Below are positions 1 to 56,633 of a stretch of DNA of 56,633 nt, piece by piece. A program made the translations under genes and the position numbers. Source of the DNA: a virus; IMG/VR virus record IMGVR_UViG_3300033182_000185, one strand, 5' to 3'. The notes beneath the pieces are model-generated. The model made no database searches and was not told the origin of the DNA. It saw nothing but the letters and a program-made list of their open reading frames with translations. Positions within the stretch are counted from its first letter, which is position 1. Each line of letters begins with the position of its first letter.

Positions 1-141
1 AGTAGGTAACTATTTATTTTACCCACAAGAAGTTACTATCAGTTTAGGAGGGCATTCTCCAGACCTTAAGTTTAGTCTTGCGCCAAGCATTGGGGCAGGC
101 ACTTTAGCAGTTAATGGACAGGCTCCTGTATTTGCTAAGGG
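1..141. repeat. Terminal direct duplication, copy 1: nt 1-141 identical to nt 56493-56633 (assembly overlap of a circular or circularly permuted genome, unit length 56,492 bp)
   Basis: Both ends compared base by base. The identical 141-mer is 'agtaggtaactatttatttt...cctgtatttgctaaggg'. An ORF reads in frame across the join. Confidence 0.95.
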
Positions 142-373
142 AGTATTTAGAACTGTACCGCAAGCCACTCTTACATTTGACATTCCAAAATGGTCAGATA
201 TGTCTGCAACTTGGGCGGCGGTTTCTGGAAATTGGAACAGTTATGGTATGGCTCCAACAGTTGGGCAAACCCATTCATATGATCCAGAAACAGGGATATT
301 TACTATTGAGGGTCATCAGTCAGATGTTATCTGGAAAGACCCAACTTGGAAACCGACAGTATGGATAATATAA
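2..373 (+). CDS. 3' part of the junction-spanning gene (5' part is 56365-56633); 166-aa hypothetical virion/tail-associated protein once circularised
   Basis: The frame is open from nt 2 to TAA 371-373 (VGNYLFYPQEVTISLGG...KDPTWKPTVWII*). It has no start in the window, so it is absent from the ORF track. It is in frame with ATG 56365 through the 141-bp overlap. It contains internal 'TLALNGYAPS / TLAVNGQAPV' repeats. Confidence 0.75.
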   Translation, partial: VGNYLFYPQEVTISLGGHSPDLKFSLAPSIGAGTLAVNGQAPVFAKGVFRTVPQATLTFDIPKWSDMSATWAAVSGNWNSYGMAPTVGQTHSYDPETGIFTIEGHQSDVIWKDPTWKPTVWII

Positions 374-513
374 AAAGAGAAAAAACATTTAGTTGGTCTG
401 AAATGTGTTACAAGGTTGATCCAAACCTTAACGCTCCAAAACCAATTTACGTATTTGATAATGGGAATAGGGTTTTTTATTCTCAGCCGAGAAAAGTAAA
501 GGGAAGAAAATAA
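361..513 (+). CDS. Small hypothetical protein (50 aa)
   Basis: Hand translation from ATG 361: MDNIKREKTFSWSEMCYKVDPNLNAPKPIYVFDNGNRVFYSQPRKVKGRK. Stop TAA 511-513 overlaps the next ATG (TAATG). The SD is weak and the ORF is below the track size cut-off. Confidence 0.35.
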   Translation: MDNIKREKTFSWSEMCYKVDPNLNAPKPIYVFDNGNRVFYSQPRKVKGRK

Positions 514-848
514 TGTCTTTAGATGTTGCAAAGGCTGATGTATTTAAGGCAACAGATCATACTTTAGCTAAGAATGTTGCTGAGAAATTAGAAGAGAAGT
601 ATCCTGGATGGCTTTGGGCTGTAAACGTAATGGATGGAGTTTTGTCTGTTAAGTCCATGAGATTGTCAGGAAACTGGGGATTTGTTCTTCACACTGATAA
701 AATAGATAATGACTATAAAATGGTCGTTATGGCTGGCGGAGAAATACTGGAGAGATTTAGACAGAAACGAGGTGGATTTAATAACACTCTGTATAATGAT
801 CTAGTAATGGATTCGACAGGAAAACTTAACGGGGACTATTCTCAATGA
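513..848 (+). CDS. Hypothetical protein upstream of portal
   Basis: ORF track, 111 aa. It is translationally coupled to the portal gene (ATGA overlap at 845-848). No motif recognised. Confidence 0.6.
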   Translation: MSLDVAKADVFKATDHTLAKNVAEKLEEKYPGWLWAVNVMDGVLSVKSMRLSGNWGFVLHTDKIDNDYKMVVMAGGEILERFRQKRGGFNNTLYNDLVMDSTGKLNGDYSQ

Positions 849-3028
849 GCCGAATTAATCCGCAGCCTCCTACAGAAGGTTCAGAAAATGTATCAGTTGA
901 GCAAATGGATGATGATACTCCTCGTATTGAGGATTTTTGGCTGCGCATTGCCCGTGAAGCATACGAAGACTCTAGTGATTGGTTAGATACAAACCTGCGT
1001 GAACAGTGGGAAAAGAGTATTTCACTGTTTAACAGCAAGCATCCTCCTGGCTCTAAGTATAATACTGGTGCTTATGAGAAGCGTTCAAGATTCTTTAGGC
1101 CTAAAACCAGGACCGCAGTAAGGAACCTCCAGTCCGCTATGGCTGTTGCATTCTTTACTAATGAAGATGTTGTAAGTGTACAGCCTAGAAACCCTAATGA
1201 TCTTGAGCAAGTGGCAGCCGCCGCTGTGTCCCAGTCGATCATGCAGTATAGGCTTACCAATACCATTCCCTGGTTCCAGACAATGTCTGCTGCCTTACAG
1301 GACGCCGCAGTACAGGGTGTATGCATAAGCCACCAGTATTGGGAATACGAAGAGCAAGAAGAATCTTATCTTAACGTTGATAACCAGAACCGCCCTATTA
1401 TGGATGAAGAGGGCAAGCCTGTAGTTACAACCCAAAAGACATCTATCAAGGATAAACCTGTCATTGAAATGGTTTCTCCTGAAAATCTAAGGATTGATCC
1501 AGCGTCAGATTGGTCTGATCCTATTGAAAGCAGTCCTTACATTATCCAGCTCATACCTATGTACGTGCAAGATGTGCGTCAGAAGATGATCGACGGTGAA
1601 TGGCTTGATATTCCTATAGGGGAGCTTCTTGCGTCTGAGACTGACGAAGAAGATAACACCACAAGAATGATTCGTGATGAGCCTCGCGAAGATCGTTTAG
1701 ATAACGATGCTGGTTATGGTGATATTGACTCATACAAGATTGTATGGGTGCATAAAAACATTATTAAAAAAGAAGGTATTGATTGGTGCTACTTCACTGC
1801 TGGAGTAGACGCCATGCTCACAGAACCAAAGCCTTTGCAGGAGATGTATCCTTGGCTTAGAAATGGCGAGCGCCCATACGTCATGGGCTATACCAACGTA
1901 GAGTCACACAGAATTTATCCAGCTGGTACAGTAGAGTTAACACAGGAGCTACAGGCTGCTGCTAATGACATCTGGAACCAGCGATTCGATAATGTTCGTC
2001 TCGCAATGAATAAGCGCTACCACATCCGTAGGGATAGAAACATTGATCTTGATGCTCTGTTTCGCTCGGTGCCTGGTGGCGCAGTTGAGATGGACGATCC
2101 GGATGCTGATGTTCGGGTTATTGATACGAGAGACGTAACTGGTTCTGCATATGCTGAGCAAGACAGAATCAATATGGACTTTGATGAGTTGCAAGGCAAC
2201 TTCTCAACCTCGACGGTACAGGGTGCACGATCACTCAACGAGACCGTTGGCGGTATGTCTCTCATGGCAAGTAACAGTGGCACAGTTACTGAATATGTTT
2301 TGAGGACCTTCTCAGAGACATGGGTGGAGCGCGTACTTAAGCAGCTGATGCGGCTTGAACAGTACTATGAAACTGATGCAGTTATCCTTGAGCTGGCTGG
2401 AGATGCAGCCGCCTCGGTTAATGAACAGTTCCAGGGTGCCGTTGATGATCTGCTTAAGTACGAAGTTTTACTTAAAGTTAATGTTGGTATTAGCGCAACA
2501 GACCCATTAAGAAAGGTCCAAAATCTTGTGTCTGGTATACAGATGCTTGGAGAGCTTCCTGGTTTCGCACAAAGTCTAAATGTTCCAGAAGTTGTTAAAG
2601 AAGTATTTGGACAGCTTGGATACAAAGATGGTGAGCGTTTTGTCAACATGGAAGAAGACCCACGCATTGCTGAACTAACTGCTCAGTTAGAGCAGATGCA
2701 GATGTATATAGAAAGCGAGCAGGGCAAGCTTCAGAACCGATTACAGGTTGAGCAGATGAAGCAGCAAGGAAATCTTGAGGCAGCTAACCTTAAGCATGGC
2801 GCAGAGATTCGCATGAAAGAAATGGAAGGTCAACTTAAATATCTTGATCTCCAGTTAAAACAAGAAGACGTGGCTACGAGAAGGGCTGAATTAATGTTAC
2901 AACGAGAGGCTCTGATTAATCAGATAGCTGATGCTGAACTCAAAAGGCAAGAAGAAATGGTTGCTGAAGGAGATGTCGGCGTGATGGCTAGGAATGATTA
3001 CAATAATATACCTTACGCAGTAGGATAA
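845..3028 (+). CDS. Portal (head-tail connector) protein
   Basis: 727 aa, the first large gene of the head module, followed by scaffold-like and capsid genes. It has a long C-terminal coiled coil (LEQMQMYIESEQGKLQNRLQVEQMKQQ...), as in large podovirus portals. The call rests on position, size and general resemblance. Confidence 0.8.
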   Translation: MSRINPQPPTEGSENVSVEQMDDDTPRIEDFWLRIAREAYEDSSDWLDTNLREQWEKSISLFNSKHPPGSKYNTGAYEKRSRFFRPKTRTAVRNLQSAMAVAFFTNEDVVSVQPRNPNDLEQVAAAAVSQSIMQYRLTNTIPWFQTMSAALQDAAVQGVCISHQYWEYEEQEESYLNVDNQNRPIMDEEGKPVVTTQKTSIKDKPVIEMVSPENLRIDPASDWSDPIESSPYIIQLIPMYVQDVRQKMIDGEWLDIPIGELLASETDEEDNTTRMIRDEPREDRLDNDAGYGDIDSYKIVWVHKNIIKKEGIDWCYFTAGVDAMLTEPKPLQEMYPWLRNGERPYVMGYTNVESHRIYPAGTVELTQELQAAANDIWNQRFDNVRLAMNKRYHIRRDRNIDLDALFRSVPGGAVEMDDPDADVRVIDTRDVTGSAYAEQDRINMDFDELQGNFSTSTVQGARSLNETVGGMSLMASNSGTVTEYVLRTFSETWVERVLKQLMRLEQYYETDAVILELAGDAAASVNEQFQGAVDDLLKYEVLLKVNVGISATDPLRKVQNLVSGIQMLGELPGFAQSLNVPEVVKEVFGQLGYKDGERFVNMEEDPRIAELTAQLEQMQMYIESEQGKLQNRLQVEQMKQQGNLEAANLKHGAEIRMKEMEGQLKYLDLQLKQEDVATRRAELMLQREALINQIADAELKRQEEMVAEGDVGVMARNDYNNIPYAVG

Positions 3029-3029
3029 T

Positions 3030-3365
3030 ATGGGCTATTATGATCCCCGTGAAATCGGGATTGATGATCTAGTAAAGCGTATCCGAATAGGACACGCTAC
3101 TAAAGATTTTTTAAACACTTCTGTTGGGCAAGCAATATTAGAAAAGGCCTTAGTTCAGTACAAAAAAGGCATAGATAACTTAGAAAAAATTGGGCTTAAC
3201 GGATTTGACGGCTCTCAAGAAGAAGAGCTAAAAGAGTACCGGAAGATTATTTCTGATCTCTCAACACCTTTGAAATCGCTAAAGTGGTTTGATAGCGTTA
3301 TACAAGAAGGGAACAATGCTGATAAGATTGCGAAGTATAAATCTTCTGGTGATTTAGAACCATAA
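3030..3365 (+). CDS. Hypothetical head-module protein
   Basis: ORF track, 111 aa. It is tightly packed between the portal and scaffold-like genes. Confidence 0.6.
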   Translation: MGYYDPREIGIDDLVKRIRIGHATKDFLNTSVGQAILEKALVQYKKGIDNLEKIGLNGFDGSQEEELKEYRKIISDLSTPLKSLKWFDSVIQEGNNADKIAKYKSSGDLEP

Positions 3366-3377
3366 GGAGATACTAAT

Positions 3378-4367
3378 ATGGAAAACGCTACCCAGCAGGA
3401 TGCGTTAGAATCGGAAGAGGTTGTAGTTGAGGAATCAACAGAAGATCAGCCTGTAGAAGAGATGAACGCTTCTGTTAATCCAATGTCTGCTAGAGAAAAA
3501 GCTTTAGAAGAAATCTATAATAGACGGCGGGAAGAAGAAGGTGTTCCAGATACTGAAGAAGTTACAGAGGATGCTCCGGAAGCCCCAGTTTGGCATGATG
3601 GAAAACAGTGGGTTACAAAAATCAAGGTTAATGGTGAAGAAGTAAATGTACCGTTTGACTCTTTGAAATCATCCCATCAGAAAGACAGAGCTTCTCAAGA
3701 AAAGTTTCAGGCTGCTGCTATTAAGGAGCGAGAACTCCTGTATAGAGAGCAGCAGTTACAAGAACGTATTAAACAATTAAATTCTCAACCACCCCAACAG
3801 GACGTTGAGCAGCAGGAAGAAGTCGGTGATGTTGACGACATTGTTGAAAAATATCATGAGGCATTATTCCAGGATGATGCAGCGGAGGCTGCTAAATTAC
3901 TCAGAACCTTGGCAAATAGTGGGCGCAGTAATGCTACCCAAAATATAGAAGAGGTTGTTAATCAGGCTATTTTATCTCACGAAGCGAGAAAAAAAGCAGA
4001 GCGAGAGCATATTCAAAGAGCTGCTTATCAGGCAGAGTTAGAGGATGCAGTACGATCTTTTAATGATAATTATCCTGATATTGCAGAATCTGAAGAGCTT
4101 AGAGCGGTTGCAGATAGGAAGACGATTACCCTGACTCAGGAGAATCCTGATTGGACACCGTCCCAGATTATCAATGCAGCTGCTGAGTACACTCGTGAGT
4201 GGGCTGGAATCAGTTCTGAATCAAATGGAAGGTTTAATCGCAAGCAAAAAATTGTGAGGCAACCTAAATCAGTAAGGGCCTCTTCCAGCAGTCCCAAAGA
4301 TGATGTTCCTATGACACCATCTGAGATTGTTGCAGAGATGCGTAAGGCTAGAGGTCAAACTATATAA
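3378..4367 (+). CDS. Putative scaffolding protein
   Basis: 329 aa with a very acidic N-terminus (EEVVVEESTEDQPVEE) and Q/E-rich coiled-coil-like sequence. It lies between the portal and major capsid genes. SD is AAGGAG. Confidence 0.6.
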   Translation: MENATQQDALESEEVVVEESTEDQPVEEMNASVNPMSAREKALEEIYNRRREEEGVPDTEEVTEDAPEAPVWHDGKQWVTKIKVNGEEVNVPFDSLKSSHQKDRASQEKFQAAAIKERELLYREQQLQERIKQLNSQPPQQDVEQQEEVGDVDDIVEKYHEALFQDDAAEAAKLLRTLANSGRSNATQNIEEVVNQAILSHEARKKAEREHIQRAAYQAELEDAVRSFNDNYPDIAESEELRAVADRKTITLTQENPDWTPSQIINAAAEYTREWAGISSESNGRFNRKQKIVRQPKSVRASSSSPKDDVPMTPSEIVAEMRKARGQTI

Positions 4368-4385
4368 CTCTTTTGGAGGTTAATT

Positions 4386-5351
4386 ATGGCTGGACAAGTA
4401 TGGTCAGTTAACACCTCTGGTGGTTATATGTATGCCGACAACCTGAGCCGCCTGCTACGCATGGCAGTTCAGCCGATGGTGAAGTTCCGTCAGTTCTGTG
4501 ACGTTAAAGACGCAGCACATCAGGGCCTTCATCGAGGTGACACATTCCACTGGAACGTGTACAGCGATGTTGCCACTCAAGGCACCACGCTGACTGAAAC
4601 CAGCACGATCCCCGAAACCTCGTTCACTATTTCTCAGGGAACCATGACCATTACGGAAGCGGGTAACTCCGTTCCGTTCACTGGTAAGTTGGACGATCTC
4701 TCTGAGCAGCCTGTGGCCGAAGTTATCCGGAAAGTGCTGAAAAATGACGCTGTTAAAGGATTCGATAATCTTGCATCTGCGCAGTTTGACGCCTGTAAAG
4801 TTCGCGTCACTCCTACCGCTGGTACGAGCACGACTTCTTTGGTGGTGACTGAAAACGGTGCGTCTGCTACGACTAACAACGTTGCTCTTGGAAAAGACCA
4901 CGTTAAGTTGATCGTTGACGAAATGAAAGAGCGTAATATCCCGGCTTATGCTGACGATGATTATTACTCTATCGCTCGTCCTTCGACCTATCGCCAGTTG
5001 AAAAATGATCTGGAAAGCATTAAGCAGTACATTGATGCTGGCTTCCAGATGATCATGAACGGTGAGATTGGTCGTTACGAGGGTGTTCGTTTTGTCGAGC
5101 AGACTCACAAGGGTGCCGCAGCTCTCGGTACTGCATCAAGCGCATGGACCAACGGCAAGTCCGATTGGTGTGTGTTCTTTGGTGAAGATACCGTTGCTGA
5201 AGCAATTGCTGTTCCTGAAGAAATTCGTGGGAAAATTCCTGGGGACTTCGGACGGGATCGTGGTATTGCCTGGTATTATTTGGGAGGTTTCGGCCTCGTT
5301 CACACGCAAGCTGCCCAGTCACGTATCGTGATGTGGGACAGTGATAGTTAA
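4386..5351 (+). CDS. Major capsid protein (HK97-fold type)
   Basis: 321 aa with SD GGAGG upstream. It sits directly after the scaffold gene. Sequence style matches coat proteins (MAGQVWSVNTSGGYMYADNLS...GIAWYYLGGFGLVH). Confidence 0.8.
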   Translation: MAGQVWSVNTSGGYMYADNLSRLLRMAVQPMVKFRQFCDVKDAAHQGLHRGDTFHWNVYSDVATQGTTLTETSTIPETSFTISQGTMTITEAGNSVPFTGKLDDLSEQPVAEVIRKVLKNDAVKGFDNLASAQFDACKVRVTPTAGTSTTSLVVTENGASATTNNVALGKDHVKLIVDEMKERNIPAYADDDYYSIARPSTYRQLKNDLESIKQYIDAGFQMIMNGEIGRYEGVRFVEQTHKGAAALGTASSAWTNGKSDWCVFFGEDTVAEAIAVPEEIRGKIPGDFGRDRGIAWYYLGGFGLVHTQAAQSRIVMWDSDS

Positions 5352-5365
5352 GGAGGTAGATAGTT

Positions 5366-5749
5366 ATGAGTTACAGCGATCCACGTCCTTATACGTACTC
5401 GTTTGGCGAGATTGATTTCGGCGCTGGTGGTGACGCTCTTGTTGTCACCGGTCCTAGCGGCAAGCAGGGTTCTATCAAAGAAATCCTTGTTTCTGCTACC
5501 GAAACTTTTACCAACACTACAACTGAAGCCATCGTGGAACTTGGTTCTTCGAGTGGTGGCGCTCAGTACGTTAACATGGGCCTTGGCACTCTTGCCGATG
5601 GCGCAGACCAGCGTCTGACTGACACCGCTGCTGACCTTGTGTCTGATGCGCTTCCTGCTGACACCGACATTCATGTCACGTTCAATGCTCCTACTGGCGG
5701 TACGCCTGCTGGTAAAGCGTTTGTGCAGATCATGATTGAATGGTACTAG
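5366..5749 (+). CDS. Hypothetical head-associated protein (possible decoration/accessory protein, by position only)
   Basis: 127 aa with SD AAGGAGG. It is Thr/Gly/Ala-rich and lies immediately downstream of the capsid gene. Confidence 0.6.
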   Translation: MSYSDPRPYTYSFGEIDFGAGGDALVVTGPSGKQGSIKEILVSATETFTNTTTEAIVELGSSSGGAQYVNMGLGTLADGADQRLTDTAADLVSDALPADTDIHVTFNAPTGGTPAGKAFVQIMIEWY

Positions 5750-5758
5750 GAGGAAATC

Positions 5759-5935
5759 ATGGCTAAAGATAGCGCAAGTGGTAAAATGCCCGACAACGGT
5801 CTTTCTGAAAAATCGTCATTTGCTGGCGAATCCAATGCCTCTCTTGGCTTGGACAGCAAAGGTAAAGATCAGAAGCCTATTGGTACGGTGAAGAAGAGCG
5901 TCTCTGGTTCCCACGGGAAGTTCGAGATGTGCTAA
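5759..5935 (+). CDS. Small hypothetical protein (58 aa)
   Basis: Hand translation: MAKDSASGKMPDNGLSEKSSFAGESNASLGLDSKGKDQKPIGTVKKSVSGSHGKFEMC*. A perfect SD (TAGGAGGAAATCATG) precedes it. It is below the ORF-track cut-off. Confidence 0.5.
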   Translation: MAKDSASGKMPDNGLSEKSSFAGESNASLGLDSKGKDQKPIGTVKKSVSGSHGKFEMC

Positions 5936-5985
5936 TTGATGCGGGGGAGGGGCAACTCTCCCCCAATTCATTTCAGGAGAATCAA

Positions 5986-6210
5986 ATGAAAATTAATGTA
6001 ATTACTGCTTATATCGGTGACAGTGTAGAAACTCCTCAAGAAGGTTATGGTTTCACCGAGCCGAAGCAGAAAGGATATACGAGCGGAAGTCAGTTGTTTG
6101 ATGAACGCGCTATGGAATACAGGCGAGAACAACCTCGCTCTAACAATGAAGCCAGAGCACACGGCAAAATGGTTCGTTCCGGCATGACGGTATCTGGTTG
6201 GGGATTTTAA
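5986..6210 (+). CDS. Small hypothetical protein (74 aa)
   Basis: Internal ATG of track ORF 5929-6210, preceded by CAGGAGAATCAAATG. Sequence starts MKINVITAYIGDSVETPQEGYGF... Confidence 0.5.
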   Translation: MKINVITAYIGDSVETPQEGYGFTEPKQKGYTSGSQLFDERAMEYRREQPRSNNEARAHGKMVRSGMTVSGWGF

Positions 6211-6217
6211 TCACTAA

Positions 6218-7300
6218 GTGAAAATAATAACAGTTCCTGAAAAGGAAATTGAAGACTTTACTCCAGAAGATTTTGGAGGAGTAAGGAAAGAAAAAACAGT
6301 TTGTGTAATTAGATATGGGGCTTTCGGAGATATACTGCAAACAAGTTCAGTATTGCCTTTATTGAAAGAACAGGGTTACAGAGTATGTGTTAATACTCAA
6401 GAAGTAGGGAAGGATATATTAAGATCAAACCCTTACGTTGATGAGCTTCTAATCCAACGAAAAGATCAAATATACGCTGACAGGCTTGATGAGTATTGGG
6501 CGCATTTTGATGGGTTATTTGATAAGATCATTCAATTTTCTGAATCTGTTGAAGGAAGCCTTCTTCTTGTTGGTGATAGAACAGTAGAGCTTGCAGAAGG
6601 ACCTACACTCATTAAGGGTGACGAAAGGTTTGAATGGGACAAAGACAAGATTCATGCAGAGTGTGATGTTAATTACATGGAAAGAATGCATGACATCGCT
6701 GAAGTTGATTATGAGTTTGATTGCAGATTCTACCCAACAAAGAAAGAAGAAGAAAGGGTAAGGAACTGGAAGAAAAAGAAAGTCAAGACAAAGTACCTTG
6801 TTATGAATGTCTTGTCTGGATCATCTGTCCACAAAGTATGGCCTTGGAATGATGCTTTGATGGCCAGGTTTTTAGACATCAGAAAGGATGTAACCTTTGT
6901 TACGGTTGGTGACTATGCCTGTAAACTCCTGGAGCAAGGATGGGAGTCAGAAAGCAGGGTGTTAACCACTTCTGGTGAATGGCCTATTAGAGATGTATTA
7001 GCACTCGCCAAGCTATGCAATGTAGTAGTAGGGCCAGAGACTGGAGTTCTAAACTCAGTATCTTCATATGATAAAATACATAAGACATTGTTCTTGTCTC
7101 ATTCATCTAAGGAGAATCTGAGTAAGCACTGGAAAAATACTACCTCGTTCGAACCTTTTGCCGCTGATTGTTACCCATGTCACAAATTGCATCATGGGTT
7201 TGACACTTGCAAGAGGGACGAAGAAACAGGTGGGGCTTTGTGTGCATCCAAGATACCAGTTGGTAAAGTTTATATGGATATAGCGAAGAACTTAAAATGA
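6218..7300 (+). CDS. Glycosyltransferase family 9 (heptosyltransferase)-like protein
   Basis: 360 aa with a GTG start. Three GT9-style blocks are present: 'VCVIRYGAFGDILQTSSVLPLL', 'LSGSSVHKVWPWNDALMARFL' and 'LALAKLCNVVVGPETGVLNSVSS'. Confidence 0.6.
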   Translation: MKIITVPEKEIEDFTPEDFGGVRKEKTVCVIRYGAFGDILQTSSVLPLLKEQGYRVCVNTQEVGKDILRSNPYVDELLIQRKDQIYADRLDEYWAHFDGLFDKIIQFSESVEGSLLLVGDRTVELAEGPTLIKGDERFEWDKDKIHAECDVNYMERMHDIAEVDYEFDCRFYPTKKEEERVRNWKKKKVKTKYLVMNVLSGSSVHKVWPWNDALMARFLDIRKDVTFVTVGDYACKLLEQGWESESRVLTTSGEWPIRDVLALAKLCNVVVGPETGVLNSVSSYDKIHKTLFLSHSSKENLSKHWKNTTSFEPFAADCYPCHKLHHGFDTCKRDEETGGALCASKIPVGKVYMDIAKNLK

Positions 7301-7992
7301 GCACTTATTTAGTTTTATGCCAAGATATGTCTAGAGATATAGGGATACCAGGTACTGGACCCTCTAGCGTTACTGCTTCTGATCTTTCAGAAGAGGAGCT
7401 TGCTGTTGTTCGGTATATCAAACAGGCTGATTTGGATATTCAAAGGAGATGGTTTAATTGGAACTTCTTGTGGGGAGAATCGACTCTTACACCTTCTGTT
7501 GGAACATCCACTCTAACATCTCCATCAGACCTTGGAAATTGGAAGCTTGATTCTATTATTTGGTCTAAAGCTACCGAGGATTATCAAGAGCTTGAGTATG
7601 TAGATTGGGATGAATACAAACTTGAGTATAAACTTGGTGTTGTAGACTCAGGAACGCCTGAAGTATTTTCCGTAAAACCTGATAATGTAATAGATGTATA
7701 TCCTACCCCAGATGCCGCCACAACTATCTCAGCTGAATACTGGAAAACTCCTACAGAGTTGGCCGCAGATTCAGATATCTCTGCTATTCCCCAACGATTC
7801 CATAATATTATTATTGCTAGAGCAAAAATATACTACGGAGAGAATGAGGATGCCCCAGAAATTTTAAGTGGCGCACTGGCTGAGTTTGAGGATTTGCTTG
7901 ATAAGCTTGAATCAGATCAGTTACCGGGGCAAAAGAATCGTAGGTTCTCTAGAGTCCAAGACTTGTTTAACTATACAGTTAGAACAGAATGA
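7297..7992 (+). CDS. Putative tail adaptor / tail tubular protein A-like
   Basis: 231 aa. 'IQRRWFNWNFLW' and the C-terminal 'IPQRFHNIIIARAKIYY' recall the T7 gp11 pattern, recalled from memory. It lies upstream of the nozzle-like gene. Confidence 0.4.
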   Translation: MSTYLVLCQDMSRDIGIPGTGPSSVTASDLSEEELAVVRYIKQADLDIQRRWFNWNFLWGESTLTPSVGTSTLTSPSDLGNWKLDSIIWSKATEDYQELEYVDWDEYKLEYKLGVVDSGTPEVFSVKPDNVIDVYPTPDAATTISAEYWKTPTELAADSDISAIPQRFHNIIIARAKIYYGENEDAPEILSGALAEFEDLLDKLESDQLPGQKNRRFSRVQDLFNYTVRTE

Positions 7993-8522
7993 CAAAGTTA
8001 CGCAACCGATCACTAAGGCCCAGCGGTCTTAGGTCTAATTATTTTCCGTTTACCGGAGGCCTAAACCTAGTAGACCCTGCTCTGTCTATTACACCAGGTG
8101 AGTGCGTTTCTGCTGATAATTTTGAAGTAGACATTAGGGGGAGGTATCAGCGTCTTGATGGGTATGAAAGAGCAGATGGACAAACACTGCCTTCTGAAGT
8201 TGTTTACTATAGGATTCCGTTTACTATTGGGACATCGCTGTTCTCTCAATATGATGCCGGATATGATACTGGATTTCTTTTAAATATACCGTCTCCTGGC
8301 GATTTATTAGTTGGATCAACAACTGGCGCTGTTGGCAGCGTTCTGCAAGTTACCATTGAAGGTATAGCGCCAAGCGCTAGTGGTGGTTCATTTGCTAATG
8401 ATAACGCTCAAGGATATATATATTACTCAGTAATTAGTGGTAATTTTCAGATTGGTGAAACAGTTAACTTTCTAACTAAAGATAGCGCCTATGGAAGCGC
8501 ATTCAATGTGGAGTATAAATAA
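7989..8522 (+). CDS. Hypothetical tail-module protein
   Basis: ORF track, 177 aa, with an ATGA overlap to the upstream gene. Confidence 0.6.
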   Translation: MTKLRNRSLRPSGLRSNYFPFTGGLNLVDPALSITPGECVSADNFEVDIRGRYQRLDGYERADGQTLPSEVVYYRIPFTIGTSLFSQYDAGYDTGFLLNIPSPGDLLVGSTTGAVGSVLQVTIEGIAPSASGGSFANDNAQGYIYYSVISGNFQIGETVNFLTKDSAYGSAFNVEYK

Positions 8523-9121
8523 TGGCAGATACTAGACGAACTAGGGCTTACTTGCTTGGGACAAGTTTCCCTGACAATACTGTTGGCTCTATCTCAGCGC
8601 AAGATATGAGAGACTATGTTGTCTCTGCAATGGGTTCTTACGCTAATATCAACAACAATGCAGGTGATGGAACGCCTACTACACAGTCTGTAGCAAGCGC
8701 TACGACTGTCACTCTTGACTGGTCAACAGGAAGTTCAGGCGCTAATGGCCCTGATGACACAGATGGTTCATCTTACGGAGCAGACGCTGATTATTCCAAT
8801 GACAGAATTCGTATATACGACAAAGGAATCTACAAAGTTCAAGTCGCCATAAGTTTTAAACAGGATACTGGAACAAATATTAATTGGCTGTATGTTATTG
8901 GAACACAGGCTGATGGAGGATCAATTGTAGAGAATAACTATAAGGTTGAACGCTATCTAGAAGATTCAAATGATACTGCATCAATCTCTATTAACGGTTT
9001 GATTGATACCACTGCTCATACTAACTATACCGATCTTATCATTCGACTTAGGCATGATAACGGATCGTCTAGAAATATTCTTTTGCAGTATGCCCAGATG
9101 ACTTGTTTTAGAGTTGGCTAA
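8522..9121 (+). CDS. Hypothetical tail-module protein with a beta-rich (jelly-roll-like) C-terminal half
   Basis: 199 aa with a TAATG overlap on both sides. The C-terminal pattern is '...RIYDKGIYKVQVAISFKQD...LIIRLRHDNG'. Confidence 0.6.
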   Translation: MADTRRTRAYLLGTSFPDNTVGSISAQDMRDYVVSAMGSYANINNNAGDGTPTTQSVASATTVTLDWSTGSSGANGPDDTDGSSYGADADYSNDRIRIYDKGIYKVQVAISFKQDTGTNINWLYVIGTQADGGSIVENNYKVERYLEDSNDTASISINGLIDTTAHTNYTDLIIRLRHDNGSSRNILLQYAQMTCFRVG

Positions 9122-11064
9122 TGGGAACTTATGCCTCGGCTTTTGCTTATGGCGCTCCAGTACTAAGAGACCCAGATGTTGATGCTAGTCTAGTACCAGA
9201 GCTTAGAGAGCGTATAGAAAACCAGAGAGAACTTATTAATGTAGTTCCCGGCGAAGGCTCGGTTCTTGGTGTGTGGGTCTATAATGGAGATATCTACGCC
9301 TTTAGAAATAAGGTTGGTGGCGCAACGGCTGGGATGTATAAATCATCGTCATCAGGATGGACTGAAGTAAGCCTGGGACAGGCACTTAATTTTGATGGCA
9401 CAACAACAAATGGTGAGCCTACACCAGGTGATTCTGGAACTCCTACTACTCTAGAAGGGGCGACGAGTGGGGCAAGTGCTGATCTAGCAGGTATATCCTA
9501 TACAGGATTGTGGGAGACTGGTGCGTCAGGAACTATGGTCCTTACCAATATCTCTGGCGGATTCCTTGATGATGAAGATATTCAAATGCCATTGCTTGCA
9601 TTTGATACAGGAACATCAGAGATTAGTGCTGGAGATACTATAACTGGAGCGTCTTCTGGAAAAACTGCTGAAGTTACAAGTGTTACTGTAACGTCTGGAA
9701 CATGGTCTGGCGGTTCTGCGGCTGGGTATATTTCCATTAAGAACAATACAGGAACTTGGACAGACAATGAAAACATTACTGTTCTTGGTTCTAATAAAGC
9801 TCTTGTTAATGGAGCGTCTGAACCAACTAAAGTTACTGTCGCTAAGGCAGATGGCACAGTCTATGAACAGACAATTGCTCCAGGTGGAAAATACGAGTTT
9901 ATAAACTACAATTTCCGTGGTGATGCCACAGGTATTACCATGTATGGAGTTAATACCGTAGACAAGGGGTTCTCTTGGGATGGTAGCACCTTTATAAAGA
10001 TTGGCACAGGCACTGAAGTAGATACTCCTGAGCATATCATAGCGCACACAAAGCATCTCTTCTATTCCTTCCCTAACGGTTCAATACAGCATTCAAGTAT
10101 TGGTGCTCCAAATAAATGGAGCGCAGTAACTGGGGCAGCAGAGCTATCAGTTGGTGATGTGGTATCAGGGTTCTCTACAGAAGTAAATGATGTAATGTCC
10201 ATCTTTACTAGAAATGAAACCTTCATGCTGTATGGATCGTCATCTGCTGATTGGGCGCTTAAAAGATTCCACCAAGGAACTGGTGCTGTACCATACACAT
10301 TACAGAAGATGGATCAAACATTCTTCTTGGATGACAGAGGGCTTACTTCTATCTTTACTGTCCAGGCTTTTGGTGATTTCCAGTCTGCTGTTGCGTCAGA
10401 TTCAATTGACCCATATATGCAGAAAAAGAAAGGCAATGCAATACTGTCTGTAAAGGTTAGAGCAAAGAATCAATATAGGCTATACTTTGACGATAAGACT
10501 GGTATAGCAATGACCTATATCAACAGGCAAAACCAAGGTATTATGCCGTTTACTCTCAAGCATCAGATATATTCTGTTTGTTCTGCTGAAGATACGAATG
10601 GCTTTGAAGTTATCTACGGCGGTTTTGATGACGGATATGTTAGGAAGATTGACTCAGGAACCAGTTTTGATGGCCAATCAGTCCCATCTTTTATCAGAAC
10701 AGCATATCATAACTACGGCTCCCCGCAGGCAAAGAAAAGGTTTAGAGACTTGAGTCTTGAGGTTAACGCTGATACTTCTACAACATTGACTGTGCAGCCT
10801 AGCTTTGATTACGGCGGAACTTTCAGCCCAAGAAGCTCTCCTTCCGCTTCATCTTACACTGTAAATGTCACCGCAGATCAGTGGAATGAAAACGATATAT
10901 CTAATGATGCTACTGGTATTACAGTTGTATCATCAGAAAGAATAAAAATAAACGGTATAGGAACCAACATGGGGCTTATTATCAAAAACGAATCTATCTA
11001 TGACAAACCAATTACTCTTCAAGGAGCGGTTGTGAACTATTCCCTTAGAGGTATTAGACGATGA
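9121..11064 (+). CDS. Putative tail nozzle / tail tubular protein B-like
   Basis: 647 aa. The block 'NDVMSIFTRNETFMLYGSS' resembles the conserved 'NDVFFFRNRLGFLSGE' block of T7 gp12, recalled from memory. Position fits. Confidence 0.4.
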   Translation: MGTYASAFAYGAPVLRDPDVDASLVPELRERIENQRELINVVPGEGSVLGVWVYNGDIYAFRNKVGGATAGMYKSSSSGWTEVSLGQALNFDGTTTNGEPTPGDSGTPTTLEGATSGASADLAGISYTGLWETGASGTMVLTNISGGFLDDEDIQMPLLAFDTGTSEISAGDTITGASSGKTAEVTSVTVTSGTWSGGSAAGYISIKNNTGTWTDNENITVLGSNKALVNGASEPTKVTVAKADGTVYEQTIAPGGKYEFINYNFRGDATGITMYGVNTVDKGFSWDGSTFIKIGTGTEVDTPEHIIAHTKHLFYSFPNGSIQHSSIGAPNKWSAVTGAAELSVGDVVSGFSTEVNDVMSIFTRNETFMLYGSSSADWALKRFHQGTGAVPYTLQKMDQTFFLDDRGLTSIFTVQAFGDFQSAVASDSIDPYMQKKKGNAILSVKVRAKNQYRLYFDDKTGIAMTYINRQNQGIMPFTLKHQIYSVCSAEDTNGFEVIYGGFDDGYVRKIDSGTSFDGQSVPSFIRTAYHNYGSPQAKKRFRDLSLEVNADTSTTLTVQPSFDYGGTFSPRSSPSASSYTVNVTADQWNENDISNDATGITVVSSERIKINGIGTNMGLIIKNESIYDKPITLQGAVVNYSLRGIRR

Positions 11065-12086
11065 AAATTCCAGTAAATAGTGGCAATACCAGCCTTGCAT
11101 ACGTAACAGACGAAGAGCGTAAGCTTCTTAGACGAAGGGATGCTGTAAAAGGATCGCCTAATAAGAAAATGTCACATGGACTTCCTAGTCTACGAGGCGG
11201 CGGCGGCGACCGTCTAATGGATATTGCTAGTGCTAAAGAACTAAGAGCCAAAGAAGACGCACTTAGAGAGGCTGGATTCACTAAATATATTACATTAGGA
11301 GGACACGAAGGCGGTTCGGAAAAATGGGTTCATATAGATAAAGGATTAAGTGCTGGTTTTGTTGGTGCTCCTTCAACGCCTATTAAATATGGCACTGGGG
11401 CTGATGAGGTTATTCGTCTACCAAAAAAGAGAAGCGCTCCTCCACCTCCTAAACCAACACCGGAGCCTATTAAAGTTGCCAAGCCTTCTGGAGGGGGCTC
11501 TACAAGGCCTGCCCCTGCTCCAGCCCCTGCTCCAGCCCCTGCACCTCCTGCTTCAGATCATGCGGCTGATATTGCAAGTGCAGCAATTGATCCAGAACAA
11601 TTACAACAGCCTATGCTTGATGAAATAGTAGCAGAGGGCGTTAACTCTGAACTTCTTGAAACCCGCCTTAGAAATCTTATTAATAAAAACAACCCATTAT
11701 TTAAAGCGGCTTCAACCAAGGCTATGCAATCTATGGCTGCTCGTGGCTTGGTTAATAGTTCTATTGCGGAAGAGGCTGTAATGAACGCAATTCTTTCAGT
11801 TGCTATGCCTATCGCAGAGCGAGATGCTCAAGCATATATGAACCAGAGAATGCAGAACCAAGCATACAGTAACGAGTTTAGGGCGCAACAGAATCAGGCT
11901 TACTACCAGTCATTCCTTCAGAAACTCCAGCATAGCATGGACATGGCAATGAGGCAGCTTGTTGAGCGTTCAGCCAACTGGAGAGCGGTACTTTCTCAGC
12001 GTGGCGCTATTGCTACTACACCTAGAATGAGCACATCAGCCGCAGAGGCTGCTCTTGGAACAGTAACTCCTGGATGGTGGGCATAA
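11061..12086 (+). CDS. Putative internal virion protein with a (Pro-Ala)n linker
   Basis: 341 aa. PAPAPAPAPAPP is encoded by 12-nt repeats (gcccctgctcca) at about 11508-11553. The C-terminal half is Q/N/A-rich. Confidence 0.55.
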   Translation: MKIPVNSGNTSLAYVTDEERKLLRRRDAVKGSPNKKMSHGLPSLRGGGGDRLMDIASAKELRAKEDALREAGFTKYITLGGHEGGSEKWVHIDKGLSAGFVGAPSTPIKYGTGADEVIRLPKKRSAPPPPKPTPEPIKVAKPSGGGSTRPAPAPAPAPAPAPPASDHAADIASAAIDPEQLQQPMLDEIVAEGVNSELLETRLRNLINKNNPLFKAASTKAMQSMAARGLVNSSIAEEAVMNAILSVAMPIAERDAQAYMNQRMQNQAYSNEFRAQQNQAYYQSFLQKLQHSMDMAMRQLVERSANWRAVLSQRGAIATTPRMSTSAAEAALGTVTPGWWA

Positions 12087-12796
12087 TGAGCACTACTAAG
12101 CGCTTAAAAACTGCTGGCTTAAATCCAGATGGGACATCTAGGCTTTCTGTAACAAAGAAAAAGAAAAGCAAAAGTAGATATATTATTCCAGCTGCTATTG
12201 GAACTGCTGCCTTGCTTGCAGGTTTTGGTGGCTTTGGGTCAGCTACTGGAGGAAATATTTTTAGCTCAATAGGAAAGTTTTTTGGCTTTGGCAAAAAAGT
12301 TGTTCCTACTACGCCTATTTCTATGGGTTCTAGTATTTCAAAGACTCTATCAGCTGGCCAGACTTTAACATCAGCAGTTGACACACCAAGCTTTCTTAGT
12401 ACTCTAGGAGATAAAGGTGGATCACTTATAAGCAACGTCTTTAAGTCTATTGGCAGTATGAGTGGCGAAAAGATGATGGGTTGGGGCAGTATACTAAGCA
12501 CTGTCGGGAGTTTTGCTGGCTCTTTATTTGACGAGTCTGATGAGATAGCAGCAGAACAATTCCAAGATATAATGGATTATAGATATGCAAAGCTAGAGCA
12601 GGACAAAGAAATAGCAGATGCCCGGCTACATCAAGCGCAGAGGGAGCTTGGGGTTGCCAGTACGTTCATGGGGCATACATCCCCTATTGCTACAGTAGAA
12701 GGGTTGAATGTTGAGGCAGGGTATCAGCCTAAACCGCCTAAAACTTATCCTGATATTCATCCTACTGGCGGTTTAATTTCTCAAGGTCAAACATAA
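12074..12796 (+). CDS. Putative internal virion / membrane-interacting protein
   Basis: 240 aa with a basic N-terminus followed by a Gly-rich hydrophobic segment (IIPAAIGTAALLAGFGGFGSATGG). An alternative coupled start is at 12086 (TAATG). Confidence 0.55.
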   Translation: MVGIMSTTKRLKTAGLNPDGTSRLSVTKKKKSKSRYIIPAAIGTAALLAGFGGFGSATGGNIFSSIGKFFGFGKKVVPTTPISMGSSISKTLSAGQTLTSAVDTPSFLSTLGDKGGSLISNVFKSIGSMSGEKMMGWGSILSTVGSFAGSLFDESDEIAAEQFQDIMDYRYAKLEQDKEIADARLHQAQRELGVASTFMGHTSPIATVEGLNVEAGYQPKPPKTYPDIHPTGGLISQGQT

Positions 12797-13368
12797 TGAT
12801 TAAAGAACAAGCAAGATCAATGCCTATACCAGAATCTGCCTCAAAGAAAAGTATTCAAGAGCGGCAGATGCAGTCTATGGGAATGGAGCAAGCTTCAGAA
12901 GAAGAGGTTACACAGGCTAAAGGAATTGTAGAGAGCATTGTTTCCTATATTTACTCTGATGGTGCTCCAGATATTTTGCAGCAAATTACTGGCGGGAGCC
13001 CACAAAAACTTGGTGAAGTTGCTGGTAACTTAGTTACAAATGAGATCGCAATGGAGGAGGAAGAAGGTGGGGATATTTCAAGAGATATTGAGATTGAAAT
13101 TATTGCTGAGATTGTTCACGAGCTAACAGATTTAGGCTTACACGAAGGGGTTATAAATCTTGCAGATGAAGAAAGTGAGCAGGCTTTTATGGGAGAGGCT
13201 CTTACATACGCTATTGGCTCGGTGATGGATTCAGATGATCCACAGGTCACCAACGAATCTATGATGGACCTTGTAGCTAATATGATAAATACTGGAGAGC
13301 AGTCAACTCAGCCAGCAAATGGTATTCCAGTGCATCAGGAGGTAGCAAATGGCTCTGAATTGGGGTAA
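12796..13368 (+). CDS. Acidic hypothetical virion-module protein
   Basis: 190 aa, strongly D/E-rich (EEEEGGDISRDIEIEIIAEIVHE), coupled by TAATG. Confidence 0.55.
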   Translation: MIKEQARSMPIPESASKKSIQERQMQSMGMEQASEEEVTQAKGIVESIVSYIYSDGAPDILQQITGGSPQKLGEVAGNLVTNEIAMEEEEGGDISRDIEIEIIAEIVHELTDLGLHEGVINLADEESEQAFMGEALTYAIGSVMDSDDPQVTNESMMDLVANMINTGEQSTQPANGIPVHQEVANGSELG

Positions 13369-14782
13369 AGCAATTTCCGCTGGGTTGATTACAGCAGGGG
13401 AAGAAATGAAAGCGCATGGAGCAATGCGTATAAAAGAAGAGTACATGGCTGAAGAAAAGGCTGTTGCTTCACACTCCGCTCTTATGGATAGATATTCAAC
13501 CCTTCTTGATACTGTAACAGATTCAATTTCAGATAATATAAATGAATACGGTCAAGTAGTTGATGCAGATAGACAAAAATCTTTGTACAGATATCAGAAT
13601 GTTTTGATCAATGCTTTGGAAACAGGTAAACAAATTCCTGCGGGTGCTGTACAAGCTATTGCTGAAGAAGCCGCCACTGGAGAAGTTCTAGAGGTAGAAG
13701 AAGAATCAGAAGATGCAGAGGCCGCAAGTGGTTTTTGGTCAGCTATGTATGCAGATACACTAGGAAAGGCTTTACCAGAGGGAATGTCTTGGATTAAAGA
13801 AAAAATGCAAGAAAACCTTAAGAATGTTTCCAAAGAAGAGCTTAAAAAACCAGAAACAATTATCGAATCAGCTAAAAAAATACCTGGCGCTTGGGATGCT
13901 ATTAAAAATTGGTGGGCTAGTACAAGCAGAGGAGATGAAAGACTAGATACAGAAAAACCTGCCGATGTAGAAGAGGCTGAACTTCAGCAAAGAATGGATG
14001 CTCTAGGAAGTCCTATTCAGACAGGTCTTATAGAAGAAGGGATTCGTTATACTGAGGCAGATACTGCTCAAGAGATACCTGGAGGAGGCATTTCTGAAGA
14101 GCCACCATTGGGATCAGAAACTGTTAATGGTGTCCCACAAACTGGTATCGGATCGGAAGCTGCCTTAAGGTCTCTTTATGAAGATGTCGGCGGCCCAATT
14201 GGAGAGCCAGCAGGAAAGACTACAGTTAGAGATTTTGTGGTAGGTAAACCAGAAGTAGAGATTAAGGTATCTCCTCCAGAGATTGAGGAAAGAAAATCTA
14301 CAATTCTATCTAATGTATTTTCAGCTATTAGGGATGTCGAATCTAATGTTATGGGTTACAGTGCAGTAGCGGATACTACAGATGGAGACAGAGGATTAAC
14401 TACATCAACTGTTGGCGAGATTGTTAATAAGCATGGCAACAAAGCAGTTGGTATTGGGCAGTTTAAGTTTGATGAATTCATGAAACCAACCGCAAAGAAA
14501 TGGTTTGGTATGAGCGAGGCTCAGCTTAAAGATCAAATGTTTACTCCACAGTTCCAAGATGCTTTGGTTATTGCTGGGCTTTACGATGCTGGTCTTCAGC
14601 AGTTTGCTGATGGAAAGATTGATGCGGCTACATTCCAGAAAAGGATAGCCAACATTTGGCGTGGATTACCACCGGATAAAGACACTAAAGAAGGAGACCC
14701 TACTGACGATCTTGGAAACAAGGCAAGGATGTCTGGCGAAGAACTTCGCGGACTTATTGAACAAGGAATGACAGGACAATAG
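13349..14782 (+). CDS. Putative internal virion protein with a C-terminal lytic-transglycosylase-like domain
   Basis: 477 aa. The C-terminal block 'IRDVESNVMGYSAV...AVGIGQFKFDEF...' fits the SLT-type E-S ... G-x-x-Q pattern. It occupies the gp15/gp16-like slot. Confidence 0.45.
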   Translation: MALNWGKAISAGLITAGEEMKAHGAMRIKEEYMAEEKAVASHSALMDRYSTLLDTVTDSISDNINEYGQVVDADRQKSLYRYQNVLINALETGKQIPAGAVQAIAEEAATGEVLEVEEESEDAEAASGFWSAMYADTLGKALPEGMSWIKEKMQENLKNVSKEELKKPETIIESAKKIPGAWDAIKNWWASTSRGDERLDTEKPADVEEAELQQRMDALGSPIQTGLIEEGIRYTEADTAQEIPGGGISEEPPLGSETVNGVPQTGIGSEAALRSLYEDVGGPIGEPAGKTTVRDFVVGKPEVEIKVSPPEIEERKSTILSNVFSAIRDVESNVMGYSAVADTTDGDRGLTTSTVGEIVNKHGNKAVGIGQFKFDEFMKPTAKKWFGMSEAQLKDQMFTPQFQDALVIAGLYDAGLQQFADGKIDAATFQKRIANIWRGLPPDKDTKEGDPTDDLGNKARMSGEELRGLIEQGMTGQ

Positions 14783-14783
14783 T

Positions 14784-17700
14784 ATGGCATCAACTCCAGA
14801 AGCTGGGGATATTATTGCAAACGCAGCTACCGATTTTGGTGGCGGACCTTTGCGTTGGACAAGAACTGGAGCTAATGCTGCTTCGGCAAACGCAGTAGAT
14901 GATTATGGGAGATGGGAGGCTTCGTTAGATTCTTTTCAAAGATTACTGTGGAGCGCTGCTTCTGCTACAAGTGATTTTCTTGGTGCAGAAACTGTTTCTG
15001 ATTTAACTTATCAGTATGCTCAAGAAAATCTTGAAGAGTTAAGCAAATACCAAAGAGAATCAATGGCCAGGGGAGAGGTCGAGCTTGGAGAAAACTTTTC
15101 AAAATGGTTGGCAGACACTCTTATAATTGATGCTCTTCCTACAATTATAACAATGGCGGGATCAGCTGCGTCTGCTGTTCTTACTCAAGGCGCTACGCTT
15201 CCAGCTCTTTTCGCTATAGGTTCTAGTTCAGTACTTAATCTTGGTGAAATATATGGTGAATCAAGAGCAGAAGTTGGAAAAGAAAATATATTACCTTCTG
15301 TTGTTCTTGCCGCTACTGGTGTTAACGCAGCTTTAGATTTAATAACACCATATAAAGTAGTTTCCAAGTTTTTTCCAAGGGGCGTAAGAGGCTTTAAAGA
15401 AAAAGCCCTTCAAGAGCTTGGTCGTAATGGAGGATGGAATAAGCTTTCAAGGCTTCTGAAAGAAGGCGCTAAAGGATTTAATACAGAAGCTTACGCAGAA
15501 ATGCTTCAAGACTATAACAACAAAGTAACAGCTAACATTCAAGCTGGAAAAGAAAATCCATTTGAAATAGACAATGATGACTTTAAAGATTTATTAGATG
15601 CTTATCTTGCTGGGGGAGTTTTAGGCGGTGCAGCTAGAGGCGGAACTGCTTTTGTTGGGACTGGCCAAGCTAGAGAAATTATTGCTGCAAGAGATAGCGC
15701 AGAAGAGAGGATAGGATCGGACTTAGATGCTACTGTTTCTCCTCTTGAAAAAGAGCTTTCAGATATTGAGGCTAAACTAAAAAAGGTTTGGCCTTCAAGC
15801 AAAGAGAGGGTAACTCTTAATGCTGAAAAAAGAAAACTACAAGAGCAGATAGATCAAGCTAAAAAAGATGCTTCAGACAAAAGAAGAAAGGTAAGAACTT
15901 CTTATACTATTGATGATATAAATAAGATTGTTCCTATAAAAGAAGAAGCTGAAGCGGAAGCAGAAGAAAAGGCAGTTTCTTCAGAGCAAGAAAGAATAGA
16001 TTCTTTATCTCCCGCAGAAAAACTTAAAGAGTACAATCAAAAAAGAGATGAGATATTAACAGCAAAACTCTCCAAGGAAGAAACTCAATCTAGATTAGAT
16101 TCTCTTGGAGAGGCCTATGGTCTGCCTATTATCCAGGAACAGCCAAGGGTAGATGTTCCATCAGGACCAACACAGGCTGATGTAATGCCAGACGTAATGC
16201 CAGGTACTCCAGTTGCACCGAGACCTGGAACTGCTACGGCTGAAGCTGCTGCTAGGGCTGACCAAGGATTAGCGCAAGAAGGGTTTGATCCTTCTGCTGC
16301 TTTGGGTACTCCTGTTGCTCCAAGGCCTGGAACACCAACAGCAGAGGCTGCTGCCAGAGCAGACAGAGGTCTACAAGAAGAAGAATTCCAAGACTCATTA
16401 GAGGTTGGTCCACAGGGCAGGCCTCGTAGAAGTTTTGCTGCTATAAGAGAAGCAATAAAGGCTAGAGATAAAGGCCCTCAAGTAATGAACAGACCTGTCA
16501 TCAGTACCATTATTGGTGATAGTGAAAATGTTTTAGTTGATGGTGATGTATTAATCACTGCCGCAGATATCGAAGAGGCTAAGTTTGCTAAGGCTAGTAG
16601 AGAGCTAGAAGATATAGCTATGGAAGCTGAATCAAATGCTTTCGAACAAGCCGAAGCTGATGGCATGGATTATCTAGAAGCTGTTGCTGCGGCAGAGGCC
16701 GCTCGTAATTCTGTTCTTCAAGAAGGAGGAGCAAGAAGGATAAGGATGTACTCTTCACGAGCAGCTAGATTACAGGCTCAGAGGGAGGCAGCAAAACAAA
16801 GACAGGATAGAGAAGCTAGATTAAACTTTGAAGCTCAACGCAGGATTGATGAGCAGAAGAAGTTTGAAAAAGAACAGGCTGCTGATCTTAAAGAACAAGC
16901 TATAGAGATGGCTGGCGAAACATATGATGCATTTTTCTATGGGCAAATAAGCGCTCAAGAATTTGCTTCTAGAAGGCAGAGAGAAATAGCGCGAATAAAA
17001 GTAGGAGGCACAGCTGCTGCCAACGCTTATAGAAAAGCAGTCCCGCTTGAAAAGGCTAATGCTATCCTTAAAGAGCGAGGCCTACCTACCCTTAAGCCTG
17101 AAAAAGATCAGACTACTCAGAAGGACGTAGCTCCTGATGAAACCATTCCTACCCCTACCCCTGAAGCAGCTCCTACGACTACCCAAGCTGACGCTACCCC
17201 TCCCGTACCGGATATCCCCACTGAGACTGCGCCAGTTGCCGCTGAAGACAAGGAAGCTTCACCCGCTACCAAGCCTGTTGCTTCTGTAATTGAAACTGCT
17301 CATTCTACAGAAACGTTAAATGATTTAAAGGGAATAGCAAAAGAAGGGTTAGCAATAGGTTCCTCCACAGAGTCTGCCGATAAAATGGTATATGCTGACG
17401 GAACATTTAGGATTATTTTTGATGGCCCTGTAAGTGGTGAAGAAACAACAAGAGCATTTGCTCCCAAAGATATAATAATTAAAACATCTGAGGTAATAGA
17501 GCCCAAAAAAATAAAGCGCGTTGAGGTTGATGTAGATAACCTTCCTAGCCCTGCTACAGATGATTTTATTGATTACGCTGAAAAATATTTAAAGGATAAA
17601 GAGCCGGGAATTGATCTTTCAAATGCTACTCCTTCTGAATGGGCTAAATTATATAATAAATACCCAGAATTAGAAACGGAACTTGATAAGTTTAATGAGT

Positions 17701-20700
17701 CTCAAGCAACTGGCGAACAAGAAATAAATTCTGAAAATTATAAAGCAGTGTTATCTGATATCTTTGGGAAAGATGTAGAGATTGTAGCGAGGGATGACTC
17801 TAAAGCTGATGAGACTACCGCAGAAACAGGTAAAGTTACTACCCCACCTGACATAGCAGTAACAGATGTTGACGAAGATCAAACTCAGGATCAACAGATT
17901 GCTGATATGATAGCCAGAGAGCAAGCAACTGTAGCTAGGGAAGCAGCAGACGAACAAGCTGAGGCTGAATTCCAAGCTGGAACAGACGACACTGGTCCTA
18001 CTGTAGAAGATGTTGAAGTAGAGCCTGGCGTTTCAACAGATATAGAAACTGCTCCCACTGGGGTTGATGTCACTGGAGAAGCGGTAGATATACCTACTGC
18101 TCCTACTCCTGCTGAAGTTGTTATTGAAGAGCCTGTTACTGCGGAGCCTGAAGTCCTTGAGTATGCAGAAACAACTATCAATCCAGAAGGCGTTCCGATT
18201 AGAATTTATGAGGACCCGGATAAACCTGGGCTTAACATTGTTGAGTCAGAAGGCGTTGTTCTTAAAAGATCAAAGGATAGAGCCAAGGCTGTAACATATG
18301 CTAATACGAAAGTTACGCCAGAAACTGTGCTCAGAAAGACTCCTAAAGTAAAGGCTGCTCCTAAAGCCAGACCAGAAGGTAAAACCTATACCGGCCCCAA
18401 ACCAAAAGGAGCAAGCGAGTCTTTAGTTAAATGGTTGGGAAGTGATGCACCATTTAGGGCTACCATTGGAAAGCAGCGAGCATCTCAAGCAAGGAAGGTA
18501 GGTATTGATCCTGATCAGTATACCACTGAAGAAGAACTGTATGATGCAATTGTTGCACAGGCAGAAGCTCAGCCAGTAGAAGCGCCAGAAGTTGCACCAG
18601 TAGCAGAGGAAGTTCAGCGGGTAGCTGAAGAGATTGTTCCAGAGACTCTTCTTGAAAGGTTATCCAGAGAAGCAACAGAGCGCAGGGTTATAGAAAACGC
18701 CATAATGGTTGAAAAAGATTTTACCCCTCAAGAAATAGCTGAGATGGAACAGCTTGAAGCTCGGGAAGTAGAGTCTGGTCTTATGGAAGATGTTGATGCT
18801 GAAATTGAGGCAGAGATTGCAGAAGAAGAAGCTAGGTCTGAAGCAGCTAGAGCAACAAGAAAACTAAAGATAGAATCAGAGAAGGTTAGCTTTGAAACTG
18901 TAGATAACATGGAAGTTGCTGACTTCTTGCAACTTGCTCGGACTCCTAGAAAACCTGGATGGAGTAAGCAGCAGCTAGTACAGATAGCTAACAATATTCA
19001 AGCTAATGATCCCACTGTTTCTTTTGATACCAAAAAGAATAGAGCTGACCTTGCTCAGGAACTTATAGCTTGGAAAGAATCTGGCGTTACAATAGATGAC
19101 TCAATACTAGAGCCGGAATATCAGGATGATATAACATCTGATGGTGATTTTTATTCTGCACCAAGTGATGACGCTGATGTTACTTATGGTTTTGATAACA
19201 AGAAGTCTGCTCTTAAAGACATAAAGGTATCTGAAGAAGAGATATCAAATGTCGAAAGGTCAATCAATAATAATCTAGAGTTAATGTTCAGCAAAAGAAA
19301 AGCTGAAATATTAAAGAGGCTTAAGTTTATTAATATGATCAGCTCTTCCGAGGCTAATAGCCTGGGAATAGAGGGAGACTCTATAGCTAGCTATGCATCC
19401 GGAGATGTTAAAGTTTATTTTGTTACAGAAAGAATTGCTAAGTATGCAAAAGCGCAGAACAAAGACGCAGATAAACTTACCAGATCATTGATCATGCATG
19501 AGGTTGGAGTTCATGCAGGAAAGAATATATTCAGCGGTCAAGAGTTTGATCTGGTTCTAGATCAGGTTGTTAAACTATACGATCAAAAAGACCCAACATT
19601 TGTTAATGCATTTAACGTTGTTTCTAAAGCTTACCCAGACCTTAAGCTATTTGAAAGAAAGTTTAATGAAGAAGTTCTCGCTCATGTCATAGAGTCAAAA
19701 GCATATGAGATGGAGACAATTAATAAATCCTTCTTTGATAAGCTTAAGACTGCATTCCAGAAGTTCTTTGAGAAATTGTTCTATACTGTTGATAGGTATA
19801 AGGCCAGAGCAGATAACCTTACTCCTGATGTAACAGCTGAAGATATGTTTAATCTTATTGCTGGTCACTCAATGAGGAATATATATTCTTATGCATTGAA
19901 GAGGCATGGTGATAGCAAGAACTTTTCTAATGTAAGAACCAGGAATAGAGACAGGTTTATTCAAAACTCTGTAGTTAAAACCCCAATGTTTCATGCGGGA
20001 TACTATAACTTTTCAGCACCAGTTCTAGATAAGACAGAGCTTGGCCTTCATGTGGGAACAGAAGCGGCAGCTCTTGACAGGGTTAAAGGTGATAGGGAAA
20101 GACTTAAAAAAGGATACATTAATATACAAAAGCCTTTTGAGTTTAGGGATGCAGGATACTTTGGTTCACCGCAAGCGTTTCAGCGTGAACTAGCAAATAT
20201 AGGACGATTTGCATCAGATGAAAAAGAGGTAAGAGAATACCAGAAACTTTTTAGCATTGCTTCTAAATGGAGAATTGCTATTAGTAAAATTAAAAGCCCA
20301 GCCGAAGGAGCTAGCCCCGAAGAAATAGTTAATTACACTAATGAAAAGGATAAAGCCCAAAGAGGTTTTATGAAAGATATTAGAAATGCTTTGATATCTT
20401 TTGGTTATGATTCTATTGCTTATACAAACAAGCAAGAAGATCGCGGGTCTACTAGTTATATTCTTATTAAAGATAACCAATTTAAAGATGTTGACTCCCT
20501 AATGTTTAGGTCAGGCACCAATGTCTTTATGGATAAGAAGGTTGTAGAACAGGAGCCTGATCAAGCGGTTGCAACAACAAAGAAGGTTGAAGATGTTGCA
20601 GGCCCACAGGTAACTTATACCCGCAAAGCCCAAGGCAAAATGTTTCAAGCTCTTAAAAAAGTTCAGAGAGCAATCGAACCTTTGATGACCATCGAAGGAT

Positions 20701-23009
20701 ACAACGAACTTGAAACTCAGCGTATGCTTGCAAAGGGTGAGATTGGTAAGTGGCATAACTACGGCAGGGTAGTATTCGATGTGCTGTATCAAGCCAACGC
20801 CAAAGAGAAGAAGGCTATCCTCAAATACTTTGAGACAAGAGGTGCATCACCTGATGACTTACCTACCAGGAAGGTCCCTGTTGCTAAGTTACCTACTGTT
20901 GCTAGAGGTACTAGAGCAAAAGGAAGGATGGCTGAGAACAGGTCAATAAGGGATGTTGCTGTCCAAGCAAAGAAAGAGATTGAACAGTTAGGTGCTAACT
21001 TAGTTAGGGCTGGTCTTATTACTGAAGAACAGTATAAGAAATGGCAGGGTCAGTATCTTCCTAAAACCTATCTTAAGTATATTGAGAAGGATAGAATTGC
21101 CAGAGGTATTGGTACTAGTAGGATGACCTACACTAAGGTTAGGTCTGCTCATGAGAACTTCCTTAAGGATGTGATGGAAGGAAGGATTGAAGACCCTGCG
21201 TTCCTGGCTGGCAGATACATTTCTATGGCAGGCGCTGACCTGGCTACCATCAACTATCTCCAATTCCTTGCTGCTGATACAGGTAAGAATGGGTGGGTTC
21301 TTCCTAACCAGATTATCACCTATGAAGGTATGACTGGTACTGCTGGATACTGGAATGAATACGTTAATGAAATGCGTAATAACATTTCCAGAATGAGAGA
21401 GCTTAATCCTGATAAAGCAAAGGAGATGGAAAGGATTGCTGACCAGATTCAGAAGAAGCTTGATAACGTAGGCGATATGCCAAGCGCAGAGGGATACAAG
21501 AAGGTCCCAGATAATGTGCGGTATGGCGCTATGCGCGGGCTATATGTTAAGAAGGAAATCATTAACGATGTTATGGGTTTAGAATCTCTCTACACTAACA
21601 ATGAGTTCCTTAATAAAGCTCTATCATTCTCTGGTAAGGCTACCAAAGTATTTAAATACACCAAGGTGCCTATGAATATTCCAACCCAAGCGCGTAACAT
21701 CATATCTAACGTTGTGTTGATGGACGTGTCTGGAACAAACTTCCTTAGAATTCCAGGACTTATTAGCAGAGCTATTACAGATATCGTTCAAGATGGTAAG
21801 TATGCTCAATTGGCTAGGAAGTATGGCATTGAAAGCACCACGTTTGCGGCAGAAGAATTAGTGAACATGGATAGGGAGTTGCTTAAGTTAAAAGCAGAAA
21901 AGGATAGTTGGAGTGGTATGTGGGCGAAGAGCAAGATATTCTTTAATGATTATCTTGATGTAGGTGGAAGGGCTTACCAGAAAACAGAGGTAATGTTTAA
22001 GGTTGCCAAGATGATTGACCTCATGGAGAACCACGGAAAGAGTGAGGCTGAAGCTGCCAGGCTTGCTAACGAAGCGTTGCTTGACTACAGTAACGTATCA
22101 CAAGGTGTAAGGGTTATTCGTTCCATGCCTTTAGGCTCTCCGTTTATTACGTTCAACCTTAAGGCTGGCGCTCAGATGATTCGTAATATTAGGAATCATC
22201 CTATTGCTGTTGCTAAGTATGCAGCTATACCTTATATTATTTCTGAGATGTTGCTTGATAACAATGATGACATTGAAGAAGAAGATATTCCAGCAATGCA
22301 GAAACTTGTTGCTGACTATATGGAAGGTAATCTTACCACTATGATTCTTCCTTGGAAGGATGACGAGGGTAGGCTTAGAGTTTTTGATATGGGATACTTC
22401 TTGCCTTGGGGCGCTCACTTGAGCATGGCAAAGAATCTTATGGAGGGTGAGTTTGGTGAGGCAGCTAAGACTCCAGGCTTCTTTGGAGGACCTTTTGAAC
22501 TTGTTGCTGGTATTAAAACTAATGTCGATCCATTTACAGGTCAAGAGATTTGGAATGAATCTGATCCTCCATTACAACAGTACCAGGATATGCTAGGGTT
22601 TATGGCAAGCTATGCCATGCCTCCTATGTTATGGCCTAGGAATAAATCTGGTGATGTTATTAGTAATGGCGGTCAGTTAATCAAAACCTTGATGGCTGTT
22701 GGAGCCATTGATGGTAATATAGATCAGGATGGATTGCCTAAAAATACTATTGGAAGTTCTTTCCTTAGCTGGCTTGGTATTAATACAACTCCTCTAACGA
22801 AAGAAACAGCAGCAAGAAAGATTTATTTTAAAGGCAAGGATATTAAAAGAATACAGAATAGACTGTTAAAATTAATTGACGATCCTAATATAAGTGAAGA
22901 AGATAGGAATAGACTTATTGATGAGTATAGGATGCACCAGCAAAATGCTCTGGATAAATATCGTGAATACTCAGAAGCATTCAGTAAAGTGAGAGATGTC
23001 CTCGACTAG
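14784..23009 (+). CDS. Giant multi-domain virion protein (2,741 aa), putative ejected 'polyvalent' internal protein
   Basis: A single uninterrupted 8.2-kb ORF. It contains N-terminal hydrophobic/Gly-rich segments, long charged coiled coils, a 34-aa tandem repeat and PT-rich linkers. An HExxH motif 'LIMHEVGVHAGKN' lies at nt 19497-19514. It occupies the last slot of the internal-protein block. Confidence 0.85.
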   Translation: MASTPEAGDIIANAATDFGGGPLRWTRTGANAASANAVDDYGRWEASLDSFQRLLWSAASATSDFLGAETVSDLTYQYAQENLEELSKYQRESMARGEVELGENFSKWLADTLIIDALPTIITMAGSAASAVLTQGATLPALFAIGSSSVLNLGEIYGESRAEVGKENILPSVVLAATGVNAALDLITPYKVVSKFFPRGVRGFKEKALQELGRNGGWNKLSRLLKEGAKGFNTEAYAEMLQDYNNKVTANIQAGKENPFEIDNDDFKDLLDAYLAGGVLGGAARGGTAFVGTGQAREIIAARDSAEERIGSDLDATVSPLEKELSDIEAKLKKVWPSSKERVTLNAEKRKLQEQIDQAKKDASDKRRKVRTSYTIDDINKIVPIKEEAEAEAEEKAVSSEQERIDSLSPAEKLKEYNQKRDEILTAKLSKEETQSRLDSLGEAYGLPIIQEQPRVDVPSGPTQADVMPDVMPGTPVAPRPGTATAEAAARADQGLAQEGFDPSAALGTPVAPRPGTPTAEAAARADRGLQEEEFQDSLEVGPQGRPRRSFAAIREAIKARDKGPQVMNRPVISTIIGDSENVLVDGDVLITAADIEEAKFAKASRELEDIAMEAESNAFEQAEADGMDYLEAVAAAEAARNSVLQEGGARRIRMYSSRAARLQAQREAAKQRQDREARLNFEAQRRIDEQKKFEKEQAADLKEQAIEMAGETYDAFFYGQISAQEFASRRQREIARIKVGGTAAANAYRKAVPLEKANAILKERGLPTLKPEKDQTTQKDVAPDETIPTPTPEAAPTTTQADATPPVPDIPTETAPVAAEDKEASPATKPVASVIETAHSTETLNDLKGIAKEGLAIGSSTESADKMVYADGTFRIIFDGPVSGEETTRAFAPKDIIIKTSEVIEPKKIKRVEVDVDNLPSPATDDFIDYAEKYLKDKEPGIDLSNATPSEWAKLYNKYPELETELDKFNESQATGEQEINSENYKAVLSDIFGKDVEIVARDDSKADETTAETGKVTTPPDIAVTDVDEDQTQDQQIADMIAREQATVAREAADEQAEAEFQAGTDDTGPTVEDVEVEPGVSTDIETAPTGVDVTGEAVDIPTAPTPAEVVIEEPVTAEPEVLEYAETTINPEGVPIRIYEDPDKPGLNIVESEGVVLKRSKDRAKAVTYANTKVTPETVLRKTPKVKAAPKARPEGKTYTGPKPKGASESLVKWLGSDAPFRATIGKQRASQARKVGIDPDQYTTEEELYDAIVAQAEAQPVEAPEVAPVAEEVQRVAEEIVPETLLERLSREATERRVIENAIMVEKDFTPQEIAEMEQLEAREVESGLMEDVDAEIEAEIAEEEARSEAARATRKLKIESEKVSFETVDNMEVADFLQLARTPRKPGWSKQQLVQIANNIQANDPTVSFDTKKNRADLAQELIAWKESGVTIDDSILEPEYQDDITSDGDFYSAPSDDADVTYGFDNKKSALKDIKVSEEEISNVERSINNNLELMFSKRKAEILKRLKFINMISSSEANSLGIEGDSIASYASGDVKVYFVTERIAKYAKAQNKDADKLTRSLIMHEVGVHAGKNIFSGQEFDLVLDQVVKLYDQKDPTFVNAFNVVSKAYPDLKLFERKFNEEVLAHVIESKAYEMETINKSFFDKLKTAFQKFFEKLFYTVDRYKARADNLTPDVTAEDMFNLIAGHSMRNIYSYALKRHGDSKNFSNVRTRNRDRFIQNSVVKTPMFHAGYYNFSAPVLDKTELGLHVGTEAAALDRVKGDRERLKKGYINIQKPFEFRDAGYFGSPQAFQRELANIGRFASDEKEVREYQKLFSIASKWRIAISKIKSPAEGASPEEIVNYTNEKDKAQRGFMKDIRNALISFGYDSIAYTNKQEDRGSTSYILIKDNQFKDVDSLMFRSGTNVFMDKKVVEQEPDQAVATTKKVEDVAGPQVTYTRKAQGKMFQALKKVQRAIEPLMTIEGYNELETQRMLAKGEIGKWHNYGRVVFDVLYQANAKEKKAILKYFETRGASPDDLPTRKVPVAKLPTVARGTRAKGRMAENRSIRDVAVQAKKEIEQLGANLVRAGLITEEQYKKWQGQYLPKTYLKYIEKDRIARGIGTSRMTYTKVRSAHENFLKDVMEGRIEDPAFLAGRYISMAGADLATINYLQFLAADTGKNGWVLPNQIITYEGMTGTAGYWNEYVNEMRNNISRMRELNPDKAKEMERIADQIQKKLDNVGDMPSAEGYKKVPDNVRYGAMRGLYVKKEIINDVMGLESLYTNNEFLNKALSFSGKATKVFKYTKVPMNIPTQARNIISNVVLMDVSGTNFLRIPGLISRAITDIVQDGKYAQLARKYGIESTTFAAEELVNMDRELLKLKAEKDSWSGMWAKSKIFFNDYLDVGGRAYQKTEVMFKVAKMIDLMENHGKSEAEAARLANEALLDYSNVSQGVRVIRSMPLGSPFITFNLKAGAQMIRNIRNHPIAVAKYAAIPYIISEMLLDNNDDIEEEDIPAMQKLVADYMEGNLTTMILPWKDDEGRLRVFDMGYFLPWGAHLSMAKNLMEGEFGEAAKTPGFFGGPFELVAGIKTNVDPFTGQEIWNESDPPLQQYQDMLGFMASYAMPPMLWPRNKSGDVISNGGQLIKTLMAVGAIDGNIDQDGLPKNTIGSSFLSWLGINTTPLTKETAARKIYFKGKDIKRIQNRLLKLIDDPNISEEDRNRLIDEYRMHQQNALDKYREYSEAFSKVRDVLD
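16203..16385 (+). repeat. Intragenic tandem repeat (period 102 nt = 34 aa) inside the giant gene
   Basis: GTPVAPRPGTATAEAAARADQGLAQE... is followed by GTPVAPRPGTPTAEAAARADRGLQEE.... The two copies differ mostly at synonymous positions (gca ccg aga versus gct cca agg). Confidence 0.85.
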
Positions 23010-23283
23010 CCCTTATGTTGAAGTTGAATGGGTAGATATTATATCTACATCTGGGTGGGAAAAATCTGAAGATACCAAGATGCCAACGTTTTGGTCTTAT
23101 GGGTACTTGGTTAATCATGATGATGAAGAGGTTCGTATAGCTACTACGAAAGATGAGGATGGGGAATGGTATGGGTTTACTGTAATGCCCTCTGGTTGTG
23201 TAAAAAAAATAACCCCCCTGGGTAAGGGGGGCTATATAAGTCAAACAAACAACATAATTAGACAGGCAGAGAAAAACACATAA
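22996..23283 (+). CDS. Hypothetical protein, last gene of the late arm
   Basis: ORF track, 95 aa. It overlaps the end of the giant gene by 14 nt. Confidence 0.5.
   Translation: MSSTSPYVEVEWVDIISTSGWEKSEDTKMPTFWSYGYLVNHDDEEVRIATTKDEDGEWYGFTVMPSGCVKKITPLGKGGYISQTNNIIRQAEKNT
23202..23231 (-). terminator. Putative intrinsic terminator of the minus-strand (early) arm
   Basis: On the minus strand the stem CCCCCC-TTACCCA-GGGGGG (23213-23231) is followed by TTATTTTTTTT. It lies about 78 nt downstream of the last minus-strand gene and inside the 3' end of the plus-strand ORF 22996-23283. Confidence 0.5.
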
Positions 23284-23308
23284 CTAGCGTACCAACAAAT
23301 AAGGTAAG

Positions 23309-23461
23309 TTAAGTCGCCCATCTTGCATTCCACTTTTTAATGGCGGATTCTTTTTGAGATTCTACCTTGGGATGAAAGCTAAAGAATATAGAACACTTTG
23401 CGCATCCTAGCAAGAACTTGCCTATTGATGGCTTTGCACCACAAAAAGGACAAGGCTTCAT
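23309..23461 (-). CDS. Lar-family restriction-alleviation-like zinc mini-protein (50 aa)
   Basis: Hand translation: MKPCPFCGAKPSIGKFLLGCAKCSIFFSFHPKVESQKESAIKKWNARWAT*. It shows CPFCG ... CxxC ... A-x3-WN-x-R, as in Lar-type proteins. It has an ATGA overlap with the upstream gene and is below the track cut-off. Confidence 0.55.
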   Translation of the reverse strand: MKPCPFCGAKPSIGKFLLGCAKCSIFFSFHPKVESQKESAIKKWNARWAT

Positions 23462-24252
23462 GTGTAATCCCTCAGTAGTTTGCGCTGAGTTACAGCGTGT
23501 ATGTCATCGTAATATCCCTCCCCATCTAGTCCATTTAAAGTAACAACTCCCCTCCACCAATTGTATTCAGTATCCCTACACCAACTCTCTGAGTAGTGTG
23601 GATGTGAGAAGCATCCTGCGCTTAGCCCGAATATCTTTTGACCGTCTGGTCGTGTTTGTTCTGCGTGATTATACAAGTGAGAATGTCCTTGCACCGCTGA
23701 GCAGTGCAGTTTAGAAACCAGTTGATGACCGATGTGTGCTGAACTAATAGGTCTTCCTGCTACACCAGATGTAAAGTAATGAGAGAAGTTTATTCCCTCC
23801 AGGGACAGACATCCCTTAAACGGAGTGATCTTCCATCCATGTTTCTCATACTGTAAATCTGTCATTGAGATAGCACCATCCATTTCCGGGGCTGAGTTAA
23901 TAGCCCTGTCAATTCTATCCTCATGATTACCTAAACACATATGCATCTTAGGTTTGTATTGCTTCTCCTTATTCTTCCTCTTTCTTTCGTTGAACTTTTT
24001 AATAGGAGCAAACAGTTTTTCCTGGGCATCAAGGACTGAGTTCACATCATTCTTGTATCTCCTTCCCTCAAAGCCCTTGGTTCCCTTATCATATGATGAG
24101 AGACTAGGCATATCAGCGAAGTCTCCCAGACATACGATAATATCAGGCTGCTCCTTAACTATGAAGTTACCCAGAGCAGTGAACCTTTCATTGCCATACT
24201 CAGGTGCAGCATGACAATCAGGTATTACTAATAGATTTTTCTTTCCCTTCAT
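23458..24252 (-). CDS. Calcineurin-like metallophosphoesterase (NinI-type Ser/Thr phosphatase-like)
   Basis: 264 aa with the motifs 'VIPDCHA', 'CLGDFADM', 'LGNHEDR' and 'GHSH'. Confidence 0.85.
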   Translation of the reverse strand: MKGKKNLLVIPDCHAAPEYGNERFTALGNFIVKEQPDIIVCLGDFADMPSLSSYDKGTKGFEGRRYKNDVNSVLDAQEKLFAPIKKFNERKRKNKEKQYKPKMHMCLGNHEDRIDRAINSAPEMDGAISMTDLQYEKHGWKITPFKGCLSLEGINFSHYFTSGVAGRPISSAHIGHQLVSKLHCSAVQGHSHLYNHAEQTRPDGQKIFGLSAGCFSHPHYSESWCRDTEYNWWRGVVTLNGLDGEGYYDDIHAVTQRKLLRDYT

Positions 24253-24263
24253 TTTATCTCCCT

Positions 24264-24305
24264 AAAAATGACCGTCTAGTACCCCCCTACTATAATGTCA
24301 TTTTT
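24264..24305 (-). terminator. Conserved palindromic element with a C6/G6 loop flanked by A5/T5 runs (copy 1; partner at 39732-39774); candidate bidirectional terminator or processing site
   Basis: aaaaatgaccgtctagta-cccccc-tactataatgtcattttt. The minus-strand arm AAAAATGACATTATAGTA is identical to the plus-strand arm of the second copy. It lies between two minus-strand genes. Confidence 0.5.
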
Positions 24306-24619
24306 CAGTGTTTTTTTCCCTTTGTTTTCAATGACTTACGAGTGCGTTTTTTCGGTTTGTCCGTTTGATTTAGACCGTATACTGACCCCCCATTTCGGAT
24401 GATCTTCGCTTCCTTTCTGAGTATCTTCCTCCTATCTAACTCATCCCTGTACAGTAACTCATCCTGCATGGCATGCCATACTGGAGAGGACAGGCTCATA
24501 TTCTCATGAGCGGTTTCGACTATTTGATTCCAGGTGAATTCATTCCTGGCTACCTTAGACCAGTGAGCGTAGGATTCTTTATACTCCGGTAAAGAGAAGT
24601 CATCTTTGTAGAATGTCAT
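24305..24619 (-). CDS. Hypothetical protein (104 aa)
   Basis: Track ORF 24305-24646 trimmed to the ATG preceded by GAAGGAGGAATAATG (MTFYKDDFSLPEYKE...). The C-terminus is basic. Confidence 0.6.
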   Translation of the reverse strand: MTFYKDDFSLPEYKESYAHWSKVARNEFTWNQIVETAHENMSLSSPVWHAMQDELLYRDELDRRKILRKEAKIIRNGGSVYGLNQTDKPKKRTRKSLKTKGKKH

Positions 24620-24633
24620 TATTCCTCCTTCGT

Positions 24634-25080
24634 TTATATTCCACATATCTCCTTTAGGTCTTGCATTGAATTTAATTTATTTTTATTTATGTAATGGTTT
24701 ATAACGCCATATCCAAAATCTTTTTTTGGAGATTTTTTTAAGACGTGCCCATATTCCCAACCTATTAAAATAGATTCCTCTTTGCTATCTATATATTGAG
24801 CAAGAACATATATATCTGCAAATGGTTTGTTCTCTTCATGTATCAGATTATATGCTTTTCTGGCAGTTTTTACATCTATAGTTTTGCCATTTGGAGTTGT
24901 AAAATCTATTCCTTTATCTCCACTTGGCCTTTCTTCCCAATCTACTTCTAGTCCCGAAAACTCTGCGAAAGCAACCTCACCAGAAAGACCAACTAATTCG
25001 TAGTCTTTAGATAGAGGTCTTGAGCTAGCATGGGACTTGTGAATATCATGTCTTCTTTGTGCAATTTCTCTAAGGTTCAT
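24634..25080 (-). CDS. Hypothetical protein, possible PD-(D/E)XK-fold nuclease
   Basis: 148 aa starting at the ATG that overlaps the RNR stop (ATGA). It contains 'GDKGIDFT...TIDVKTARK', a D...(D/E)xK-like arrangement. Confidence 0.35.
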   Translation of the reverse strand: MNLREIAQRRHDIHKSHASSRPLSKDYELVGLSGEVAFAEFSGLEVDWEERPSGDKGIDFTTPNGKTIDVKTARKAYNLIHEENKPFADIYVLAQYIDSKEESILIGWEYGHVLKKSPKKDFGYGVINHYINKNKLNSMQDLKEICGI

Positions 25081-26714
25081 ATCCCGCACACCCCGCTAAG
25101 GCACTGTGCCTCCGAATTGTCTTCATAGATCACACCACGCTTAGCGTTAGCTTCTTCGTAAGGTACTGAGGTAATAGGCTGTCCACCTCTTGCTCCATCA
25201 GGATATACTGTTAGACCACGTAATCCGCTAGCATACTTGGCAATGGTGGAGGCATATTTATCAACAGTATGCTCCCCATTTAGTTCGCTTCCCCATGCTG
25301 GCAGGTTAATGGTGCTGCTAATAGCATGGTCTACGTACTTCTGTAGTTCGTATTGGAATTTAATCCTGCGCTCTGGATCAGATGCCAGGTCAACAGCAGA
25401 CTCAATCTTATCTGGATCAATACCTCCGTCTATTAATGCTTGGGCCGTACCGTCAACGACAAATTGATGCTTCCATCTTGTTCCATCTGTAAGGTAGCGT
25501 CTGCGGTATGCCACGGCGTAGATTGGCTCCACGCCAGAGGTCGTTCCGGCGAGGATGCTAATAGTCCCTGTCGGAGCGATTGCTCTGTAGCCTTTAGGAC
25601 GTTTGAGAAAAAGTCTGTCGCAATGCTGGTCAGCGGATCGTTTGCTCTCTCGTTCATATACTTTCATCCATTGTTTAAGCTCATCAGTCATTTCATACCG
25701 AGAGTCACGTTTAAGTAACCACTCATGCATGCCCATAAGACCAAGGCCAATACGGCTATTTTCCCTTCTGACCTTGGCTATTTTTTCGTATGGTACTTGC
25801 GCTCTAATAAGGCCGCATACCAAGAACTTGCTCGCGAGTGTAACCACGTCAGAAAATTCATCAATCGTTTCAATGTTAGCCAGATTGACAGAGCCAAGAT
25901 TGCATACGTCACTGTCATCCTCGCTCGTAATTTCTGTGCAAGCATTTCTAAGCGTTTCATTTTGTTTGTCTCCAAAGTTAAATGAGAACCCAGGTTCTCC
26001 AGTCATCATAGCCTGCTTAACATTCTCAATAAACACAGGATTCATCTGATCTTTTAACCATGCATCATCATAGTTAAGAGAGATGTTCATCATATCCAAT
26101 GGAGCAGGGAAGTTAAAATCTGCCTTCTTCAAGTCAGCCAGTGTAGTATCACCGACAGTTATATCATGCCAGTTCTTTACTTTGAGTAACTGGGTTGCAT
26201 CCTCATGCTGCCAGTTCATGCTACCGTATAGCGCAGAACGACGGCTCCCGCCTTGCATGACATTACGACCAACCTCATTGAGAGTATACAACAGTGGAAT
26301 AGGGCCTGATGCAACTCCACCAGTTCTCTTGAGACGGCGACCAGATGGCCTTGCTCTGGAGATATCAACCCCAATACCACCGCCTGTCATAAGGCAGGAC
26401 ATTGCTCTCTGTGTAACACCAGCCCACTCTTCTCTGGTGTCCTCTTCCAACCTCAGAAGGTAGCAGTTGTTATAGAACCTTGCATCCCTTCCTGCGTACC
26501 AGAGATAGCGACCACCAGGAATAAACTTAAACTCAGCAATGTACTGAGCAAGCTGATCCCTGTCAGTCTTTTCCATTAGGTTGTTCTTGGTTCCGTTAAA
26601 GTCACCGCATACACTGTTGACTACGGCATGAGCCTTATCACTCCATGTCTCGTATTCAGTTGATGCATATTTATTTTTAAATATATCTTCACCAAGTTGT
26701 GTTTTAAATTTCAT
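25077..26714 (-). CDS. Ribonucleotide reductase large chain, probably class II (no beta subunit or activase in the genome)
   Basis: 545 aa with 'NACTEI', 'VCNLGSVNL', 'TISILAGTTSGVEP' and a C-terminal Cys pair '...CLSGVCGI'. The class assignment is an inference from the absence of NrdB- or NrdG-like genes. Confidence 0.85.
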   Translation of the reverse strand: MKFKTQLGEDIFKNKYASTEYETWSDKAHAVVNSVCGDFNGTKNNLMEKTDRDQLAQYIAEFKFIPGGRYLWYAGRDARFYNNCYLLRLEEDTREEWAGVTQRAMSCLMTGGGIGVDISRARPSGRRLKRTGGVASGPIPLLYTLNEVGRNVMQGGSRRSALYGSMNWQHEDATQLLKVKNWHDITVGDTTLADLKKADFNFPAPLDMMNISLNYDDAWLKDQMNPVFIENVKQAMMTGEPGFSFNFGDKQNETLRNACTEITSEDDSDVCNLGSVNLANIETIDEFSDVVTLASKFLVCGLIRAQVPYEKIAKVRRENSRIGLGLMGMHEWLLKRDSRYEMTDELKQWMKVYERESKRSADQHCDRLFLKRPKGYRAIAPTGTISILAGTTSGVEPIYAVAYRRRYLTDGTRWKHQFVVDGTAQALIDGGIDPDKIESAVDLASDPERRIKFQYELQKYVDHAISSTINLPAWGSELNGEHTVDKYASTIAKYASGLRGLTVYPDGARGGQPITSVPYEEANAKRGVIYEDNSEAQCLSGVCGI

Positions 26715-27168
26715 TTATCTTTTCCACTTTAATATCATTAATACCTGTACTACCAAAACCTCCTTCACCTCTTGTGTAATTTACAGCGGCTCCTTCGCTA
26801 ATAACTGGTGACAAGTAATAAGCGAATACCATCTGAGCAATCCTATCTCCTCTCTCAATATCAAATGGAGTAGGTCCTGAGTTAAACAACAATATCTTTA
26901 CCTCTCCCCTATAGTCAGGGTCAATAGTTCCAGGAGAGTTTAAAACAAATACACCATGTTTGTTTGCCAGTCCACTACGGGTTCTTATCTGAGCCTCAAT
27001 ACCTACTGGAAGATGCAACTTAAGTCCTGTACGGATAAGTTTCTTATCCAGTGGTCTAATACATTGGTCCTCTGCTGAGTAAATATCATACCCAACAGAG
27101 AACTCGGTTGCTCTTTCCGGCGCGGAGTAAGCAATTTCCATCAAGTCAACTTCTATTTTGTCGCTCAT
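26704..27168 (-). CDS. dut: dUTP diphosphatase (trimeric dUTPase)
   Basis: 154 aa with 'GYDIYSA', 'RSGLANKHGVFVLNSPGTIDPDYRGE', 'GDRIAQMV' and 'RGEGGFGSTG'. Confidence 0.9.
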   Translation of the reverse strand: MSDKIEVDLMEIAYSAPERATEFSVGYDIYSAEDQCIRPLDKKLIRTGLKLHLPVGIEAQIRTRSGLANKHGVFVLNSPGTIDPDYRGEVKILLFNSGPTPFDIERGDRIAQMVFAYYLSPVISEGAAVNYTRGEGGFGSTGINDIKVEKINEI

Positions 27169-27361
27169 TTATATACTTTTCCTTTAGGTTATTTTCCTTG
27201 GCGTATTCCATATACTCTTGCAAAGTACATCCTGCATGGTGTCTAAAACATTCTGCCCAAGAACTAAACTTAACAGATTTTTCTTTTGGATTAGCATAGA
27301 TATGCCTTGCAAGGAAATATATTATTTCATCTTTCGGCTCTCCCTTAGAACGGTATGTCAT
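27146..27361 (-). CDS. Hypothetical protein
   Basis: ORF track, 71 aa, with coupled overlaps on both sides. Confidence 0.55.
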   Translation of the reverse strand: MTYRSKGEPKDEIIYFLARHIYANPKEKSVKFSSWAECFRHHAGCTLQEYMEYAKENNLKEKYINERQNRS

Positions 27362-27779
27362 CGGCAGCTACCTGGTCGCTAATAGATGCCATCTCTGCTT
27401 TAGCAGATGCTGGAACCTCTCGCTTACCTTCCGGTGCTGATCCCTCTACCTCCTTATATGCATCAGGACTGTTAATCATCTGTAACTGATAACCCTTAAT
27501 GTCAGTCGTATATTTTTCTACACCACTCTTATCAGTATACTTACGATAATCAATTGATCCTTCAACGTACAGGTTTGTACCCTTGGTTACGTAGTTCTCT
27601 ACTACCTCGGCTTGCTTGCCAAAGAATACTACGTTATGCCAGTCAGCCTTCTTGTACTCTCCGTACCCTGATTCAGTTACCATAGAAACCTGAGCAATTT
27701 TGCTATCGTTCTTAGTGGTACGAATGACTGGGTCTTTCCAGACATTGCCAAGGATGATTGCTTTGTTAATTCCCTTCAT
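27345..27779 (-). CDS. ssb: Single-stranded DNA-binding protein (bacterial OB-fold type)
   Basis: 144 aa with 'NKAIILGNVWKDPVIRTT...WHNVVFFGKQAEVVENYVTKG..LYVEG' and the acidic C-terminal tail '...DDIPF'. Confidence 0.9.
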   Translation of the reverse strand: MKGINKAIILGNVWKDPVIRTTKNDSKIAQVSMVTESGYGEYKKADWHNVVFFGKQAEVVENYVTKGTNLYVEGSIDYRKYTDKSGVEKYTTDIKGYQLQMINSPDAYKEVEGSAPEGKREVPASAKAEMASISDQVAADDIPF

Positions 27780-28527
27780 TGTTTTCTCCGTGTCTTTCGG
27801 GCCAATACTTCTTTATATTTTTCCAAAGGATTAAAGATGATTCAAATATAGTCCAGTATCTATTGAACTCATCCTTATCCCACTCATGAAATACTACTAC
27901 TCCAGGATTGTTTGCGCTAATAAATACATTAGCAATTCGTTTAGGTGGTGCAGGCAATGCTCTTTCATAAGCGATCAATTGGTAAGCCATTGATTCATAT
28001 GCCAATTGTTTGCTACCAGTAGTGAACTCTTTGGTCTTGAAGTCAATGACCCATTCATCTGATACCAAATCAATCATACCACCATAACCTTTCTGAATAT
28101 TACATACTACTTCTTCTGATCTCCAGTTCTGTTCACCGCAGTTTACTTTTAGCAATGCATCTACTGCATTAAAGATGTCAGCGTCTGATCCTGTGGGCTC
28201 TAACTCTTTCTTGAAGCAGGACTCTAACATATCATGTATTCTACTGCCTCTGAAGGATGCTTCTAAAGTTTCCTTCTTACTCTCTTCAATAACCTTGGCT
28301 TTCCATACGTCAGCATCAACAAAACTTCTGTCTACTGTAGCAGCAGCCTCAATAGTTTTATTAATCTTCCAAGTATCAAGTCCAGGCTTTGCTAAAATAT
28401 CAAGGACAGATGTAACAGATGGCATCCATCCATGTTTCCTGGCATCTCTCAGTGTTGTTGCTCTAGTCTTTCCGTTCTTTCCTTTAACGAAATGACAGGG
28501 CTTTCCCTCTCTGCTATACCAATGCAT
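27766..28527 (-). CDS. PD-(D/E)XK (RecB/Cas4-like) exonuclease
   Basis: 253 aa with 'GSRIHDMLE' and 'GMIDLVSDEWVIDFKTKE' (D...D-x-K). It lies next to the annealase/NinB recombination genes. Confidence 0.7.
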   Translation of the reverse strand: MHWYSREGKPCHFVKGKNGKTRATTLRDARKHGWMPSVTSVLDILAKPGLDTWKINKTIEAAATVDRSFVDADVWKAKVIEESKKETLEASFRGSRIHDMLESCFKKELEPTGSDADIFNAVDALLKVNCGEQNWRSEEVVCNIQKGYGGMIDLVSDEWVIDFKTKEFTTGSKQLAYESMAYQLIAYERALPAPPKRIANVFISANNPGVVVFHEWDKDEFNRYWTIFESSLILWKNIKKYWPERHGENNEGN

Positions 28528-28796
28528 TAGATACCCCTATATCTAAACTCTCCAACTACTCCTTCGCTCCAGTCCCATTCTTTTGAAACCTTCGGCATAT
28601 CTGCTATCTCTTTTTCTCTCTCATAATACAACACTGCATGATTGAAATCTTTATACATGTTGTAGTATACATCACCATCGCATTCTGTAAACATATTCTC
28701 AAATGCAATTGCTTCTTTGATTAGCCTGTTTTTAGCCTTCTCTACTTGCAGGTTGTCATACTCTTTTTCTTTTTTGTTTTTACTTCTTGGTTTCAT
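28527..28796 (-). CDS. Hypothetical protein
   Basis: ORF track, 89 aa. Confidence 0.55.
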   Translation of the reverse strand: MKPRSKNKKEKEYDNLQVEKAKNRLIKEAIAFENMFTECDGDVYYNMYKDFNHAVLYYEREKEIADMPKVSKEWDWSEGVVGEFRYRGI

Positions 28797-29205
28797 TTCT
28801 CTTCTCCATTAGTTCATCGAAACCTTCCGGCGTAGCCCACACAGCAGCCTTCTTATTACGATCAAAAGCATTGGGATGGTATAGATATCTGCCGATTCCA
28901 AAGAGCACTGCTGCTCGTTTGAGAGCGTCTGAGATACCTCCCTTTGCACCTTCGATATTAGAATCATCGGCACCATCTGACTTGGTAATCCATTCACCAT
29001 CAATCTTAACTGATAACTCACAGATCATACGATCACCAATCCACTGGTACTTGGTCTGCCAGTTAGCAACGCCAACTGTCTCATCAAACCTGTCCATTAC
29101 ATCTCGAGCAGTGATGTACGCTAACTCAGCGCCCCCTCCACCCTTGCGCCAACGAATCTTTGACTCAGGGAACGGTCTCTTTAATGCCATCTCTATCTTA
29201 TTCAT
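28780..29205 (-). CDS. Rad52/Sak-type single-strand annealing protein
   Basis: 141 aa from the ATG preceded by AAGGAAAGGG. It contains 'AYITARDVMDRFDETVGVANWQ' and 'KGGISDALKRAAVLFGIGRYLY'. The 25-aa N-terminal extension in the track is rejected. Confidence 0.6.
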   Translation of the reverse strand: MNKIEMALKRPFPESKIRWRKGGGGAELAYITARDVMDRFDETVGVANWQTKYQWIGDRMICELSVKIDGEWITKSDGADDSNIEGAKGGISDALKRAAVLFGIGRYLYHPNAFDRNKKAAVWATPEGFDELMEKRNETKK

Positions 29206-29347
29206 GCTTATCCCTTTCCTTTTTAAGTGAATATAGATACTCCAGGTAATGATCTTCTTCATCTTGCTTTTGCATCTCATCTAACCACTTTTCATATTCC
29301 TCCTTGAATTGTTCTTCTTCTGTTACTTGTTGCTGTCTCCAACTCAT
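29198..29347 (-). CDS. Small acidic hypothetical protein (49 aa)
   Basis: Hand translation: MSWRQQQVTEEEQFKEEYEKWLDEMQKQDEEDHYLEYLYSLKKERDKHE*. It has an ATGA overlap with ninB and overlaps the annealase start by 8 nt. Confidence 0.45.
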   Translation of the reverse strand: MSWRQQQVTEEEQFKEEYEKWLDEMQKQDEEDHYLEYLYSLKKERDKHE

Positions 29348-29754
29348 AACTGATTGATCTCCCTGCTCATGGTTGTTGGGTTATAGAATCCAGCCTCAAT
29401 CAAAGCAGATTCAACTCTTTCCATATACTCAGCGAACTGTTCAACGCTAAGCCCTGATGTTTGTACTGCTACTTTTACTGGCTCTCCTTCTAGGTTAGTT
29501 ACTGTGTTAGTCCCCAGGATTTGAACACACATGATTGAGTGTAACTCGTTAGCAGTATATCCGATTTCGTTTGCAGCTGCTCTAATAATGTGCCAATACC
29601 TGTTGTTCTGGTCAATAGACCTCTGGTTCTTTTTGTTATATGGTCTTATGATAACTTCATAAGGTTCCTTAGAACTATTCTTTAGCTCATTTATATAATC
29701 AATACATCTATTCTTCTGGTGTAAATCATACAACTTGAACCGTTGTGTTTTCAT
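29344..29754 (-). CDS. ninB: NinB/Orf-family recombination mediator
   Basis: 136 aa. 'RSIDQNNRYWHII' and 'QTSGLSVEQFAEYME' parallel lambda NinB 'RSLDQNRKLWACL' and 'STSRMRVGEFAELLE', recalled from memory. Confidence 0.65.
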   Translation of the reverse strand: MKTQRFKLYDLHQKNRCIDYINELKNSSKEPYEVIIRPYNKKNQRSIDQNNRYWHIIRAAANEIGYTANELHSIMCVQILGTNTVTNLEGEPVKVAVQTSGLSVEQFAEYMERVESALIEAGFYNPTTMSREINQL

Positions 29755-30017
29755 TTATCCCTCCATTCTATTATACCATATTCGAATGCCCTGCCTATTG
29801 TCTGTAAACACCATCTCATCTGAGTTTCTTTATCAATCGTACCATTGTGACAATCAGCATGACAATTATAACATACCGGTAATGTGAAATAGTCTGGAAC
29901 TTTCTTTCCCATTCCTGCGCCAAGAGTATTGACTCTAAGATGGTGAGCCTGGGATTCTTTTGCACAGTATATACATGGCTGTTCCGCTACCCATTGAAGA
30001 TACTTCTTATTCTTCAC
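29751..30017 (-). CDS. DUF968/Ref-like HNH-type zinc protein
   Basis: 88 aa with 'PCIYCAKESQAHHLR...GMGKKVPDYFTLPVCYNCHADCHNG'. Confidence 0.5.
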   Translation of the reverse strand: MKNKKYLQWVAEQPCIYCAKESQAHHLRVNTLGAGMGKKVPDYFTLPVCYNCHADCHNGTIDKETQMRWCLQTIGRAFEYGIIEWRDK

Positions 30018-30544
30018 TTCACTCTCCGGTATGGATTAAATACTCTTTGTAGTTCTAACTCCCATTCTTCTATCATAGGTATTATATTATTAAAGTAATT
30101 ATATTTAATATATCTATTAAATATATGTCTATTTTTTTCTAAGTATTTTTCTCTAGTAATATTAGACATAGACTTTCTCCCCATACCTGAACACAAGTCA
30201 CAAGTGTATAACTTATCTAAGATTATAACCTCCTTTCTTCCGTTACACTTCGGGCATATGGATGGATTGGTCATCTCATCTAATGCCAGGTTTACTATGT
30301 TAAATATATCTTCTGGCGTTATTGTCTTGTTCCATTTAAGTTTCATTGCCTCATCAAACAACGGCCTCAATAATTTGTTGCGCCATTTTTTTTCAAGACA
30401 ATACTTGTACCTACCATAAGATGCTGCTATGTCGCTTGCTCTTGCTAGAGTAGCCGCAATATCCTCCCAGGGTGGACCACCTCTTTGCTCAAGAACAGAG
30501 CTAGATTTAATTGTTAAATATTTAAGTGCTTCCAAACCCGACAT
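30014..30544 (-). CDS. Zinc-ribbon protein, possible Q-type late antiterminator
   Basis: 176 aa. 'CPKCNGRKEV-(9)-CDLCSGMGRKSM' parallels lambda Q 'CRDCHGTGRAV...CGRCKGVGYSRM', recalled from memory. It lies in a nin-like gene neighbourhood. Confidence 0.4.
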   Translation of the reverse strand: MSGLEALKYLTIKSSSVLEQRGGPPWEDIAATLARASDIAASYGRYKYCLEKKWRNKLLRPLFDEAMKLKWNKTITPEDIFNIVNLALDEMTNPSICPKCNGRKEVIILDKLYTCDLCSGMGRKSMSNITREKYLEKNRHIFNRYIKYNYFNNIIPMIEEWELELQRVFNPYRRVK

Positions 30545-30731
30545 CGAATATACTCTTGTAAATTATTTTATTTGGATTCCTGTCGCCCATTATTTCTCCA
30601 GTTTCATAATAGTTTTTATATGATTCGCATGCAAGTTTGCTGTCTGCACACCTTTTATATTCAGTACAAGGAGTACATGGAGCATCCTCACTTGCTATCG
30701 CTCTTGCCAGACTAAAGTATTCACGCTTCAT
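30522..30731 (-). CDS. Cys-rich hypothetical protein
   Basis: ORF track, 69 aa (CTPCTEYKRCADSKLACESYKN). Confidence 0.5.
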   Translation of the reverse strand: MKREYFSLARAIASEDAPCTPCTEYKRCADSKLACESYKNYYETGEIMGDRNPNKIIYKSIFDVGFGST

Positions 30732-30900
30732 TTGTTTTCAAAATATATTGTAAGACATGATTGGTTCCTGATATAAAACTCCTAGCCTCTTTAAGATTAT
30801 CTTTGCTATAAGTTTCAAGCAATTCCATTTCTCGGCTATTCTTTTTCTTTCCCCAAACTTCAAAGCCCAGCGTTTGTTCCATGATTTCTTCTTCATTCAT
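30721..30900 (-). CDS. Small hypothetical protein (59 aa)
   Basis: Hand translation: MNEEEIMEQTLGFEVWGKKKNSREMELLETYSKDNLKEARSFISGTNHVLQYILKTNEA*. It has an ATGA overlap with the upstream gene. Confidence 0.45.
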   Translation of the reverse strand: MNEEEIMEQTLGFEVWGKKKNSREMELLETYSKDNLKEARSFISGTNHVLQYILKTNEA

Positions 30901-31208
30901 TTTAATTTCTCCCTAAAATCCTTAGCCCTAAAGACTATAAGTGTATCATCAAACGATGCGCCGTTTTCTTTTATGAAAACTACAGGAACTTTACCATCCC
31001 TGGATGATGCTACCGCTTGCTCCATTGCTTCCTTGATCCATCCAGGTATTGACTTACGATACTTGCATTCAATAGATAGACGATCACTTGTAACATCTGG
31101 CGCACTACCTCTTGACCTACCTGTTATTGGAACCCTATTAGATTTATCCCCTAACTCAGTAAGGAATTCACCTACCCAACGCTCAAACTTTTTCCATGTC
31201 TTATCCAT
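30897..31208 (-). CDS. Hjc/PD-(D/E)XK-type Holliday-junction-resolvase-like nuclease
   Basis: 103 aa with 'RVPITGRSRGSAPDVTSDRLSIECKYRK' (G-x-x-x-x-PD ... E-x-K). Confidence 0.5.
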   Translation of the reverse strand: MDKTWKKFERWVGEFLTELGDKSNRVPITGRSRGSAPDVTSDRLSIECKYRKSIPGWIKEAMEQAVASSRDGKVPVVFIKENGASFDDTLIVFRAKDFREKLK

Positions 31209-32988
31209 CTATTCTCATTGGCGGAACTTCTCTTGCAGCATTGTATGGCAAATGATATGTTCCAGTTCTCCAGTTATAAGTTAATTCTCCAACACCTATC
31301 TTACCATCCTGCTTGAACCTAACCTTTTGGATATGAATCTCAATGAGACTACCTCCATCAGTAGATAGGTCCCGCCATACGGTGATACAGTTATCAGACT
31401 TATCCCTCCATCTAGCAGAACCACTAATGTCATACGGAGTTGGGATAGGAATCTTTCCATTCTTATCACGATATAACTTGGCAGGATGGGCAACAATCCA
31501 CAAATGTATACCATACTTTCTAGCAAATTGACGTACCCTTTTTAGTGCCACAGAAATATATTCTGTCTCAGACTGACCATCTCTACGCAAGTGTTCAAGC
31601 TCATTCCACGGGTCAATAACAAGACCACGGATACCCTTAGTAAGTACCAACCTTTTCGCAGCATCTAGAATCACATCAATAGACCACTCCTTATCATCGT
31701 CAGGCAGAATCCAGGTAAAGTGTTTGGTCAGCCACTGCTTGCCATCTTCCAGTTCTTCCTTAGTCATACATGGAGTAGGTCCATCGAAGAAAGGATGACC
31801 AACATATTTCTCTAGCACCCTAGCCATATGATCTTCAAGTGGTTGATTCTCTGGTGAAAAGATAGCGAAGTTCCAGCCATGATTCTTTGCTATATTCACC
31901 ATCATTGCATCTAACCAATTTGATTTGCCACTACTGGGTATACCTGTTACTACTGTAAATGCACCTGGTCTAACTAAATAGTATGGATCAACAGTCTCCC
32001 AACCTGTGCTTACACCCTTCTCAATGTCTCCCTCATAAAGCCTGTCTATTGAATCAGATAGATTTGTAGCATCGTAAGTACCCATGATTGGATATGGCTT
32101 AGCGTGCTCAATGCACTCAGACAATACAGTTTTACCATATTTAACCAAGACATCGTTAGCATCTTTACATCCTTCAGGCCACACTACTCTATAACATCTA
32201 TCCTTGCCTAGTCTGCGGGATAATTCATTCTCTAGTTTTGCACCAGGTTCATCGTTATCAACAGCAATAACAAACCTAGAAACATTATTAAACTTCTCTG
32301 AGTGTAGCCACGGATCATTCAAATAATCAAACTTAGATGAGTAATCAGAACTATTAACAGGTGGTGCTCCATCTGGCACACTCACACAAGTTCTAATCCC
32401 TGCCTCCCATAATGACAACTTATCTATCTCCCCCTCAACAATAACACAATGTATATCTTCACCTTCAATGTCATCAATGCCGTAGAATCCACGCTGTGCT
32501 CCCGCCTCTAAACGAAAGTTCTTCTTTCCATCCCTATACTTTACGTTGATTAATTCACCGTTCTTATAGTATGGAAAAGCAATTGAGTTAGACAGCGCCT
32601 CTATCTGTGGCATATAAACCTTGCGCTCATTTATCTTGTTCTCTTCTAGAGTTGTCTCACTTACACCTCTATCAGCAAACCATTTAACAACTTCAGGACT
32701 AAGCGCAGTAACAGGTAGTGGCTCAGGCTTGGTGAACTTAGGCTTTCTCCAATGCAGTGATACATTGTTCCCATTGGTTCCATTGCTTAGCGTTCCCGAC
32801 CAACCACAGTGATGGCATAGCCACACACCTTCATCTATATTTACAGACAAGCAAGGTGCTTTCTTTTTCCTGCGTTGAGAAGAACATTCTGGACATTGTG
32901 TATTTACCTGGCCAGCTGAGCTGCGAGCCGGTATCTTTATACCAAAATCGCTAAATGTTTTCATTTCTTTTCCCTGTTTCTTATCCAT
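31201..32988 (-). CDS. Bifunctional DNA primase-helicase (T7 gp4-like: zinc finger + TOPRIM + DnaB-type helicase)
   Basis: 595 aa with 'CPECSS...CHHCGWSG', TOPRIM 'VIVEGEIDKLS...VDND' and Walker A 'GIPSSGKSNW'. Confidence 0.9.
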   Translation of the reverse strand: MDKKQGKEMKTFSDFGIKIPARSSAGQVNTQCPECSSQRRKKKAPCLSVNIDEGVWLCHHCGWSGTLSNGTNGNNVSLHWRKPKFTKPEPLPVTALSPEVVKWFADRGVSETTLEENKINERKVYMPQIEALSNSIAFPYYKNGELINVKYRDGKKNFRLEAGAQRGFYGIDDIEGEDIHCVIVEGEIDKLSLWEAGIRTCVSVPDGAPPVNSSDYSSKFDYLNDPWLHSEKFNNVSRFVIAVDNDEPGAKLENELSRRLGKDRCYRVVWPEGCKDANDVLVKYGKTVLSECIEHAKPYPIMGTYDATNLSDSIDRLYEGDIEKGVSTGWETVDPYYLVRPGAFTVVTGIPSSGKSNWLDAMMVNIAKNHGWNFAIFSPENQPLEDHMARVLEKYVGHPFFDGPTPCMTKEELEDGKQWLTKHFTWILPDDDKEWSIDVILDAAKRLVLTKGIRGLVIDPWNELEHLRRDGQSETEYISVALKRVRQFARKYGIHLWIVAHPAKLYRDKNGKIPIPTPYDISGSARWRDKSDNCITVWRDLSTDGGSLIEIHIQKVRFKQDGKIGVGELTYNWRTGTYHLPYNAAREVPPMRIDG

Positions 32989-33182
32989 TCACATACTGCT
33001 GATTCAAGTTCTTCTTTGGTATGGAATTCTCTATCATCTACATATCTATATGTGATGTTATCTGATATCATAAACTTCCATCTCTTACCATCAGCGGTAC
33101 GGTTTCTCTCTACTCTATGAGTATCGTCACCTTCTATTCTACCAAACATAAATGCTGATCCCTTTCCCCATTTAATGAACAT
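32961..33182 (-). CDS. Hypothetical protein
   Basis: ORF track, 73 aa. Confidence 0.5.
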   Translation of the reverse strand: MFIKWGKGSAFMFGRIEGDDTHRVERNRTADGKRWKFMISDNITYRYVDDREFHTKEELESAVCEWIRNREKK

Positions 33183-33399
33183 CTTCTGGGCGCTCTACTC
33201 CAGGCGGTGTTAACTCAGGAATCCTTCCTAACCTTTCCTTAGCATCCATCATTTCTCTATGAGCAATTATAATAGATACTAATGCGTTGGCTTCTTCCCA
33301 AGTGAGATGATACGAAAGATAATCCTCATCGTCACCAAAGCCTAACAATAAACCCCTAGACAAATCATCTTTGTCAAAGTATTCTAAATCTAAAGACAT
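33172..33399 (-). CDS. Acidic hypothetical protein
   Basis: ORF track, 75 aa, D/E-rich (FGDDEDYLSYHLTWEE). Confidence 0.5.
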   Translation of the reverse strand: MSLDLEYFDKDDLSRGLLLGFGDDEDYLSYHLTWEEANALVSIIIAHREMMDAKERLGRIPELTPPGVERPEDVH

Positions 33400-33429
33400 T
33401 TAATTTCTCCTATATATATTATAACATAC

Positions 33430-33651
33430 TCACATCACATAACCGAAAGGATTATTATCCGTACTATCCATTATATCACAGCACTGAATCACATCAAACC
33501 CTCTCATTCTTAAACGTGTCATATCATTCATGATAGCATCATCCTTACCATCATCAACACTATATGATGTTTCATCTAGTAAGAACATAAGTATATCATA
33601 ATCCTCGTCAGTAAGTTCTACTGAGTTATCAAACATTTGCGTTTGTGTCAT
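33430..33651 (-). CDS. Highly acidic hypothetical protein
   Basis: ORF track, 73 aa (ELTDEDYDILMFLLDETSYSVDDGKDD). Confidence 0.5.
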   Translation of the reverse strand: MTQTQMFDNSVELTDEDYDILMFLLDETSYSVDDGKDDAIMNDMTRLRMRGFDVIQCCDIMDSTDNNPFGYVM

Positions 33652-34507
33652 GTCTCTCTTTCATCCTTTTTAGGTTAGGCCCAAAACAACTTTCTGGAAT
33701 ATCACTAACAATACTTAGTGCTAACTTCTCTGCTTTAGCCAATTCTTCCGAGCTTCTAACAAACCTGGCAACGTGCAGCCTACGAATCATACCAGAGTTT
33801 GGAGCAGCACCATAAGCATTCAACTCAGATGGCTTAAACATCTCTAAAGCCATATGGTAAAGCCCTGTTTTTATACCCCTAAAGGTAGCATATAATTGGT
33901 TATACTCAATGAGAAAATCACTATCCAACCTGGCTTTAGTCATCTCTTTAACGTGCTTTGTATCCAACTGGTCCTTCATTGGCTTATCTTCAGCGAACTT
34001 TTTCTCACCTCGCTTGATCTCTTTAGCGCCCTTAACATCACCATTCTTACAGAACCTGATGATATTATCTTTCTTTTCAAACACTTTGCTCACTTCATAA
34101 TGCTTACGTCTAACATCGGACTCATCCTTATCGTAGATAAAATATCTTTTATCTCGGCAATCATAGTAGTGTATGTTAGGTGGCAGCACAGATAGAATCT
34201 GCTGATCCAGGTTATATACCCAATGCCTTCCTCCTCTGGACACAGAAAAATCTACCTCAATATCCCCATCATCGTAGTATTTTATCTGAGTCTGCGCTAA
34301 CGTTGGATCATCTTCTTCTGGAGTATTATCACTGTAATGTCTGCTCTTCATATCAGCCTTAAAAGCATACCCATCATCCTCTCTAACTATAAAGAAATTC
34401 TGATGCTCAAGTCTTGCTATCTGAATCTCATAATCATAGTGTTTCTTGACAGCATCCAGGCCATTGTTAAAACTAGAAAACCTATAATCATCATGCATTA
34501 AAGACAT
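33629..34507 (-). CDS. Hypothetical protein, last gene of the AAA/VWA cluster
   Basis: ORF track, 292 aa. No motif recognised. Confidence 0.6.
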   Translation of the reverse strand: MSLMHDDYRFSSFNNGLDAVKKHYDYEIQIARLEHQNFFIVREDDGYAFKADMKSRHYSDNTPEEDDPTLAQTQIKYYDDGDIEVDFSVSRGGRHWVYNLDQQILSVLPPNIHYYDCRDKRYFIYDKDESDVRRKHYEVSKVFEKKDNIIRFCKNGDVKGAKEIKRGEKKFAEDKPMKDQLDTKHVKEMTKARLDSDFLIEYNQLYATFRGIKTGLYHMALEMFKPSELNAYGAAPNSGMIRRLHVARFVRSSEELAKAEKLALSIVSDIPESCFGPNLKRMKERHDTNANV

Positions 34508-34516
34508 TTTATTCTC

Positions 34517-35641
34517 CTATTCAATAGTTATTACTTCACCGAAAGGACACAAAGTATCCTTCGCACCGTAGTTTACCCATATCACTGGGTAATCTGGTTC
34601 ATACTGAGGAAACGAACCGTACAAATCTGTGAAATATATTAGCACGGCTGGGTCCTCATCGTTCTCAATGACCCAATCAAACGCAGGCTCAAAGGCTGTG
34701 CCACCTCTGCCAACTACCTCTAGTGCATCAGGTAGATCATCCTTTGAGAACCTTCGTATATGATTAACGTCAGTATCCACATCCATAATGATAAGCTCAT
34801 CGACATCACAGTCCTCCACTACTGATACTATCTCAGACCAAGCCTCAATCAATAGATCAGTATTCATTGATCCACTTGTGTCAACCGCAAAGATAATTTT
34901 CCGCAGTCCATCAATCTTTGTTATGGATGGAAGGTATAAATCCTTGCCTATGAACCTACGATTGGGACGCCTCCATGAATGTTCATCCCTCATTGGTTCA
35001 GTAGCAAGAGCATATAACTTATCTCTCCAGTCTACCTTTGGATTACGTATCTCATTGATTAGTTCTTTGAAGTGACCTGGAATAGTACCTCTGTTCTTAC
35101 TGCAAGCATTTGCTGCTGCAATAATTTTAGTCTTCCACTTGTTCTCAGTCTCTGACTTGTCTGCCTCGCTCTGACCTTCACCGTCTTTGAAGTGTCCTGT
35201 ACATGGCATATCTCCAAGACCTTTTATAGTAATCCGCTTTGCGTTCTTGAAAAGATCATCATACACCTTGTCAGTATTCCAGGTGTCGTCATACTTTCGA
35301 TCAAGAAGAACATCAGCAGGGGGTTTCATTCCGTTATCAACAAGCAACCGATTGATAACATAATCACCCGCCATATTCCATATAGTATGATCACGAGTGC
35401 CCTTTCTTGTTAGATGAAAGAAAGCAGGATGCATAGTCTCATGCATTAAAACAAACTTGAGGTCTTCCATACTTAACGTCTGAATAAACTCACTGTTGTA
35501 ATAGATAAAGTTACCATCAACAGCAAACGTTGGTATGTTATTGTCCTCTTTGATTGACATCGACAAAAGCAAATGCCCAAAGAAAGGGTAGTCCATCAAG
35601 CATTGTGCTCTTGCTATCTGTAACTTACGTTCAATATCCAT
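34517..35641 (-). CDS. Metallopeptidase-like (HExxH) + von Willebrand factor A domain protein (DUF2201-type)
   Basis: 'LMHETMHPAFFHL' (HExxH) in the N-terminal half and MIDAS 'IIFAVDTSGSM' in the C-terminal half. The start is set at ATG 35641 (MDIERKLQIARAQ...). The track GTG start at 35686 is also possible. Confidence 0.7.
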   Translation of the reverse strand: MDIERKLQIARAQCLMDYPFFGHLLLSMSIKEDNNIPTFAVDGNFIYYNSEFIQTLSMEDLKFVLMHETMHPAFFHLTRKGTRDHTIWNMAGDYVINRLLVDNGMKPPADVLLDRKYDDTWNTDKVYDDLFKNAKRITIKGLGDMPCTGHFKDGEGQSEADKSETENKWKTKIIAAANACSKNRGTIPGHFKELINEIRNPKVDWRDKLYALATEPMRDEHSWRRPNRRFIGKDLYLPSITKIDGLRKIIFAVDTSGSMNTDLLIEAWSEIVSVVEDCDVDELIIMDVDTDVNHIRRFSKDDLPDALEVVGRGGTAFEPAFDWVIENDEDPAVLIYFTDLYGSFPQYEPDYPVIWVNYGAKDTLCPFGEVITIE

Positions 35642-36560
35642 ATGTCCCGTCCAGTTTAGACATTGTTTGATCGAAGGTTTCTTCACTACAAATGTAACCT
35701 ATTACCTTATTGATATGTCGATAAGCCTCCTTTTGTTTTGTCTCATTACCTCTCAAGTCATGAGCATAAAGATACAGATTCTCTTTCATATAGGTTTCTA
35801 AGTCTGTCAAAAAAGTGTCATCAGTAAAATTCAATTCACTAATTGAGTCGATTAGATTCCTAAGTGATTCCATCCTGGACTCATACACTGTAACCCTGTC
35901 AGATGATAGTATATTTTTGAGGCCATGCATCTCGCTCTCAATCCTATGAGTAAGAAGTTCCTTCATCTTTTCCATGCTCTTGGCTACGCTATCGTGCACC
36001 TCTTTTCGTATCCGCTCAGCCTCAAGTTCACCAACTGAAGCCCTCAAATCCATGTTGTGTTCCTCTGGAATAGGTCTGAGGTACTGTTCCATCTTAAATC
36101 TATCAGTGAACTCCTCAACTGTTAGATAGTCTGATGCATCAAACATACCACCTTTCTTGTTGAGCCTAATCTCTGCCTCATCAAGAGCCTCCTGATACTT
36201 ACCATTCTTTAAGGCTTGTATCTCAGAATCCCACAAGGCTTTCTGCTTGCGCCAAACCTTTGAAAACTCTAGGATTTTCTTGTTAGGTAAGATAAATACA
36301 CCACCACTCTCATGCAACCAGGGTAACGTCATGGTTTTAATTGTTGAGTTTGGTGCTTCAACCATCTTGGATTTGATATTCCTAAATGGCTGAAGATATT
36401 TAGATGAGATTGTGATCTTGTTAAAGTTACCAGAGTCACGACTACCTCCCTTCACATTGTAATCACTGGCAACCTTCTCCGATATATCTCTGTCTACCTT
36501 ACGTCCGGAAGGGATAGACATTGATACACTTAACAGCATACCTTTCTTAGATAATGGCAT
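35631..36560 (-). CDS. Hypothetical protein between the AAA ATPase and VWA genes
   Basis: ORF track, 309 aa. No motif recognised. Confidence 0.6.
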   Translation of the reverse strand: MPLSKKGMLLSVSMSIPSGRKVDRDISEKVASDYNVKGGSRDSGNFNKITISSKYLQPFRNIKSKMVEAPNSTIKTMTLPWLHESGGVFILPNKKILEFSKVWRKQKALWDSEIQALKNGKYQEALDEAEIRLNKKGGMFDASDYLTVEEFTDRFKMEQYLRPIPEEHNMDLRASVGELEAERIRKEVHDSVAKSMEKMKELLTHRIESEMHGLKNILSSDRVTVYESRMESLRNLIDSISELNFTDDTFLTDLETYMKENLYLYAHDLRGNETKQKEAYRHINKVIGYICSEETFDQTMSKLDGTYGY

Positions 36561-36568
36561 TGTATCTC

Positions 36569-37585
36569 CTATGAATCAAGTCCAAGTACATCCAAGTTAT
36601 CAACAGCCCACTCTACAAACTCAGGCGCATCCTCAATCTCAGGAGTAATCTTCCTGGCCTCGGTCACACTCGTTACAGCATACTCAGCAGGCAATCTATC
36701 AAGATAAGCCATGATACTTTTCATGTTATCAGGCTTCATCCAGTAAGCAAGAGAGTAAGCGATAGCATACTGAGCACTAGGATTCTCAGGAACCATTGCT
36801 TTCTTAGGGTCTTTGATTACCTGTTCTGGATCAGGCACCTGGCCCGCTACCTCCTCATGACTAACGAACTCAGCAGCAGCGCCCTCGCCTACCAATCCAG
36901 AGTACAGTTGGAACTTAATAGAACTAGATGGGTTAGTACCTCTGACTTGAGATAACTTTTCCCACTGTCTTGGTGAGCACCACGCCCATGATCCACCCTT
37001 ATCAGGGCGCTTATGAGCCAGATGACCGTGAGTTTTAAGGAACGATGTAACCATTGGGTCAACACCTTTAGCTGTGAAGTGACTGAGCAATTCAGAAACA
37101 TCCAGCGTAACCATGTAGTGCATGAACCTGTTTTGCAGGGCATACGAAAGTCCACGATTAACTCCACCGTGTTCCTTCTTATTCATCATGGCTACGATGT
37201 GCCAACCTTTTGGGAATACATAACTCCCAACCCTCTTCTCAAGAATCAACTGTTGAGATGCAGTGATAGTTGCTTGTGACCCATCACCAAACTCATCAAG
37301 AATGAATAGACCCTGCTCACCATCACGATCTACGTTAGGCAACATAGATGGTATGGCAAACTCTGTGAACCCATCACGCACAGTAGGCACACCGCTCAAG
37401 TCTACCGGATCAAGTTGAGATAATCGTACATCTTTCACCGCACCGTACTTATCCATACCATACTTGGTGACAGCCTCAGTCTTGCCGATGCCTGACTCAC
37501 CAGAGAACAAGCATGATATACCAAGACTAGTGGCGACATCCAAGATTTCTGGTATCTGACTAGGTGTAATAGTAATTTCGGACAT
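36569..37585 (-). CDS. AAA+ ATPase (MoxR / AAA_5-like)
   Basis: 338 aa from the ATG preceded by AAGGA. Walker A is 'GESGIGKTEAV' and Walker B is 'LFILDEFGDG'. The 22-aa N-terminal extension in the track is rejected. Confidence 0.8.
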   Translation of the reverse strand: MSEITITPSQIPEILDVATSLGISCLFSGESGIGKTEAVTKYGMDKYGAVKDVRLSQLDPVDLSGVPTVRDGFTEFAIPSMLPNVDRDGEQGLFILDEFGDGSQATITASQQLILEKRVGSYVFPKGWHIVAMMNKKEHGGVNRGLSYALQNRFMHYMVTLDVSELLSHFTAKGVDPMVTSFLKTHGHLAHKRPDKGGSWAWCSPRQWEKLSQVRGTNPSSSIKFQLYSGLVGEGAAAEFVSHEEVAGQVPDPEQVIKDPKKAMVPENPSAQYAIAYSLAYWMKPDNMKSIMAYLDRLPAEYAVTSVTEARKITPEIEDAPEFVEWAVDNLDVLGLDS

Positions 37586-37596
37586 AACATTTATCC

Positions 37597-37812
37597 TTAA
37601 TGAATTGAAAGTGAAGGCCCATAGGATGCGATGACAAGCAATGAAGCACACTTATCCTTCGCTACGTTGCATGATATATGGGGGCTACGATCATCGGGGC
37701 CTAGTCGATAGACTGTAACCTCTTCCCCATCATGCATCTCTTTCACTGGCATAGCACTACTTATGAGGTCATCAAATGAGATGACAATATCCTCATCATC
37801 ATACGCATTCAT
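37597..37812 (-). CDS. Hypothetical protein (71 aa)
   Basis: Track ORF trimmed to the ATG preceded by GGGAGGATATCAAGA (MNAYDDEDIVISFDD...). Confidence 0.5.
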   Translation of the reverse strand: MNAYDDEDIVISFDDLISSAMPVKEMHDGEEVTVYRLGPDDRSPHISCNVAKDKCASLLVIASYGPSLSIH

Positions 37813-38020
37813 TCTTGATATCCTCCCAAGTTTTGTTTGCATCTACAAGATACTGTGCTTGTTCCTCTAACTGCTCATGAGTCATTAGCACTTCTCTTTT
37901 CCTGGCGTACCTGGATTTGATTGCATCTTTCTCATCCATTTCCTTTACTACCTCGGCAAACTTCTTGATTACCTCGGCATTACGCCCATGAAACACCTTG
38001 TTTTGAAAAGTAAATACCAT
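37799..38020 (-). CDS. Hypothetical protein
   Basis: ORF track, 73 aa. Confidence 0.5.
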   Translation of the reverse strand: MVFTFQNKVFHGRNAEVIKKFAEVVKEMDEKDAIKSRYARKREVLMTHEQLEEQAQYLVDANKTWEDIKNECV

Positions 38021-38081
38021 TACAGTTCCTCGTTTGCACCATAAGGTTGGCGCGTTACCTATCCGTGAGGGTCACGGAATT

Positions 38082-38579
38082 CTATATCTGCACCTTGAAC
38101 CAGTCAGGTCTGGTCGCAGGCCACTTCCAAGATGCAATGTGTGCTTTGCCACCACAGTAGTAATTTCTGTAAGCTTGCACTGTGTCACTATGCTTGTACT
38201 CGTCAGGCATACACTGAGGGGGCGGGATAAAGTCATCATCAGGTATATTATCTGGCACTTTACGAAGTGCGTCAAGCAATTCACCTGATTTATGCGGTGG
38301 TCTGTTGGGATATCGGCGCAATTTCTCAGCAAGTAGCGCTTCAAAGTGGGAAATTAACCACTCATAGTGTGATTTTGATGACCGTGCCCACACTGTAGAG
38401 GGGTGATTTAGATGTGCAACCTTGTACAAATCGTGCTGATCTGCATAGCCGTCACCGTCCAGGTGCCTGTGTGCTGTGCACAATATCTGTGCAGTTTCCA
38501 ACGGCATCTTGACTATATGCTTGTTGACTTGACACACAGCAGATACAGCAGGGTCAGTATGTAAGAAAAAGATATTCAT
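38082..38579 (-). CDS. Conserved-looking hypothetical protein
   Basis: 165 aa. The N-terminal 'MNIFFLHTDP...NKHIVKMPLETAQIL' pattern recurs in uncharacterised phage and bacterial proteins, from my recollection. Function unknown. Confidence 0.6.
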   Translation of the reverse strand: MNIFFLHTDPAVSAVCQVNKHIVKMPLETAQILCTAHRHLDGDGYADQHDLYKVAHLNHPSTVWARSSKSHYEWLISHFEALLAEKLRRYPNRPPHKSGELLDALRKVPDNIPDDDFIPPPQCMPDEYKHSDTVQAYRNYYCGGKAHIASWKWPATRPDWFKVQI

Positions 38580-38588
38580 CTAACTCGT

Positions 38589-38897
38589 TTAACTCCTTTG
38601 CCTATATTTAATCTCCTTAAAGATGGAAGGCAATGACTGACCAACTGGCCTCACTCCCTTACCCATATTATTGGCAAGATACCAGTACAAATCAGACTGC
38701 ATCTTACTTAGCAGGTAGTTCTTATAACATATTGCGTTCTTTTTGTCAGCACAATGGACCATCTCACGCTCGGAACCATCAGCATTTATACGCACTACCA
38801 CGTACCTGCCCTTAAACCAGCCTTCTCCATCCCTGATCTCAACCTGAGTATTCATAGCAAACTCTTTCAGTTTGCTGCTCTTGGATATCTCGGTCAT
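38589..38897 (-). CDS. Hypothetical protein, paralogue of the mini-ORF 39000-39146
   Basis: 102 aa with SD GAAGGAGGGAC. It shares 'VEIR...G(K/R)YV...G(S/E)ER...A(I/L)CYKN(Y/H)L' with the upstream mini-ORF. Confidence 0.6.
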   Translation of the reverse strand: MTEISKSSKLKEFAMNTQVEIRDGEGWFKGRYVVVRINADGSEREMVHCADKKNAICYKNYLLSKMQSDLYWYLANNMGKGVRPVGQSLPSIFKEIKYRQRS

Positions 38898-38999
38898 TGT
38901 CCCTCCTTCGATATGATCCCTTGCCTTTGGCAGGCTTGTGTGTCCTGGCCTTGTTCTGGCCTGCGTTCTTTGCTACTGGATTACGCCTCACCGTCCTGC

Positions 39000-39146
39000 T
39001 CACTCGTATCCCCTTGAATGTAAATGGTTTTTGTAACACAGTGCAGTCTGATAGTCTGAGAAATACACCAATGACCTCTCGCCAAACTGATCTGTCACCC
39101 AAATGACATACTTGCCATCATGATTCTGCCTGATCTCGACCATCAT
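39000..39146 (-). CDS. Small hypothetical protein (48 aa), paralogue of 38589-38897
   Basis: Hand translation: MMVEIRQNHDGKYVIWVTDQFGERSLVYFSDYQTALCYKNHLHSRGYE*. SD is GGAGAGAGG. It overlaps the end of 39118-39321 and replaces track ORF 38839-39102. Confidence 0.55.
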   Translation of the reverse strand: MMVEIRQNHDGKYVIWVTDQFGERSLVYFSDYQTALCYKNHLHSRGYE

Positions 39147-39321
39147 CCTCTCTCCATTCGATCGTCGGCATCTTTAAAGCAAACTTTACATGACGCCTCA
39201 GTGTATCCAGGTCGCCTGACATACCCATCTTCTCAGCGACACGCCTCAGCTCGCTAGCAGTCCAACTACCCACAAGTTTGTCAACCAGCTCTGATCTTCT
39301 GATCTCGAAAGTAAACTCCAT
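39118..39321 (-). CDS. Hypothetical protein
   Basis: ORF track, 67 aa. Confidence 0.55.
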   Translation of the reverse strand: MEFTFEIRRSELVDKLVGSWTASELRRVAEKMGMSGDLDTLRRHVKFALKMPTIEWREDDGRDQAES

Positions 39322-39581
39322 TATCCCTCTCCGTTTCTGTGGCTTTTCTTCACCTCAGACCAAGTGCTTAGGTATCCATTCTTTTTCTTGGCCTCGGCTA
39401 GAATCTCAGCATGCAATTCCAACTTAAAGTCATGCCACGTAAGCGCCCTACATGACTGCTCATCCGCGTCTATTTTAGGCACGTGCTCGTCTCTCTCCCA
39501 GCGGTCAGCTATCCGCCTATGGTACTTGCTCTTTACGTCAGCCCAAGCCAACATCCCAACCAACAGTTCCATTCTTTCCAT
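39321..39581 (-). CDS. Hypothetical protein
   Basis: ORF track, 86 aa, with SD TGGAGGTATC upstream of the ATG. Confidence 0.6.
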   Translation of the reverse strand: MERMELLVGMLAWADVKSKYHRRIADRWERDEHVPKIDADEQSCRALTWHDFKLELHAEILAEAKKKNGYLSTWSEVKKSHRNGEG

Positions 39582-39731
39582 GATACCTCCATAGTTTAAC
39601 GTGAAAGTGTGAGCAGTTTACCAGGATGAAGTCATGCTCAGGACTTACAATGAGCATACCCTCAATTAGAGGGGGGACAAACTGAAATTTGCCCTCTCTA
39701 ACTCATTGATTTTAAAGGGGAAAAATAGACC

Positions 39732-39774
39732 AAAAATGACATTATAGTACCCCCCCACCATAATGTTATTTTTT
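39732..39774 (-). terminator. Conserved palindromic element with a C7/G7 loop flanked by A5/T6 runs (copy 2; partner at 24264-24305); candidate intrinsic terminator
   Basis: aaaaatgacattatagta-ccccccc-accataatgttatttttt. In the minus sense it forms a 10-bp stem (one G-U), a G7 loop and then CATTTTT. It lies directly after the stop of the mini-ORF 39766-39912. Confidence 0.55.
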
Positions 39775-39912
39775 GTATCTCATTCGGGCAATGCGAGGCC
39801 TACCTGCACCACGCCTGATCTTGCGAATCTTTGGGTTTGACTTCCGCCTGGGCGCAGGCACAGCAGGCAACACCTCTACCCAAGCCGATACATCACGATC
39901 AAAGTATCTCAT
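39766..39912 (-). CDS. Small basic protein (48 aa) with an AT-hook-like GRP core
   Basis: Hand translation: MRYFDRDVSAWVEVLPAVPAPRRKSNPKIRKIRRGAGRPRIARMRYKK*. SD is AAGGAGGGC. It has a TAATG overlap with the upstream gene. Confidence 0.5.
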   Translation of the reverse strand: MRYFDRDVSAWVEVLPAVPAPRRKSNPKIRKIRRGAGRPRIARMRYKK

Positions 39913-40097
39913 TAGCCCTCCTTCTTCTCGTAGACAGACAAGTAACTGTTCAATCCATCCCTGAGCATGAATAAACTCTCAAGGTTGGGCGTTTCCTGGA
40001 TCAGGATTCTGACTATATGGCTAACTTGCGCCTCAGTCAGGCTTACATCTTTTTCCTGATAGAGATGATTTTCTTTGCCAATTTTAACTGATTGCAT
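39912..40097 (-). CDS. Hypothetical protein
   Basis: ORF track, 61 aa. Confidence 0.5.
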   Translation of the reverse strand: MQSVKIGKENHLYQEKDVSLTEAQVSHIVRILIQETPNLESLFMLRDGLNSYLSVYEKKEG

Positions 40098-40309
40098 TAA
40101 CCCCCCTCAATCTCAGTTTCTACCACCAGTTCAGCCATGTCGTAGTGGCCAAACGGCTCACCATAAGTGATCCACTTGCCAATACACCCATACATTCCAC
40201 GTTGCCAGACCCATATCTGCCATGAGTCGGGCAACCTTTCGATCCACCAGCCTTGTTCGATGATCGCCTGATCTTCTCGCTCAGCCTTTTGTCTCTTGAA
40301 GTATGTCAT
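40097..40309 (-). CDS. Hypothetical protein
   Basis: ORF track, 70 aa, with SD CCAGGAGGTGCAATG. Confidence 0.6.
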   Translation of the reverse strand: MTYFKRQKAEREDQAIIEQGWWIERLPDSWQIWVWQRGMYGCIGKWITYGEPFGHYDMAELVVETEIEGG

Positions 40310-40639
40310 TGCACCTCCTGGATTGTGGGTAATTAGTGGGCCTTTTTAGATGGTATACCCCATCACAGTCATGCCCAGGACTGGTGATACCCAGCATCAG
40401 ATGCCCTATCTACTGACCCCTCCGGAGCGGTTCAGAAGTATCACTTTGAAAAGTAGATCAGCGCAGGAGGTGTAGAACCCTCTTTAGATCGCATGGGGCC
40501 GACATCGCTCCCGTACCAGGATCAGGCCGGATTCTACTCTAGGCACACTCCGTTACCAGAGTGCCCATTTGTTAACCCACTGTGCCTCTCTACAAGTTGA
40601 CTGAGAGGATCACACTATTTCTAGTGTGAACCCCGCTGA
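40310..40639 (-). ncRNA. Candidate structured RNA segment A (330 nt, no ORF of 60 aa or more in any frame)
   Basis: The segment is GC-rich; for example, 40501-40560 has 34/60 G+C. Minus-sense hairpins include CACACUA-GAAA-UAGUGUG (40611-40628) and AGGCACA/UGUGCCU. Others are AUCACCAGUC/GACUGUGAU and UUCAAAGU-GAU-ACUUcUGAA. It shares a 14-mer and a 13-mer with segment B. Confidence 0.45.
40596..40615. repeat. Inverted repeat, arm 1 (pairs with 41186-41205; 19/20 complementary, the mismatch is a G-U in minus-sense RNA)
   Basis: gttgactgagaggatcacac compared with the reverse complement of gtgtgatcctctcaatcaac. The arms bracket ORF 40640-41146. Confidence 0.9.
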
Positions 40640-41146
40640 CTAGGCTGCTTCAGTGACTTCCTGCAACTGCGCCACTTCTGCCATCTTGTTCTGAAGTCCA
40701 TTGTAGGCCTCCAGAGCGTCGATGTACTGAATCCGCGCTTCAGATTCGTGCTTCTCGATCGCTTTGGTCATGCTCTCGAATGCCTTTTTCATCATCCAGG
40801 CAGACATGACTTCATCGGTCTCGAAGTCGTACCATTTGCGCGCAAACAGTTCATCCTGGTCGAACTTGAACTCTGATTTCTTGGCCTTCTTGAAGGTCAA
40901 TTTCTTAGAATCCCAGTTCACCTGGCACACCTCAGACACGAAGCCAATAAGTTTGGTCTTATTAACCCCGTTGACTTTGGTAATCTCCCGACAAAGCATG
41001 GAAAGATAGGTGCTATCCCCATGCTCAGCGTAGTGCCAAGCCGCGGATATAAACAAAGCATGCACCTTGTCTTGCCATTTCAGACCGCTTGTTACAGTCC
41101 GTTTGATTGCCGTGCCGAGGTCTTTTCCGATTTTGATGATTTCCAT
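40640..41146 (-). CDS. Hypothetical protein (168 aa) embedded in the structured RNA region
   Basis: ATG 41146 is preceded by GGAGAACCGCAACG. Sequence runs MEIIKIGKDLGTAIKRTV...KWQDKVHALFISAAWHYAEHGD... with a C-terminal coiled coil. The track TTG start at 41200 lies inside the inverted repeat and is rejected. Confidence 0.6.
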   Translation of the reverse strand: MEIIKIGKDLGTAIKRTVTSGLKWQDKVHALFISAAWHYAEHGDSTYLSMLCREITKVNGVNKTKLIGFVSEVCQVNWDSKKLTFKKAKKSEFKFDQDELFARKWYDFETDEVMSAWMMKKAFESMTKAIEKHESEARIQYIDALEAYNGLQNKMAEVAQLQEVTEAA

Positions 41147-41715
41147 CGTTGCGGTTCTCCGTTTGTCTCGTTGTAGATCACGGAAGTGTGATCCTCTCAA
41201 TCAACGCATATCCCTCACCGTTACCAGTTCCATTTTCAGGTTACAGACTAGGTTTGAGAATCAAGGTGCTCTTGAACTCTGGCTCAAACCCCGCTAAGAC
41301 CCCTACGCTTTCGCGAACATTCCCTAGCGGTATAACTAGCCTCATTCGGTCTTGTCGAACCCAGTCCTTCACCTCCCTATTGAGATGTTTAGTCAAATTT
41401 ACTCTTTGGAGTAACTGCATGGTAATCCGTGCATCCTGGATACCTGACGTTCTGGTTAATTAGTGGGTTCAGTCTCACATTATCGTTAAAGTTTGCCGTT
41501 TTTGCGCCCTATCCCGCAGGAATCATGGGGCCGACACTCTACCTTGCGGTAGGCAGTAACTAGCGAATCTGCTAACATTGACCGTCGCGTCATGGGTATG
41601 ACCGCTGATTTTTTGCTCTGGCTCAGCCCACGTTTTACGCACCGGGTTTCGTGGTACTCTCGCTCACCGTAGATGCGACTGCTTCTATGCATCTCTGGAG
41701 GGTCTTTCGCTCCAG
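41147..41715 (-). ncRNA. Candidate structured RNA segment B: a ~570-nt leader between the early promoter and the first ORF
   Basis: Minus-sense hairpins include CUACC-GCAA-GGUAG (41539-41552) and CCGCUA[...CGC-GAAA-GCG...]UAGCGG (41291-41330). Others are GGUUUGAG...UCAAG-AGCAC-CUUGA...CUCAAACC (41251-41290) and GAUCAC-ACUUCC-GUGAUC (41176-41193). Only one poor 68-aa ORF without an SD is present. Confidence 0.45.
41186..41205. repeat. Inverted repeat, arm 2 (pairs with 40596-40615)
   Basis: See arm 1. This arm lies about 40 nt upstream of ATG 41146. Confidence 0.9.
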
Positions 41716-41722
41716 TGCATTA

Positions 41723-41751
41723 AATATAGCAACACCAGCCCCCAATGTCAA
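41723..41751 (-). promoter_or_regulatory. Near-consensus sigma70 promoter of the early (minus-strand) arm
   Basis: Minus strand reads TTGACA (41751-41746), then a 17-nt spacer (ttgggggctggtgttgc), then TATATT (41728-41723). The predicted start is near 41715, immediately followed by the hairpin CTGGAG-cgaaagacc-CTCCAG. Confidence 0.7.
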
Positions 41752-41911
41752 CTTGACCCCTATATAAGCGTTTTAATATATTCGAATATTAGGATTTGGA
41801 AGGTACTCCGAGGGGTCTATCGGGGCGATCCAAGTCCAGGAATCCTGATGCGTAGCCCCATAAGACATAATAAAAAAACGACATTAACAACACACTTGCT
41901 GTTTACTAAGG

Positions 41912-42205
41912 ATTTAGTAATGTTGCAAAAAAACAACAATTGGTTGACTGGTATATATATATTGGTATAGAGTTATTTGGTATATAAAGCACTTTGGCTT
42001 AGCGGCAAATTTTTTTGGGGGGGGTATAATTAACAACGCACTAGCCTTTTACCAAGAGTTTAGTAATGGTATATAATTGGGTGTAATATTGGTATGTATA
42101 TAGGCTATTTTGGTATATAGGTAATAGATTAGCCGTTGGCTTAGCGGCCAATCGTATGGGTCCCATCCAGAAAATAGGGGTCCCAAAATTTTTTGGGGGA
42201 TATAC
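41912..42205. repeat. Origin-associated duplicated unit (~146 bp x2) carrying TGGTATA(T/G)A iterons
   Basis: Each unit has TTTAGTAATG (41913, 42059) and three TGGTATAKA copies (41949, 41963, 41978; 42067, 42090, 42111). Each also has TTGGCTTAGCGGC (41994-42006; 42136-42148) and a T-run/G-run (42010-42024; 42189-42199). Confidence 0.8.
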
Positions 42206-42206
42206 T

Positions 42207-42293
42207 TTATCCACAAGTTATCCACAGACTTATCCACAGGTTAAAAAGGTGGTAAATATATGATTTTAAATGGGAATCAGAAAGTTATCCACA
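42207..42293 (+). promoter_or_regulatory. Cluster of four perfect DnaA boxes (TTATCCACA), all in the same orientation
   Basis: Exact 9-mers lie at 42207-42215, 42218-42226, 42230-42238 and 42285-42293. Confidence 0.85.
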
Positions 42294-42307
42294 GGTAAGG
42301 GGTTCCC

Positions 42308-42393
42308 TTATTATAATATATATATTAATATATAATATATATATATTTATACTTCACTATATAATATATATTATATATATAATATTAATATAT
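42308..42393. other. AT-rich tract (candidate DNA unwinding element)
   Basis: 86 nt contain only three non-A/T bases (c at 42352, 42355, 42357). The tract is largely (TA)n-like and lies immediately beside the DnaA boxes. Confidence 0.7.
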
Positions 42394-42493
42394 CTTTGTC
42401 TTGTTCCATTTAGCAAAATATTGTGCAAGAATGCTAAAATATATGCTAAATAATTGATATCTTTAAAAAGTGTACAGCCTAGACCCCCCAATA

Positions 42494-42502
42494 TGGTATA
42501 AT
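42494..42502 (+). promoter_or_regulatory. Extended -10 element (TGGTATAAT), candidate promoter of the late (plus-strand) arm
   Basis: TGnTATAAT lies about 95 nt upstream of terS. No good -35 is present, which is acceptable for extended -10 promoters. The same TGGTATA core as the iterons makes the assignment ambiguous. Confidence 0.4.
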
Positions 42503-42523
42503 ATAAGTAAAGATTCGGGGCAC

Positions 42524-42584
42524 GTGTCGGCACCATCTCTCCCCTCGATAGAGGGTCCCTTCTCCCTTCTCGCTGACACGGCCC
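42524..42584 (+). promoter_or_regulatory. GC-rich stem-loop in the terS leader
   Basis: GGGGCaCGTGTC (42524-42535) pairs with GACACGGCCCC (42574-42584). This encloses the inner hairpin CCCTC-gata-GAGGG. No U-run follows. Confidence 0.45.
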
Positions 42585-42596
42585 CACTTTACACCT

Positions 42597-43064
42597 ATGG
42601 GGAATATGGCAGCAAATCCAGTTAAACGTAGACATGGCCAAGAAGTACACAAAAGTGTATGGACTACGGCCAACAAGAAAAAAGTAATTGAAATGTTCGG
42701 GGCAGGAGCAACCGTAATTGAGGTATGCAGGTTCCTGGGCATCCATAAAGCTACGTTCTATCGGTGGCTCAAGGATGAGCGCAAGAGTGATTTCCAGCGT
42801 ACTGTTGAGCTGGGTATCCAGGCATCAGAAGCACATTGGATTCAGGTCGGTAGAGACAACCTGGAAAACAAATCCTTTAATACCTCCCTGTATGCATTTA
42901 TGATGGTCAACAAATTTAACTATCGTTCCACCTATTCCAAACAGGAAGTGGACAAAACTGAAACCAAGAAAACTACAGTTGAAGTCAAGAAGGCCGTGGA
43001 TGTTGACTCTATCATTGACAAACTGAACGAAAGCATGGAGGAGAAGCCTGAGCTTCTGAACTAA
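42597..43064 (+). CDS. terS: Terminase small subunit (HTH DNA-binding)
   Basis: 155 aa with the HTH 'ATVIEVCRFLGIHKATFYRWLKD'. It is the first gene of the late arm. An alternative start is at 42606. Confidence 0.6.
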   Translation: MGNMAANPVKRRHGQEVHKSVWTTANKKKVIEMFGAGATVIEVCRFLGIHKATFYRWLKDERKSDFQRTVELGIQASEAHWIQVGRDNLENKSFNTSLYAFMMVNKFNYRSTYSKQEVDKTETKKTTVEVKKAVDVDSIIDKLNESMEEKPELLN

Positions 43065-43065
43065 T

Positions 43066-43182
43066 ATGCCTAAAGTAGGAACCAAAAAATTCGCGTATAC
43101 CAAGACTGGAATGAAGAAAGCCAAGCAATACGCTAAGACAAGCGGAAAGAAGGTCCAGAAGAAGCCTTCTAAGGGGTACTGA
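43066..43182 (+). CDS. Lys-rich mini-protein (38 aa)
   Basis: Hand translation: MPKVGTKKFAYTKTGMKKAKQYAKTSGKKVQKKPSKGY*. It fits exactly between terS and the next gene. Confidence 0.4.
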   Translation: MPKVGTKKFAYTKTGMKKAKQYAKTSGKKVQKKPSKGY

Positions 43183-43183
43183 T

Positions 43184-44452
43184 ATGCCTGGGTATAGTGG
43201 TGGAGGATGGGGTGGTGATGGCAAAGCCGATTATGGCGAGGGCATGGGTACAAAAGGTGCGGCAGCAGCAGATCATTCTATTGGTATGGGCGCAGGTAGC
43301 TCAGAAAGAGAAATGTCAATCTCTGCCTTTAGGGATGCTATTGCTAGGGCTATGGGAGTAACAGCTGTAACTGAACAAGAAGCTGTAAGCCAGGCTCAGA
43401 CAGAAGCGGAACTAGATGCTATTGCTAATGCAAGAGCAAGATCAGCGGCAGTAGAAGCCAGAGACAAGGCTCAGAGAGAAGCAAGGGAGCAGCAAGAACG
43501 CGAAGCTATGATGGCAGAAATTGAAGCCATGCAAAACGTAAGCAATTTTGCAACTCCAGCTCCAGCAACTAAAGCAGTAGACCTTGATTATTATGATTCC
43601 AGGTTTGCTTCTCCTTATAGCATGGTAGATGAAACAGAAATTGACCCTTCCATGTTCGATGATCCGTTAGATAACTCTCCAGTTACGCCATCACCGCTTG
43701 CCCATTTGTCTACATATCATGGACAAAATACGCGTAACTTTAATACAACTGGTTTTGACCCATCTAGATCAACTGGATTACACGATCCACAAGGTACTGA
43801 AGCAGGACTTGCAGCGGCTCAAGCGGCTATAGATGGCTTGTCTGCTGGAAGCCGGACTATTGGCGCTCATCCATCTAAAGACCCTCGAATAGGTCTTCCT
43901 CTAGGAACGGGTAGACCTTCTACAGATATTGAAAATAGAGAGCCTGTAGACATGTATGGGCGTGTAGCTCCTATTGAAGATATCGAAGACCCAGAAGAAA
44001 AAGCAGCCGCATATGAAATGTTGGGTAAACTTCAAAAAGCAGCCAAAGAAGCTAGAACCCCTTGGGGAAAAGCCTTGAATACTATTATGGGATATGCAAT
44101 AAATGCAGTTCCAGGAATAGGCACGCTTAATATGATAGGCACAGCAATCAAGGCAGGTCTAGCTAAAGCAGGAATGAATGTTGACCCTAATATTATAGGG
44201 CAAGCAATTAGAGCGGCTCATGAAATAACAACTCAAGGTCCTTTGGGAGCTGGAGGAGTTTCAGTAGGGGCAAGAAACGATGCTTTTATTGAAGAATTTC
44301 TTAGGAATATTCCAGCTTCCTCGTATGAAGAGCCTTGGATGAAAGGTCTTAGCGAAAGGCAAATTCAATACTATCTTGATAGACCATCAGAATTAGAATG
44401 GGTTCGTAATTTATGGAATAGTATGAATCCTTCAGGAGGTATGGGGCAATAA
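43184..44452 (+). CDS. Hypothetical protein (422 aa) inserted between the terminase genes
   Basis: ORF track. It has a Gly-rich N-terminus, a charged coiled coil (AQREAREQQEREAMMAEIEA) and a hydrophobic segment 'IMGYAINAVPGIGTLNMIGTAIKAGLA'. Confidence 0.65.
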   Translation: MPGYSGGGWGGDGKADYGEGMGTKGAAAADHSIGMGAGSSEREMSISAFRDAIARAMGVTAVTEQEAVSQAQTEAELDAIANARARSAAVEARDKAQREAREQQEREAMMAEIEAMQNVSNFATPAPATKAVDLDYYDSRFASPYSMVDETEIDPSMFDDPLDNSPVTPSPLAHLSTYHGQNTRNFNTTGFDPSRSTGLHDPQGTEAGLAAAQAAIDGLSAGSRTIGAHPSKDPRIGLPLGTGRPSTDIENREPVDMYGRVAPIEDIEDPEEKAAAYEMLGKLQKAAKEARTPWGKALNTIMGYAINAVPGIGTLNMIGTAIKAGLAKAGMNVDPNIIGQAIRAAHEITTQGPLGAGGVSVGARNDAFIEEFLRNIPASSYEEPWMKGLSERQIQYYLDRPSELEWVRNLWNSMNPSGGMGQ

Positions 44453-44486
44453 GCCTTATTTTTTACGGTGTACTAACGGTGTAACA

Positions 44487-44792
44487 ATGGAGAAAAAAAT
44501 GGTAACAAATCAATTACGGGCTATGGACCGAATGTTTGAACGCATGATGGGTATGACGGGTCACCGCACCCCTCTTGCAATGGTCGAATCAGCAATGGAC
44601 AGGATGGAGTCGGCGCTTAGCTCGATTCCAACTAATGGTGAACAATTCACGGTATGGAAGCTTACCCCTACGAAGTATAGGACAGAGCTTCAAGAGGATG
44701 GTTCCATCCTGTTCAAAGTTGTACCAGAGGGTGAGTTCTCTGACGAGCTGAAAGGGCCTGACGTAAAAAAAGATGCCGATAAAGAGGTGTAA
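44487..44792 (+). CDS. Hypothetical protein
   Basis: ORF track, 101 aa. Confidence 0.55.
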   Translation: MEKKMVTNQLRAMDRMFERMMGMTGHRTPLAMVESAMDRMESALSSIPTNGEQFTVWKLTPTKYRTELQEDGSILFKVVPEGEFSDELKGPDVKKDADKEV

Positions 44793-44910
44793 TCTAAAGA
44801 GCGGCAAAAAGGGTTACAAGTGGGGTGACAAAGGAAAATGTTACCCCACTCGTGCTCAAGCTGAAAAGCAAGCAGCCGCAGCTTATGCGTCTGGATACAA
44901 GAAAAAGTGA
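44773..44910 (+). CDS. Lys-rich mini-protein (45 aa)
   Basis: Hand translation: MPIKRCNLKSGKKGYKWGDKGKCYPTRAQAEKQAAAAYASGYKKK*. Its stop overlaps the terL GTG start. The SD is weak. Confidence 0.35.
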   Translation: MPIKRCNLKSGKKGYKWGDKGKCYPTRAQAEKQAAAAYASGYKKK

Positions 44911-46568
44911 TACCTGAGATAAGTAAAGATGTATATGCCAATACCAAAAATGCAGAGGCAGCAATTGCTCTCGCTAAGTGGGCGCAAACTGCTGAGTATG
45001 ATCAAGTGGTTGCTGCATATACTCAGTGTCACCGTGATCCTAATCTTGATGATACCTTTATTCGTACTCTTGGGCAGCTTGACAGGTATTACCTTGGCGT
45101 TTTTCTATGCAATCGCCACGACATGCTTCATCCGTGGATATATGAAAGATGCCGTGATGTCGAAAGTGAAAGAGATAGAAGACTCGACTTATGGGCGCGT
45201 TTTCACTATAAAAGTACTATAATAACTTTTCTTGGTTGTATACAAGAAATATTATGTAATCCAGATATAACAATCGGTATTCTGTCTTATTCGTCTAAGC
45301 AGGCAAAGCCATTCCTTAGGCAGATAATGCAGGAGCTTGAAGCAAATGAAAAGTTGCAGGGGTTATATCCAGACATCCTATACGAAAAGCCTAGGCAACA
45401 AGCTCCTAAATGGGCTGAGAACGAAGGCCTCTGCGTAAAGAGAAAGGCTAACCCAAAAGAACAAACAGTCGAAGCGCATGGTCTGGTAGACGGACAGCCT
45501 ACAGGCAGACACTTTGGCTTGATTGTATACGATGACGTTGTTGTACAGGAGAGTGTATCAACTCCAGAGCAGATTGCAAAGACAACAACTCAATGGGAAC
45601 TATCACTGAACCTTGGCTCAACACATAATCCAAGATATCAGTATGCAGGCACCAGGTATTCTTACGGTGATACCTATGGAACAATCCTGCAAAGAGCGGC
45701 TGTAAAACCTAGAATACATACCGCAACACATAACGGGCAGATGGATGGCATGCCTGTGTTTCTCCAGCCAGAGCGTTGGGAAGAAATTAAAAAAACGACA
45801 TCCACATATACCGTAGCCTGTCAGCAGCTCCTAAACCCAATCGCAGGTAGCGATGTTGCATTCAAGGATGAATGGTGGAGGGAGTGGGAGGTTAGACCGT
45901 ATACTATGAACGTATACATCATGGTTGACCCTGCCAGTTCTAAAAAGAAAGAATCAAATAGAACAGCTATGTGCGTAGTTGGTGTTGATGCCAACTATAA
46001 TAAGTTTTTGCTTGACGGAGTCTGTCATAGACTTAGCCTTTCCGAAAGATGGGATAATCTAAAAAAGTTAAGGTCTAAGTGGAAGCGAGCACCTGGAGTA
46101 AGAGAAGTAAAAGTTGGTTACGAAAGGTACGGCGCTCAAAGCGATATTGAACATTTCCAAGAGATGATGCGTATAGAGGGAAGTAGCTTCCCGATATATG
46201 AACTGAACTGGGTTGGTGGTGGAGGGTCACAATCCAAGAAGGATAGGATACAAAGACTGGAACCAGATTTAAAGGACGGTTCTTTCTTTTGGCCTTACCC
46301 AACAGACAAGAAGATGTTGACATCTTTGCAGATGGATCACATGGAAAGGAAACAAGAGTTTCTTTTATCCAGAAAGATTATGTGTAGAGATGAGAATGGT
46401 AGTGCTTACGATCTTACCAAGTGGGTAAAGGATAACGAATACAATCTTTTCCCGACAATTCACCCAGACTTTTTGGATGCTTTATCTAGAATCTATGACA
46501 TGGATGCTACACCTCCAATCCTTAGATCATATAGGAAATTGGAGCCTGAAGCAGAGGCAGCGTACTAA
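44907..46568 (+). CDS. terL: Terminase large subunit
   Basis: 553 aa with a GTG start. The N-terminal half looks like an ATPase and the C-terminal half like a nuclease ('IMVDPASSKKKESNRTAMCVVG'). The overall layout is typical of T7-like/podoviral TerL. Confidence 0.85.
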   Translation: MIPEISKDVYANTKNAEAAIALAKWAQTAEYDQVVAAYTQCHRDPNLDDTFIRTLGQLDRYYLGVFLCNRHDMLHPWIYERCRDVESERDRRLDLWARFHYKSTIITFLGCIQEILCNPDITIGILSYSSKQAKPFLRQIMQELEANEKLQGLYPDILYEKPRQQAPKWAENEGLCVKRKANPKEQTVEAHGLVDGQPTGRHFGLIVYDDVVVQESVSTPEQIAKTTTQWELSLNLGSTHNPRYQYAGTRYSYGDTYGTILQRAAVKPRIHTATHNGQMDGMPVFLQPERWEEIKKTTSTYTVACQQLLNPIAGSDVAFKDEWWREWEVRPYTMNVYIMVDPASSKKKESNRTAMCVVGVDANYNKFLLDGVCHRLSLSERWDNLKKLRSKWKRAPGVREVKVGYERYGAQSDIEHFQEMMRIEGSSFPIYELNWVGGGGSQSKKDRIQRLEPDLKDGSFFWPYPTDKKMLTSLQMDHMERKQEFLLSRKIMCRDENGSAYDLTKWVKDNEYNLFPTIHPDFLDALSRIYDMDATPPILRSYRKLEPEAEAAY

Positions 46569-46741
46569 TGGCAAGAACCAGAAAAATAGGCAGGAAAACA
46601 TACAAGCCTAGGCGCGTAGCCTACCAGATGACGAACTCTCGTAAGTTCTATGAGAAGCAACCAAGATCAATTCCTTATGGAGTGTTACCTTATGTGCAGC
46701 CTCTTTATTGGACTGCCGGTTATTGCGAGAATGAGTTATGA
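46568..46741 (+). CDS. Basic mini-protein (57 aa)
   Basis: Hand translation: MARTRKIGRKTYKPRRVAYQMTNSRKFYEKQPRSIPYGVLPYVQPLYWTAGYCENEL*. It has a TAATG overlap with terL and an ATGA overlap with the next gene. Confidence 0.45.
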   Translation: MARTRKIGRKTYKPRRVAYQMTNSRKFYEKQPRSIPYGVLPYVQPLYWTAGYCENEL

Positions 46742-47115
46742 AAAAGCTTCTCTTATGTTTGATTTTAATTGCTTCGCCTGTTTTGGCGCAGAGTCCACCT
46801 AAGAACCCGCCGATAGGTATCACACCTGTCCCTGTAAGGATGCAGTTATTCTGTGCTGATTCTTTTGAGTTTCTAATGAATGTGCTTGCCGCAGACTTCA
46901 AAGAGCATCCTGTTATGATGGGATACCTTAAAGAAGGGCCTGCCAATGCTCACACTATGGTCTATTTTGTCAACAAAGAAAAGACTACATCAACTTTGGT
47001 TGTGTCTAAGAAAAGCAAAGACAAAGAAGAAGCCTGCATTATATGGTCTGGTAAAAGTCCTAGCGGCATGGCGTTCTCTTTAAACCCTAATCCTATGTTT
47101 GCTGATGAATTATGA
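46738..47115 (+). CDS. Secreted (signal-peptide) hypothetical protein
   Basis: 125 aa with the signal peptide 'MKKLLLCLILIASPVLAQSPP'. Confidence 0.6.
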   Translation: MKKLLLCLILIASPVLAQSPPKNPPIGITPVPVRMQLFCADSFEFLMNVLAADFKEHPVMMGYLKEGPANAHTMVYFVNKEKTTSTLVVSKKSKDKEEACIIWSGKSPSGMAFSLNPNPMFADEL

Positions 47116-47342
47116 CTAATACTATTAATATACCGGGATACATGCTAGGCGCAATTGTTTTTATTATAGGCCAGACTAGCACTGCAATATGGTGGGCGTC
47201 TGGAATCTCAAGTGATGTTGCAATGCTAAAGCAGGATAGAGATGAGATGGAAGAGATCATCGAGCATCTTGATGTGCTTGCCTATCGTATGGAACACTTG
47301 GAGAAACTGATTCAAAGAGCATTTGGCCCAGAGATAAAGTAG
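47112..47342 (+). CDS. Single-pass membrane protein (holin/spanin-class candidate)
   Basis: 76 aa. A TM segment 'GYMLGAIVFIIGQTSTAIWWA' is followed by a charged helix. Confidence 0.5.
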   Translation: MTNTINIPGYMLGAIVFIIGQTSTAIWWASGISSDVAMLKQDRDEMEEIIEHLDVLAYRMEHLEKLIQRAFGPEIK

Positions 47343-47503
47343 TGGACACGCTTGATCTTGCTGATGTTATGGCAATGTGGCCGATCTTTCTGGGGTTCAT
47401 TACTTTAGTAGTAGTGTTAGCCAAGATGCACGCAGAGATTGATACACTAAAAGAAAAGGTAAAGACTCTCTTTAATTTATTCAACGCAAGAGATAAGAAA
47501 TAA
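47342..47503 (+). CDS. Single-pass membrane mini-protein (53 aa)
   Basis: Hand translation with a GTG start overlapping the upstream stop: VDTLDLADVMAMWPIFLGFITLVVVLAKMHAEIDTLKEKVKTLFNLFNARDKK*. It has the same TM-plus-helix layout as the preceding gene. Confidence 0.4.
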   Translation: MDTLDLADVMAMWPIFLGFITLVVVLAKMHAEIDTLKEKVKTLFNLFNARDKK

Positions 47504-47787
47504 TGGCAACAAAGAAAGACCCAAGGCTTTCAAGAGCAGGCGTATCTGGATTCAATAAACCAAAAAGAACTCCTAGCCATCCTACTAAATCTCATGTTGT
47601 TGTTGCCAAAGAAGGTGACAAGGTTAAAACTATACGGTTTGGACAGCAAGGCGTATCTGGTGCAGGGAAAAATCCCTCAAGTGCAAAAGAAAAAGCAAGA
47701 AGAAAATCATTCAAGGCTAGACACGCCAGTAACATAAACAAAGGCAAAATGTCTGCGGCTTATTGGGCTAACAAAGTTAAATGGTAA
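47503..47787 (+). CDS. Basic hypothetical protein
   Basis: ORF track, 94 aa, Lys/Arg-rich (KEKARRKSFKARHASNINKGKMSAAYWANKVKW). Confidence 0.55.
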   Translation: MATKKDPRLSRAGVSGFNKPKRTPSHPTKSHVVVAKEGDKVKTIRFGQQGVSGAGKNPSSAKEKARRKSFKARHASNINKGKMSAAYWANKVKW

Positions 47788-47989
47788 ATGAAACACAAGC
47801 GCTGGCTTCTAAAAATCTTGCAAGTATGCGGTGATTATAGGTGCTATTAACCGCAAGGTCAAGATAAATCACCATCTAAAAAATGGGTTAAAGGATCATG
47901 AAAGGCGTCCCTCATTATTTCAAATACTCATAAAACTCATAATAATGAAACGAAAATATGATACTTCAACTGGCCATAATAGGAGATAA

Positions 47990-48442
47990 AATGAAAGAAA
48001 AATGGAATTCTTTAGACAGAAAAGTAAAGGTTTGGGTGTTGGCTGGCGTAGCCGTTTTGGTCGTAGTTGCGGCTATCTGGGGCTAGTCCTAGGATTAATC
48101 GGATGCGGGACAGTAAAGAAAGCAGGGATAGTAGCGACAGCGGCAGGGACGGGTGCCGTTGCGGGGACTGTGTTCAGTGGGGGTGCGATTGCGCCGATAG
48201 TGGGAGCCACGACAAGTGCCTTTGTGGCAGATGTGGCGACAGGGGTGACGGATACGTCCCAGACTACTATGGATAGTTGCGCTCCTGATAACTTCTGGAC
48301 ATTGCTTGGTTCCCTTGTGGAAATGGGTGGTTGGTTGCTTATTCTTGTAGTGGTAATTCCAATGGTGCTTGGATGGTTTCTCCCCGGCCCTGTAAAAATG
48401 AAGGGAAGGGAGCCAAAACACCCAAACCCCTTAATGAGATAA
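47990..48442 (+). CDS. Lipoprotein with a C-terminal TM segment (unimolecular-spanin-like architecture)
   Basis: Track ORF extended 4 codons to the ATG preceded by AGGAGATAAA. It has a lipobox 'LVLGLIGC', a Gly/Ala/Thr-rich middle and a C-terminal TM 'GGWLLILVVVIPMVLGWFL'. Confidence 0.5.
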   Translation, partial: NERKMEFFRQKSKGLGVGWRSRFGRSCGYLGLVLGLIGCGTVKKAGIVATAAGTGAVAGTVFSGGAIAPIVGATTSAFVADVATGVTDTSQTTMDSCAPDNFWTLLGSLVEMGGWLLILVVVIPMVLGWFLPGPVKMKGREPKHPNPLMR

Positions 48443-48485
48443 CAAATAAATCAGAAGCCCCTATTTTTTATGTATAAATGTTATA

Positions 48486-49529
48486 ATGAGAGAGTATATA
48501 AAAGATTGCGTTAAATCTTTTTTGATTGTTCTTATTTACATTTTTGTTTTGCTTTGTGTAATGTACGTTTCTATAGGAAAAGCAGATTTTAGATCAACTT
48601 TTCTTATTGGTGAGCCAGAGGGCAGGTATATATCTCCATATTCCACGTTGTCTTGGTTGTCAAATGATTTAGATGACAACTGGAGACTTAGTGTTATAGG
48701 AAGAATAAGCGGCGATACCCACGCTGATATTATGGCCAGAAGTACAGCAATTGACTTTGGAAGAATTGATGGGGTTCATAGAGATAGTTGGCGGAATCGT
48801 ATTAGCATTCTGCGTTCTAATGGTGTTGTTCCGGTAGTATGGTTGATTTCTGATGACAGTCAACAAATATACGACAAAGGGTTAAGTAACCAGATTGATT
48901 ACCAAAGTCAAGTTGTTTCTGCGGTTGATGATGTTGTTAGCCATTATGTTGTTTGTCTTGAGTGTGACGAATATTACAGCCCTTCAGATGTATCTACGCT
49001 GATAGGGGAACTCAGGAAAAAAACAACTAAGCCAATAGGAGTGCATCTTACGCCGGGGGTTAAGGCTGAGTACATTAAGGATGCAGACATAATATACCTT
49101 CAAACAGGGTTTAACCTTAATGAGCAACAGTTCAGACAACAGATTGAGAAGGCTCTTCGGTTTGGAAAACCAGTTGTCGTATCTGAGTACCACCTCCAAG
49201 GAACGTCAGCAGGAGCGAGAGCGTTTGGCGACATTGCTTGCTCCTACCCCGGAGTTGTCGGAACAGGAAACGGAAGAGGAGCAACGTCTTGTCAGACCCT
49301 AGAGTGGGGGCAGACAAAGAAGAAAAAGTGGTATCAACGCCACGAAAAAGAGTTGATCGTTACTGGCATAGGGATTGCCACCCTTTACGCAATGTACAAG
49401 GTAAACCAAAAGCCAAAGATAGACCTCTATCTAAATGATAACGAATACGAGATAGGGCTAAATACAGGCGGATACAACTTAAGATATACTGAAGATAGGA
49501 TAGCCGCTACATATAGGATAGAATTCTAA
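48486..49529 (+). CDS. Membrane-anchored hypothetical protein (possible glycoside-hydrolase-like barrel; weak)
   Basis: 347 aa with an N-terminal TM 'FLIVLIYIFVLLCVMYV' and a second TM near aa 290. Alternating beta-strand/acid motifs include 'VVCLECDEY' and 'PVVVSEYH'. No SD is present, and the ATG sits inside a TGnTATAAT element. Confidence 0.45.
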   Translation: MREYIKDCVKSFLIVLIYIFVLLCVMYVSIGKADFRSTFLIGEPEGRYISPYSTLSWLSNDLDDNWRLSVIGRISGDTHADIMARSTAIDFGRIDGVHRDSWRNRISILRSNGVVPVVWLISDDSQQIYDKGLSNQIDYQSQVVSAVDDVVSHYVVCLECDEYYSPSDVSTLIGELRKKTTKPIGVHLTPGVKAEYIKDADIIYLQTGFNLNEQQFRQQIEKALRFGKPVVVSEYHLQGTSAGARAFGDIACSYPGVVGTGNGRGATSCQTLEWGQTKKKKWYQRHEKELIVTGIGIATLYAMYKVNQKPKIDLYLNDNEYEIGLNTGGYNLRYTEDRIAATYRIEF

Positions 49530-50116
49530 TGGCAACAATTACATTAAGAGAAACAAAAGGCAGTCCATTATCATTTGCTGAGATGGATAGCAACCTAACT
49601 AATCTTAATAACGATAAGTTAGAGGTTATTAATAACCTTAATGCTACTGGCACTATGGATGCTAATGCCGACTATATTGCTATATACGATGCAAGCACTA
49701 GCCAGAATAAAAAGATTCTTGCTAATGATACAATTTTTTTTAACAGAGCATTAGTAATCAAAGTCATTGCAGACACTCTTCCTACTTATGTTGGAGATGG
49801 CATAGCGAGGATTGTTCTTCCATCAAACTTTGATGGCCTAAATTTGAAATCAATTGGCGGTCATGTCTATACTCCCGGAGTAGGGTCAACAACTAATATT
49901 CAGGTTCACAATGAAAGCAAAGGTCAGGATATGTTAAGTACATTGCTTACCATTGATGCGGGAGAGAATGATTCAAGTACTGCCGCTACGCCTGCCGTTA
50001 TTAATACGTCTACTAATAATGTAAATGATGGTAATGTTATTAGATTTGATATTGACCAAATTGGTTCGACAACTGCGGCTAATGGCCTTGAACTTAGATT
50101 GGAGTTTGGCGCTTGA
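49529..50116 (+). CDS. Tail-fibre-like protein
   Basis: 195 aa. The N-terminus 'TLRETKGSPLSFAEMDSNLTNLN' is a pattern common at fibre N-termini. Confidence 0.45.
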   Translation: MATITLRETKGSPLSFAEMDSNLTNLNNDKLEVINNLNATGTMDANADYIAIYDASTSQNKKILANDTIFFNRALVIKVIADTLPTYVGDGIARIVLPSNFDGLNLKSIGGHVYTPGVGSTTNIQVHNESKGQDMLSTLLTIDAGENDSSTAATPAVINTSTNNVNDGNVIRFDIDQIGSTTAANGLELRLEFGA

Positions 50117-50952
50117 GCGGATTTAAGGGATACCCTCCCGGTGTACAGATACTTGCTCCTGTTCCAGATATATTTGTTGCAGTAAATACTGACCAAGAAG
50201 AAATTAGGAAAAATATAAAACATAATATTTCTCTTGGTTTAAAACAAGTAACTCCTCACGAAACCCAATGGAATCGTGAAGTTTGTTTAATTACAGGAGG
50301 CCCATCTTTAAAGGATACTTTTCATATTGTTGAGAAGCGAAAGAAAGATGGTGTTCCAATTATTGCGGTAAACGGAACGTATAAGTATTGCATTGAAAGA
50401 GGGGTTGATCCTTCTGCTTTTGTAATGCTAGACAGTAGAGAGTTTAACAATAGGTTTGTTGATCCAGTTAAAGATGGTTGTAAATATCTTATAGCATCTC
50501 AATGTCATCCATCAGTTTTTAAGAAACTAAAGGATAGGGATGTTTGGTTGTGGCATTGCGATACTCAAGAAGAAAACATTGACCTTCTTCGTGATCAATA
50601 CGGAAAAGAATATATAGATTTTTTTCCTATCATGGGAGGCTCTACAGTAACCCTAAGAGCGTTACACTTACTTAGGATACTGGGCTTTCATAAGTTTGAG
50701 ATTTTTGGTTTTGATAGTTGTATCATGGATCATCACCACGCTTATGAACAGCCAGAGAATGACAAAGAGCAAGAGATAGATTTGGTTGTAGGTGGGAAGC
50801 AATTCAGATGTACTGTAGCCCATTATCATCAAGCAAAAGAGTTTGTTCAGTTAGTCGGCGCTACTGGATCAAACTATGATCTTATAGTTCATGGTGATGG
50901 ACTTATATCACATATTATTAAAAATCCAGAATCTTTAAAGGAGGCGGCTTAA
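50113..50952 (+). CDS. DUF115 (MptE/Maf-like) protein, putative glycosyltransferase
   Basis: 279 aa with 'CLITGGPSLKD', 'IIAVNGTYKYCIERGVDPSAFVMLD' and 'GGSTVTLRALHLLRILGFHKFEIFGFD'. Confidence 0.55.
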   Translation: MSGFKGYPPGVQILAPVPDIFVAVNTDQEEIRKNIKHNISLGLKQVTPHETQWNREVCLITGGPSLKDTFHIVEKRKKDGVPIIAVNGTYKYCIERGVDPSAFVMLDSREFNNRFVDPVKDGCKYLIASQCHPSVFKKLKDRDVWLWHCDTQEENIDLLRDQYGKEYIDFFPIMGGSTVTLRALHLLRILGFHKFEIFGFDSCIMDHHHAYEQPENDKEQEIDLVVGGKQFRCTVAHYHQAKEFVQLVGATGSNYDLIVHGDGLISHIIKNPESLKEAA

Positions 50953-51396
50953 ATGGCGGCTACAGCATGGAGTTTTTACAACAGTTTCAGAGAATATCTG
51001 GGCAACGGACAGTTTGACCTAGACGGCACTGGGACTGGTTTTTATATGGCGCTTCATACAAGTGCGGCTAGTGCAAATGTTAACAACGTAGCGTTGTCAA
51101 CGCAAGCCTCTCTTGGTAACGAAGTGGCTAATGGTAATGGGTACGCTACTGGTGGTAAATCAGTTACGGCTCGTACTTGGGCATCCGCCGCTACAAACAA
51201 GTATCGGTTTGATTCCACTGCTTGTGTTTGGACTGCAACTGGCGGAGACATCAATAACGTCAAGTACGCTGTAATCTACCAAGATGGCGGCAAGTTGGTG
51301 TGTTGGTCACGACTTACTACTTCTCAGTTTAACTTAACCCAAAATAATACACTTACCGTTACGCCTAGTTCTAACGGTATCTTTGAACTTACGTAG
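50953..51396 (+). CDS. Hypothetical tail-module protein
   Basis: ORF track, 147 aa. Confidence 0.55.
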   Translation: MAATAWSFYNSFREYLGNGQFDLDGTGTGFYMALHTSAASANVNNVALSTQASLGNEVANGNGYATGGKSVTARTWASAATNKYRFDSTACVWTATGGDINNVKYAVIYQDGGKLVCWSRLTTSQFNLTQNNTLTVTPSSNGIFELT

Positions 51397-51404
51397 GAGG
51401 AGTC

Positions 51405-51671
51405 ATGGCATTAGAATCAGCATCGTGGGTAACGCAATTAAATACGTCAAACCCCACCACATCTGACCCTGTTAGTGAGGGCGATGATCATCTCCGAATG
51501 TTGAAAACCGTTCTTCAGAATAGTTTTCCTTCTACTTCGACTGCCGCTATTATTCCTAACGTATCTGGGCAGTCTGGTAAATATCTAACCACAGACGGCA
51601 CTGACACTTCATGGGGAACCGTAACAGCGGCTAGTCCCGGCTTTGCAGTCGCTATGGCTATTGCTTTATAG
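51405..51671 (+). CDS. Short protein with a tail-fibre N-terminal-type motif
   Basis: 88 aa with SD GGAGGAG. It contains 'SWVTQLNTSNPTTSDPVSEGDDHLRMLKTVLQNSFP', the fibre-anchor-like 'GDDH(I/L)R..K' pattern. Confidence 0.5.
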   Translation: MALESASWVTQLNTSNPTTSDPVSEGDDHLRMLKTVLQNSFPSTSTAAIIPNVSGQSGKYLTTDGTDTSWGTVTAASPGFAVAMAIAL

Positions 51672-51680
51672 GGGATACAA

Positions 51681-52013
51681 ATGGCACAGGACTTTGAACG
51701 AGCATACTCATCTGCCGTAGGCACTAGTGAGGCAACTCTGTTAACTAGCAACTCAGATGATGCGTTGATTGGTATTCGGGTTACCAACATTCTTTCATCT
51801 GCTGTTACCTGCGATTGCTACATTGATGCAACTGGCGCGGGTACTGACTATCACATCTGTAAAGGACTTACGATTCCGCCTAACTCATCTGTTGAGTTGA
51901 TTCAGGGCGGCGCAAAGATCGTAATTCAAAGCGGCGATATTCTTCATGCGAAATCAAACACTGGGTCTGCTCTGGACATTTGGGTTTCGTATGTAGATAG
52001 CATTTCTACATAA
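51681..52013 (+). CDS. Hypothetical tail-module protein
   Basis: ORF track, 110 aa. Confidence 0.5.
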   Translation: MAQDFERAYSSAVGTSEATLLTSNSDDALIGIRVTNILSSAVTCDCYIDATGAGTDYHICKGLTIPPNSSVELIQGGAKIVIQSGDILHAKSNTGSALDIWVSYVDSIST

Positions 52014-52022
52014 GGGGGCGAC

Positions 52023-52196
52023 ATGGCTGAAGTAGTTAATGGGAACCAGTATATTGGGCAAGAGCCTGCAAAGGATGGGTTCTATATTCATCAGGCTACT
52101 ATTGATGGTGACTACACCATTGAATCAGCCGTGCTTGCAGGGCCAGTTACTCTGACAGGAACCGTCACTGTAACTGGTACATTGGTGATCGTATGA
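52023..52196 (+). CDS. Small hypothetical protein (57 aa)
   Basis: Hand translation: MAEVVNGNQYIGQEPAKDGFYIHQATIDGDYTIESAVLAGPVTLTGTVTVTGTLVIV*. It has an ATGA overlap with the next gene. Confidence 0.45.
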   Translation: MAEVVNGNQYIGQEPAKDGFYIHQATIDGDYTIESAVLAGPVTLTGTVTVTGTLVIV

Positions 52197-52768
52197 GTAC
52201 GCTAAATGTAAATGCAATTGACAAAGAGTCAGGCTCAACTCTGACTCTCGGAACTAGCGGGACAACCGTAGACATCCCATCCGGCGCAACCATTGACGCA
52301 ACAGGAGCCACGGTAACAGGTTTTGGTTTGTTCTCATCTTACGCCATCATCGCAGATCAAAAATCTCAGAATACAGCGGGTGGCACATTTACTTCTGGCG
52401 CATGGCGAACAAGAGATTTAAATACTGAAATTGCTGACCCTGATGGGATTGTTTCTATTTCCTCAAATCAGTTTACGTTGGGTGCGGGAAATTATTTGAT
52501 TCGGTGGGGTTGCCCATCTTATGCAGTCCAACGGCAACAATCCCGCCTATATAACACTACAGATTCTTCCGTTGATGGTATTAGTATGGTCAACTATTCA
52601 GCGGTTGCTTGGGTTTCCCAAGGATCAACAAGGTTGGTTATTACTGGTTCAAAAACATTTGAACTACAGCATAAATGTGACACTACATATTCGACCAATG
52701 GCTTTGGTTATGCTGCCAACATTGGCACAGAACAATACACTACAGTCGAAATCTTCAAGGAGGCGTAA
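52193..52768 (+). CDS. Tail fibre / receptor-binding-like protein
   Basis: 191 aa. The N-terminus 'STLNVNAIDKESGSTLTLGTSGTTVDIPSGATIDATGATVTGFG' is followed by a beta-rich C-terminal domain. Confidence 0.55.
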   Translation: MSTLNVNAIDKESGSTLTLGTSGTTVDIPSGATIDATGATVTGFGLFSSYAIIADQKSQNTAGGTFTSGAWRTRDLNTEIADPDGIVSISSNQFTLGAGNYLIRWGCPSYAVQRQQSRLYNTTDSSVDGISMVNYSAVAWVSQGSTRLVITGSKTFELQHKCDTTYSTNGFGYAANIGTEQYTTVEIFKEA

Positions 52769-52977
52769 TGGACATCAATCTTTGTATACATCATTTGGGT
52801 CTTAACGCCAATCAGTATCGGCTAAACCAATCACCACCCCCACATGAAATCATTGAGTGGAACGGTGACGCCCCACAACCAACACAAGCAGAACTGGAAA
52901 CAGCATGGGCTGAGATTGAGGCTGATGCTGATTATCAAGCGTATCTTGCCGATCCGACAGCGAGGTATCCGAAGTGA
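52768..52977 (+). CDS. Small fibre-associated (chaperone-like) protein
   Basis: 69 aa, acidic, ending in '...ARYPK'. It shares its position and C-terminal motif with 53597-53899. Confidence 0.45.
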   Translation: MDINLCIHHLGLNANQYRLNQSPPPHEIIEWNGDAPQPTQAELETAWAEIEADADYQAYLADPTARYPK

Positions 52978-53600
52978 GTAGCGAACTAAAGACAAACAAG
53001 ATCAGCCCTGCCACAGGGACGGCGCTGACCCTAGCAGATTCTGGCGATACTCTGACGTTGCCGTCAGGAGCGACACTCGACATTGCATCAGGCGCGACGA
53101 TCACGAACAGTGGGACAGCGACAGGGTTTGGAAAGGTGTTGCAAGTTGTTCAGACAGTAAAGAGCGATACCTTTTCCACCACATCAACCTCTTATGTGGA
53201 TGTCACAGGATTATCGGCAACGATTACCCCATCAAGCGCATCAAATAAGATTGTCGTGTCGGTGAACATTATCCCCAATAATTCTCACACGGCCTATTTC
53301 TTCAAGTTATTCCGTGATTCTACTGAAATTGGATCAGGCGATGCGGCGACAAGTCAAGAGCCGTGTTTTACCAGCGGCACGTCAGGTGGTTCGACTAGTG
53401 GCGGGGGTTACTATGGACTGGAACAAAGAGGCATTGAATATTTAGATTCACCAAGCACAACGTCTGCAACGACTTACAAAATTCAATGTCGTTCCCACAA
53501 TAGTTCTTATACAACCTATCTTAATCGCACTGTCTTTAACGCAGACGAATTTAACGGTAGAGGAATCTCAACCGTAACTTTATGGGAGATAGAAGGATGA
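52974..53600 (+). CDS. Tail fibre / receptor-binding-like protein
   Basis: 208 aa. The N-terminus 'LKTNKISPATGTALTLADSGDTLTLPSGATLDIASGATITNSGTATGFG' is homologous to that of 52193-52768. Confidence 0.55.
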   Translation: MSSELKTNKISPATGTALTLADSGDTLTLPSGATLDIASGATITNSGTATGFGKVLQVVQTVKSDTFSTTSTSYVDVTGLSATITPSSASNKIVVSVNIIPNNSHTAYFFKLFRDSTEIGSGDAATSQEPCFTSGTSGGSTSGGGYYGLEQRGIEYLDSPSTTSATTYKIQCRSHNSSYTTYLNRTVFNADEFNGRGISTVTLWEIEG

Positions 53601-53899
53601 ACCACGAAGCAATCTATAACACTCATCCTAATGTCGTTTCCATTGACGACACCGCAGGCGCAATGGACGCACAAGGCAATCCTGTTGCTATTGACCAAGC
53701 CGCATACGAAGCAGAAGTAGCACGGCTAGAAGCAGAACACAACGCCACCCAATACCAACGAGATCGAGCCGCTGAATACCCATCCATCGAAGCACTTGTC
53801 GTAGCCCTCTGGGAAGGCGTAGTGGAAGAACGAATGGCGGCAGTCACCGCTCTTGAGGCGATCCGTCAAGAGATCAAAGCGAGGTATCCCAAACCATGA
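53597..53899 (+). CDS. Small fibre-associated (chaperone-like) protein
   Basis: Track ORF trimmed to the ATG overlapping the upstream stop (ATGA). 100 aa, ending in '...IKARYPKP'. Confidence 0.45.
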   Translation: MNHEAIYNTHPNVVSIDDTAGAMDAQGNPVAIDQAAYEAEVARLEAEHNATQYQRDRAAEYPSIEALVVALWEGVVEERMAAVTALEAIRQEIKARYPKP

Positions 53900-54315
53900 G
53901 TACATTAAAAGTTAATGCTATTAGTCCTCGTAGCGGCACTGATATATCTTTCGCAGATAATGTAGTTTTACGCCCCGAAATCAAAGACTACGCCGAAACT
54001 GTAAACGCTATCGGAAGCATTGGCGGCGGCACTCAGGACATTGATCTGGAGTCTGGCAATGTGGTCACAGGCACGGTAGACACCTCGACAACGACCTTCA
54101 CCTTCTCCAATCCCCCGGCATCCGGCAAAGCGGGATCGTTCACGCTGATCCTGACTAACGGTGGATCGCAAACGGTGAACTGGCCTGCAAGCGTAGATTG
54201 GGCAGGAGGTACTGCCCCAACTCTTACGACTTCGGGTGTCGATGTTCTGACCTTCACCACGGTTGACGGTGGCACGATCTGGTACGGATTCCTCTCCGGC
54301 GCGGATATGTCCTAA
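53896..54315 (+). CDS. Tail-fibre-like protein
   Basis: 139 aa. The N-terminus 'STLKVNAISPRSGTDISF' is of the same type as the two fibre-like genes above. Confidence 0.5.
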   Translation: MSTLKVNAISPRSGTDISFADNVVLRPEIKDYAETVNAIGSIGGGTQDIDLESGNVVTGTVDTSTTTFTFSNPPASGKAGSFTLILTNGGSQTVNWPASVDWAGGTAPTLTTSGVDVLTFTTVDGGTIWYGFLSGADMS

Positions 54316-54899
54316 TGCCTTTAGGCGCTAATAAAGCCGCCCTCTTTGGCGTAGCGGGAGTATCAACAGGATCAGCCGTGTTGTTGTCTACTGCGACAGC
54401 AAGCAATGACACCTCGATAGAGTTCACGTTGCCGACTGCGTACAAGCAGATTGTATTTGGGTTTTATAACATTACACCCGCAACGGATACCGCCGGGTTT
54501 CAATTCCAAGTCAACGCCGATGGTCAAACTGGTTATAACGAAACAATTACCTCTACCTATTTCTATGCAATACATGACGAAGCGAATACCACCGCATCCC
54601 TATCTTACGAGGGCAGTTTAGATTTAGCGCAAGGGACGAGTTATCAGCCATTGGCATCCTATCTTGGGAACGGTGCCGATGAAAGTTTGGCGGGAATATT
54701 GCATTTGTTTAATCCGGCATCAACTACCTACGTTAAGCATTTTTATTCAACACGAAATTATCACAGCGCACATAATTACACGGTCAATGGCTTTACAGGA
54801 GGATACATCAATACGACCACGAACCTCTCAGAAATTTCCTTCAAAATGTCATCAGGCAATATTTCTAGCGGTACGATAAAAATGTGGGGGGTTACTTAA
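54315..54899 (+). CDS. Paralogue 1 of a tandem three-gene family
   Basis: 194 aa. Shared blocks are '(S)(I/V)EFT', 'DLAQ', 'G.G.DES.AG' and 'LFNPASTTYVKHFYS'. Confidence 0.65.
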   Translation: MPLGANKAALFGVAGVSTGSAVLLSTATASNDTSIEFTLPTAYKQIVFGFYNITPATDTAGFQFQVNADGQTGYNETITSTYFYAIHDEANTTASLSYEGSLDLAQGTSYQPLASYLGNGADESLAGILHLFNPASTTYVKHFYSTRNYHSAHNYTVNGFTGGYINTTTNLSEISFKMSSGNISSGTIKMWGVT

Positions 54900-54903
54900 A
54901 ACA

Positions 54904-55446
54904 ATGACCGACTGGAAACTACTCAATACCTCCACAGCATCAGGCGCAAGCAGTGTCGAGTTTACTGACCTCACAGGCTACAAGATATTTAAGTTCGTTT
55001 TTGTTGATGTGAATCCTGATACGGATGACCGGCATTTTTCTTTTCAAGCCAGTACGGACTCCGGCAGTACCTATGCTACGACACTAACCACGACATATTT
55101 TTGGGCTTATCACAAAGAGGACGACAGTGCTACAAGCCTTGGATACAACACCTCCCGCGACCTAGCGCAATCGACTGATTTCCAAAACCTTTGTCATTCT
55201 ATCGGCAGTGGGTCTGATGAATCTTGCGCGGGAGAATTATTTTTATTCAATCCGGCATCCACTACTTACGTTAAACATTTTTACTCCCGATCAATTGCGT
55301 ATGACGCAAATAATCAGGCTGATAATGTTTATGTCGCCGGATATTTCAATACGACCAGTGCGCTAGACGCGATCAAATTTATGTTCACTGGTGGAAGTAC
55401 AAACTTTGACGGCACAATAAAACAATACGGGTTGATAGCAACATGA
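54904..55446 (+). CDS. Paralogue 2 of a tandem three-gene family
   Basis: 180 aa with 'SSVEFT', 'RDLAQS', 'GSGSDESCAGELFLFNPASTTYVKHFYS'. Confidence 0.65.
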   Translation: MTDWKLLNTSTASGASSVEFTDLTGYKIFKFVFVDVNPDTDDRHFSFQASTDSGSTYATTLTTTYFWAYHKEDDSATSLGYNTSRDLAQSTDFQNLCHSIGSGSDESCAGELFLFNPASTTYVKHFYSRSIAYDANNQADNVYVAGYFNTTSALDAIKFMFTGGSTNFDGTIKQYGLIAT

Positions 55447-55988
55447 GCGGAAAATTAACTCTCATCTCATCAGCCACGGCATCAGGTTCGTCAAGCGTGG
55501 AGTTCACCAGTGGGATTGATTCGACGTATGACGAGTATGTCATCTTTGTGGTGAATTGCAGACCCGACAATGACGGAACTTTGTTGCAACTCAAATCCTC
55601 GACTGACGGAGGATCGTCGTGGGGCGTGACAACCACTAACACATTTTTCATGGCAGAGCATAATGAGAGCGGGTCTGGCGCAAGCCTCGCTTATCAGACA
55701 TCTTTGGATGTAGCCCAATCAAGCAGTTATCCACCTTACGCCCATCTAACGCAGGGTATTGGGAGTGATGCGGATCAATGCGCGTCTGGAGAAGTGCATA
55801 TTTTTTCACCAAGTTCCACAACCAAAGTCAAACATTTCTATTCAAAGTTTTCGACGACACACAATGCGGATCGAATGGTGAACGATTTCATGGCGGGATA
55901 CTGGAATACTACTTCCGCAATTAATGCGTTAGCCCTTCATGGAGCGGGCCCGCTAAACGGAAATTTTTATCTTTTCGGAGTAAGTTAA
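55443..55988 (+). CDS. Paralogue 3 of a tandem three-gene family
   Basis: 181 aa with 'SSVEFT', 'LDVAQS', 'GSDADQCASGEVHIFSPSSTTKVKHFYS'. Confidence 0.65.
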   Translation: MSGKLTLISSATASGSSSVEFTSGIDSTYDEYVIFVVNCRPDNDGTLLQLKSSTDGGSSWGVTTTNTFFMAEHNESGSGASLAYQTSLDVAQSSSYPPYAHLTQGIGSDADQCASGEVHIFSPSSTTKVKHFYSKFSTTHNADRMVNDFMAGYWNTTSAINALALHGAGPLNGNFYLFGVS

Positions 55989-56282
55989 ATGCACAAAATA
56001 GTAAACGGTCAGCGCGTCGAATTAACCGCTGAAGAAATATCACAACGCGAAGCGGAGGAAGCGGCATGGAACGCTGGTGCGTTTGATCGTGCAATGGCTG
56101 ACCTTCGATCCCGCCGGAACCAACTGCTTGCATCAAGCGACTGGACGCAGTGCGCTGATGTTGCGCTCACGGTTGAGATGGACACCGCATGGCGAAACTA
56201 TCGACAAGCATTGCGTGATCTTCCGGCAGGGCTGAGAACCGCTGATGATGTGAGAGCGGTGGAATTCCCGACTGCGCCTTAA
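55989..56282 (+). CDS. Tail-fibre assembly/chaperone-like protein
   Basis: 97 aa. 'RRNQLLASSDWTQ....W..YRQALRDLP' is a pattern typical of phage tail-fibre assembly proteins, recalled from memory. Confidence 0.5.
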   Translation: MHKIVNGQRVELTAEEISQREAEEAAWNAGAFDRAMADLRSRRNQLLASSDWTQCADVALTVEMDTAWRNYRQALRDLPAGLRTADDVRAVEFPTAP

Positions 56283-56364
56283 CGATGACAGGTCATCGAA
56301 AAGCCCTCGCCCTTGCCCTCGCGCTGATCGCTTCTCTATCATCTAATCACGTTAGGTATATCTA

Positions 56365-56633
56365 ATGCCTAATCCGTGGGATTCATGGTCATCCAATACT
56401 GATAGTTGGAGCGCGGCTACCTATAAATGGGATGATCATTTACTTTATCCTTCTGCAAATACTTTAGCACTAAATGGGTACGCTCCTTCTGAAGTAGGTA
56501 ACTATTTATTTTACCCACAAGAAGTTACTATCAGTTTAGGAGGGCATTCTCCAGACCTTAAGTTTAGTCTTGCGCCAAGCATTGGGGCAGGCACTTTAGC
56601 AGTTAATGGACAGGCTCCTGTATTTGCTAAGGG
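56365..56633 (+). CDS. 5' part of the junction-spanning gene (continues at nt 2-373 after circularisation)
   Basis: ATG 56365: MPNPWDSWSSNTDSWSAATYKWDDHLLYPSANTLALNGYAPSEVGNYLFYPQ.... The frame is open to the window end and in frame with 2-373. Confidence 0.7.
   Translation, partial: MPNPWDSWSSNTDSWSAATYKWDDHLLYPSANTLALNGYAPSEVGNYLFYPQEVTISLGGHSPDLKFSLAPSIGAGTLAVNGQAPVFAK
56493..56633. repeat. Terminal direct duplication, copy 2 (identical to nt 1-141)
   Basis: See copy 1. Confidence 0.95.

What the first reader, a model, noticed from the sequence alone, without database searches (positions are those of the whole stretch)
40310..41751. Consensus early promoter drives ~1.4 kb of GC-rich, ORF-poor, hairpin-dense RNA around a single small ORF: candidate large structured RNA(s)
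A near-perfect sigma70 promoter (TTGACA-17-TATATT, minus strand, 41751-41723) is followed by about 570 nt without a credible ORF. Then comes one 168-aa ORF, and then another 330 nt with no ORF of 60 aa or more in any frame, before normal tight gene packing resumes at 40309. Elsewhere in this genome, intergenic gaps are 0-60 nt.

The two non-coding blocks are much more GC-rich than typical early-arm sequence. For example, 40501-40560 has 34/60 G+C, against 10/60 for 30061-30120.

The blocks are packed with strong hairpins whose loops are GNRA tetraloops only in the transcribed (minus) sense:
- CACACUA-GAAA-UAGUGUG (40611-40628)
- CUACC-GCAA-GGUAG (41539-41552)
- CGC-GAAA-GCG nested inside CCGCUA/UAGCGG (41291-41330)
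- an 8+5-bp helix at 41251-41290

The two blocks also share exact motifs. GG(G/T)TAATTAGTGGG occurs at 40327-40340 and 41454-41467. CATGGGGCCGACA occurs at 40492-40504 and 41524-41536.

I cannot match this to any RNA family I know. It is the first thing transcribed from the strongest promoter, next to the origin.
Basis: partly seen in the sequence, partly recalled or inferred. Interest (0 to 1): 0.8.

Follow-up and report, generated by a model that had tools for sequence, protein, structure and literature searches.

The report
New large structured phage leader RNA
The roughly 510-570 bases between this marine phage's early promoter and its first gene encode a conserved, intricately folded RNA that matches no known RNA family and whose function is unknown, while the second non-coding block is a strain-specific patchwork of smaller RNA modules.

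Summary
The upstream block (41716-41147, minus strand) is a genuine structured RNA. Across 17 distinct homologues from marine metagenomes, 95% of cells in 14 curated helices pair. 28 of 77 pairs change on both sides, against 1-5 in slid-partner controls. Whole hairpins come and go, no small ORF is conserved, and Rfam 15 finds nothing.

A 20-bp long-range duplex (41205-41186 with 40615-40596) brackets the 168-aa ORF. It pairs in 15 of 15 sequences with four compensated changes. It competes with two local hairpins that also covary, and one of these hides an anti-Shine-Dalgarno sequence. This looks like an RNase III-type excision and translation switch.

The downstream block is not a conserved large RNA. 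About 268 nt (40579-40312) are an insertion absent from the closest relatives. It is built from a GNRA hairpin, a partial copy of the leader's central domain, and an H-type pseudoknot in front of the next gene. That pseudoknot motif occurs in at least 120 viral contigs and in cultured phages of four bacterial phyla, and it is also absent from Rfam.

The function of the large leader is inferred, not shown. My best guess is a cis-acting, processed early-operon RNA.

The parts
41723..41751 (-). Early sigma-70 promoter: -35 TTGACA at 41751-41746, a 17-nt spacer with TG, and -10 TATATT at 41728-41723. The inferred transcription start is about 41716.
   Evidence: The scan scores it 11/12. Both hexamers keep their positions in all clades while the spacer varies (A1). 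The start site is inferred from spacing only.
41206..41716 (-). Body of the structured leader RNA, about 510 nt, with at least 14 helices. Helix coordinates: H1 41715-41695; H2a 41654-41628; H2 with a GCCAGAG loop 41627-41604; H4 41552-41539; H5/H6 core 41536-41494; H8 41444-41421; H9 41414-41399; H10 41387-41370; H12/H12i 41330-41291; H13/H14 41290-41251; H15 41249-41226.
   Evidence: Covariation in 17 homologues: 95% of cells paired, and 28 of 77 pairs changed on both sides against 1-5 in slid controls. RNAalifold found 23 of 88 pairs compensatory. G.U cells number 71 against 20 A.C cells. Rfam finds nothing.
41186..41205 (-). 5' arm of the long-range duplex: GUUGAUUGAGAGGAUCACAC.
   Evidence: It pairs 20/20 with 40615-40596 in 15 of 15 sequences, with 4 positions changed on both sides and 0 in slid controls. 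The repeat finder reports it as I3. RNAalifold on the whole transcript predicts it.
41175..41194 (-). Local hairpin H17 (GGAUCAC-ACUUCC-GUGAUCU), an alternative to the long-range duplex. Its loop and 3' side carry the anti-SD UUCCGU (41185-41180).
   Evidence: All 7 pairs hold in every sequence. One pair changes on both sides and its 3' partner lies outside the duplex. When the 5' arm is removed, UUCCGU pairs with the SD ACGGAG at 41162-41157 in the minimum-energy fold.
40640..41146 (-). 168-aa early ORF, a member of phrog_1448 with unknown function. Its first roughly 48 nt are invariant even at synonymous sites.
   Evidence: Distant homologues are the first or second early gene at the left end of Autographiviridae genomes. 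The AlphaFold model has pLDDT 85 and no PDB match.
40605..40634 (-). Post-ORF hairpin Hpost with a GAAA tetraloop, the second local alternative to the long-range duplex.
   Evidence: It is conserved with two compensated positions.
40596..40615 (-). 3' arm of the long-range duplex: GUGUGAUCCUCUCAGUCAAC.
40312..40579 (-). Strain-specific insertion of about 268 nt. It contains a GUAA-tetraloop hairpin (40565-40542), a partial copy of the leader's central domain (40506-40400: GAUGUCGGCCCCAUG ... GUAGAUAGGGCAUC), pseudoknot PK1, and the SD AGGAGG (40319-40314) of the 70-aa ORF.
   Evidence: It is absent from L061 and L058 and replaced by other sequence in L001 and L039-L049. Four colinear shared k-mers link it to 41536-41434.
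40334..40386 (-). PK1, a copy of a widespread phage H-type pseudoknot. It reads AGUC-C-UGGGCA-U-GACU, then a linker holding a hairpin, then AAAAAGGCCCA.
   Evidence: Covariance model R2 scores it 22.5 bits, E = 9e-4.
39607..39649 (-). PK2, the second and near-consensus copy of the same pseudoknot. It lies in the next non-coding gap, outside the finding, about 25 nt upstream of ATG 39581.
   Evidence: Model R2 scores it 39.1 bits, E = 8e-8.

Best explanation
The host RNA polymerase starts at the consensus promoter near 41716 and first makes a non-coding RNA of about 510 nt. This RNA folds into a conserved multi-helix architecture with invariant loop and junction motifs: CGAAAGACC, GCCAGAG (twice), GAUCAUACC, and GCCCCAU...GGGAUAGGG. 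It is a previously uncatalogued RNA family confined to one lineage of uncultured marine podophage-like viruses. These steps are shown by sequence comparison.

The leader is joined to the first early gene through a bistable element. Two local hairpins form first, H17 before the ORF and Hpost after it. Once the ORF has been transcribed they can be replaced by a 20-bp duplex between the two ORF flanks. That both alternative pairings are maintained is shown.

The following steps are inferred. The duplex has the length of an RNase III substrate. Cleavage there would release the folded leader as a separate RNA and leave the ORF168 mRNA with paired ends. Forming or cutting the duplex frees the anti-SD UUCCGU to cover the ORF168 Shine-Dalgarno sequence, which limits translation of the first gene to an early burst.

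The role of the folded body is also inferred. I favour action in cis on the transcribing or decaying machinery. That would protect more than 1 kb of untranslated, promoter-proximal RNA and an 18.5-kb operon from Rho and from decay, in a phage that appears to encode no RNA polymerase of its own.

The downstream block is a later insertion of shuffled 5'-UTR modules and is not part of the conserved RNA.
For: Structure: covariation is strong. Whole-hairpin indels leave the neighbouring helices intact. G.U cells outnumber A.C cells 71 to 20, which fixes the folded strand as the transcript. There is no conserved ORF and no recoding. Rfam finds nothing.

Promoter: it is conserved in position across clades.

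Long-range duplex: it pairs 20/20 in 15 of 15 sequences with 4 compensated changes. Three of those changes lie outside either local hairpin. H17 and Hpost covary independently. Anti-SD/SD pairing appears in the fold once the 5' arm is removed.

Operon logic: the only strong minus-strand terminator is at 23235-23209. No RNA-polymerase match appeared among the roughly 25 larger ORFs scanned. All long non-coding gaps sit in the first 4 kb of the operon.

Downstream block: it is an insertion.
Against: No transcript data exist, so the start site, RNase III cleavage and stability of the released leader are all untested.

The long-range duplex has only two haplotypes, which amounts to one evolutionary split, so its four compensated changes are not independent events.

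A fold of about 500 nt and 14 helices is far larger than any known cis-acting antitermination or anti-Rho RNA. That argues for a more elaborate, possibly trans-acting or catalytic, role.

The divergent terS-side operon carries a different leader hairpin, unlike the putL/putR or nutL/nutR pairs.

The family is narrow, with about five sequence groups, so covariation statistics cannot be fully separated from phylogeny.
Confidence: 0.5

Rival explanations
1. The folded leader is a trans-acting RNA made first in infection. It could be a decoy or inhibitor of a host factor or defence system, a scaffold for a ribonucleoprotein, a ribozyme, or a self-assembling 'ornate' RNA like ROOL or GOLLD. In this view its position in the mRNA leader is only a way of being expressed early.
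For: Its size and helix count resemble ribozymes and ornate RNAs rather than cis regulators. Unpaired motifs are strictly invariant. There are several GNRA tetraloops. The duplex could release it as a discrete species. The promoter-proximal position is where phages usually place host-takeover and anti-defence functions (established knowledge).
Against: No partner, target complementarity or oligomerisation motif was found. There is no match to ROOL, GOLLD or any ribozyme model. In every contig long enough to show both, it stays physically coupled to ORF168 through the duplex.
Confidence: 0.3
2. The block is a structured spacer with no specific function. It would be untranslated RNA selected only to be folded and therefore resistant to Rho and RNases, or DNA that must enter the cell before genes can be expressed, as at the non-coding left ends of T7-like genomes.
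For: Distant ORF168 homologues in Autographiviridae also sit behind 1.0-1.4 kb of unannotated left-end DNA. Hairpins are gained and lost freely.
Against: Generic selection for folding does not explain invariant loop and junction sequences across lineages that differ by 20-38% in the leader. It also does not explain retention of the same helices by compensatory change. The Autographiviridae left ends contain no counterpart of the RNA.
Confidence: 0.1
3. The conservation is at the DNA level. It would reflect an origin-adjacent or regulatory DNA element, or terminal inverted repeats of a mobile ORF168 cassette, rather than an RNA.
For: The region lies about 500 bp from DnaA boxes and an AT-rich tract. 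The ORF is flanked by a 20-bp inverted repeat.
Against: The wobble bias is specific to one strand, with 71 G.U cells against 20 A.C cells. A conserved U.G sits inside the duplex. GNRA loops appear only in the transcript sense. The duplex arms show three-way covariation with the local hairpins. ORF168 has no transposase or nuclease signature. Distant homologues lack flanking repeats.
Confidence: 0.04
4. The blocks are coding, either as small proteins or through an alternative genetic code.
For: ORFs of 68 and 59 aa exist in the window's leader.
Against: All three stop codons occur in every frame. ORFs differ in position and frame between homologues, and two homologues have none of 30 aa or more. 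Indels are whole hairpins rather than multiples of three.
Confidence: 0.02

Closest known systems
ROOL and GOLLD (large 'ornate' RNAs carried by phages and prophages; Rfam; cryo-EM structures in PMC12286853)
   Same: They are several hundred nucleotides long with many helices and GNRA loops. They are phage-borne, lack a conserved coding partner, and have unknown function.
   Different: There is no covariance-model match even at E<=10. This RNA is the 5' leader of an mRNA, is not next to tRNA genes, is coupled to a gene by a long-range duplex, and is known from only one marine phage lineage. Oligomerisation is untested.
HK022 put RNAs and lambda nut sites (cis-acting antitermination RNAs in early-operon leaders; from my own knowledge)
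   Same: They lie immediately downstream of an early promoter in a phage that depends on host RNA polymerase for a long operon. They act before any phage protein exists.
   Different: put is about 70 nt with two hairpins, while this RNA is about 510 nt with at least 14 helices. There is no sequence resemblance. The divergent operon carries an unrelated leader hairpin.
RNase III processing stems: the flanking stems of 16S/23S rRNA precursors and the T7 early-region sites such as R0.3 (from my own knowledge)
   Same: A duplex of about 20 bp is formed by sequences on both sides of a functional unit, which would excise it and leave base-paired ends. T7 cuts its early leader from gene 0.3 in this way.
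   Different: T7 sites are local irregular hairpins. Here the arms are about 570 nt apart (568 nt between them) and compete with local hairpins. Cleavage is not demonstrated.
Leader-derived regulatory RNAs of P4 (CI RNA) and P1/P7 (c4; Rfam C4) (from my own knowledge)
   Same: A regulatory RNA is processed out of the untranslated leader of an early operon.
   Different: Those RNAs are under 100 nt and act as antisense immunity factors in temperate phages. There is no Rfam C4 match, and no target repeats were found.
Compact H-type pseudoknots in 5' UTRs, such as the preQ1-I riboswitch and the T4 gene 32 leader pseudoknot. This comparison applies to the PK motif only.
   Same: The topology is the same: a short stem 1, a one-nucleotide loop, an A-rich loop 3, and stem 2 formed with the tail, placed just upstream of the SD.
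   Different: The sequence differs and there is no Rfam match. The motif also sits directly in front of tRNA genes, which a translational riboswitch would not.
PeSL cassettes of T4-type phages (mobile promoter/stem-loop modules in hyperplastic regions; from my own knowledge)
   Same: Short non-coding modules are shuffled between early-gene junctions, which gives strain-specific intergenic insertions.
   Different: PeSLs are promoter-plus-terminator DNA cassettes. Here the modules are RNA folds (hairpin, domain copy, pseudoknot) with an SD.

Membership tests
Any Rfam 15 family (including ROOL, GOLLD, group I/II introns, RNase P, tmRNA, 6S, C4, riboswitches, small ribozymes) | A covariance-model score at or near the family's gathering threshold. 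| tested here: not met
   No hit was found in the whole window at gathering thresholds. At E<=10 over 39900-42400 there were only two chance-level hits, both outside the leader folds.
Structured non-coding RNA (generic) | Helices are maintained by compensatory substitutions in homologues, there is no conserved reading frame, and the structure is specific to one strand. | tested here: met
   28 of 77 pairs change on both sides against 1-5 in slid controls, and 95% of cells pair. No ORF is conserved. G.U cells number 71 against 20 A.C cells.
RNase III processing site | About two turns (20 bp or more) of nearly perfect double-stranded RNA. | tested here: met
   The duplex is 20 bp with one U.G and is conserved in 15 of 15 sequences.
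RNase III processing site | Staggered cleavage by RNase III in vitro or in vivo. | not testable with these tools
   This needs an enzyme assay or a comparison of rnc+ and rnc- transcripts.
put-type cis antiterminator | A two-hairpin RNA of about 70 nt, present in each early operon, that makes RNA polymerase terminator-resistant. | tested here: not met
   The architecture is different. The terS-side leader is an unrelated single hairpin. Activity was not testable.
ROOL/GOLLD-like ornate RNA | Homo-oligomeric assembly and association with tRNA genes or prophages. | tested here: inconclusive
   The window has no tRNA. Assembly is not testable here.
Widespread phage H-type pseudoknot (unnamed; PK1 and PK2) | The sequence AGUC-C-UGRGYA-U-GACU, a linker, then AAA(A)CURCYCA, with loop and tail covarying. 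| tested here: met
   Model R2 scores the two copies 39.1 and 22.5 bits. In 114 unique instances the covarying position is A-U in 83, G-C in 26 and G.U in 3, with 2 unpaired. Wobble pairs number 57 against 3 A.C pairs.
phrog_1448 early protein (ORF168) | A profile match over the full length. | tested here: met
   E = 5e-17 over residues 3-164. Full-length alignments exist with Autographiviridae proteins, and there are BFVD fold matches.

The most novel reading that the evidence does not exclude
The leader would be the founding member of a new class of large (about 500 nt), tertiary-folded phage RNA with its own biochemical activity, whether catalytic, machine-binding or self-assembling. It would be released from the early transcript by RNase III. 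Separately, the PK motif would be a new, pan-phage functional RNA, such as a processing or end-protection element, used in front of genes and tRNAs in phages of many bacterial phyla.
Probability: 0.3. Interest if true: 0.85.

Novelty: new variant of a known kind. Interest (0 to 1): 0.72.

Why it matters
Bacterial and phage RNAs longer than about 400 nt with complex conserved folds are rare. Apart from rRNA, RNase P and introns, they include only a handful such as OLE, GOLLD, ROOL, HEARO and raiA. Each has opened new biology or structure. This one comes with a defined promoter, a defined gene partner, a testable processing and translation switch, and 17 natural variants that already outline a secondary structure. 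It can therefore go straight to in vitro transcription, probing, RNase III assays and cryo-EM.

It also suggests how a phage with no apparent polymerase of its own may secure its first transcript. As a by-product, the work uncovered a short pseudoknot that phages of Actinobacteria, Firmicutes, Proteobacteria and Cyanobacteria share almost letter for letter. It is absent from Rfam and from isolate bacterial genomes, which points to an interaction with universally conserved host machinery.

Tried and rejected
- Stop-codon recoding: every frame has mixed stop codons.
- Conserved small ORFs: none.
- Rfam at gathering and permissive thresholds: nothing. tRNA or tmRNA: none.
- blastn of the region against 50,697 phage records: no match.
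- Protein route to more distant RNA homologues: the ORF168 family has no members between 63% and about 30% identity. The distant Autographiviridae loci contain no counterpart of the RNA by nhmmer or by covariance model R1, and they lack ORF-flanking inverted repeats.
- A 16-mer from H17 found four extra IMG/VR loci. All were chance matches. One metagenome hit (L056) lay inside a bacterial gene.
- A third copy of GUCGGCNCCAU in the terS-side leader suggested a shared protein-binding site. The resemblance is not conserved in the other clades, so I dropped it.
- ORF168 function: no Pfam hit, no PDB sequence match and no PDB fold match.
- Literature searches for a large structured phage RNA of this kind and for the pseudoknot sequence found nothing relevant.
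- Not resolved: the pairings of H2, H3, H7 and H11, the junctions, and any tertiary contacts. The MAFFT alignment of type A against type B variants is unreliable for H8-H10.
Full report
CONTEXT. The window is a phage-like genome of about 56.6 kb. A plus-strand arm carries terS-like, terL, portal and structural genes (42597-56633 and 513-23009). A minus-strand arm (41200 to 23458) encodes an ATPase, an HNH-type endonuclease-family protein, primase/helicase, Erf, an exonuclease, SSB, NinB and ribonucleotide reductase. No RNA-polymerase match appeared among the roughly 25 larger ORFs I scanned. The two arms diverge at 41750-42600. That zone holds four consensus DnaA boxes (TTATCCACA, 42207-42298) and an AT-rich tract. 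No record in the INPHARED phage collection resembles the region at the DNA level. The nearest cultured relatives by TerL are VpV262-type vibriophages and cyanophages, at 22-27% identity. Homologous contigs come from Tara and other marine metagenomes.

THE OBSERVATION. This covers the promoter, the 168-aa ORF and ORF-free flanks, the raised G+C, the four hairpins and the two shared motifs. Single-sequence folding energies are only modestly below shuffles, at z = -1.5 and -2.4. The case therefore rests on comparison with relatives.

THE UPSTREAM BLOCK IS A REAL STRUCTURED RNA. I collected homologues through the ORF168 protein and through an invariant DNA motif in metagenomes. This gave 17 distinct leaders in about five sequence groups, 62-90% identical between groups.

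The alignment shows three features typical of functional RNA:
- Helices are kept by compensatory change. H1 exists as CUGGAG/CUCCAG, CUGGAA/UUCCAG, CUGGAU/AUUCAG, UGGGAA/UUCCCA and UGGAAA/UUUCCA. H13 exists in eight fully paired versions. H14 exists as UCAAG/CUUGA, UCGUG/CACGA and UAGUG/CACUA. H5 exists in five versions.
- Whole hairpins (H2a, H4, H10, H12i) are present in some lineages and cleanly absent in others.
- Unpaired motifs are invariant: CGAAAGACC, GCCAGAG twice, GAUCAUACC, GCCCCAU...GGGAUAGGG and AAUGU.

On a curated set of 14 helices and 77 pairs, 95.0% of 1171 cells form standard pairs, against 85.4% in shuffles (0 of 500 shuffles reached the observed value). 28 pairs change on both sides, against 1-5 when the 3' partners are slid by 1-3 columns. 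The covariation score is 0.267 against 0.03-0.07. RNAalifold independently found 23 of 88 pairs compensatory in six sequences.

G.U cells outnumber A.C cells 71 to 20, so the fold belongs to the minus-sense transcript. No ORF is conserved, and two homologues have none of 30 aa or more. All frames carry all three stop codons. Rfam 15 has no match at gathering thresholds or at E<=10.

The -35 and -10 hexamers keep their positions in all clades while the spacer varies. This puts the start of the RNA about 7 nt after the -10, near 41716, one base before H1. The start site is inferred from spacing.

THE LONG-RANGE DUPLEX AND THE SWITCH. GUUGAUUGAGAGGAUCACAC (41205-41186) is complementary to GUGUGAUCCUCUCAGUCAAC (40615-40596). 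The two arms lie about 570 nt apart, on either side of ORF168. In the other protein clade the arms read GUUAUUUGUGAGAAUCACAC and GUGUGAUUCUCACAGAUAAC. Four differences are all compensated and the single U.G is retained. All 20 pairs hold in 15 of 15 sequences, and slid controls show none. RNAalifold on the whole transcript recovers the duplex.

Three of the four compensated positions lie outside any local hairpin, so only the long-range pairing explains them. Each arm also overlaps a local hairpin with covariation of its own. These are H17 (GGAUCAC-ACUUCC-GUGAUCU against GAAUCAC...GUGAUUC) and Hpost (GGGGUUCACACUA-GAAA-UAGUGUGAUCCUC against GGGAUUCACACUG-GAAA-CAGUGUGAUUCUC). Both states are therefore maintained.

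When the 5' arm is taken away from H17, the invariant UUCCGU (41185-41180) pairs with the SD ACGGAG (41162-41157) in the minimum-energy fold. When H17 is intact the SD is essentially free.

From this I infer a sequence of events. The local hairpins form during transcription and ORF168 is translated. Later the 20-bp duplex forms. It has the size of an RNase III substrate, so it may be cut. That would detach the folded leader, leave the ORF168 mRNA with paired ends, and let the anti-SD close the ribosome-binding site. Only the alternative pairings are shown. Cleavage and translational control are inferences.

The duplex has two haplotypes only, so its support is one evolutionary contrast. The first roughly 48 nt of ORF168 are invariant even at synonymous sites, so RNA-level constraint runs into the coding region.

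WHAT THE FOLDED BODY DOES. This is not determined. Three facts bear on it:
- It is the first RNA made from the only strong promoter of an 18.5-kb operon. The only convincing terminator of that operon is at 23235-23209.
- All the long untranslated stretches of the arm sit in its first 4 kb.
- No polymerase match was found among the scanned ORFs.

I therefore favour a cis role in securing the early transcript, through resistance to Rho or termination and to decay, combined with processing. I put my confidence in the whole model at about 0.5. The size and complexity of the fold fit at least as well with a trans-acting machine-binding, catalytic or self-assembling RNA (0.3). A generic structured spacer (0.1), a DNA-level element (0.04) and coding (0.02) fit the data poorly.

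THE ORF. ORF168 belongs to phrog_1448. Its distant homologues (22-28% identity, aligned over the full length) are the first or second gene behind 1.0-1.4 kb of unannotated DNA at the left ends of Autographiviridae genomes. Examples are phi Xc10, RSB1 and Aristophanes. BFVD fold matches are uncharacterised proteins of ICP2, SP6-like and phiKMV-like phages, among others. The model (pLDDT 85) is helical with a small beta-hairpin and has no PDB match. Those distant phages have neither the leader RNA nor flanking repeats. The RNA is therefore an acquisition of the marine lineage.

THE DOWNSTREAM BLOCK. Conservation stops at 40596, right after the duplex arm. In the closest relatives, L061 and L058, the 70-aa ORF follows almost immediately. 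In the Tara contigs a different block of about 310 nt occupies the slot, and in L001 and L039 the slot is short. The window's 40579-40312 is thus an insertion of about 268 nt. It contains three modules:
- A hairpin with a GUAA tetraloop (40565-40542).
- A partial copy of the leader's central domain. Four colinear k-mers link them: UGUCGGCCCCAUG, GAUAGGGC, CCCACUAAUUA and AUCCAGGA. The H6 hairpin is replaced by a longer insert.
- A pseudoknot followed by the SD of the next gene.

THE PSEUDOKNOT. The hairpin AGUCCUGGGCAUGACU recurs at 39645-39630, in the next non-coding gap.

The instances share AGUC-C-UGRGYA-U-GACU, a linker of mostly 5-9 nt, then AAA(A)CURCYCA. The loop hexamer pairs with the tail. 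In 114 unique cases the variable position is A-U in 83, G-C in 26, G.U in 3 and unpaired in 2. Wobble pairs number 57 against 3 A.C pairs, so this is RNA in the sense strand. A score of 11 or more out of 12 is reached in 66 of 114 cases, against 3 of 114 after shuffling.

The motif lies upstream of genes, in about half of the instances 10-40 nt before an SD-like site plus start codon, or a few bases before a tRNA gene. One contig carries five copies. In Arthrobacter phage Molivia it fills the gap between the SSB gene and tRNA-Gly. It also occurs in Bacillus, Mycobacterium, Paracoccus and Synechococcus phages. In 596 Gb of species-representative prokaryotic genomes a stricter, longer form of the pattern matched only 15 contigs, 14 of which are titled MAG and the other is also a metagenome bin. 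Rfam has no model for it, and no paper in the library contains the sequence.

A covariance model finds exactly two significant copies in the window: 39649-39607 (39 bits) and 40386-40334 (22.5 bits, with a hairpin in the linker). Its function is unknown. Near-identical sequence across phages of several phyla suggests contact with universally conserved host machinery.

VERDICT. The leader is a new RNA family that resembles known kinds (ornate phage RNAs, processed early leaders) without belonging to any of them. Its distribution is narrow and its function unproven. It is unusually well set up for experiment.

Noticed in passing
window 40386-40334 and 39649-39607 (minus strand); loci L065-L182; L183:1201-1231: A roughly 35-nt H-type pseudoknot (AGUC-C-UGRGYA-U-GACU ... 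AAACURCYCA) is shared almost letter for letter by at least 120 viral contigs and by cultured phages of Actinobacteria, Firmicutes, Proteobacteria and Cyanobacteria. It sits just upstream of genes or tRNAs. It is absent from Rfam 15 and nearly absent from prokaryotic genomes. Its function is unknown.
   Followed up: partly
window 42505-42600 (plus strand): The terS-side operon has its own conserved leader. An extended -10 promoter (TGGTATAAT, about 42494-42502) is followed by a long hairpin (z = -4.85) that shows compensatory changes in relatives. The hairpin encloses an invariant pyrimidine tract, CCCUUCUCCCUU, which could mask the SD.
   Followed up: partly
window 42207-42400: There are four consensus DnaA boxes (TTATCCACA) followed by a roughly 100-bp AT-only tract. 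This is a likely host-DnaA-dependent replication origin between the two divergent operons.
   Followed up: no
window 41778-41789: A perfect 12-bp palindrome, ATATTCGAATAT, lies about 30 bp upstream of the -35. It is conserved in the L002-L005 clade (GAATATTCGAATATG) and nearly so in L001 (AATATTTGAATAT), and looks like an operator.
   Followed up: no
window 41883-42010 and 42029-42152: Two direct repeat units about 146 bp apart lie between the early promoter and the DnaA boxes. Each carries ATTAACAAC...TTTAGTAATG, TGGTATATA and TTGGCTTAGCGGC.
   Followed up: no
window 41146-41099: The first 16 codons of ORF168 show no synonymous change between clades that are only 63% identical in protein. This implies an RNA-level constraint at the start of the ORF.
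   Followed up: no
L006:3710-4085; L002 equivalent: In relatives, the gap after the small MYYDKE... ORF expands to about 370 nt of non-coding, hairpin-rich sequence containing the same pseudoknot. Early-gene junctions in this lineage behave as slots for shuffled non-coding modules.
   Followed up: partly
window 14784-23009 (plus strand): A single 2741-aa ORF ends the structural arm. I did not analyse it. Giant virion proteins in podophages sometimes include injected enzymes.
   Followed up: no
window 41298 (recombination boundary): The window's leader is a mosaic. Its 3' part (41298-40595) is 92% identical to L001. Its 5' part resembles L006, L007 and L061 instead. Recombination therefore occurs inside the RNA, between domains.
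   Followed up: no

Follow-up and report, generated by a model that had tools for sequence, protein, structure and literature searches.

DnaA-dependent origins are textbook features of chromosomes, some plasmids and temperate elements, and the prevailing view is that virulent tailed phages supply initiation systems of their own. How does replication begin in a phage whose gene set yields neither an initiator gene nor a DNA polymerase gene? This question is raised by a control region in an uncultured marine phage, IMG/VR record IMGVR_UViG_3300033182_000185, the whole 56,633 nt of which are referred to here as the window. The assembly is circular; once the 141 nt by which its ends overlap are discounted, the genome measures 56,492 bp. 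The control region at 41.9–42.4 kb is located at the switch between two transcription arms. The minimum of the cumulative GC skew falls at the same region, but it is not independent evidence because it coincides with the switch in gene orientation. The phage encodes a T7 gp4-type primase-helicase (31201–32988, minus strand; 595 aa), which ends with its helicase domain and has no extra DNA-binding domain, as well as SSB, Erf, exonuclease and NinB. Judging from sequence comparison, we hold with moderate confidence that positions 42207–42396 are most likely a replication origin dependent on host DnaA and IHF, and that this module is most likely the phage counterpart, in compact form, of the unwinding half of a gammaproteobacterial-type oriC.

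No near match to the region was found among known phages, and the sole match in a distant phage search was a 37-nt stretch made of DnaA boxes in coliphage nasanit. A plasmid similarity search returned only a 62-nt match at chance level. Rfam gave no family, either for the whole window at the gathering threshold or in a permissive scan of 41150–42650. No tRNA or tmRNA was found, and the tRNA-like look of 41800–41860 was not confirmed. When a clade-specific pattern was searched in 185,579 species genomes for the host, it retrieved one unrelated single-box match in a Saccharibacteria MAG. The comparison below draws on metagenomic relatives, namely about 25 distinct module versions from 37 IMG/VR contigs, with column identities calculated over 22 distinct sequences.

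As the original prediction stated, there are four exact copies of TTATCCACA in one orientation, all on the plus strand, at 42207, 42218, 42230 and 42285. No further exact copy exists on either strand of the 56.6-kb window, where about 0.6 would be expected from base composition. All four boxes are direct and form no inverted-repeat frame. Three of them constitute a distal array (42207–42238) with gaps of 2 and 3 bp, corresponding to an 11/12-bp register; in the relatives, this array retains one to three exact boxes, the others being degenerate (TTATACACA, TTATTCAAA). The array is followed by an interspace of 46 bp (42239–42284), whose length is invariant and free of indels in the approximately 25 distinct versions. 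The proximal box (42285–42293, plus strand), which is the equivalent of R1, starts 55 bp from the start of the last array box. It has no mismatch to TTATCCACA and is identical in 22 of the 22 distinct related sequences.

Within the interspace lies an IHF-type core, AATCATATATTTA (42253–42265, minus strand), matching 12 of the 13 positions of WATCAANNNNTTR. Every member of the clade has it 19 nt from the proximal box, with consensus positions that are invariant and N positions that vary. Furthermore, five other lineages, with a different spacer sequence around the site, have exact copies of WATCAANNNNTTR at an offset of 18–19, and the IHF core of E. coli oriC stands at offset 18, compared with 19 in the phage module. 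The site is putative, being recognized by its consensus match and fixed offset.

On the other side of the proximal box, a G+C-rich spacer of 13 bp (GGTAAGGGGTTCC; 42294–42306, plus strand) is fixed in length and varies in sequence among relatives, showing 68% column identity in the 22 distinct sequences and no indels in the roughly 25 distinct versions. The spacer between R1 and the DNA unwinding element (DUE) of E. coli is likewise 13 bp (GGGCAGTGCGATC), and 13 bp is also the commonest spacer length in the bacterial basal unwinding system (BUS; PMC8287927). Four triplets of the DnaA-trio type follow on the minus strand at 42307–42318, each with a central A (plus strand CTT ATT ATA ATA, equivalent to minus strand 3'-GAA TAA TAT TAT-5'). 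A trio frame starting at spacer 13 contains four to five consecutive triplets in 19 of the 22 sequences, and the trio segment has a column identity of 90% as against 62% for the next 40 nt in the 22 distinct sequences. The trio criterion of at least three consecutive NAN triplets is easily satisfied in A/T-rich DNA, where the pattern by itself is weak evidence. Beyond the first triplet base extends the A/T tract (42308–42396, 96% A+T), a candidate DUE. The 86-nt tract with three non-A/T bases that had been predicted is indeed present at 42308–42393, the exceptions being three C and no G. Measured by nearest-neighbour free energy over 80 bp, no duplex in the genome is less stable than the A/T tract (z = 6.3). 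A second A/T-rich minimum at 30080–30161 was considered as an alternative origin and rejected, as it is located inside a coding ORF and is accompanied by neither boxes nor repeats. No GATC occurs in 41900–42600.

Column identity in the 22 distinct sequences amounts to 1.00 for the proximal box, 0.92 for the distal box and 0.90 for the trio segment, compared with 0.68–0.75 for both spacers and 0.62 for the flanks. Neither the 46-bp nor the 13-bp spacer has any indel, and the flanks are rich in them. The module is present in every relative with a TerS at least 81% identical and a contig covering the region. In the more distant relative L033 (67% TerS identity), the flanking control elements are kept and the boxes, A/T tract and 13-mer are absent at this position, which means that the family can dispense with the module here. 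Elsewhere, the module keeps company with replication genes: in L208 it stands at the head of a replication cluster, with a DnaB-like helicase within 1 kb followed by RusA, Erf and RNR, and in L230 its neighbours are an exonuclease on one side and SSB on the other.

Could these boxes serve DnaA binding for its own sake, with no replication start at this locus? They might act as a sink, titrating DnaA so as to stop host initiation, or as an anchor to membrane-bound DnaA by which an entering or packaged genome is tethered, as has been proposed for the T5 injection-stop region. T5-like phages resemble the phage studied here in being virulent and in having conserved DnaA boxes in non-coding DNA; eight such boxes are conserved there in a non-origin region, and clusters of this kind without origin function have been documented or proposed (10.1101/866236). 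The Berlinvirus nasanit, a T7-like coliphage, likewise has six to seven boxes between its terminase and early genes, and tandem triple boxes appear on more than 120 IMG/VR contigs in very varied contexts. Boxes alone would suffice for either purpose, however, which leaves no explanation for the fixed IHF offset, the constant spacer of 13 bp, the trio frame or the adjacent duplex of lowest stability. The nasanit cluster has no IHF core, fixed spacer, trios or A/T tract, and the box pairs of the T5 injection-stop region, 3 bp apart, are arranged in inverted repeats within the terminal repeat, far from the mapped origins, whereas all phage boxes here are direct. Nor does anything point to a defined terminus. 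Related contigs end at scattered places within low-complexity DNA, including the equivalents of approximately 42090, 42212 and 42243; these ends were taken as assembly breakage, and a physical genome end in the control region was rejected. A pure sink or anchor is accordingly regarded as quite improbable.

A more serious competitor arises from the promoters surrounding the module. Back-to-back sigma-70-type promoters lie to its left at 41723–41782, with 11/12 and 10/12 matches: a leftward TTGACA-17-TGnTATATT running from 41751 to 41723, and a rightward TTGACC-18-TATATT at 41753–41782 that is recognizable in several relatives. The right border of the control region is formed by an extended -10 promoter of the late (terminase) arm, TATGGTATAAT (42492–42502, plus strand), which is conserved in all relatives, L033 included. 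In addition, a sigma-70-like TCCACA-18-TATAAT at 42288–42317 overlaps both the proximal box and the conserved TTATTATAATA, so that their conservation could reflect a DnaA-controlled promoter. The locus might thus be a transcription switch controlled by DnaA and IHF instead of an origin, its boxes and IHF site regulating promoters of the divergent region, such as TCCACA-18-TATAAT or the leftward early-arm promoters, and tying phage gene timing to the host level of DnaA-ATP. The location of the module between early and late promoters, the perfect TATAAT included in the invariant TTATTATAATA, and the excess of promoter-like sites overlapping the module on both strands (13 versus 5.4 expected) all fit such a switch, and L033 has the promoters without the module, as expected for an optional regulator. 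On the other hand, the lineages L024, L202 and L252 have TATAAT 15 bp from TCCACA and not 18, and in them box and first triplet are still separated by exactly 13 bp. A repressor or activator site has no need of 55-bp phasing or of a near-pure A/T tract of 86 nt, and a separate conserved late promoter is already available 180 bp downstream. We consider the switch unlikely, though the most credible of the alternatives.

To the left of the boxes, the sequence tells a different story. The predicted unit of about 146 bp is present twice, at 41883–42028 and 42029–42206, with 77% identity over 128 nt and an alignment score of 83 (shuffles 9 ± 4, maximum 32). Copy 1, on the plus strand, comprises TAACAACAC, TTTAGTAATG, three TGGTATAKA, the 13-mer and a T7G8 run ending in TATAAT. 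It is an extra copy with no counterpart in the relatives, whose alignments jump from 41919 to 42029 and bypass its body. Copy 2, on the same strand, is orthologous to the relatives' single unit and contains TAACAACGC, TTTAGTAATG, TGGTATA-type repeats, the 13-mer TTGGCTTAGCGGC, two GGGTCCCA and the palindromic CCCAAAATTTTTTGGGGG. The motifs said to be shared by both copies are found as predicted, TTTAGTAATG at 41913 and 42059 and TTGGCTTAGCGGC at 41994 and 42136; the T-run/G-run also occurs twice, and none of the three exists elsewhere in the window. Across 11 relatives, neither GGCTTAGCGG nor the T-run/G-run varies. The T-run/G-run was also considered as an intrinsic terminator, which is unconvincing as the stem consists only of A/T plus three G-C pairs. 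The duplication itself is confined to this genome, all of the approximately 20 relatives covering the region having a single unit.

The TGGTATA(T/G)A repeats (41949–42119, plus strand) are exact at 41949, 41963, 41978, 42067 and 42111, with a variant, TGGTATGTA, at 42090. Six exact copies exist in the window versus 1.0 expected, a number reached in 0 of 100 shuffles. They are 9-mers at irregular intervals of 14, 15, 89, 23 and 21 bp. Among the relatives, two to eight nGTAT motifs are found, differing in number, spacing, positions and flanks; the core common to their repeats is a strand-specific nGTAT, with GTAT occurring 40 times on the plus strand and once on the minus strand across seven relatives (6.8x background). 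GGGTCCC has three copies in the genome, all within the control region.

These repeats underlie the model of the original prediction, an iteron-type origin in which a phage initiator would act on TGGTATA, the 13-mer or GGGTCCC, with DnaA and the A/T tract in a supporting role, as is the case for P1 oriR, pSC101 or R6K. Enrichment of nGTAT/TGGTAT in all relatives with its 40-to-1 strand bias, the clade-wide invariance of TGGCTTAGCGG and the T-run/G-run, the confinement of GGGTCCC to the control region, and the many early genes of no known function speak in its favor. Iteron origins using DnaA and IHF (P1 oriR, pSC101, R6K gamma, F oriS) likewise combine boxes, an IHF site, an A/T tract and nearby repeats within a few hundred bp. 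Yet in those origins a cognate Rep binds regularly phased iterons of 17–22 bp and its gene is adjacent, whereas the phage repeats are short, irregular and not conserved, and no rep gene was found. The prediction had already remarked that a protein reading the iterons was not obvious. Sequence searches of PHROGs, Pfam and PDB indeed returned no Rep-like family for the neighbouring or early genes, and no informative match for ORFans of 186, 292, 309 and 422 aa or for ten small early ORFs; as several of the searched genes are ORFans, the absence of a Rep gene is not proven. Moreover, the TGGTATA repeats are missing from the other lineages in which the DnaA/IHF module occurs.

The repeats may have another identity. 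The criterion for an extended -10 element was TGn and then a hexamer having A at -11 and T at -7. By this measure the TGGTATA repeats TGGTATATA and TGGTATAGA have 7/9 bases in common with the phage TGGTATAAT promoters and carry A, not T, at -7; one repeat site (42048–42077), taken together with a -35 element, reaches 10/12. The sequence TGGTATA forms the beginning of this phage's extended -10 promoter motif, TATGkTATAAT, which the repeats appear to resemble. The left units (41883–42206) may be accessory, offering sites for RNA polymerase or a phage factor. Of the oriC and iteron-plasmid layout originally proposed, the half made of DnaA boxes and A/T tract is upheld by its conserved invariant spacing, IHF-type site and oriC geometry; the iteron half is not, given a duplication in a single genome, irregular and variable repeats and the lack of a Rep gene in the searches, so that the layout is oriC-like rather than iteron-plasmid-like. 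We accordingly give an iteron-type origin a low probability.

The repeat-rich flanks, with the TGGTATA array, hexamer-period TATCTn repeats and GCTAAA repeats, invite yet another reading, as a pac region recognized by the small terminase, whose gene lies 200 bp downstream. TerS binding sites are typically arrays of short direct repeats, the control region adjoins terS, and several related contigs break in the control region. Those breaks are scattered and in low-complexity DNA, however, a promoter and a structured leader intervene between the repeats and terS, and extra genes separate the region from terS in several relatives. A pac function, which would also leave the DnaA/IHF core unexplained, is very improbable.

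If the module is a host-dependent origin, as we prefer to read it, initiation could proceed as follows. Host DnaA-ATP would occupy the three phased boxes and the proximal box, and IHF or HU would bend the 46-bp interspace at 42253–42265 so as to join array and proximal DnaA in one oligomer. This oligomer would cross the 13-bp G+C spacer onto the minus-strand triplets and then melt the (TA)-rich tract, possibly aided by transcription from the flanking promoters. In the resulting bubble, either the phage primase-helicase would load and prime, or host DnaB would do so. Elongation would probably fall to the host polymerase, since no phage polymerase gene was found. Without GATC in 41900–42600 there would be no SeqA sequestration, and repeated firing would be possible.

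Looking beyond this genome, we tentatively suggest, at somewhat less than even confidence, that a portable origin cassette of about 190 bp in uncultured marine phages copies, to the base pair, the spacing of the unwinding half of proteobacterial oriC, from DnaA array through IHF bend, R1-type box, 13-bp spacer and trios to DUE, and starts replication with host DnaA and IHF; no fewer than 37 IMG/VR contigs, representing about seven sequence lineages, come under this proposal. If true, virulent phages lacking an initiator and a polymerase would replicate via host DnaA/IHF and then their own primase-helicase, and with high-affinity boxes only and no GATC they would escape the host's once-per-cycle control. 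Some lytic marine phages would thus depend on host DnaA and IHF, with a bearing on host range, sensitivity to host growth state and origin prediction in metagenomic phages. Earlier Ori-Finder predictions of "oriC" in phage genomes concerned single genomes and had no comparative support (PMC11512268, PMC12484599). The cassette is found in several lineages, next to replication genes that differ from one to another, and if the proposal holds it could therefore serve as a searchable marker of phage origins. A module working in this way would be a natural "minimal oriC" of about 190 bp, consisting of the unwinding half only, and an independent evolutionary test of whether the phasing of 55 bp, the spacer of 13 bp and the offset of the IHF site are the features and distances that count in oriC.

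Known phage systems resemble the locus in part. The T7 primary origin has promoter-like elements upstream of an A/T tract, as this phage does; it consists of tandem promoters followed by an A/T-rich tract and employs the phage's own RNA polymerase, with no DnaA boxes. The satellite phage P4, like the phage described here, has a primase-helicase and no phage polymerase. P4 relies on its alpha primase-helicase and host Pol III, and alpha binds its own ori repeats independently of DnaA.

Bacterial origins come closer. The BUS of B. subtilis incC (Richardson et al., 2019; Pelliciari et al., 2021) shares with the phage module a perfect box, a 13-bp spacer, at least four triplets with central A, an A/T-rich element, and an upstream helically phased box cluster that could deliver DnaA by looping. 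The BUS search pattern, which allows a box with up to two mismatches to TTATCCACA oriented to the trios, a spacer of 0–16 bp (mode 13) and the trio consensus 3'-GAT-5' (PMC8287927), is matched by the phage module with the modal 13-bp spacer. The two differ in that BUS has a tandem box pair and GAT-rich trios, as opposed to a single proximal box and the triplets GAA, TAA, TAT and TAT, A/T-only as a group save for the initial G, in the phage.

The closest likeness is to the left half of E. coli oriC (DUE-R1-IHF site-R5M/tau2/I1/I2, the "Left-DOR"), with which the phage module agrees in order, orientation and distances, as measured directly on NC_000913. R5M and R1 are separated by 55 bp with a 46-bp interspace, exactly as are the phage array and proximal box. 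Both R1 and the proximal box are high-affinity sites pointing at the DUE across a 13-bp G+C-rich spacer, and both systems have a same-orientation box array with 2–3-bp gaps. The likeness is claimed for geometry and not for common descent, since the similarity of the interspace sequences is not significant (score 11 versus 3.7 ± 5.1, reached by 194 of 2000 shuffles). The differences are also clear. The phage array boxes are perfect high-affinity sites, whereas those of the E. coli array are low-affinity ATP-DnaA sites; the phage genome has no dnaA gene, unlike a chromosome bearing oriC. The GATC/SeqA sites and GATCTnTTnTTTT 13-mers of E. coli oriC are absent from the phage, whose DUE is (TA)-rich, as is the right half with R2 and the R4/C/I array, and the element is consequently not a full oriC. 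E. coli uses this right half for helicase loading. For unwinding of the DUE, the Left-DOR together with IHF is sufficient in E. coli (PMC10325909), and it is this half whose order and distances the phage module reproduces.

The phage genome is complete, a circular assembly of 56,492 bp with a terminal overlap of 141 nt, and its two arms are separated by a 1.4-kb non-coding stretch that contains the putative origin. The plus-strand arm encodes the small terminase (TerS; 42597), large terminase (44907), portal (845), major head protein (4386) and an SU10-type adaptor (7297), and ends in a 2741-aa ORFan (14784–23009, +) without Pfam or PHROG matches, which by its size and position may be akin to the virion RNA polymerases and giant ejected proteins that N4-like and crAss-like podoviruses possess. 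Early and replication genes occupy the minus-strand arm (23458–41200), in which a MoxR-type ATPase (36569–37651) is paired with a DUF2201 VWA/metallopeptidase (34517–35686) among the early genes. Although this arm encodes a T7 gp4-type primase-helicase (31201–32988), SSB, Erf, exonuclease, NinB, RusA, class II RNR and dUTPase, neither a DNA polymerase nor an initiator was detected among all ORFs of at least 250 aa and selected early ORFans. Close relatives are absent among 50,697 deposited phages, and the relatives used here are IMG/VR metagenome contigs. Distant ones (L033 at 1050–1320, and L035–L037) have a gene for a peptide-deformylase-like protein immediately before terS (QHE(L/M)DHL(D/N)GK, read from DNA) and also code for several small, very basic proteins, all of which the window lacks. 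These phages are assumed to be marine, and TTGACA/TGnTATAAT promoters together with an IHF-type site point to a probably proteobacterial host.

The original prediction read this region as a replication origin built of iterons, DnaA boxes and an A/T tract, and every feature it named is present, far above chance expectation. The four exact TTATCCACA boxes (42207, 42218, 42230 and 42285) are the sole copies in the genome (~0.6 expected), TGGTATAKA occurs five times exactly within 170 bp and six times in the whole window (1.0 expected), the two copies of the duplicated unit (41883–42028 and 42029–42206) are 77% identical (score 83 versus 9 ± 4 for shuffles), and the 86-nt A/T tract contains three C and no G. 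This tract is the least stable duplex genome-wide (z = 6.3); the second least stable (30080–30161, 89–95% A+T) lies inside a 176-aa ORF (30014–30544, −) and is devoid of boxes and repeats. GC skew is confounded with gene orientation. As for the origin reading itself, its DnaA-box/A/T half is conserved and resembles the left half of oriC, whereas the "duplicated iteron unit" is poorly conserved and lineage-specific.

Forty related loci were retrieved via TerS, and every relative that covers the region and is at least 81% identical in TerS shares one ordered set of elements: back-to-back sigma-70-type promoters, the conserved element AAGGTACTCC...GGAATCCTG...CCCCATACATATAAATAAAAAAA, TAACAACAC, a G/T-rich, variable stretch, TGGCTTAGCGG, a palindromic A/T-run and G-run, DnaA boxes, a 46-bp interspace, one more DnaA box, a G+C-rich spacer (13 bp), CTTATTATAATA with the A/T tract, a variable hexamer-period TATCTn array, GCTAAA repeats, an extended −10 promoter (CCCCCCAATATGGTATAAT) and a structured leader. 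From the boxes to the A/T tract identity is 77–82%, while adjoining non-coding DNA is no longer alignable; conservation of this segment is on a par with that of coding sequence. With the proximal box (42285) as anchor, 22 distinct sequences give a column identity of 1.00 in that box, 0.92 in the box at −55, 0.90 in the 12-nt trio segment, 0.75 in the interspace, 0.68 in the 13-bp spacer and 0.62 in the next 40 nt, with no indels in the 46-bp or 13-bp spacer. On its opposite strand, the interspace carries a putative IHF core, AATCATATATTTA, which matches the consensus WATCAANNNNTTR at 12 of 13 positions; in an alignment of 11 relatives its consensus positions change little or not at all, and variation is seen at two of its four N positions. 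L033 (TerS identity 67%) retains the late promoter and leader along with the left element and three TTTTTTGGG motifs, but lacks boxes, 13-mer and A/T tract at the corresponding position. The module (42207–42396) has thus been inserted into a control region older than itself, and can be dispensed with at this position.

The repeats behave differently from this module. The 146-bp duplication is private to the window genome; every relative has a single unit, of which copy 2 is the orthologue. The TGGTATA-bearing stretch is the least conserved part of the control region (98–272 nt long), and its sole shared motif in seven representatives is nGTAT/TGGTAT, found 40 times on the plus strand versus once on the minus strand (6.8 times background), at 2–8 copies per relative with differing flanks and spacing. 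TGGTATA is also the start of the phage's extended −10 promoter TATGkTATAAT, located upstream of genes at 29778(−), 33426(−), 42494(+) and 48479(+); in the repeats themselves the critical −7 position is A, not T. The repeat region falls outside the definition of iterons, and the duplicated unit is a lineage-specific doubling of accessory, poorly conserved, promoter-motif-like repeats.

Other elements surround the module. Immediately right of the back-to-back promoters, the conserved element (41798–41870) reads AAGGTACTCC...ATCCAGG...GGAATCCTG...CCCCATA...AATAAAAAAA and is kept in L033, which is without the DnaA module. Neither strand gives more than a weak consensus fold. Only on the minus strand do all pairs of the helix GGATTCC/GGAGTACC form (G-U; the plus strand would give C-A), a hint of a minus-strand RNA or a protein site. 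Downstream of a strong leftward promoter (TTGACA-17-TGnTATATT, 41751 to 41723), ~650 nt (41200–41860) hold no credible ORF in any frame, have ~50% G+C, are conserved in some relatives only (L004, L013) and could be a long leader or non-coding RNA. The late-operon leader (42517–42585, +), downstream of the promoter at 42492–42502, forms a conserved 14-bp stem enclosing a small hairpin (CCCTC/GAGGG) and the invariant pyrimidine-rich TCCCTTCTCCCTTC; in a set of 11 relatives, four stem pairs have undergone compensatory double changes. Rfam gave no match, and the structure is possibly a novel cis-regulatory RNA in the leader of the terminase operon. Right of the A/T tract, the ((A/T)TA(T/C)CT)n array (42394–42411) behaves like a microsatellite, with ~3 units in the window and over 20 in both L012 (3490–3620) and L024 (3330–3480), and is also seen in L004 (3216–3250). 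GCTAA(A/G) motifs flank the core, on the minus strand inside both 13-mers GCCGCTAAGCC (41994, 42136) and, within 42409–42452, at 42415(−), 42432(+) and 42444(+). All three genomic copies of the 7-bp palindrome GGGTCCC fall within the control region (42158, 42178, 42553), with a variant, GGGTTCCC, at 42300. GGGTCCC can often be read in the relatives' G+C spacer after the proximal box as well, and a dimeric factor could bind it.

The module extends beyond this clade. Scanning IMG/VR for the exact pattern box-N46-box-N13-CTWATWATA turned up 37 contigs, on which the module takes 25 distinct forms, including at least six sequence types outside the window clade (L208/L212; L284; L252; L202; L283/L287/L290/L291/L294/L299 with L265; L230/L236/L286). 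Exact WATCAANNNNTTR lies at offset 18–19 in five of these six, the remaining interspace being different, and was not found in the interspace of L202. In L208 the module occupies a divergent intergenic region at the head of a replication-gene cluster comprising a DnaB-like helicase (within 1 kb), a regulator, RusA, Erf (57% identical to that of the window) and RNR (83%), while in L230 it sits between a repair exonuclease and SSB, with nine boxes and the textbook trio run CTA ATA ATA ATA ATA. That it accompanies replication genes in differing genomic surroundings speaks for a part in replication.

DnaA-box clusters may occur without origin function. Tandem boxes are common in IMG/VR (at least 120 contigs for each of two looser patterns), and among the matches listed the majority are without the IHF, spacer and A/T features. 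Perfect boxes with 2–3-bp gaps are found in very diverse contigs of high and low G+C (L041–L160, L162–L280), often with the same flanks, (A/G)G TTATCCACA GG, among the matches listed. T5-like phages have conserved DnaA boxes away from the origin (10.1101/866236). Escherichia phage nasanit (PV245933.1), a cultured T7-like Berlinvirus, has 6–7 DnaA-box-like 9-mers GTTATCCACA, four of them exact, at 2440–2560, flanked by the large-terminase gene and the early genes, where small hypothetical ORFs are annotated and no A/T tract adjoins the cluster. Boxes alone therefore prove little; the origin argument rests on the added geometry of IHF site, spacer, trios and DUE. A DnaA-controlled promoter would account for part of the conservation, as both the proximal box and the invariant TTATTATAATA are overlapped by TCCACA-18-TATAAT, which is promoter-like. 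What speaks against this reading is that in L024, L202 and L252 TATAAT is 15 bp from TCCACA, yet the box-to-triplet distance is still 13 bp. With moderate confidence, we regard the DnaA-box/A/T half, a well-conserved module like the left half of oriC, as the best candidate for the replication origin. Computational proposals of oriC-like origins in single phage genomes have been published (PMC11512268, PMC12484599); we found no description in the literature of a conserved, spacing-exact DnaA/IHF cassette spanning phage lineages.

In the mechanism we infer, host DnaA-ATP would fill the four boxes, and IHF or HU would bend the interspace, uniting array and proximal protomer in a single oligomer, which would cross the G+C spacer onto the trios and melt the (TA)-rich tract. 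The bubble would be taken by the self-loading gp4-type primase-helicase, or by host DnaB that DnaA recruits, and elongation would fall to a host polymerase, as in satellite phage P4. More speculatively, transcriptional activation could contribute through the rightward promoter (41753–41782), the promoter-like TGGTATA elements, and the leftward promoter-like TTGCTA-18-TATATT (42416–42387) that is also readable in the conserved TTAGCAAAAT.

E. coli oriC (NC_000913, read on the TTATCCACA strand) is arranged as R5M TCATTCACA, 46 bp, R1 TTATCCACA, GGGCAGTGCGATC (13 bp) and CTAATAAGAGATC... (DUE), and the phage core as TTATCCACA (42230), 46 bp, TTATCCACA (42285), GGTAAGGGGTTCC (13 bp) and CTTATTATAATAT... 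(A/T tract). The start-to-start distance of 55 bp, the 13-bp spacer and the box pointing to the DUE are the same, and the IHF core begins at 18 from R1 in E. coli, its putative phage counterpart 19 nt from the proximal box. Two more perfect boxes upstream extend the phage array with gaps of 2 and 3 bp, the spacing of E. coli low-affinity arrays. In E. coli, IHF is bound in the R1–R5M interspace, and Left-DOR with IHF suffices for DUE unwinding (PMC10325909). The phage element also matches the pattern used to search for bacterial basal unwinding systems (BUS), which asks for a box of no more than 2 mismatches, a spacer not exceeding 16 bp (mode 13) and, on the DnaA-bound strand, three or more NAN triplets (PMC8287927); its own triplets are 3'-GAA TAA TAT TAT-5'. 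On the other hand, the right half of oriC and the GATCTnTTnTTTT 13-mers are missing, so the phage element is less than a whole oriC. With perfect boxes and no GATC in 41900–42600, it would ignore the ATP-DnaA threshold and the SeqA sequestration that restrain oriC. Interspace similarity between phage and E. coli is not significant; what the two share is geometry, which may be convergent.
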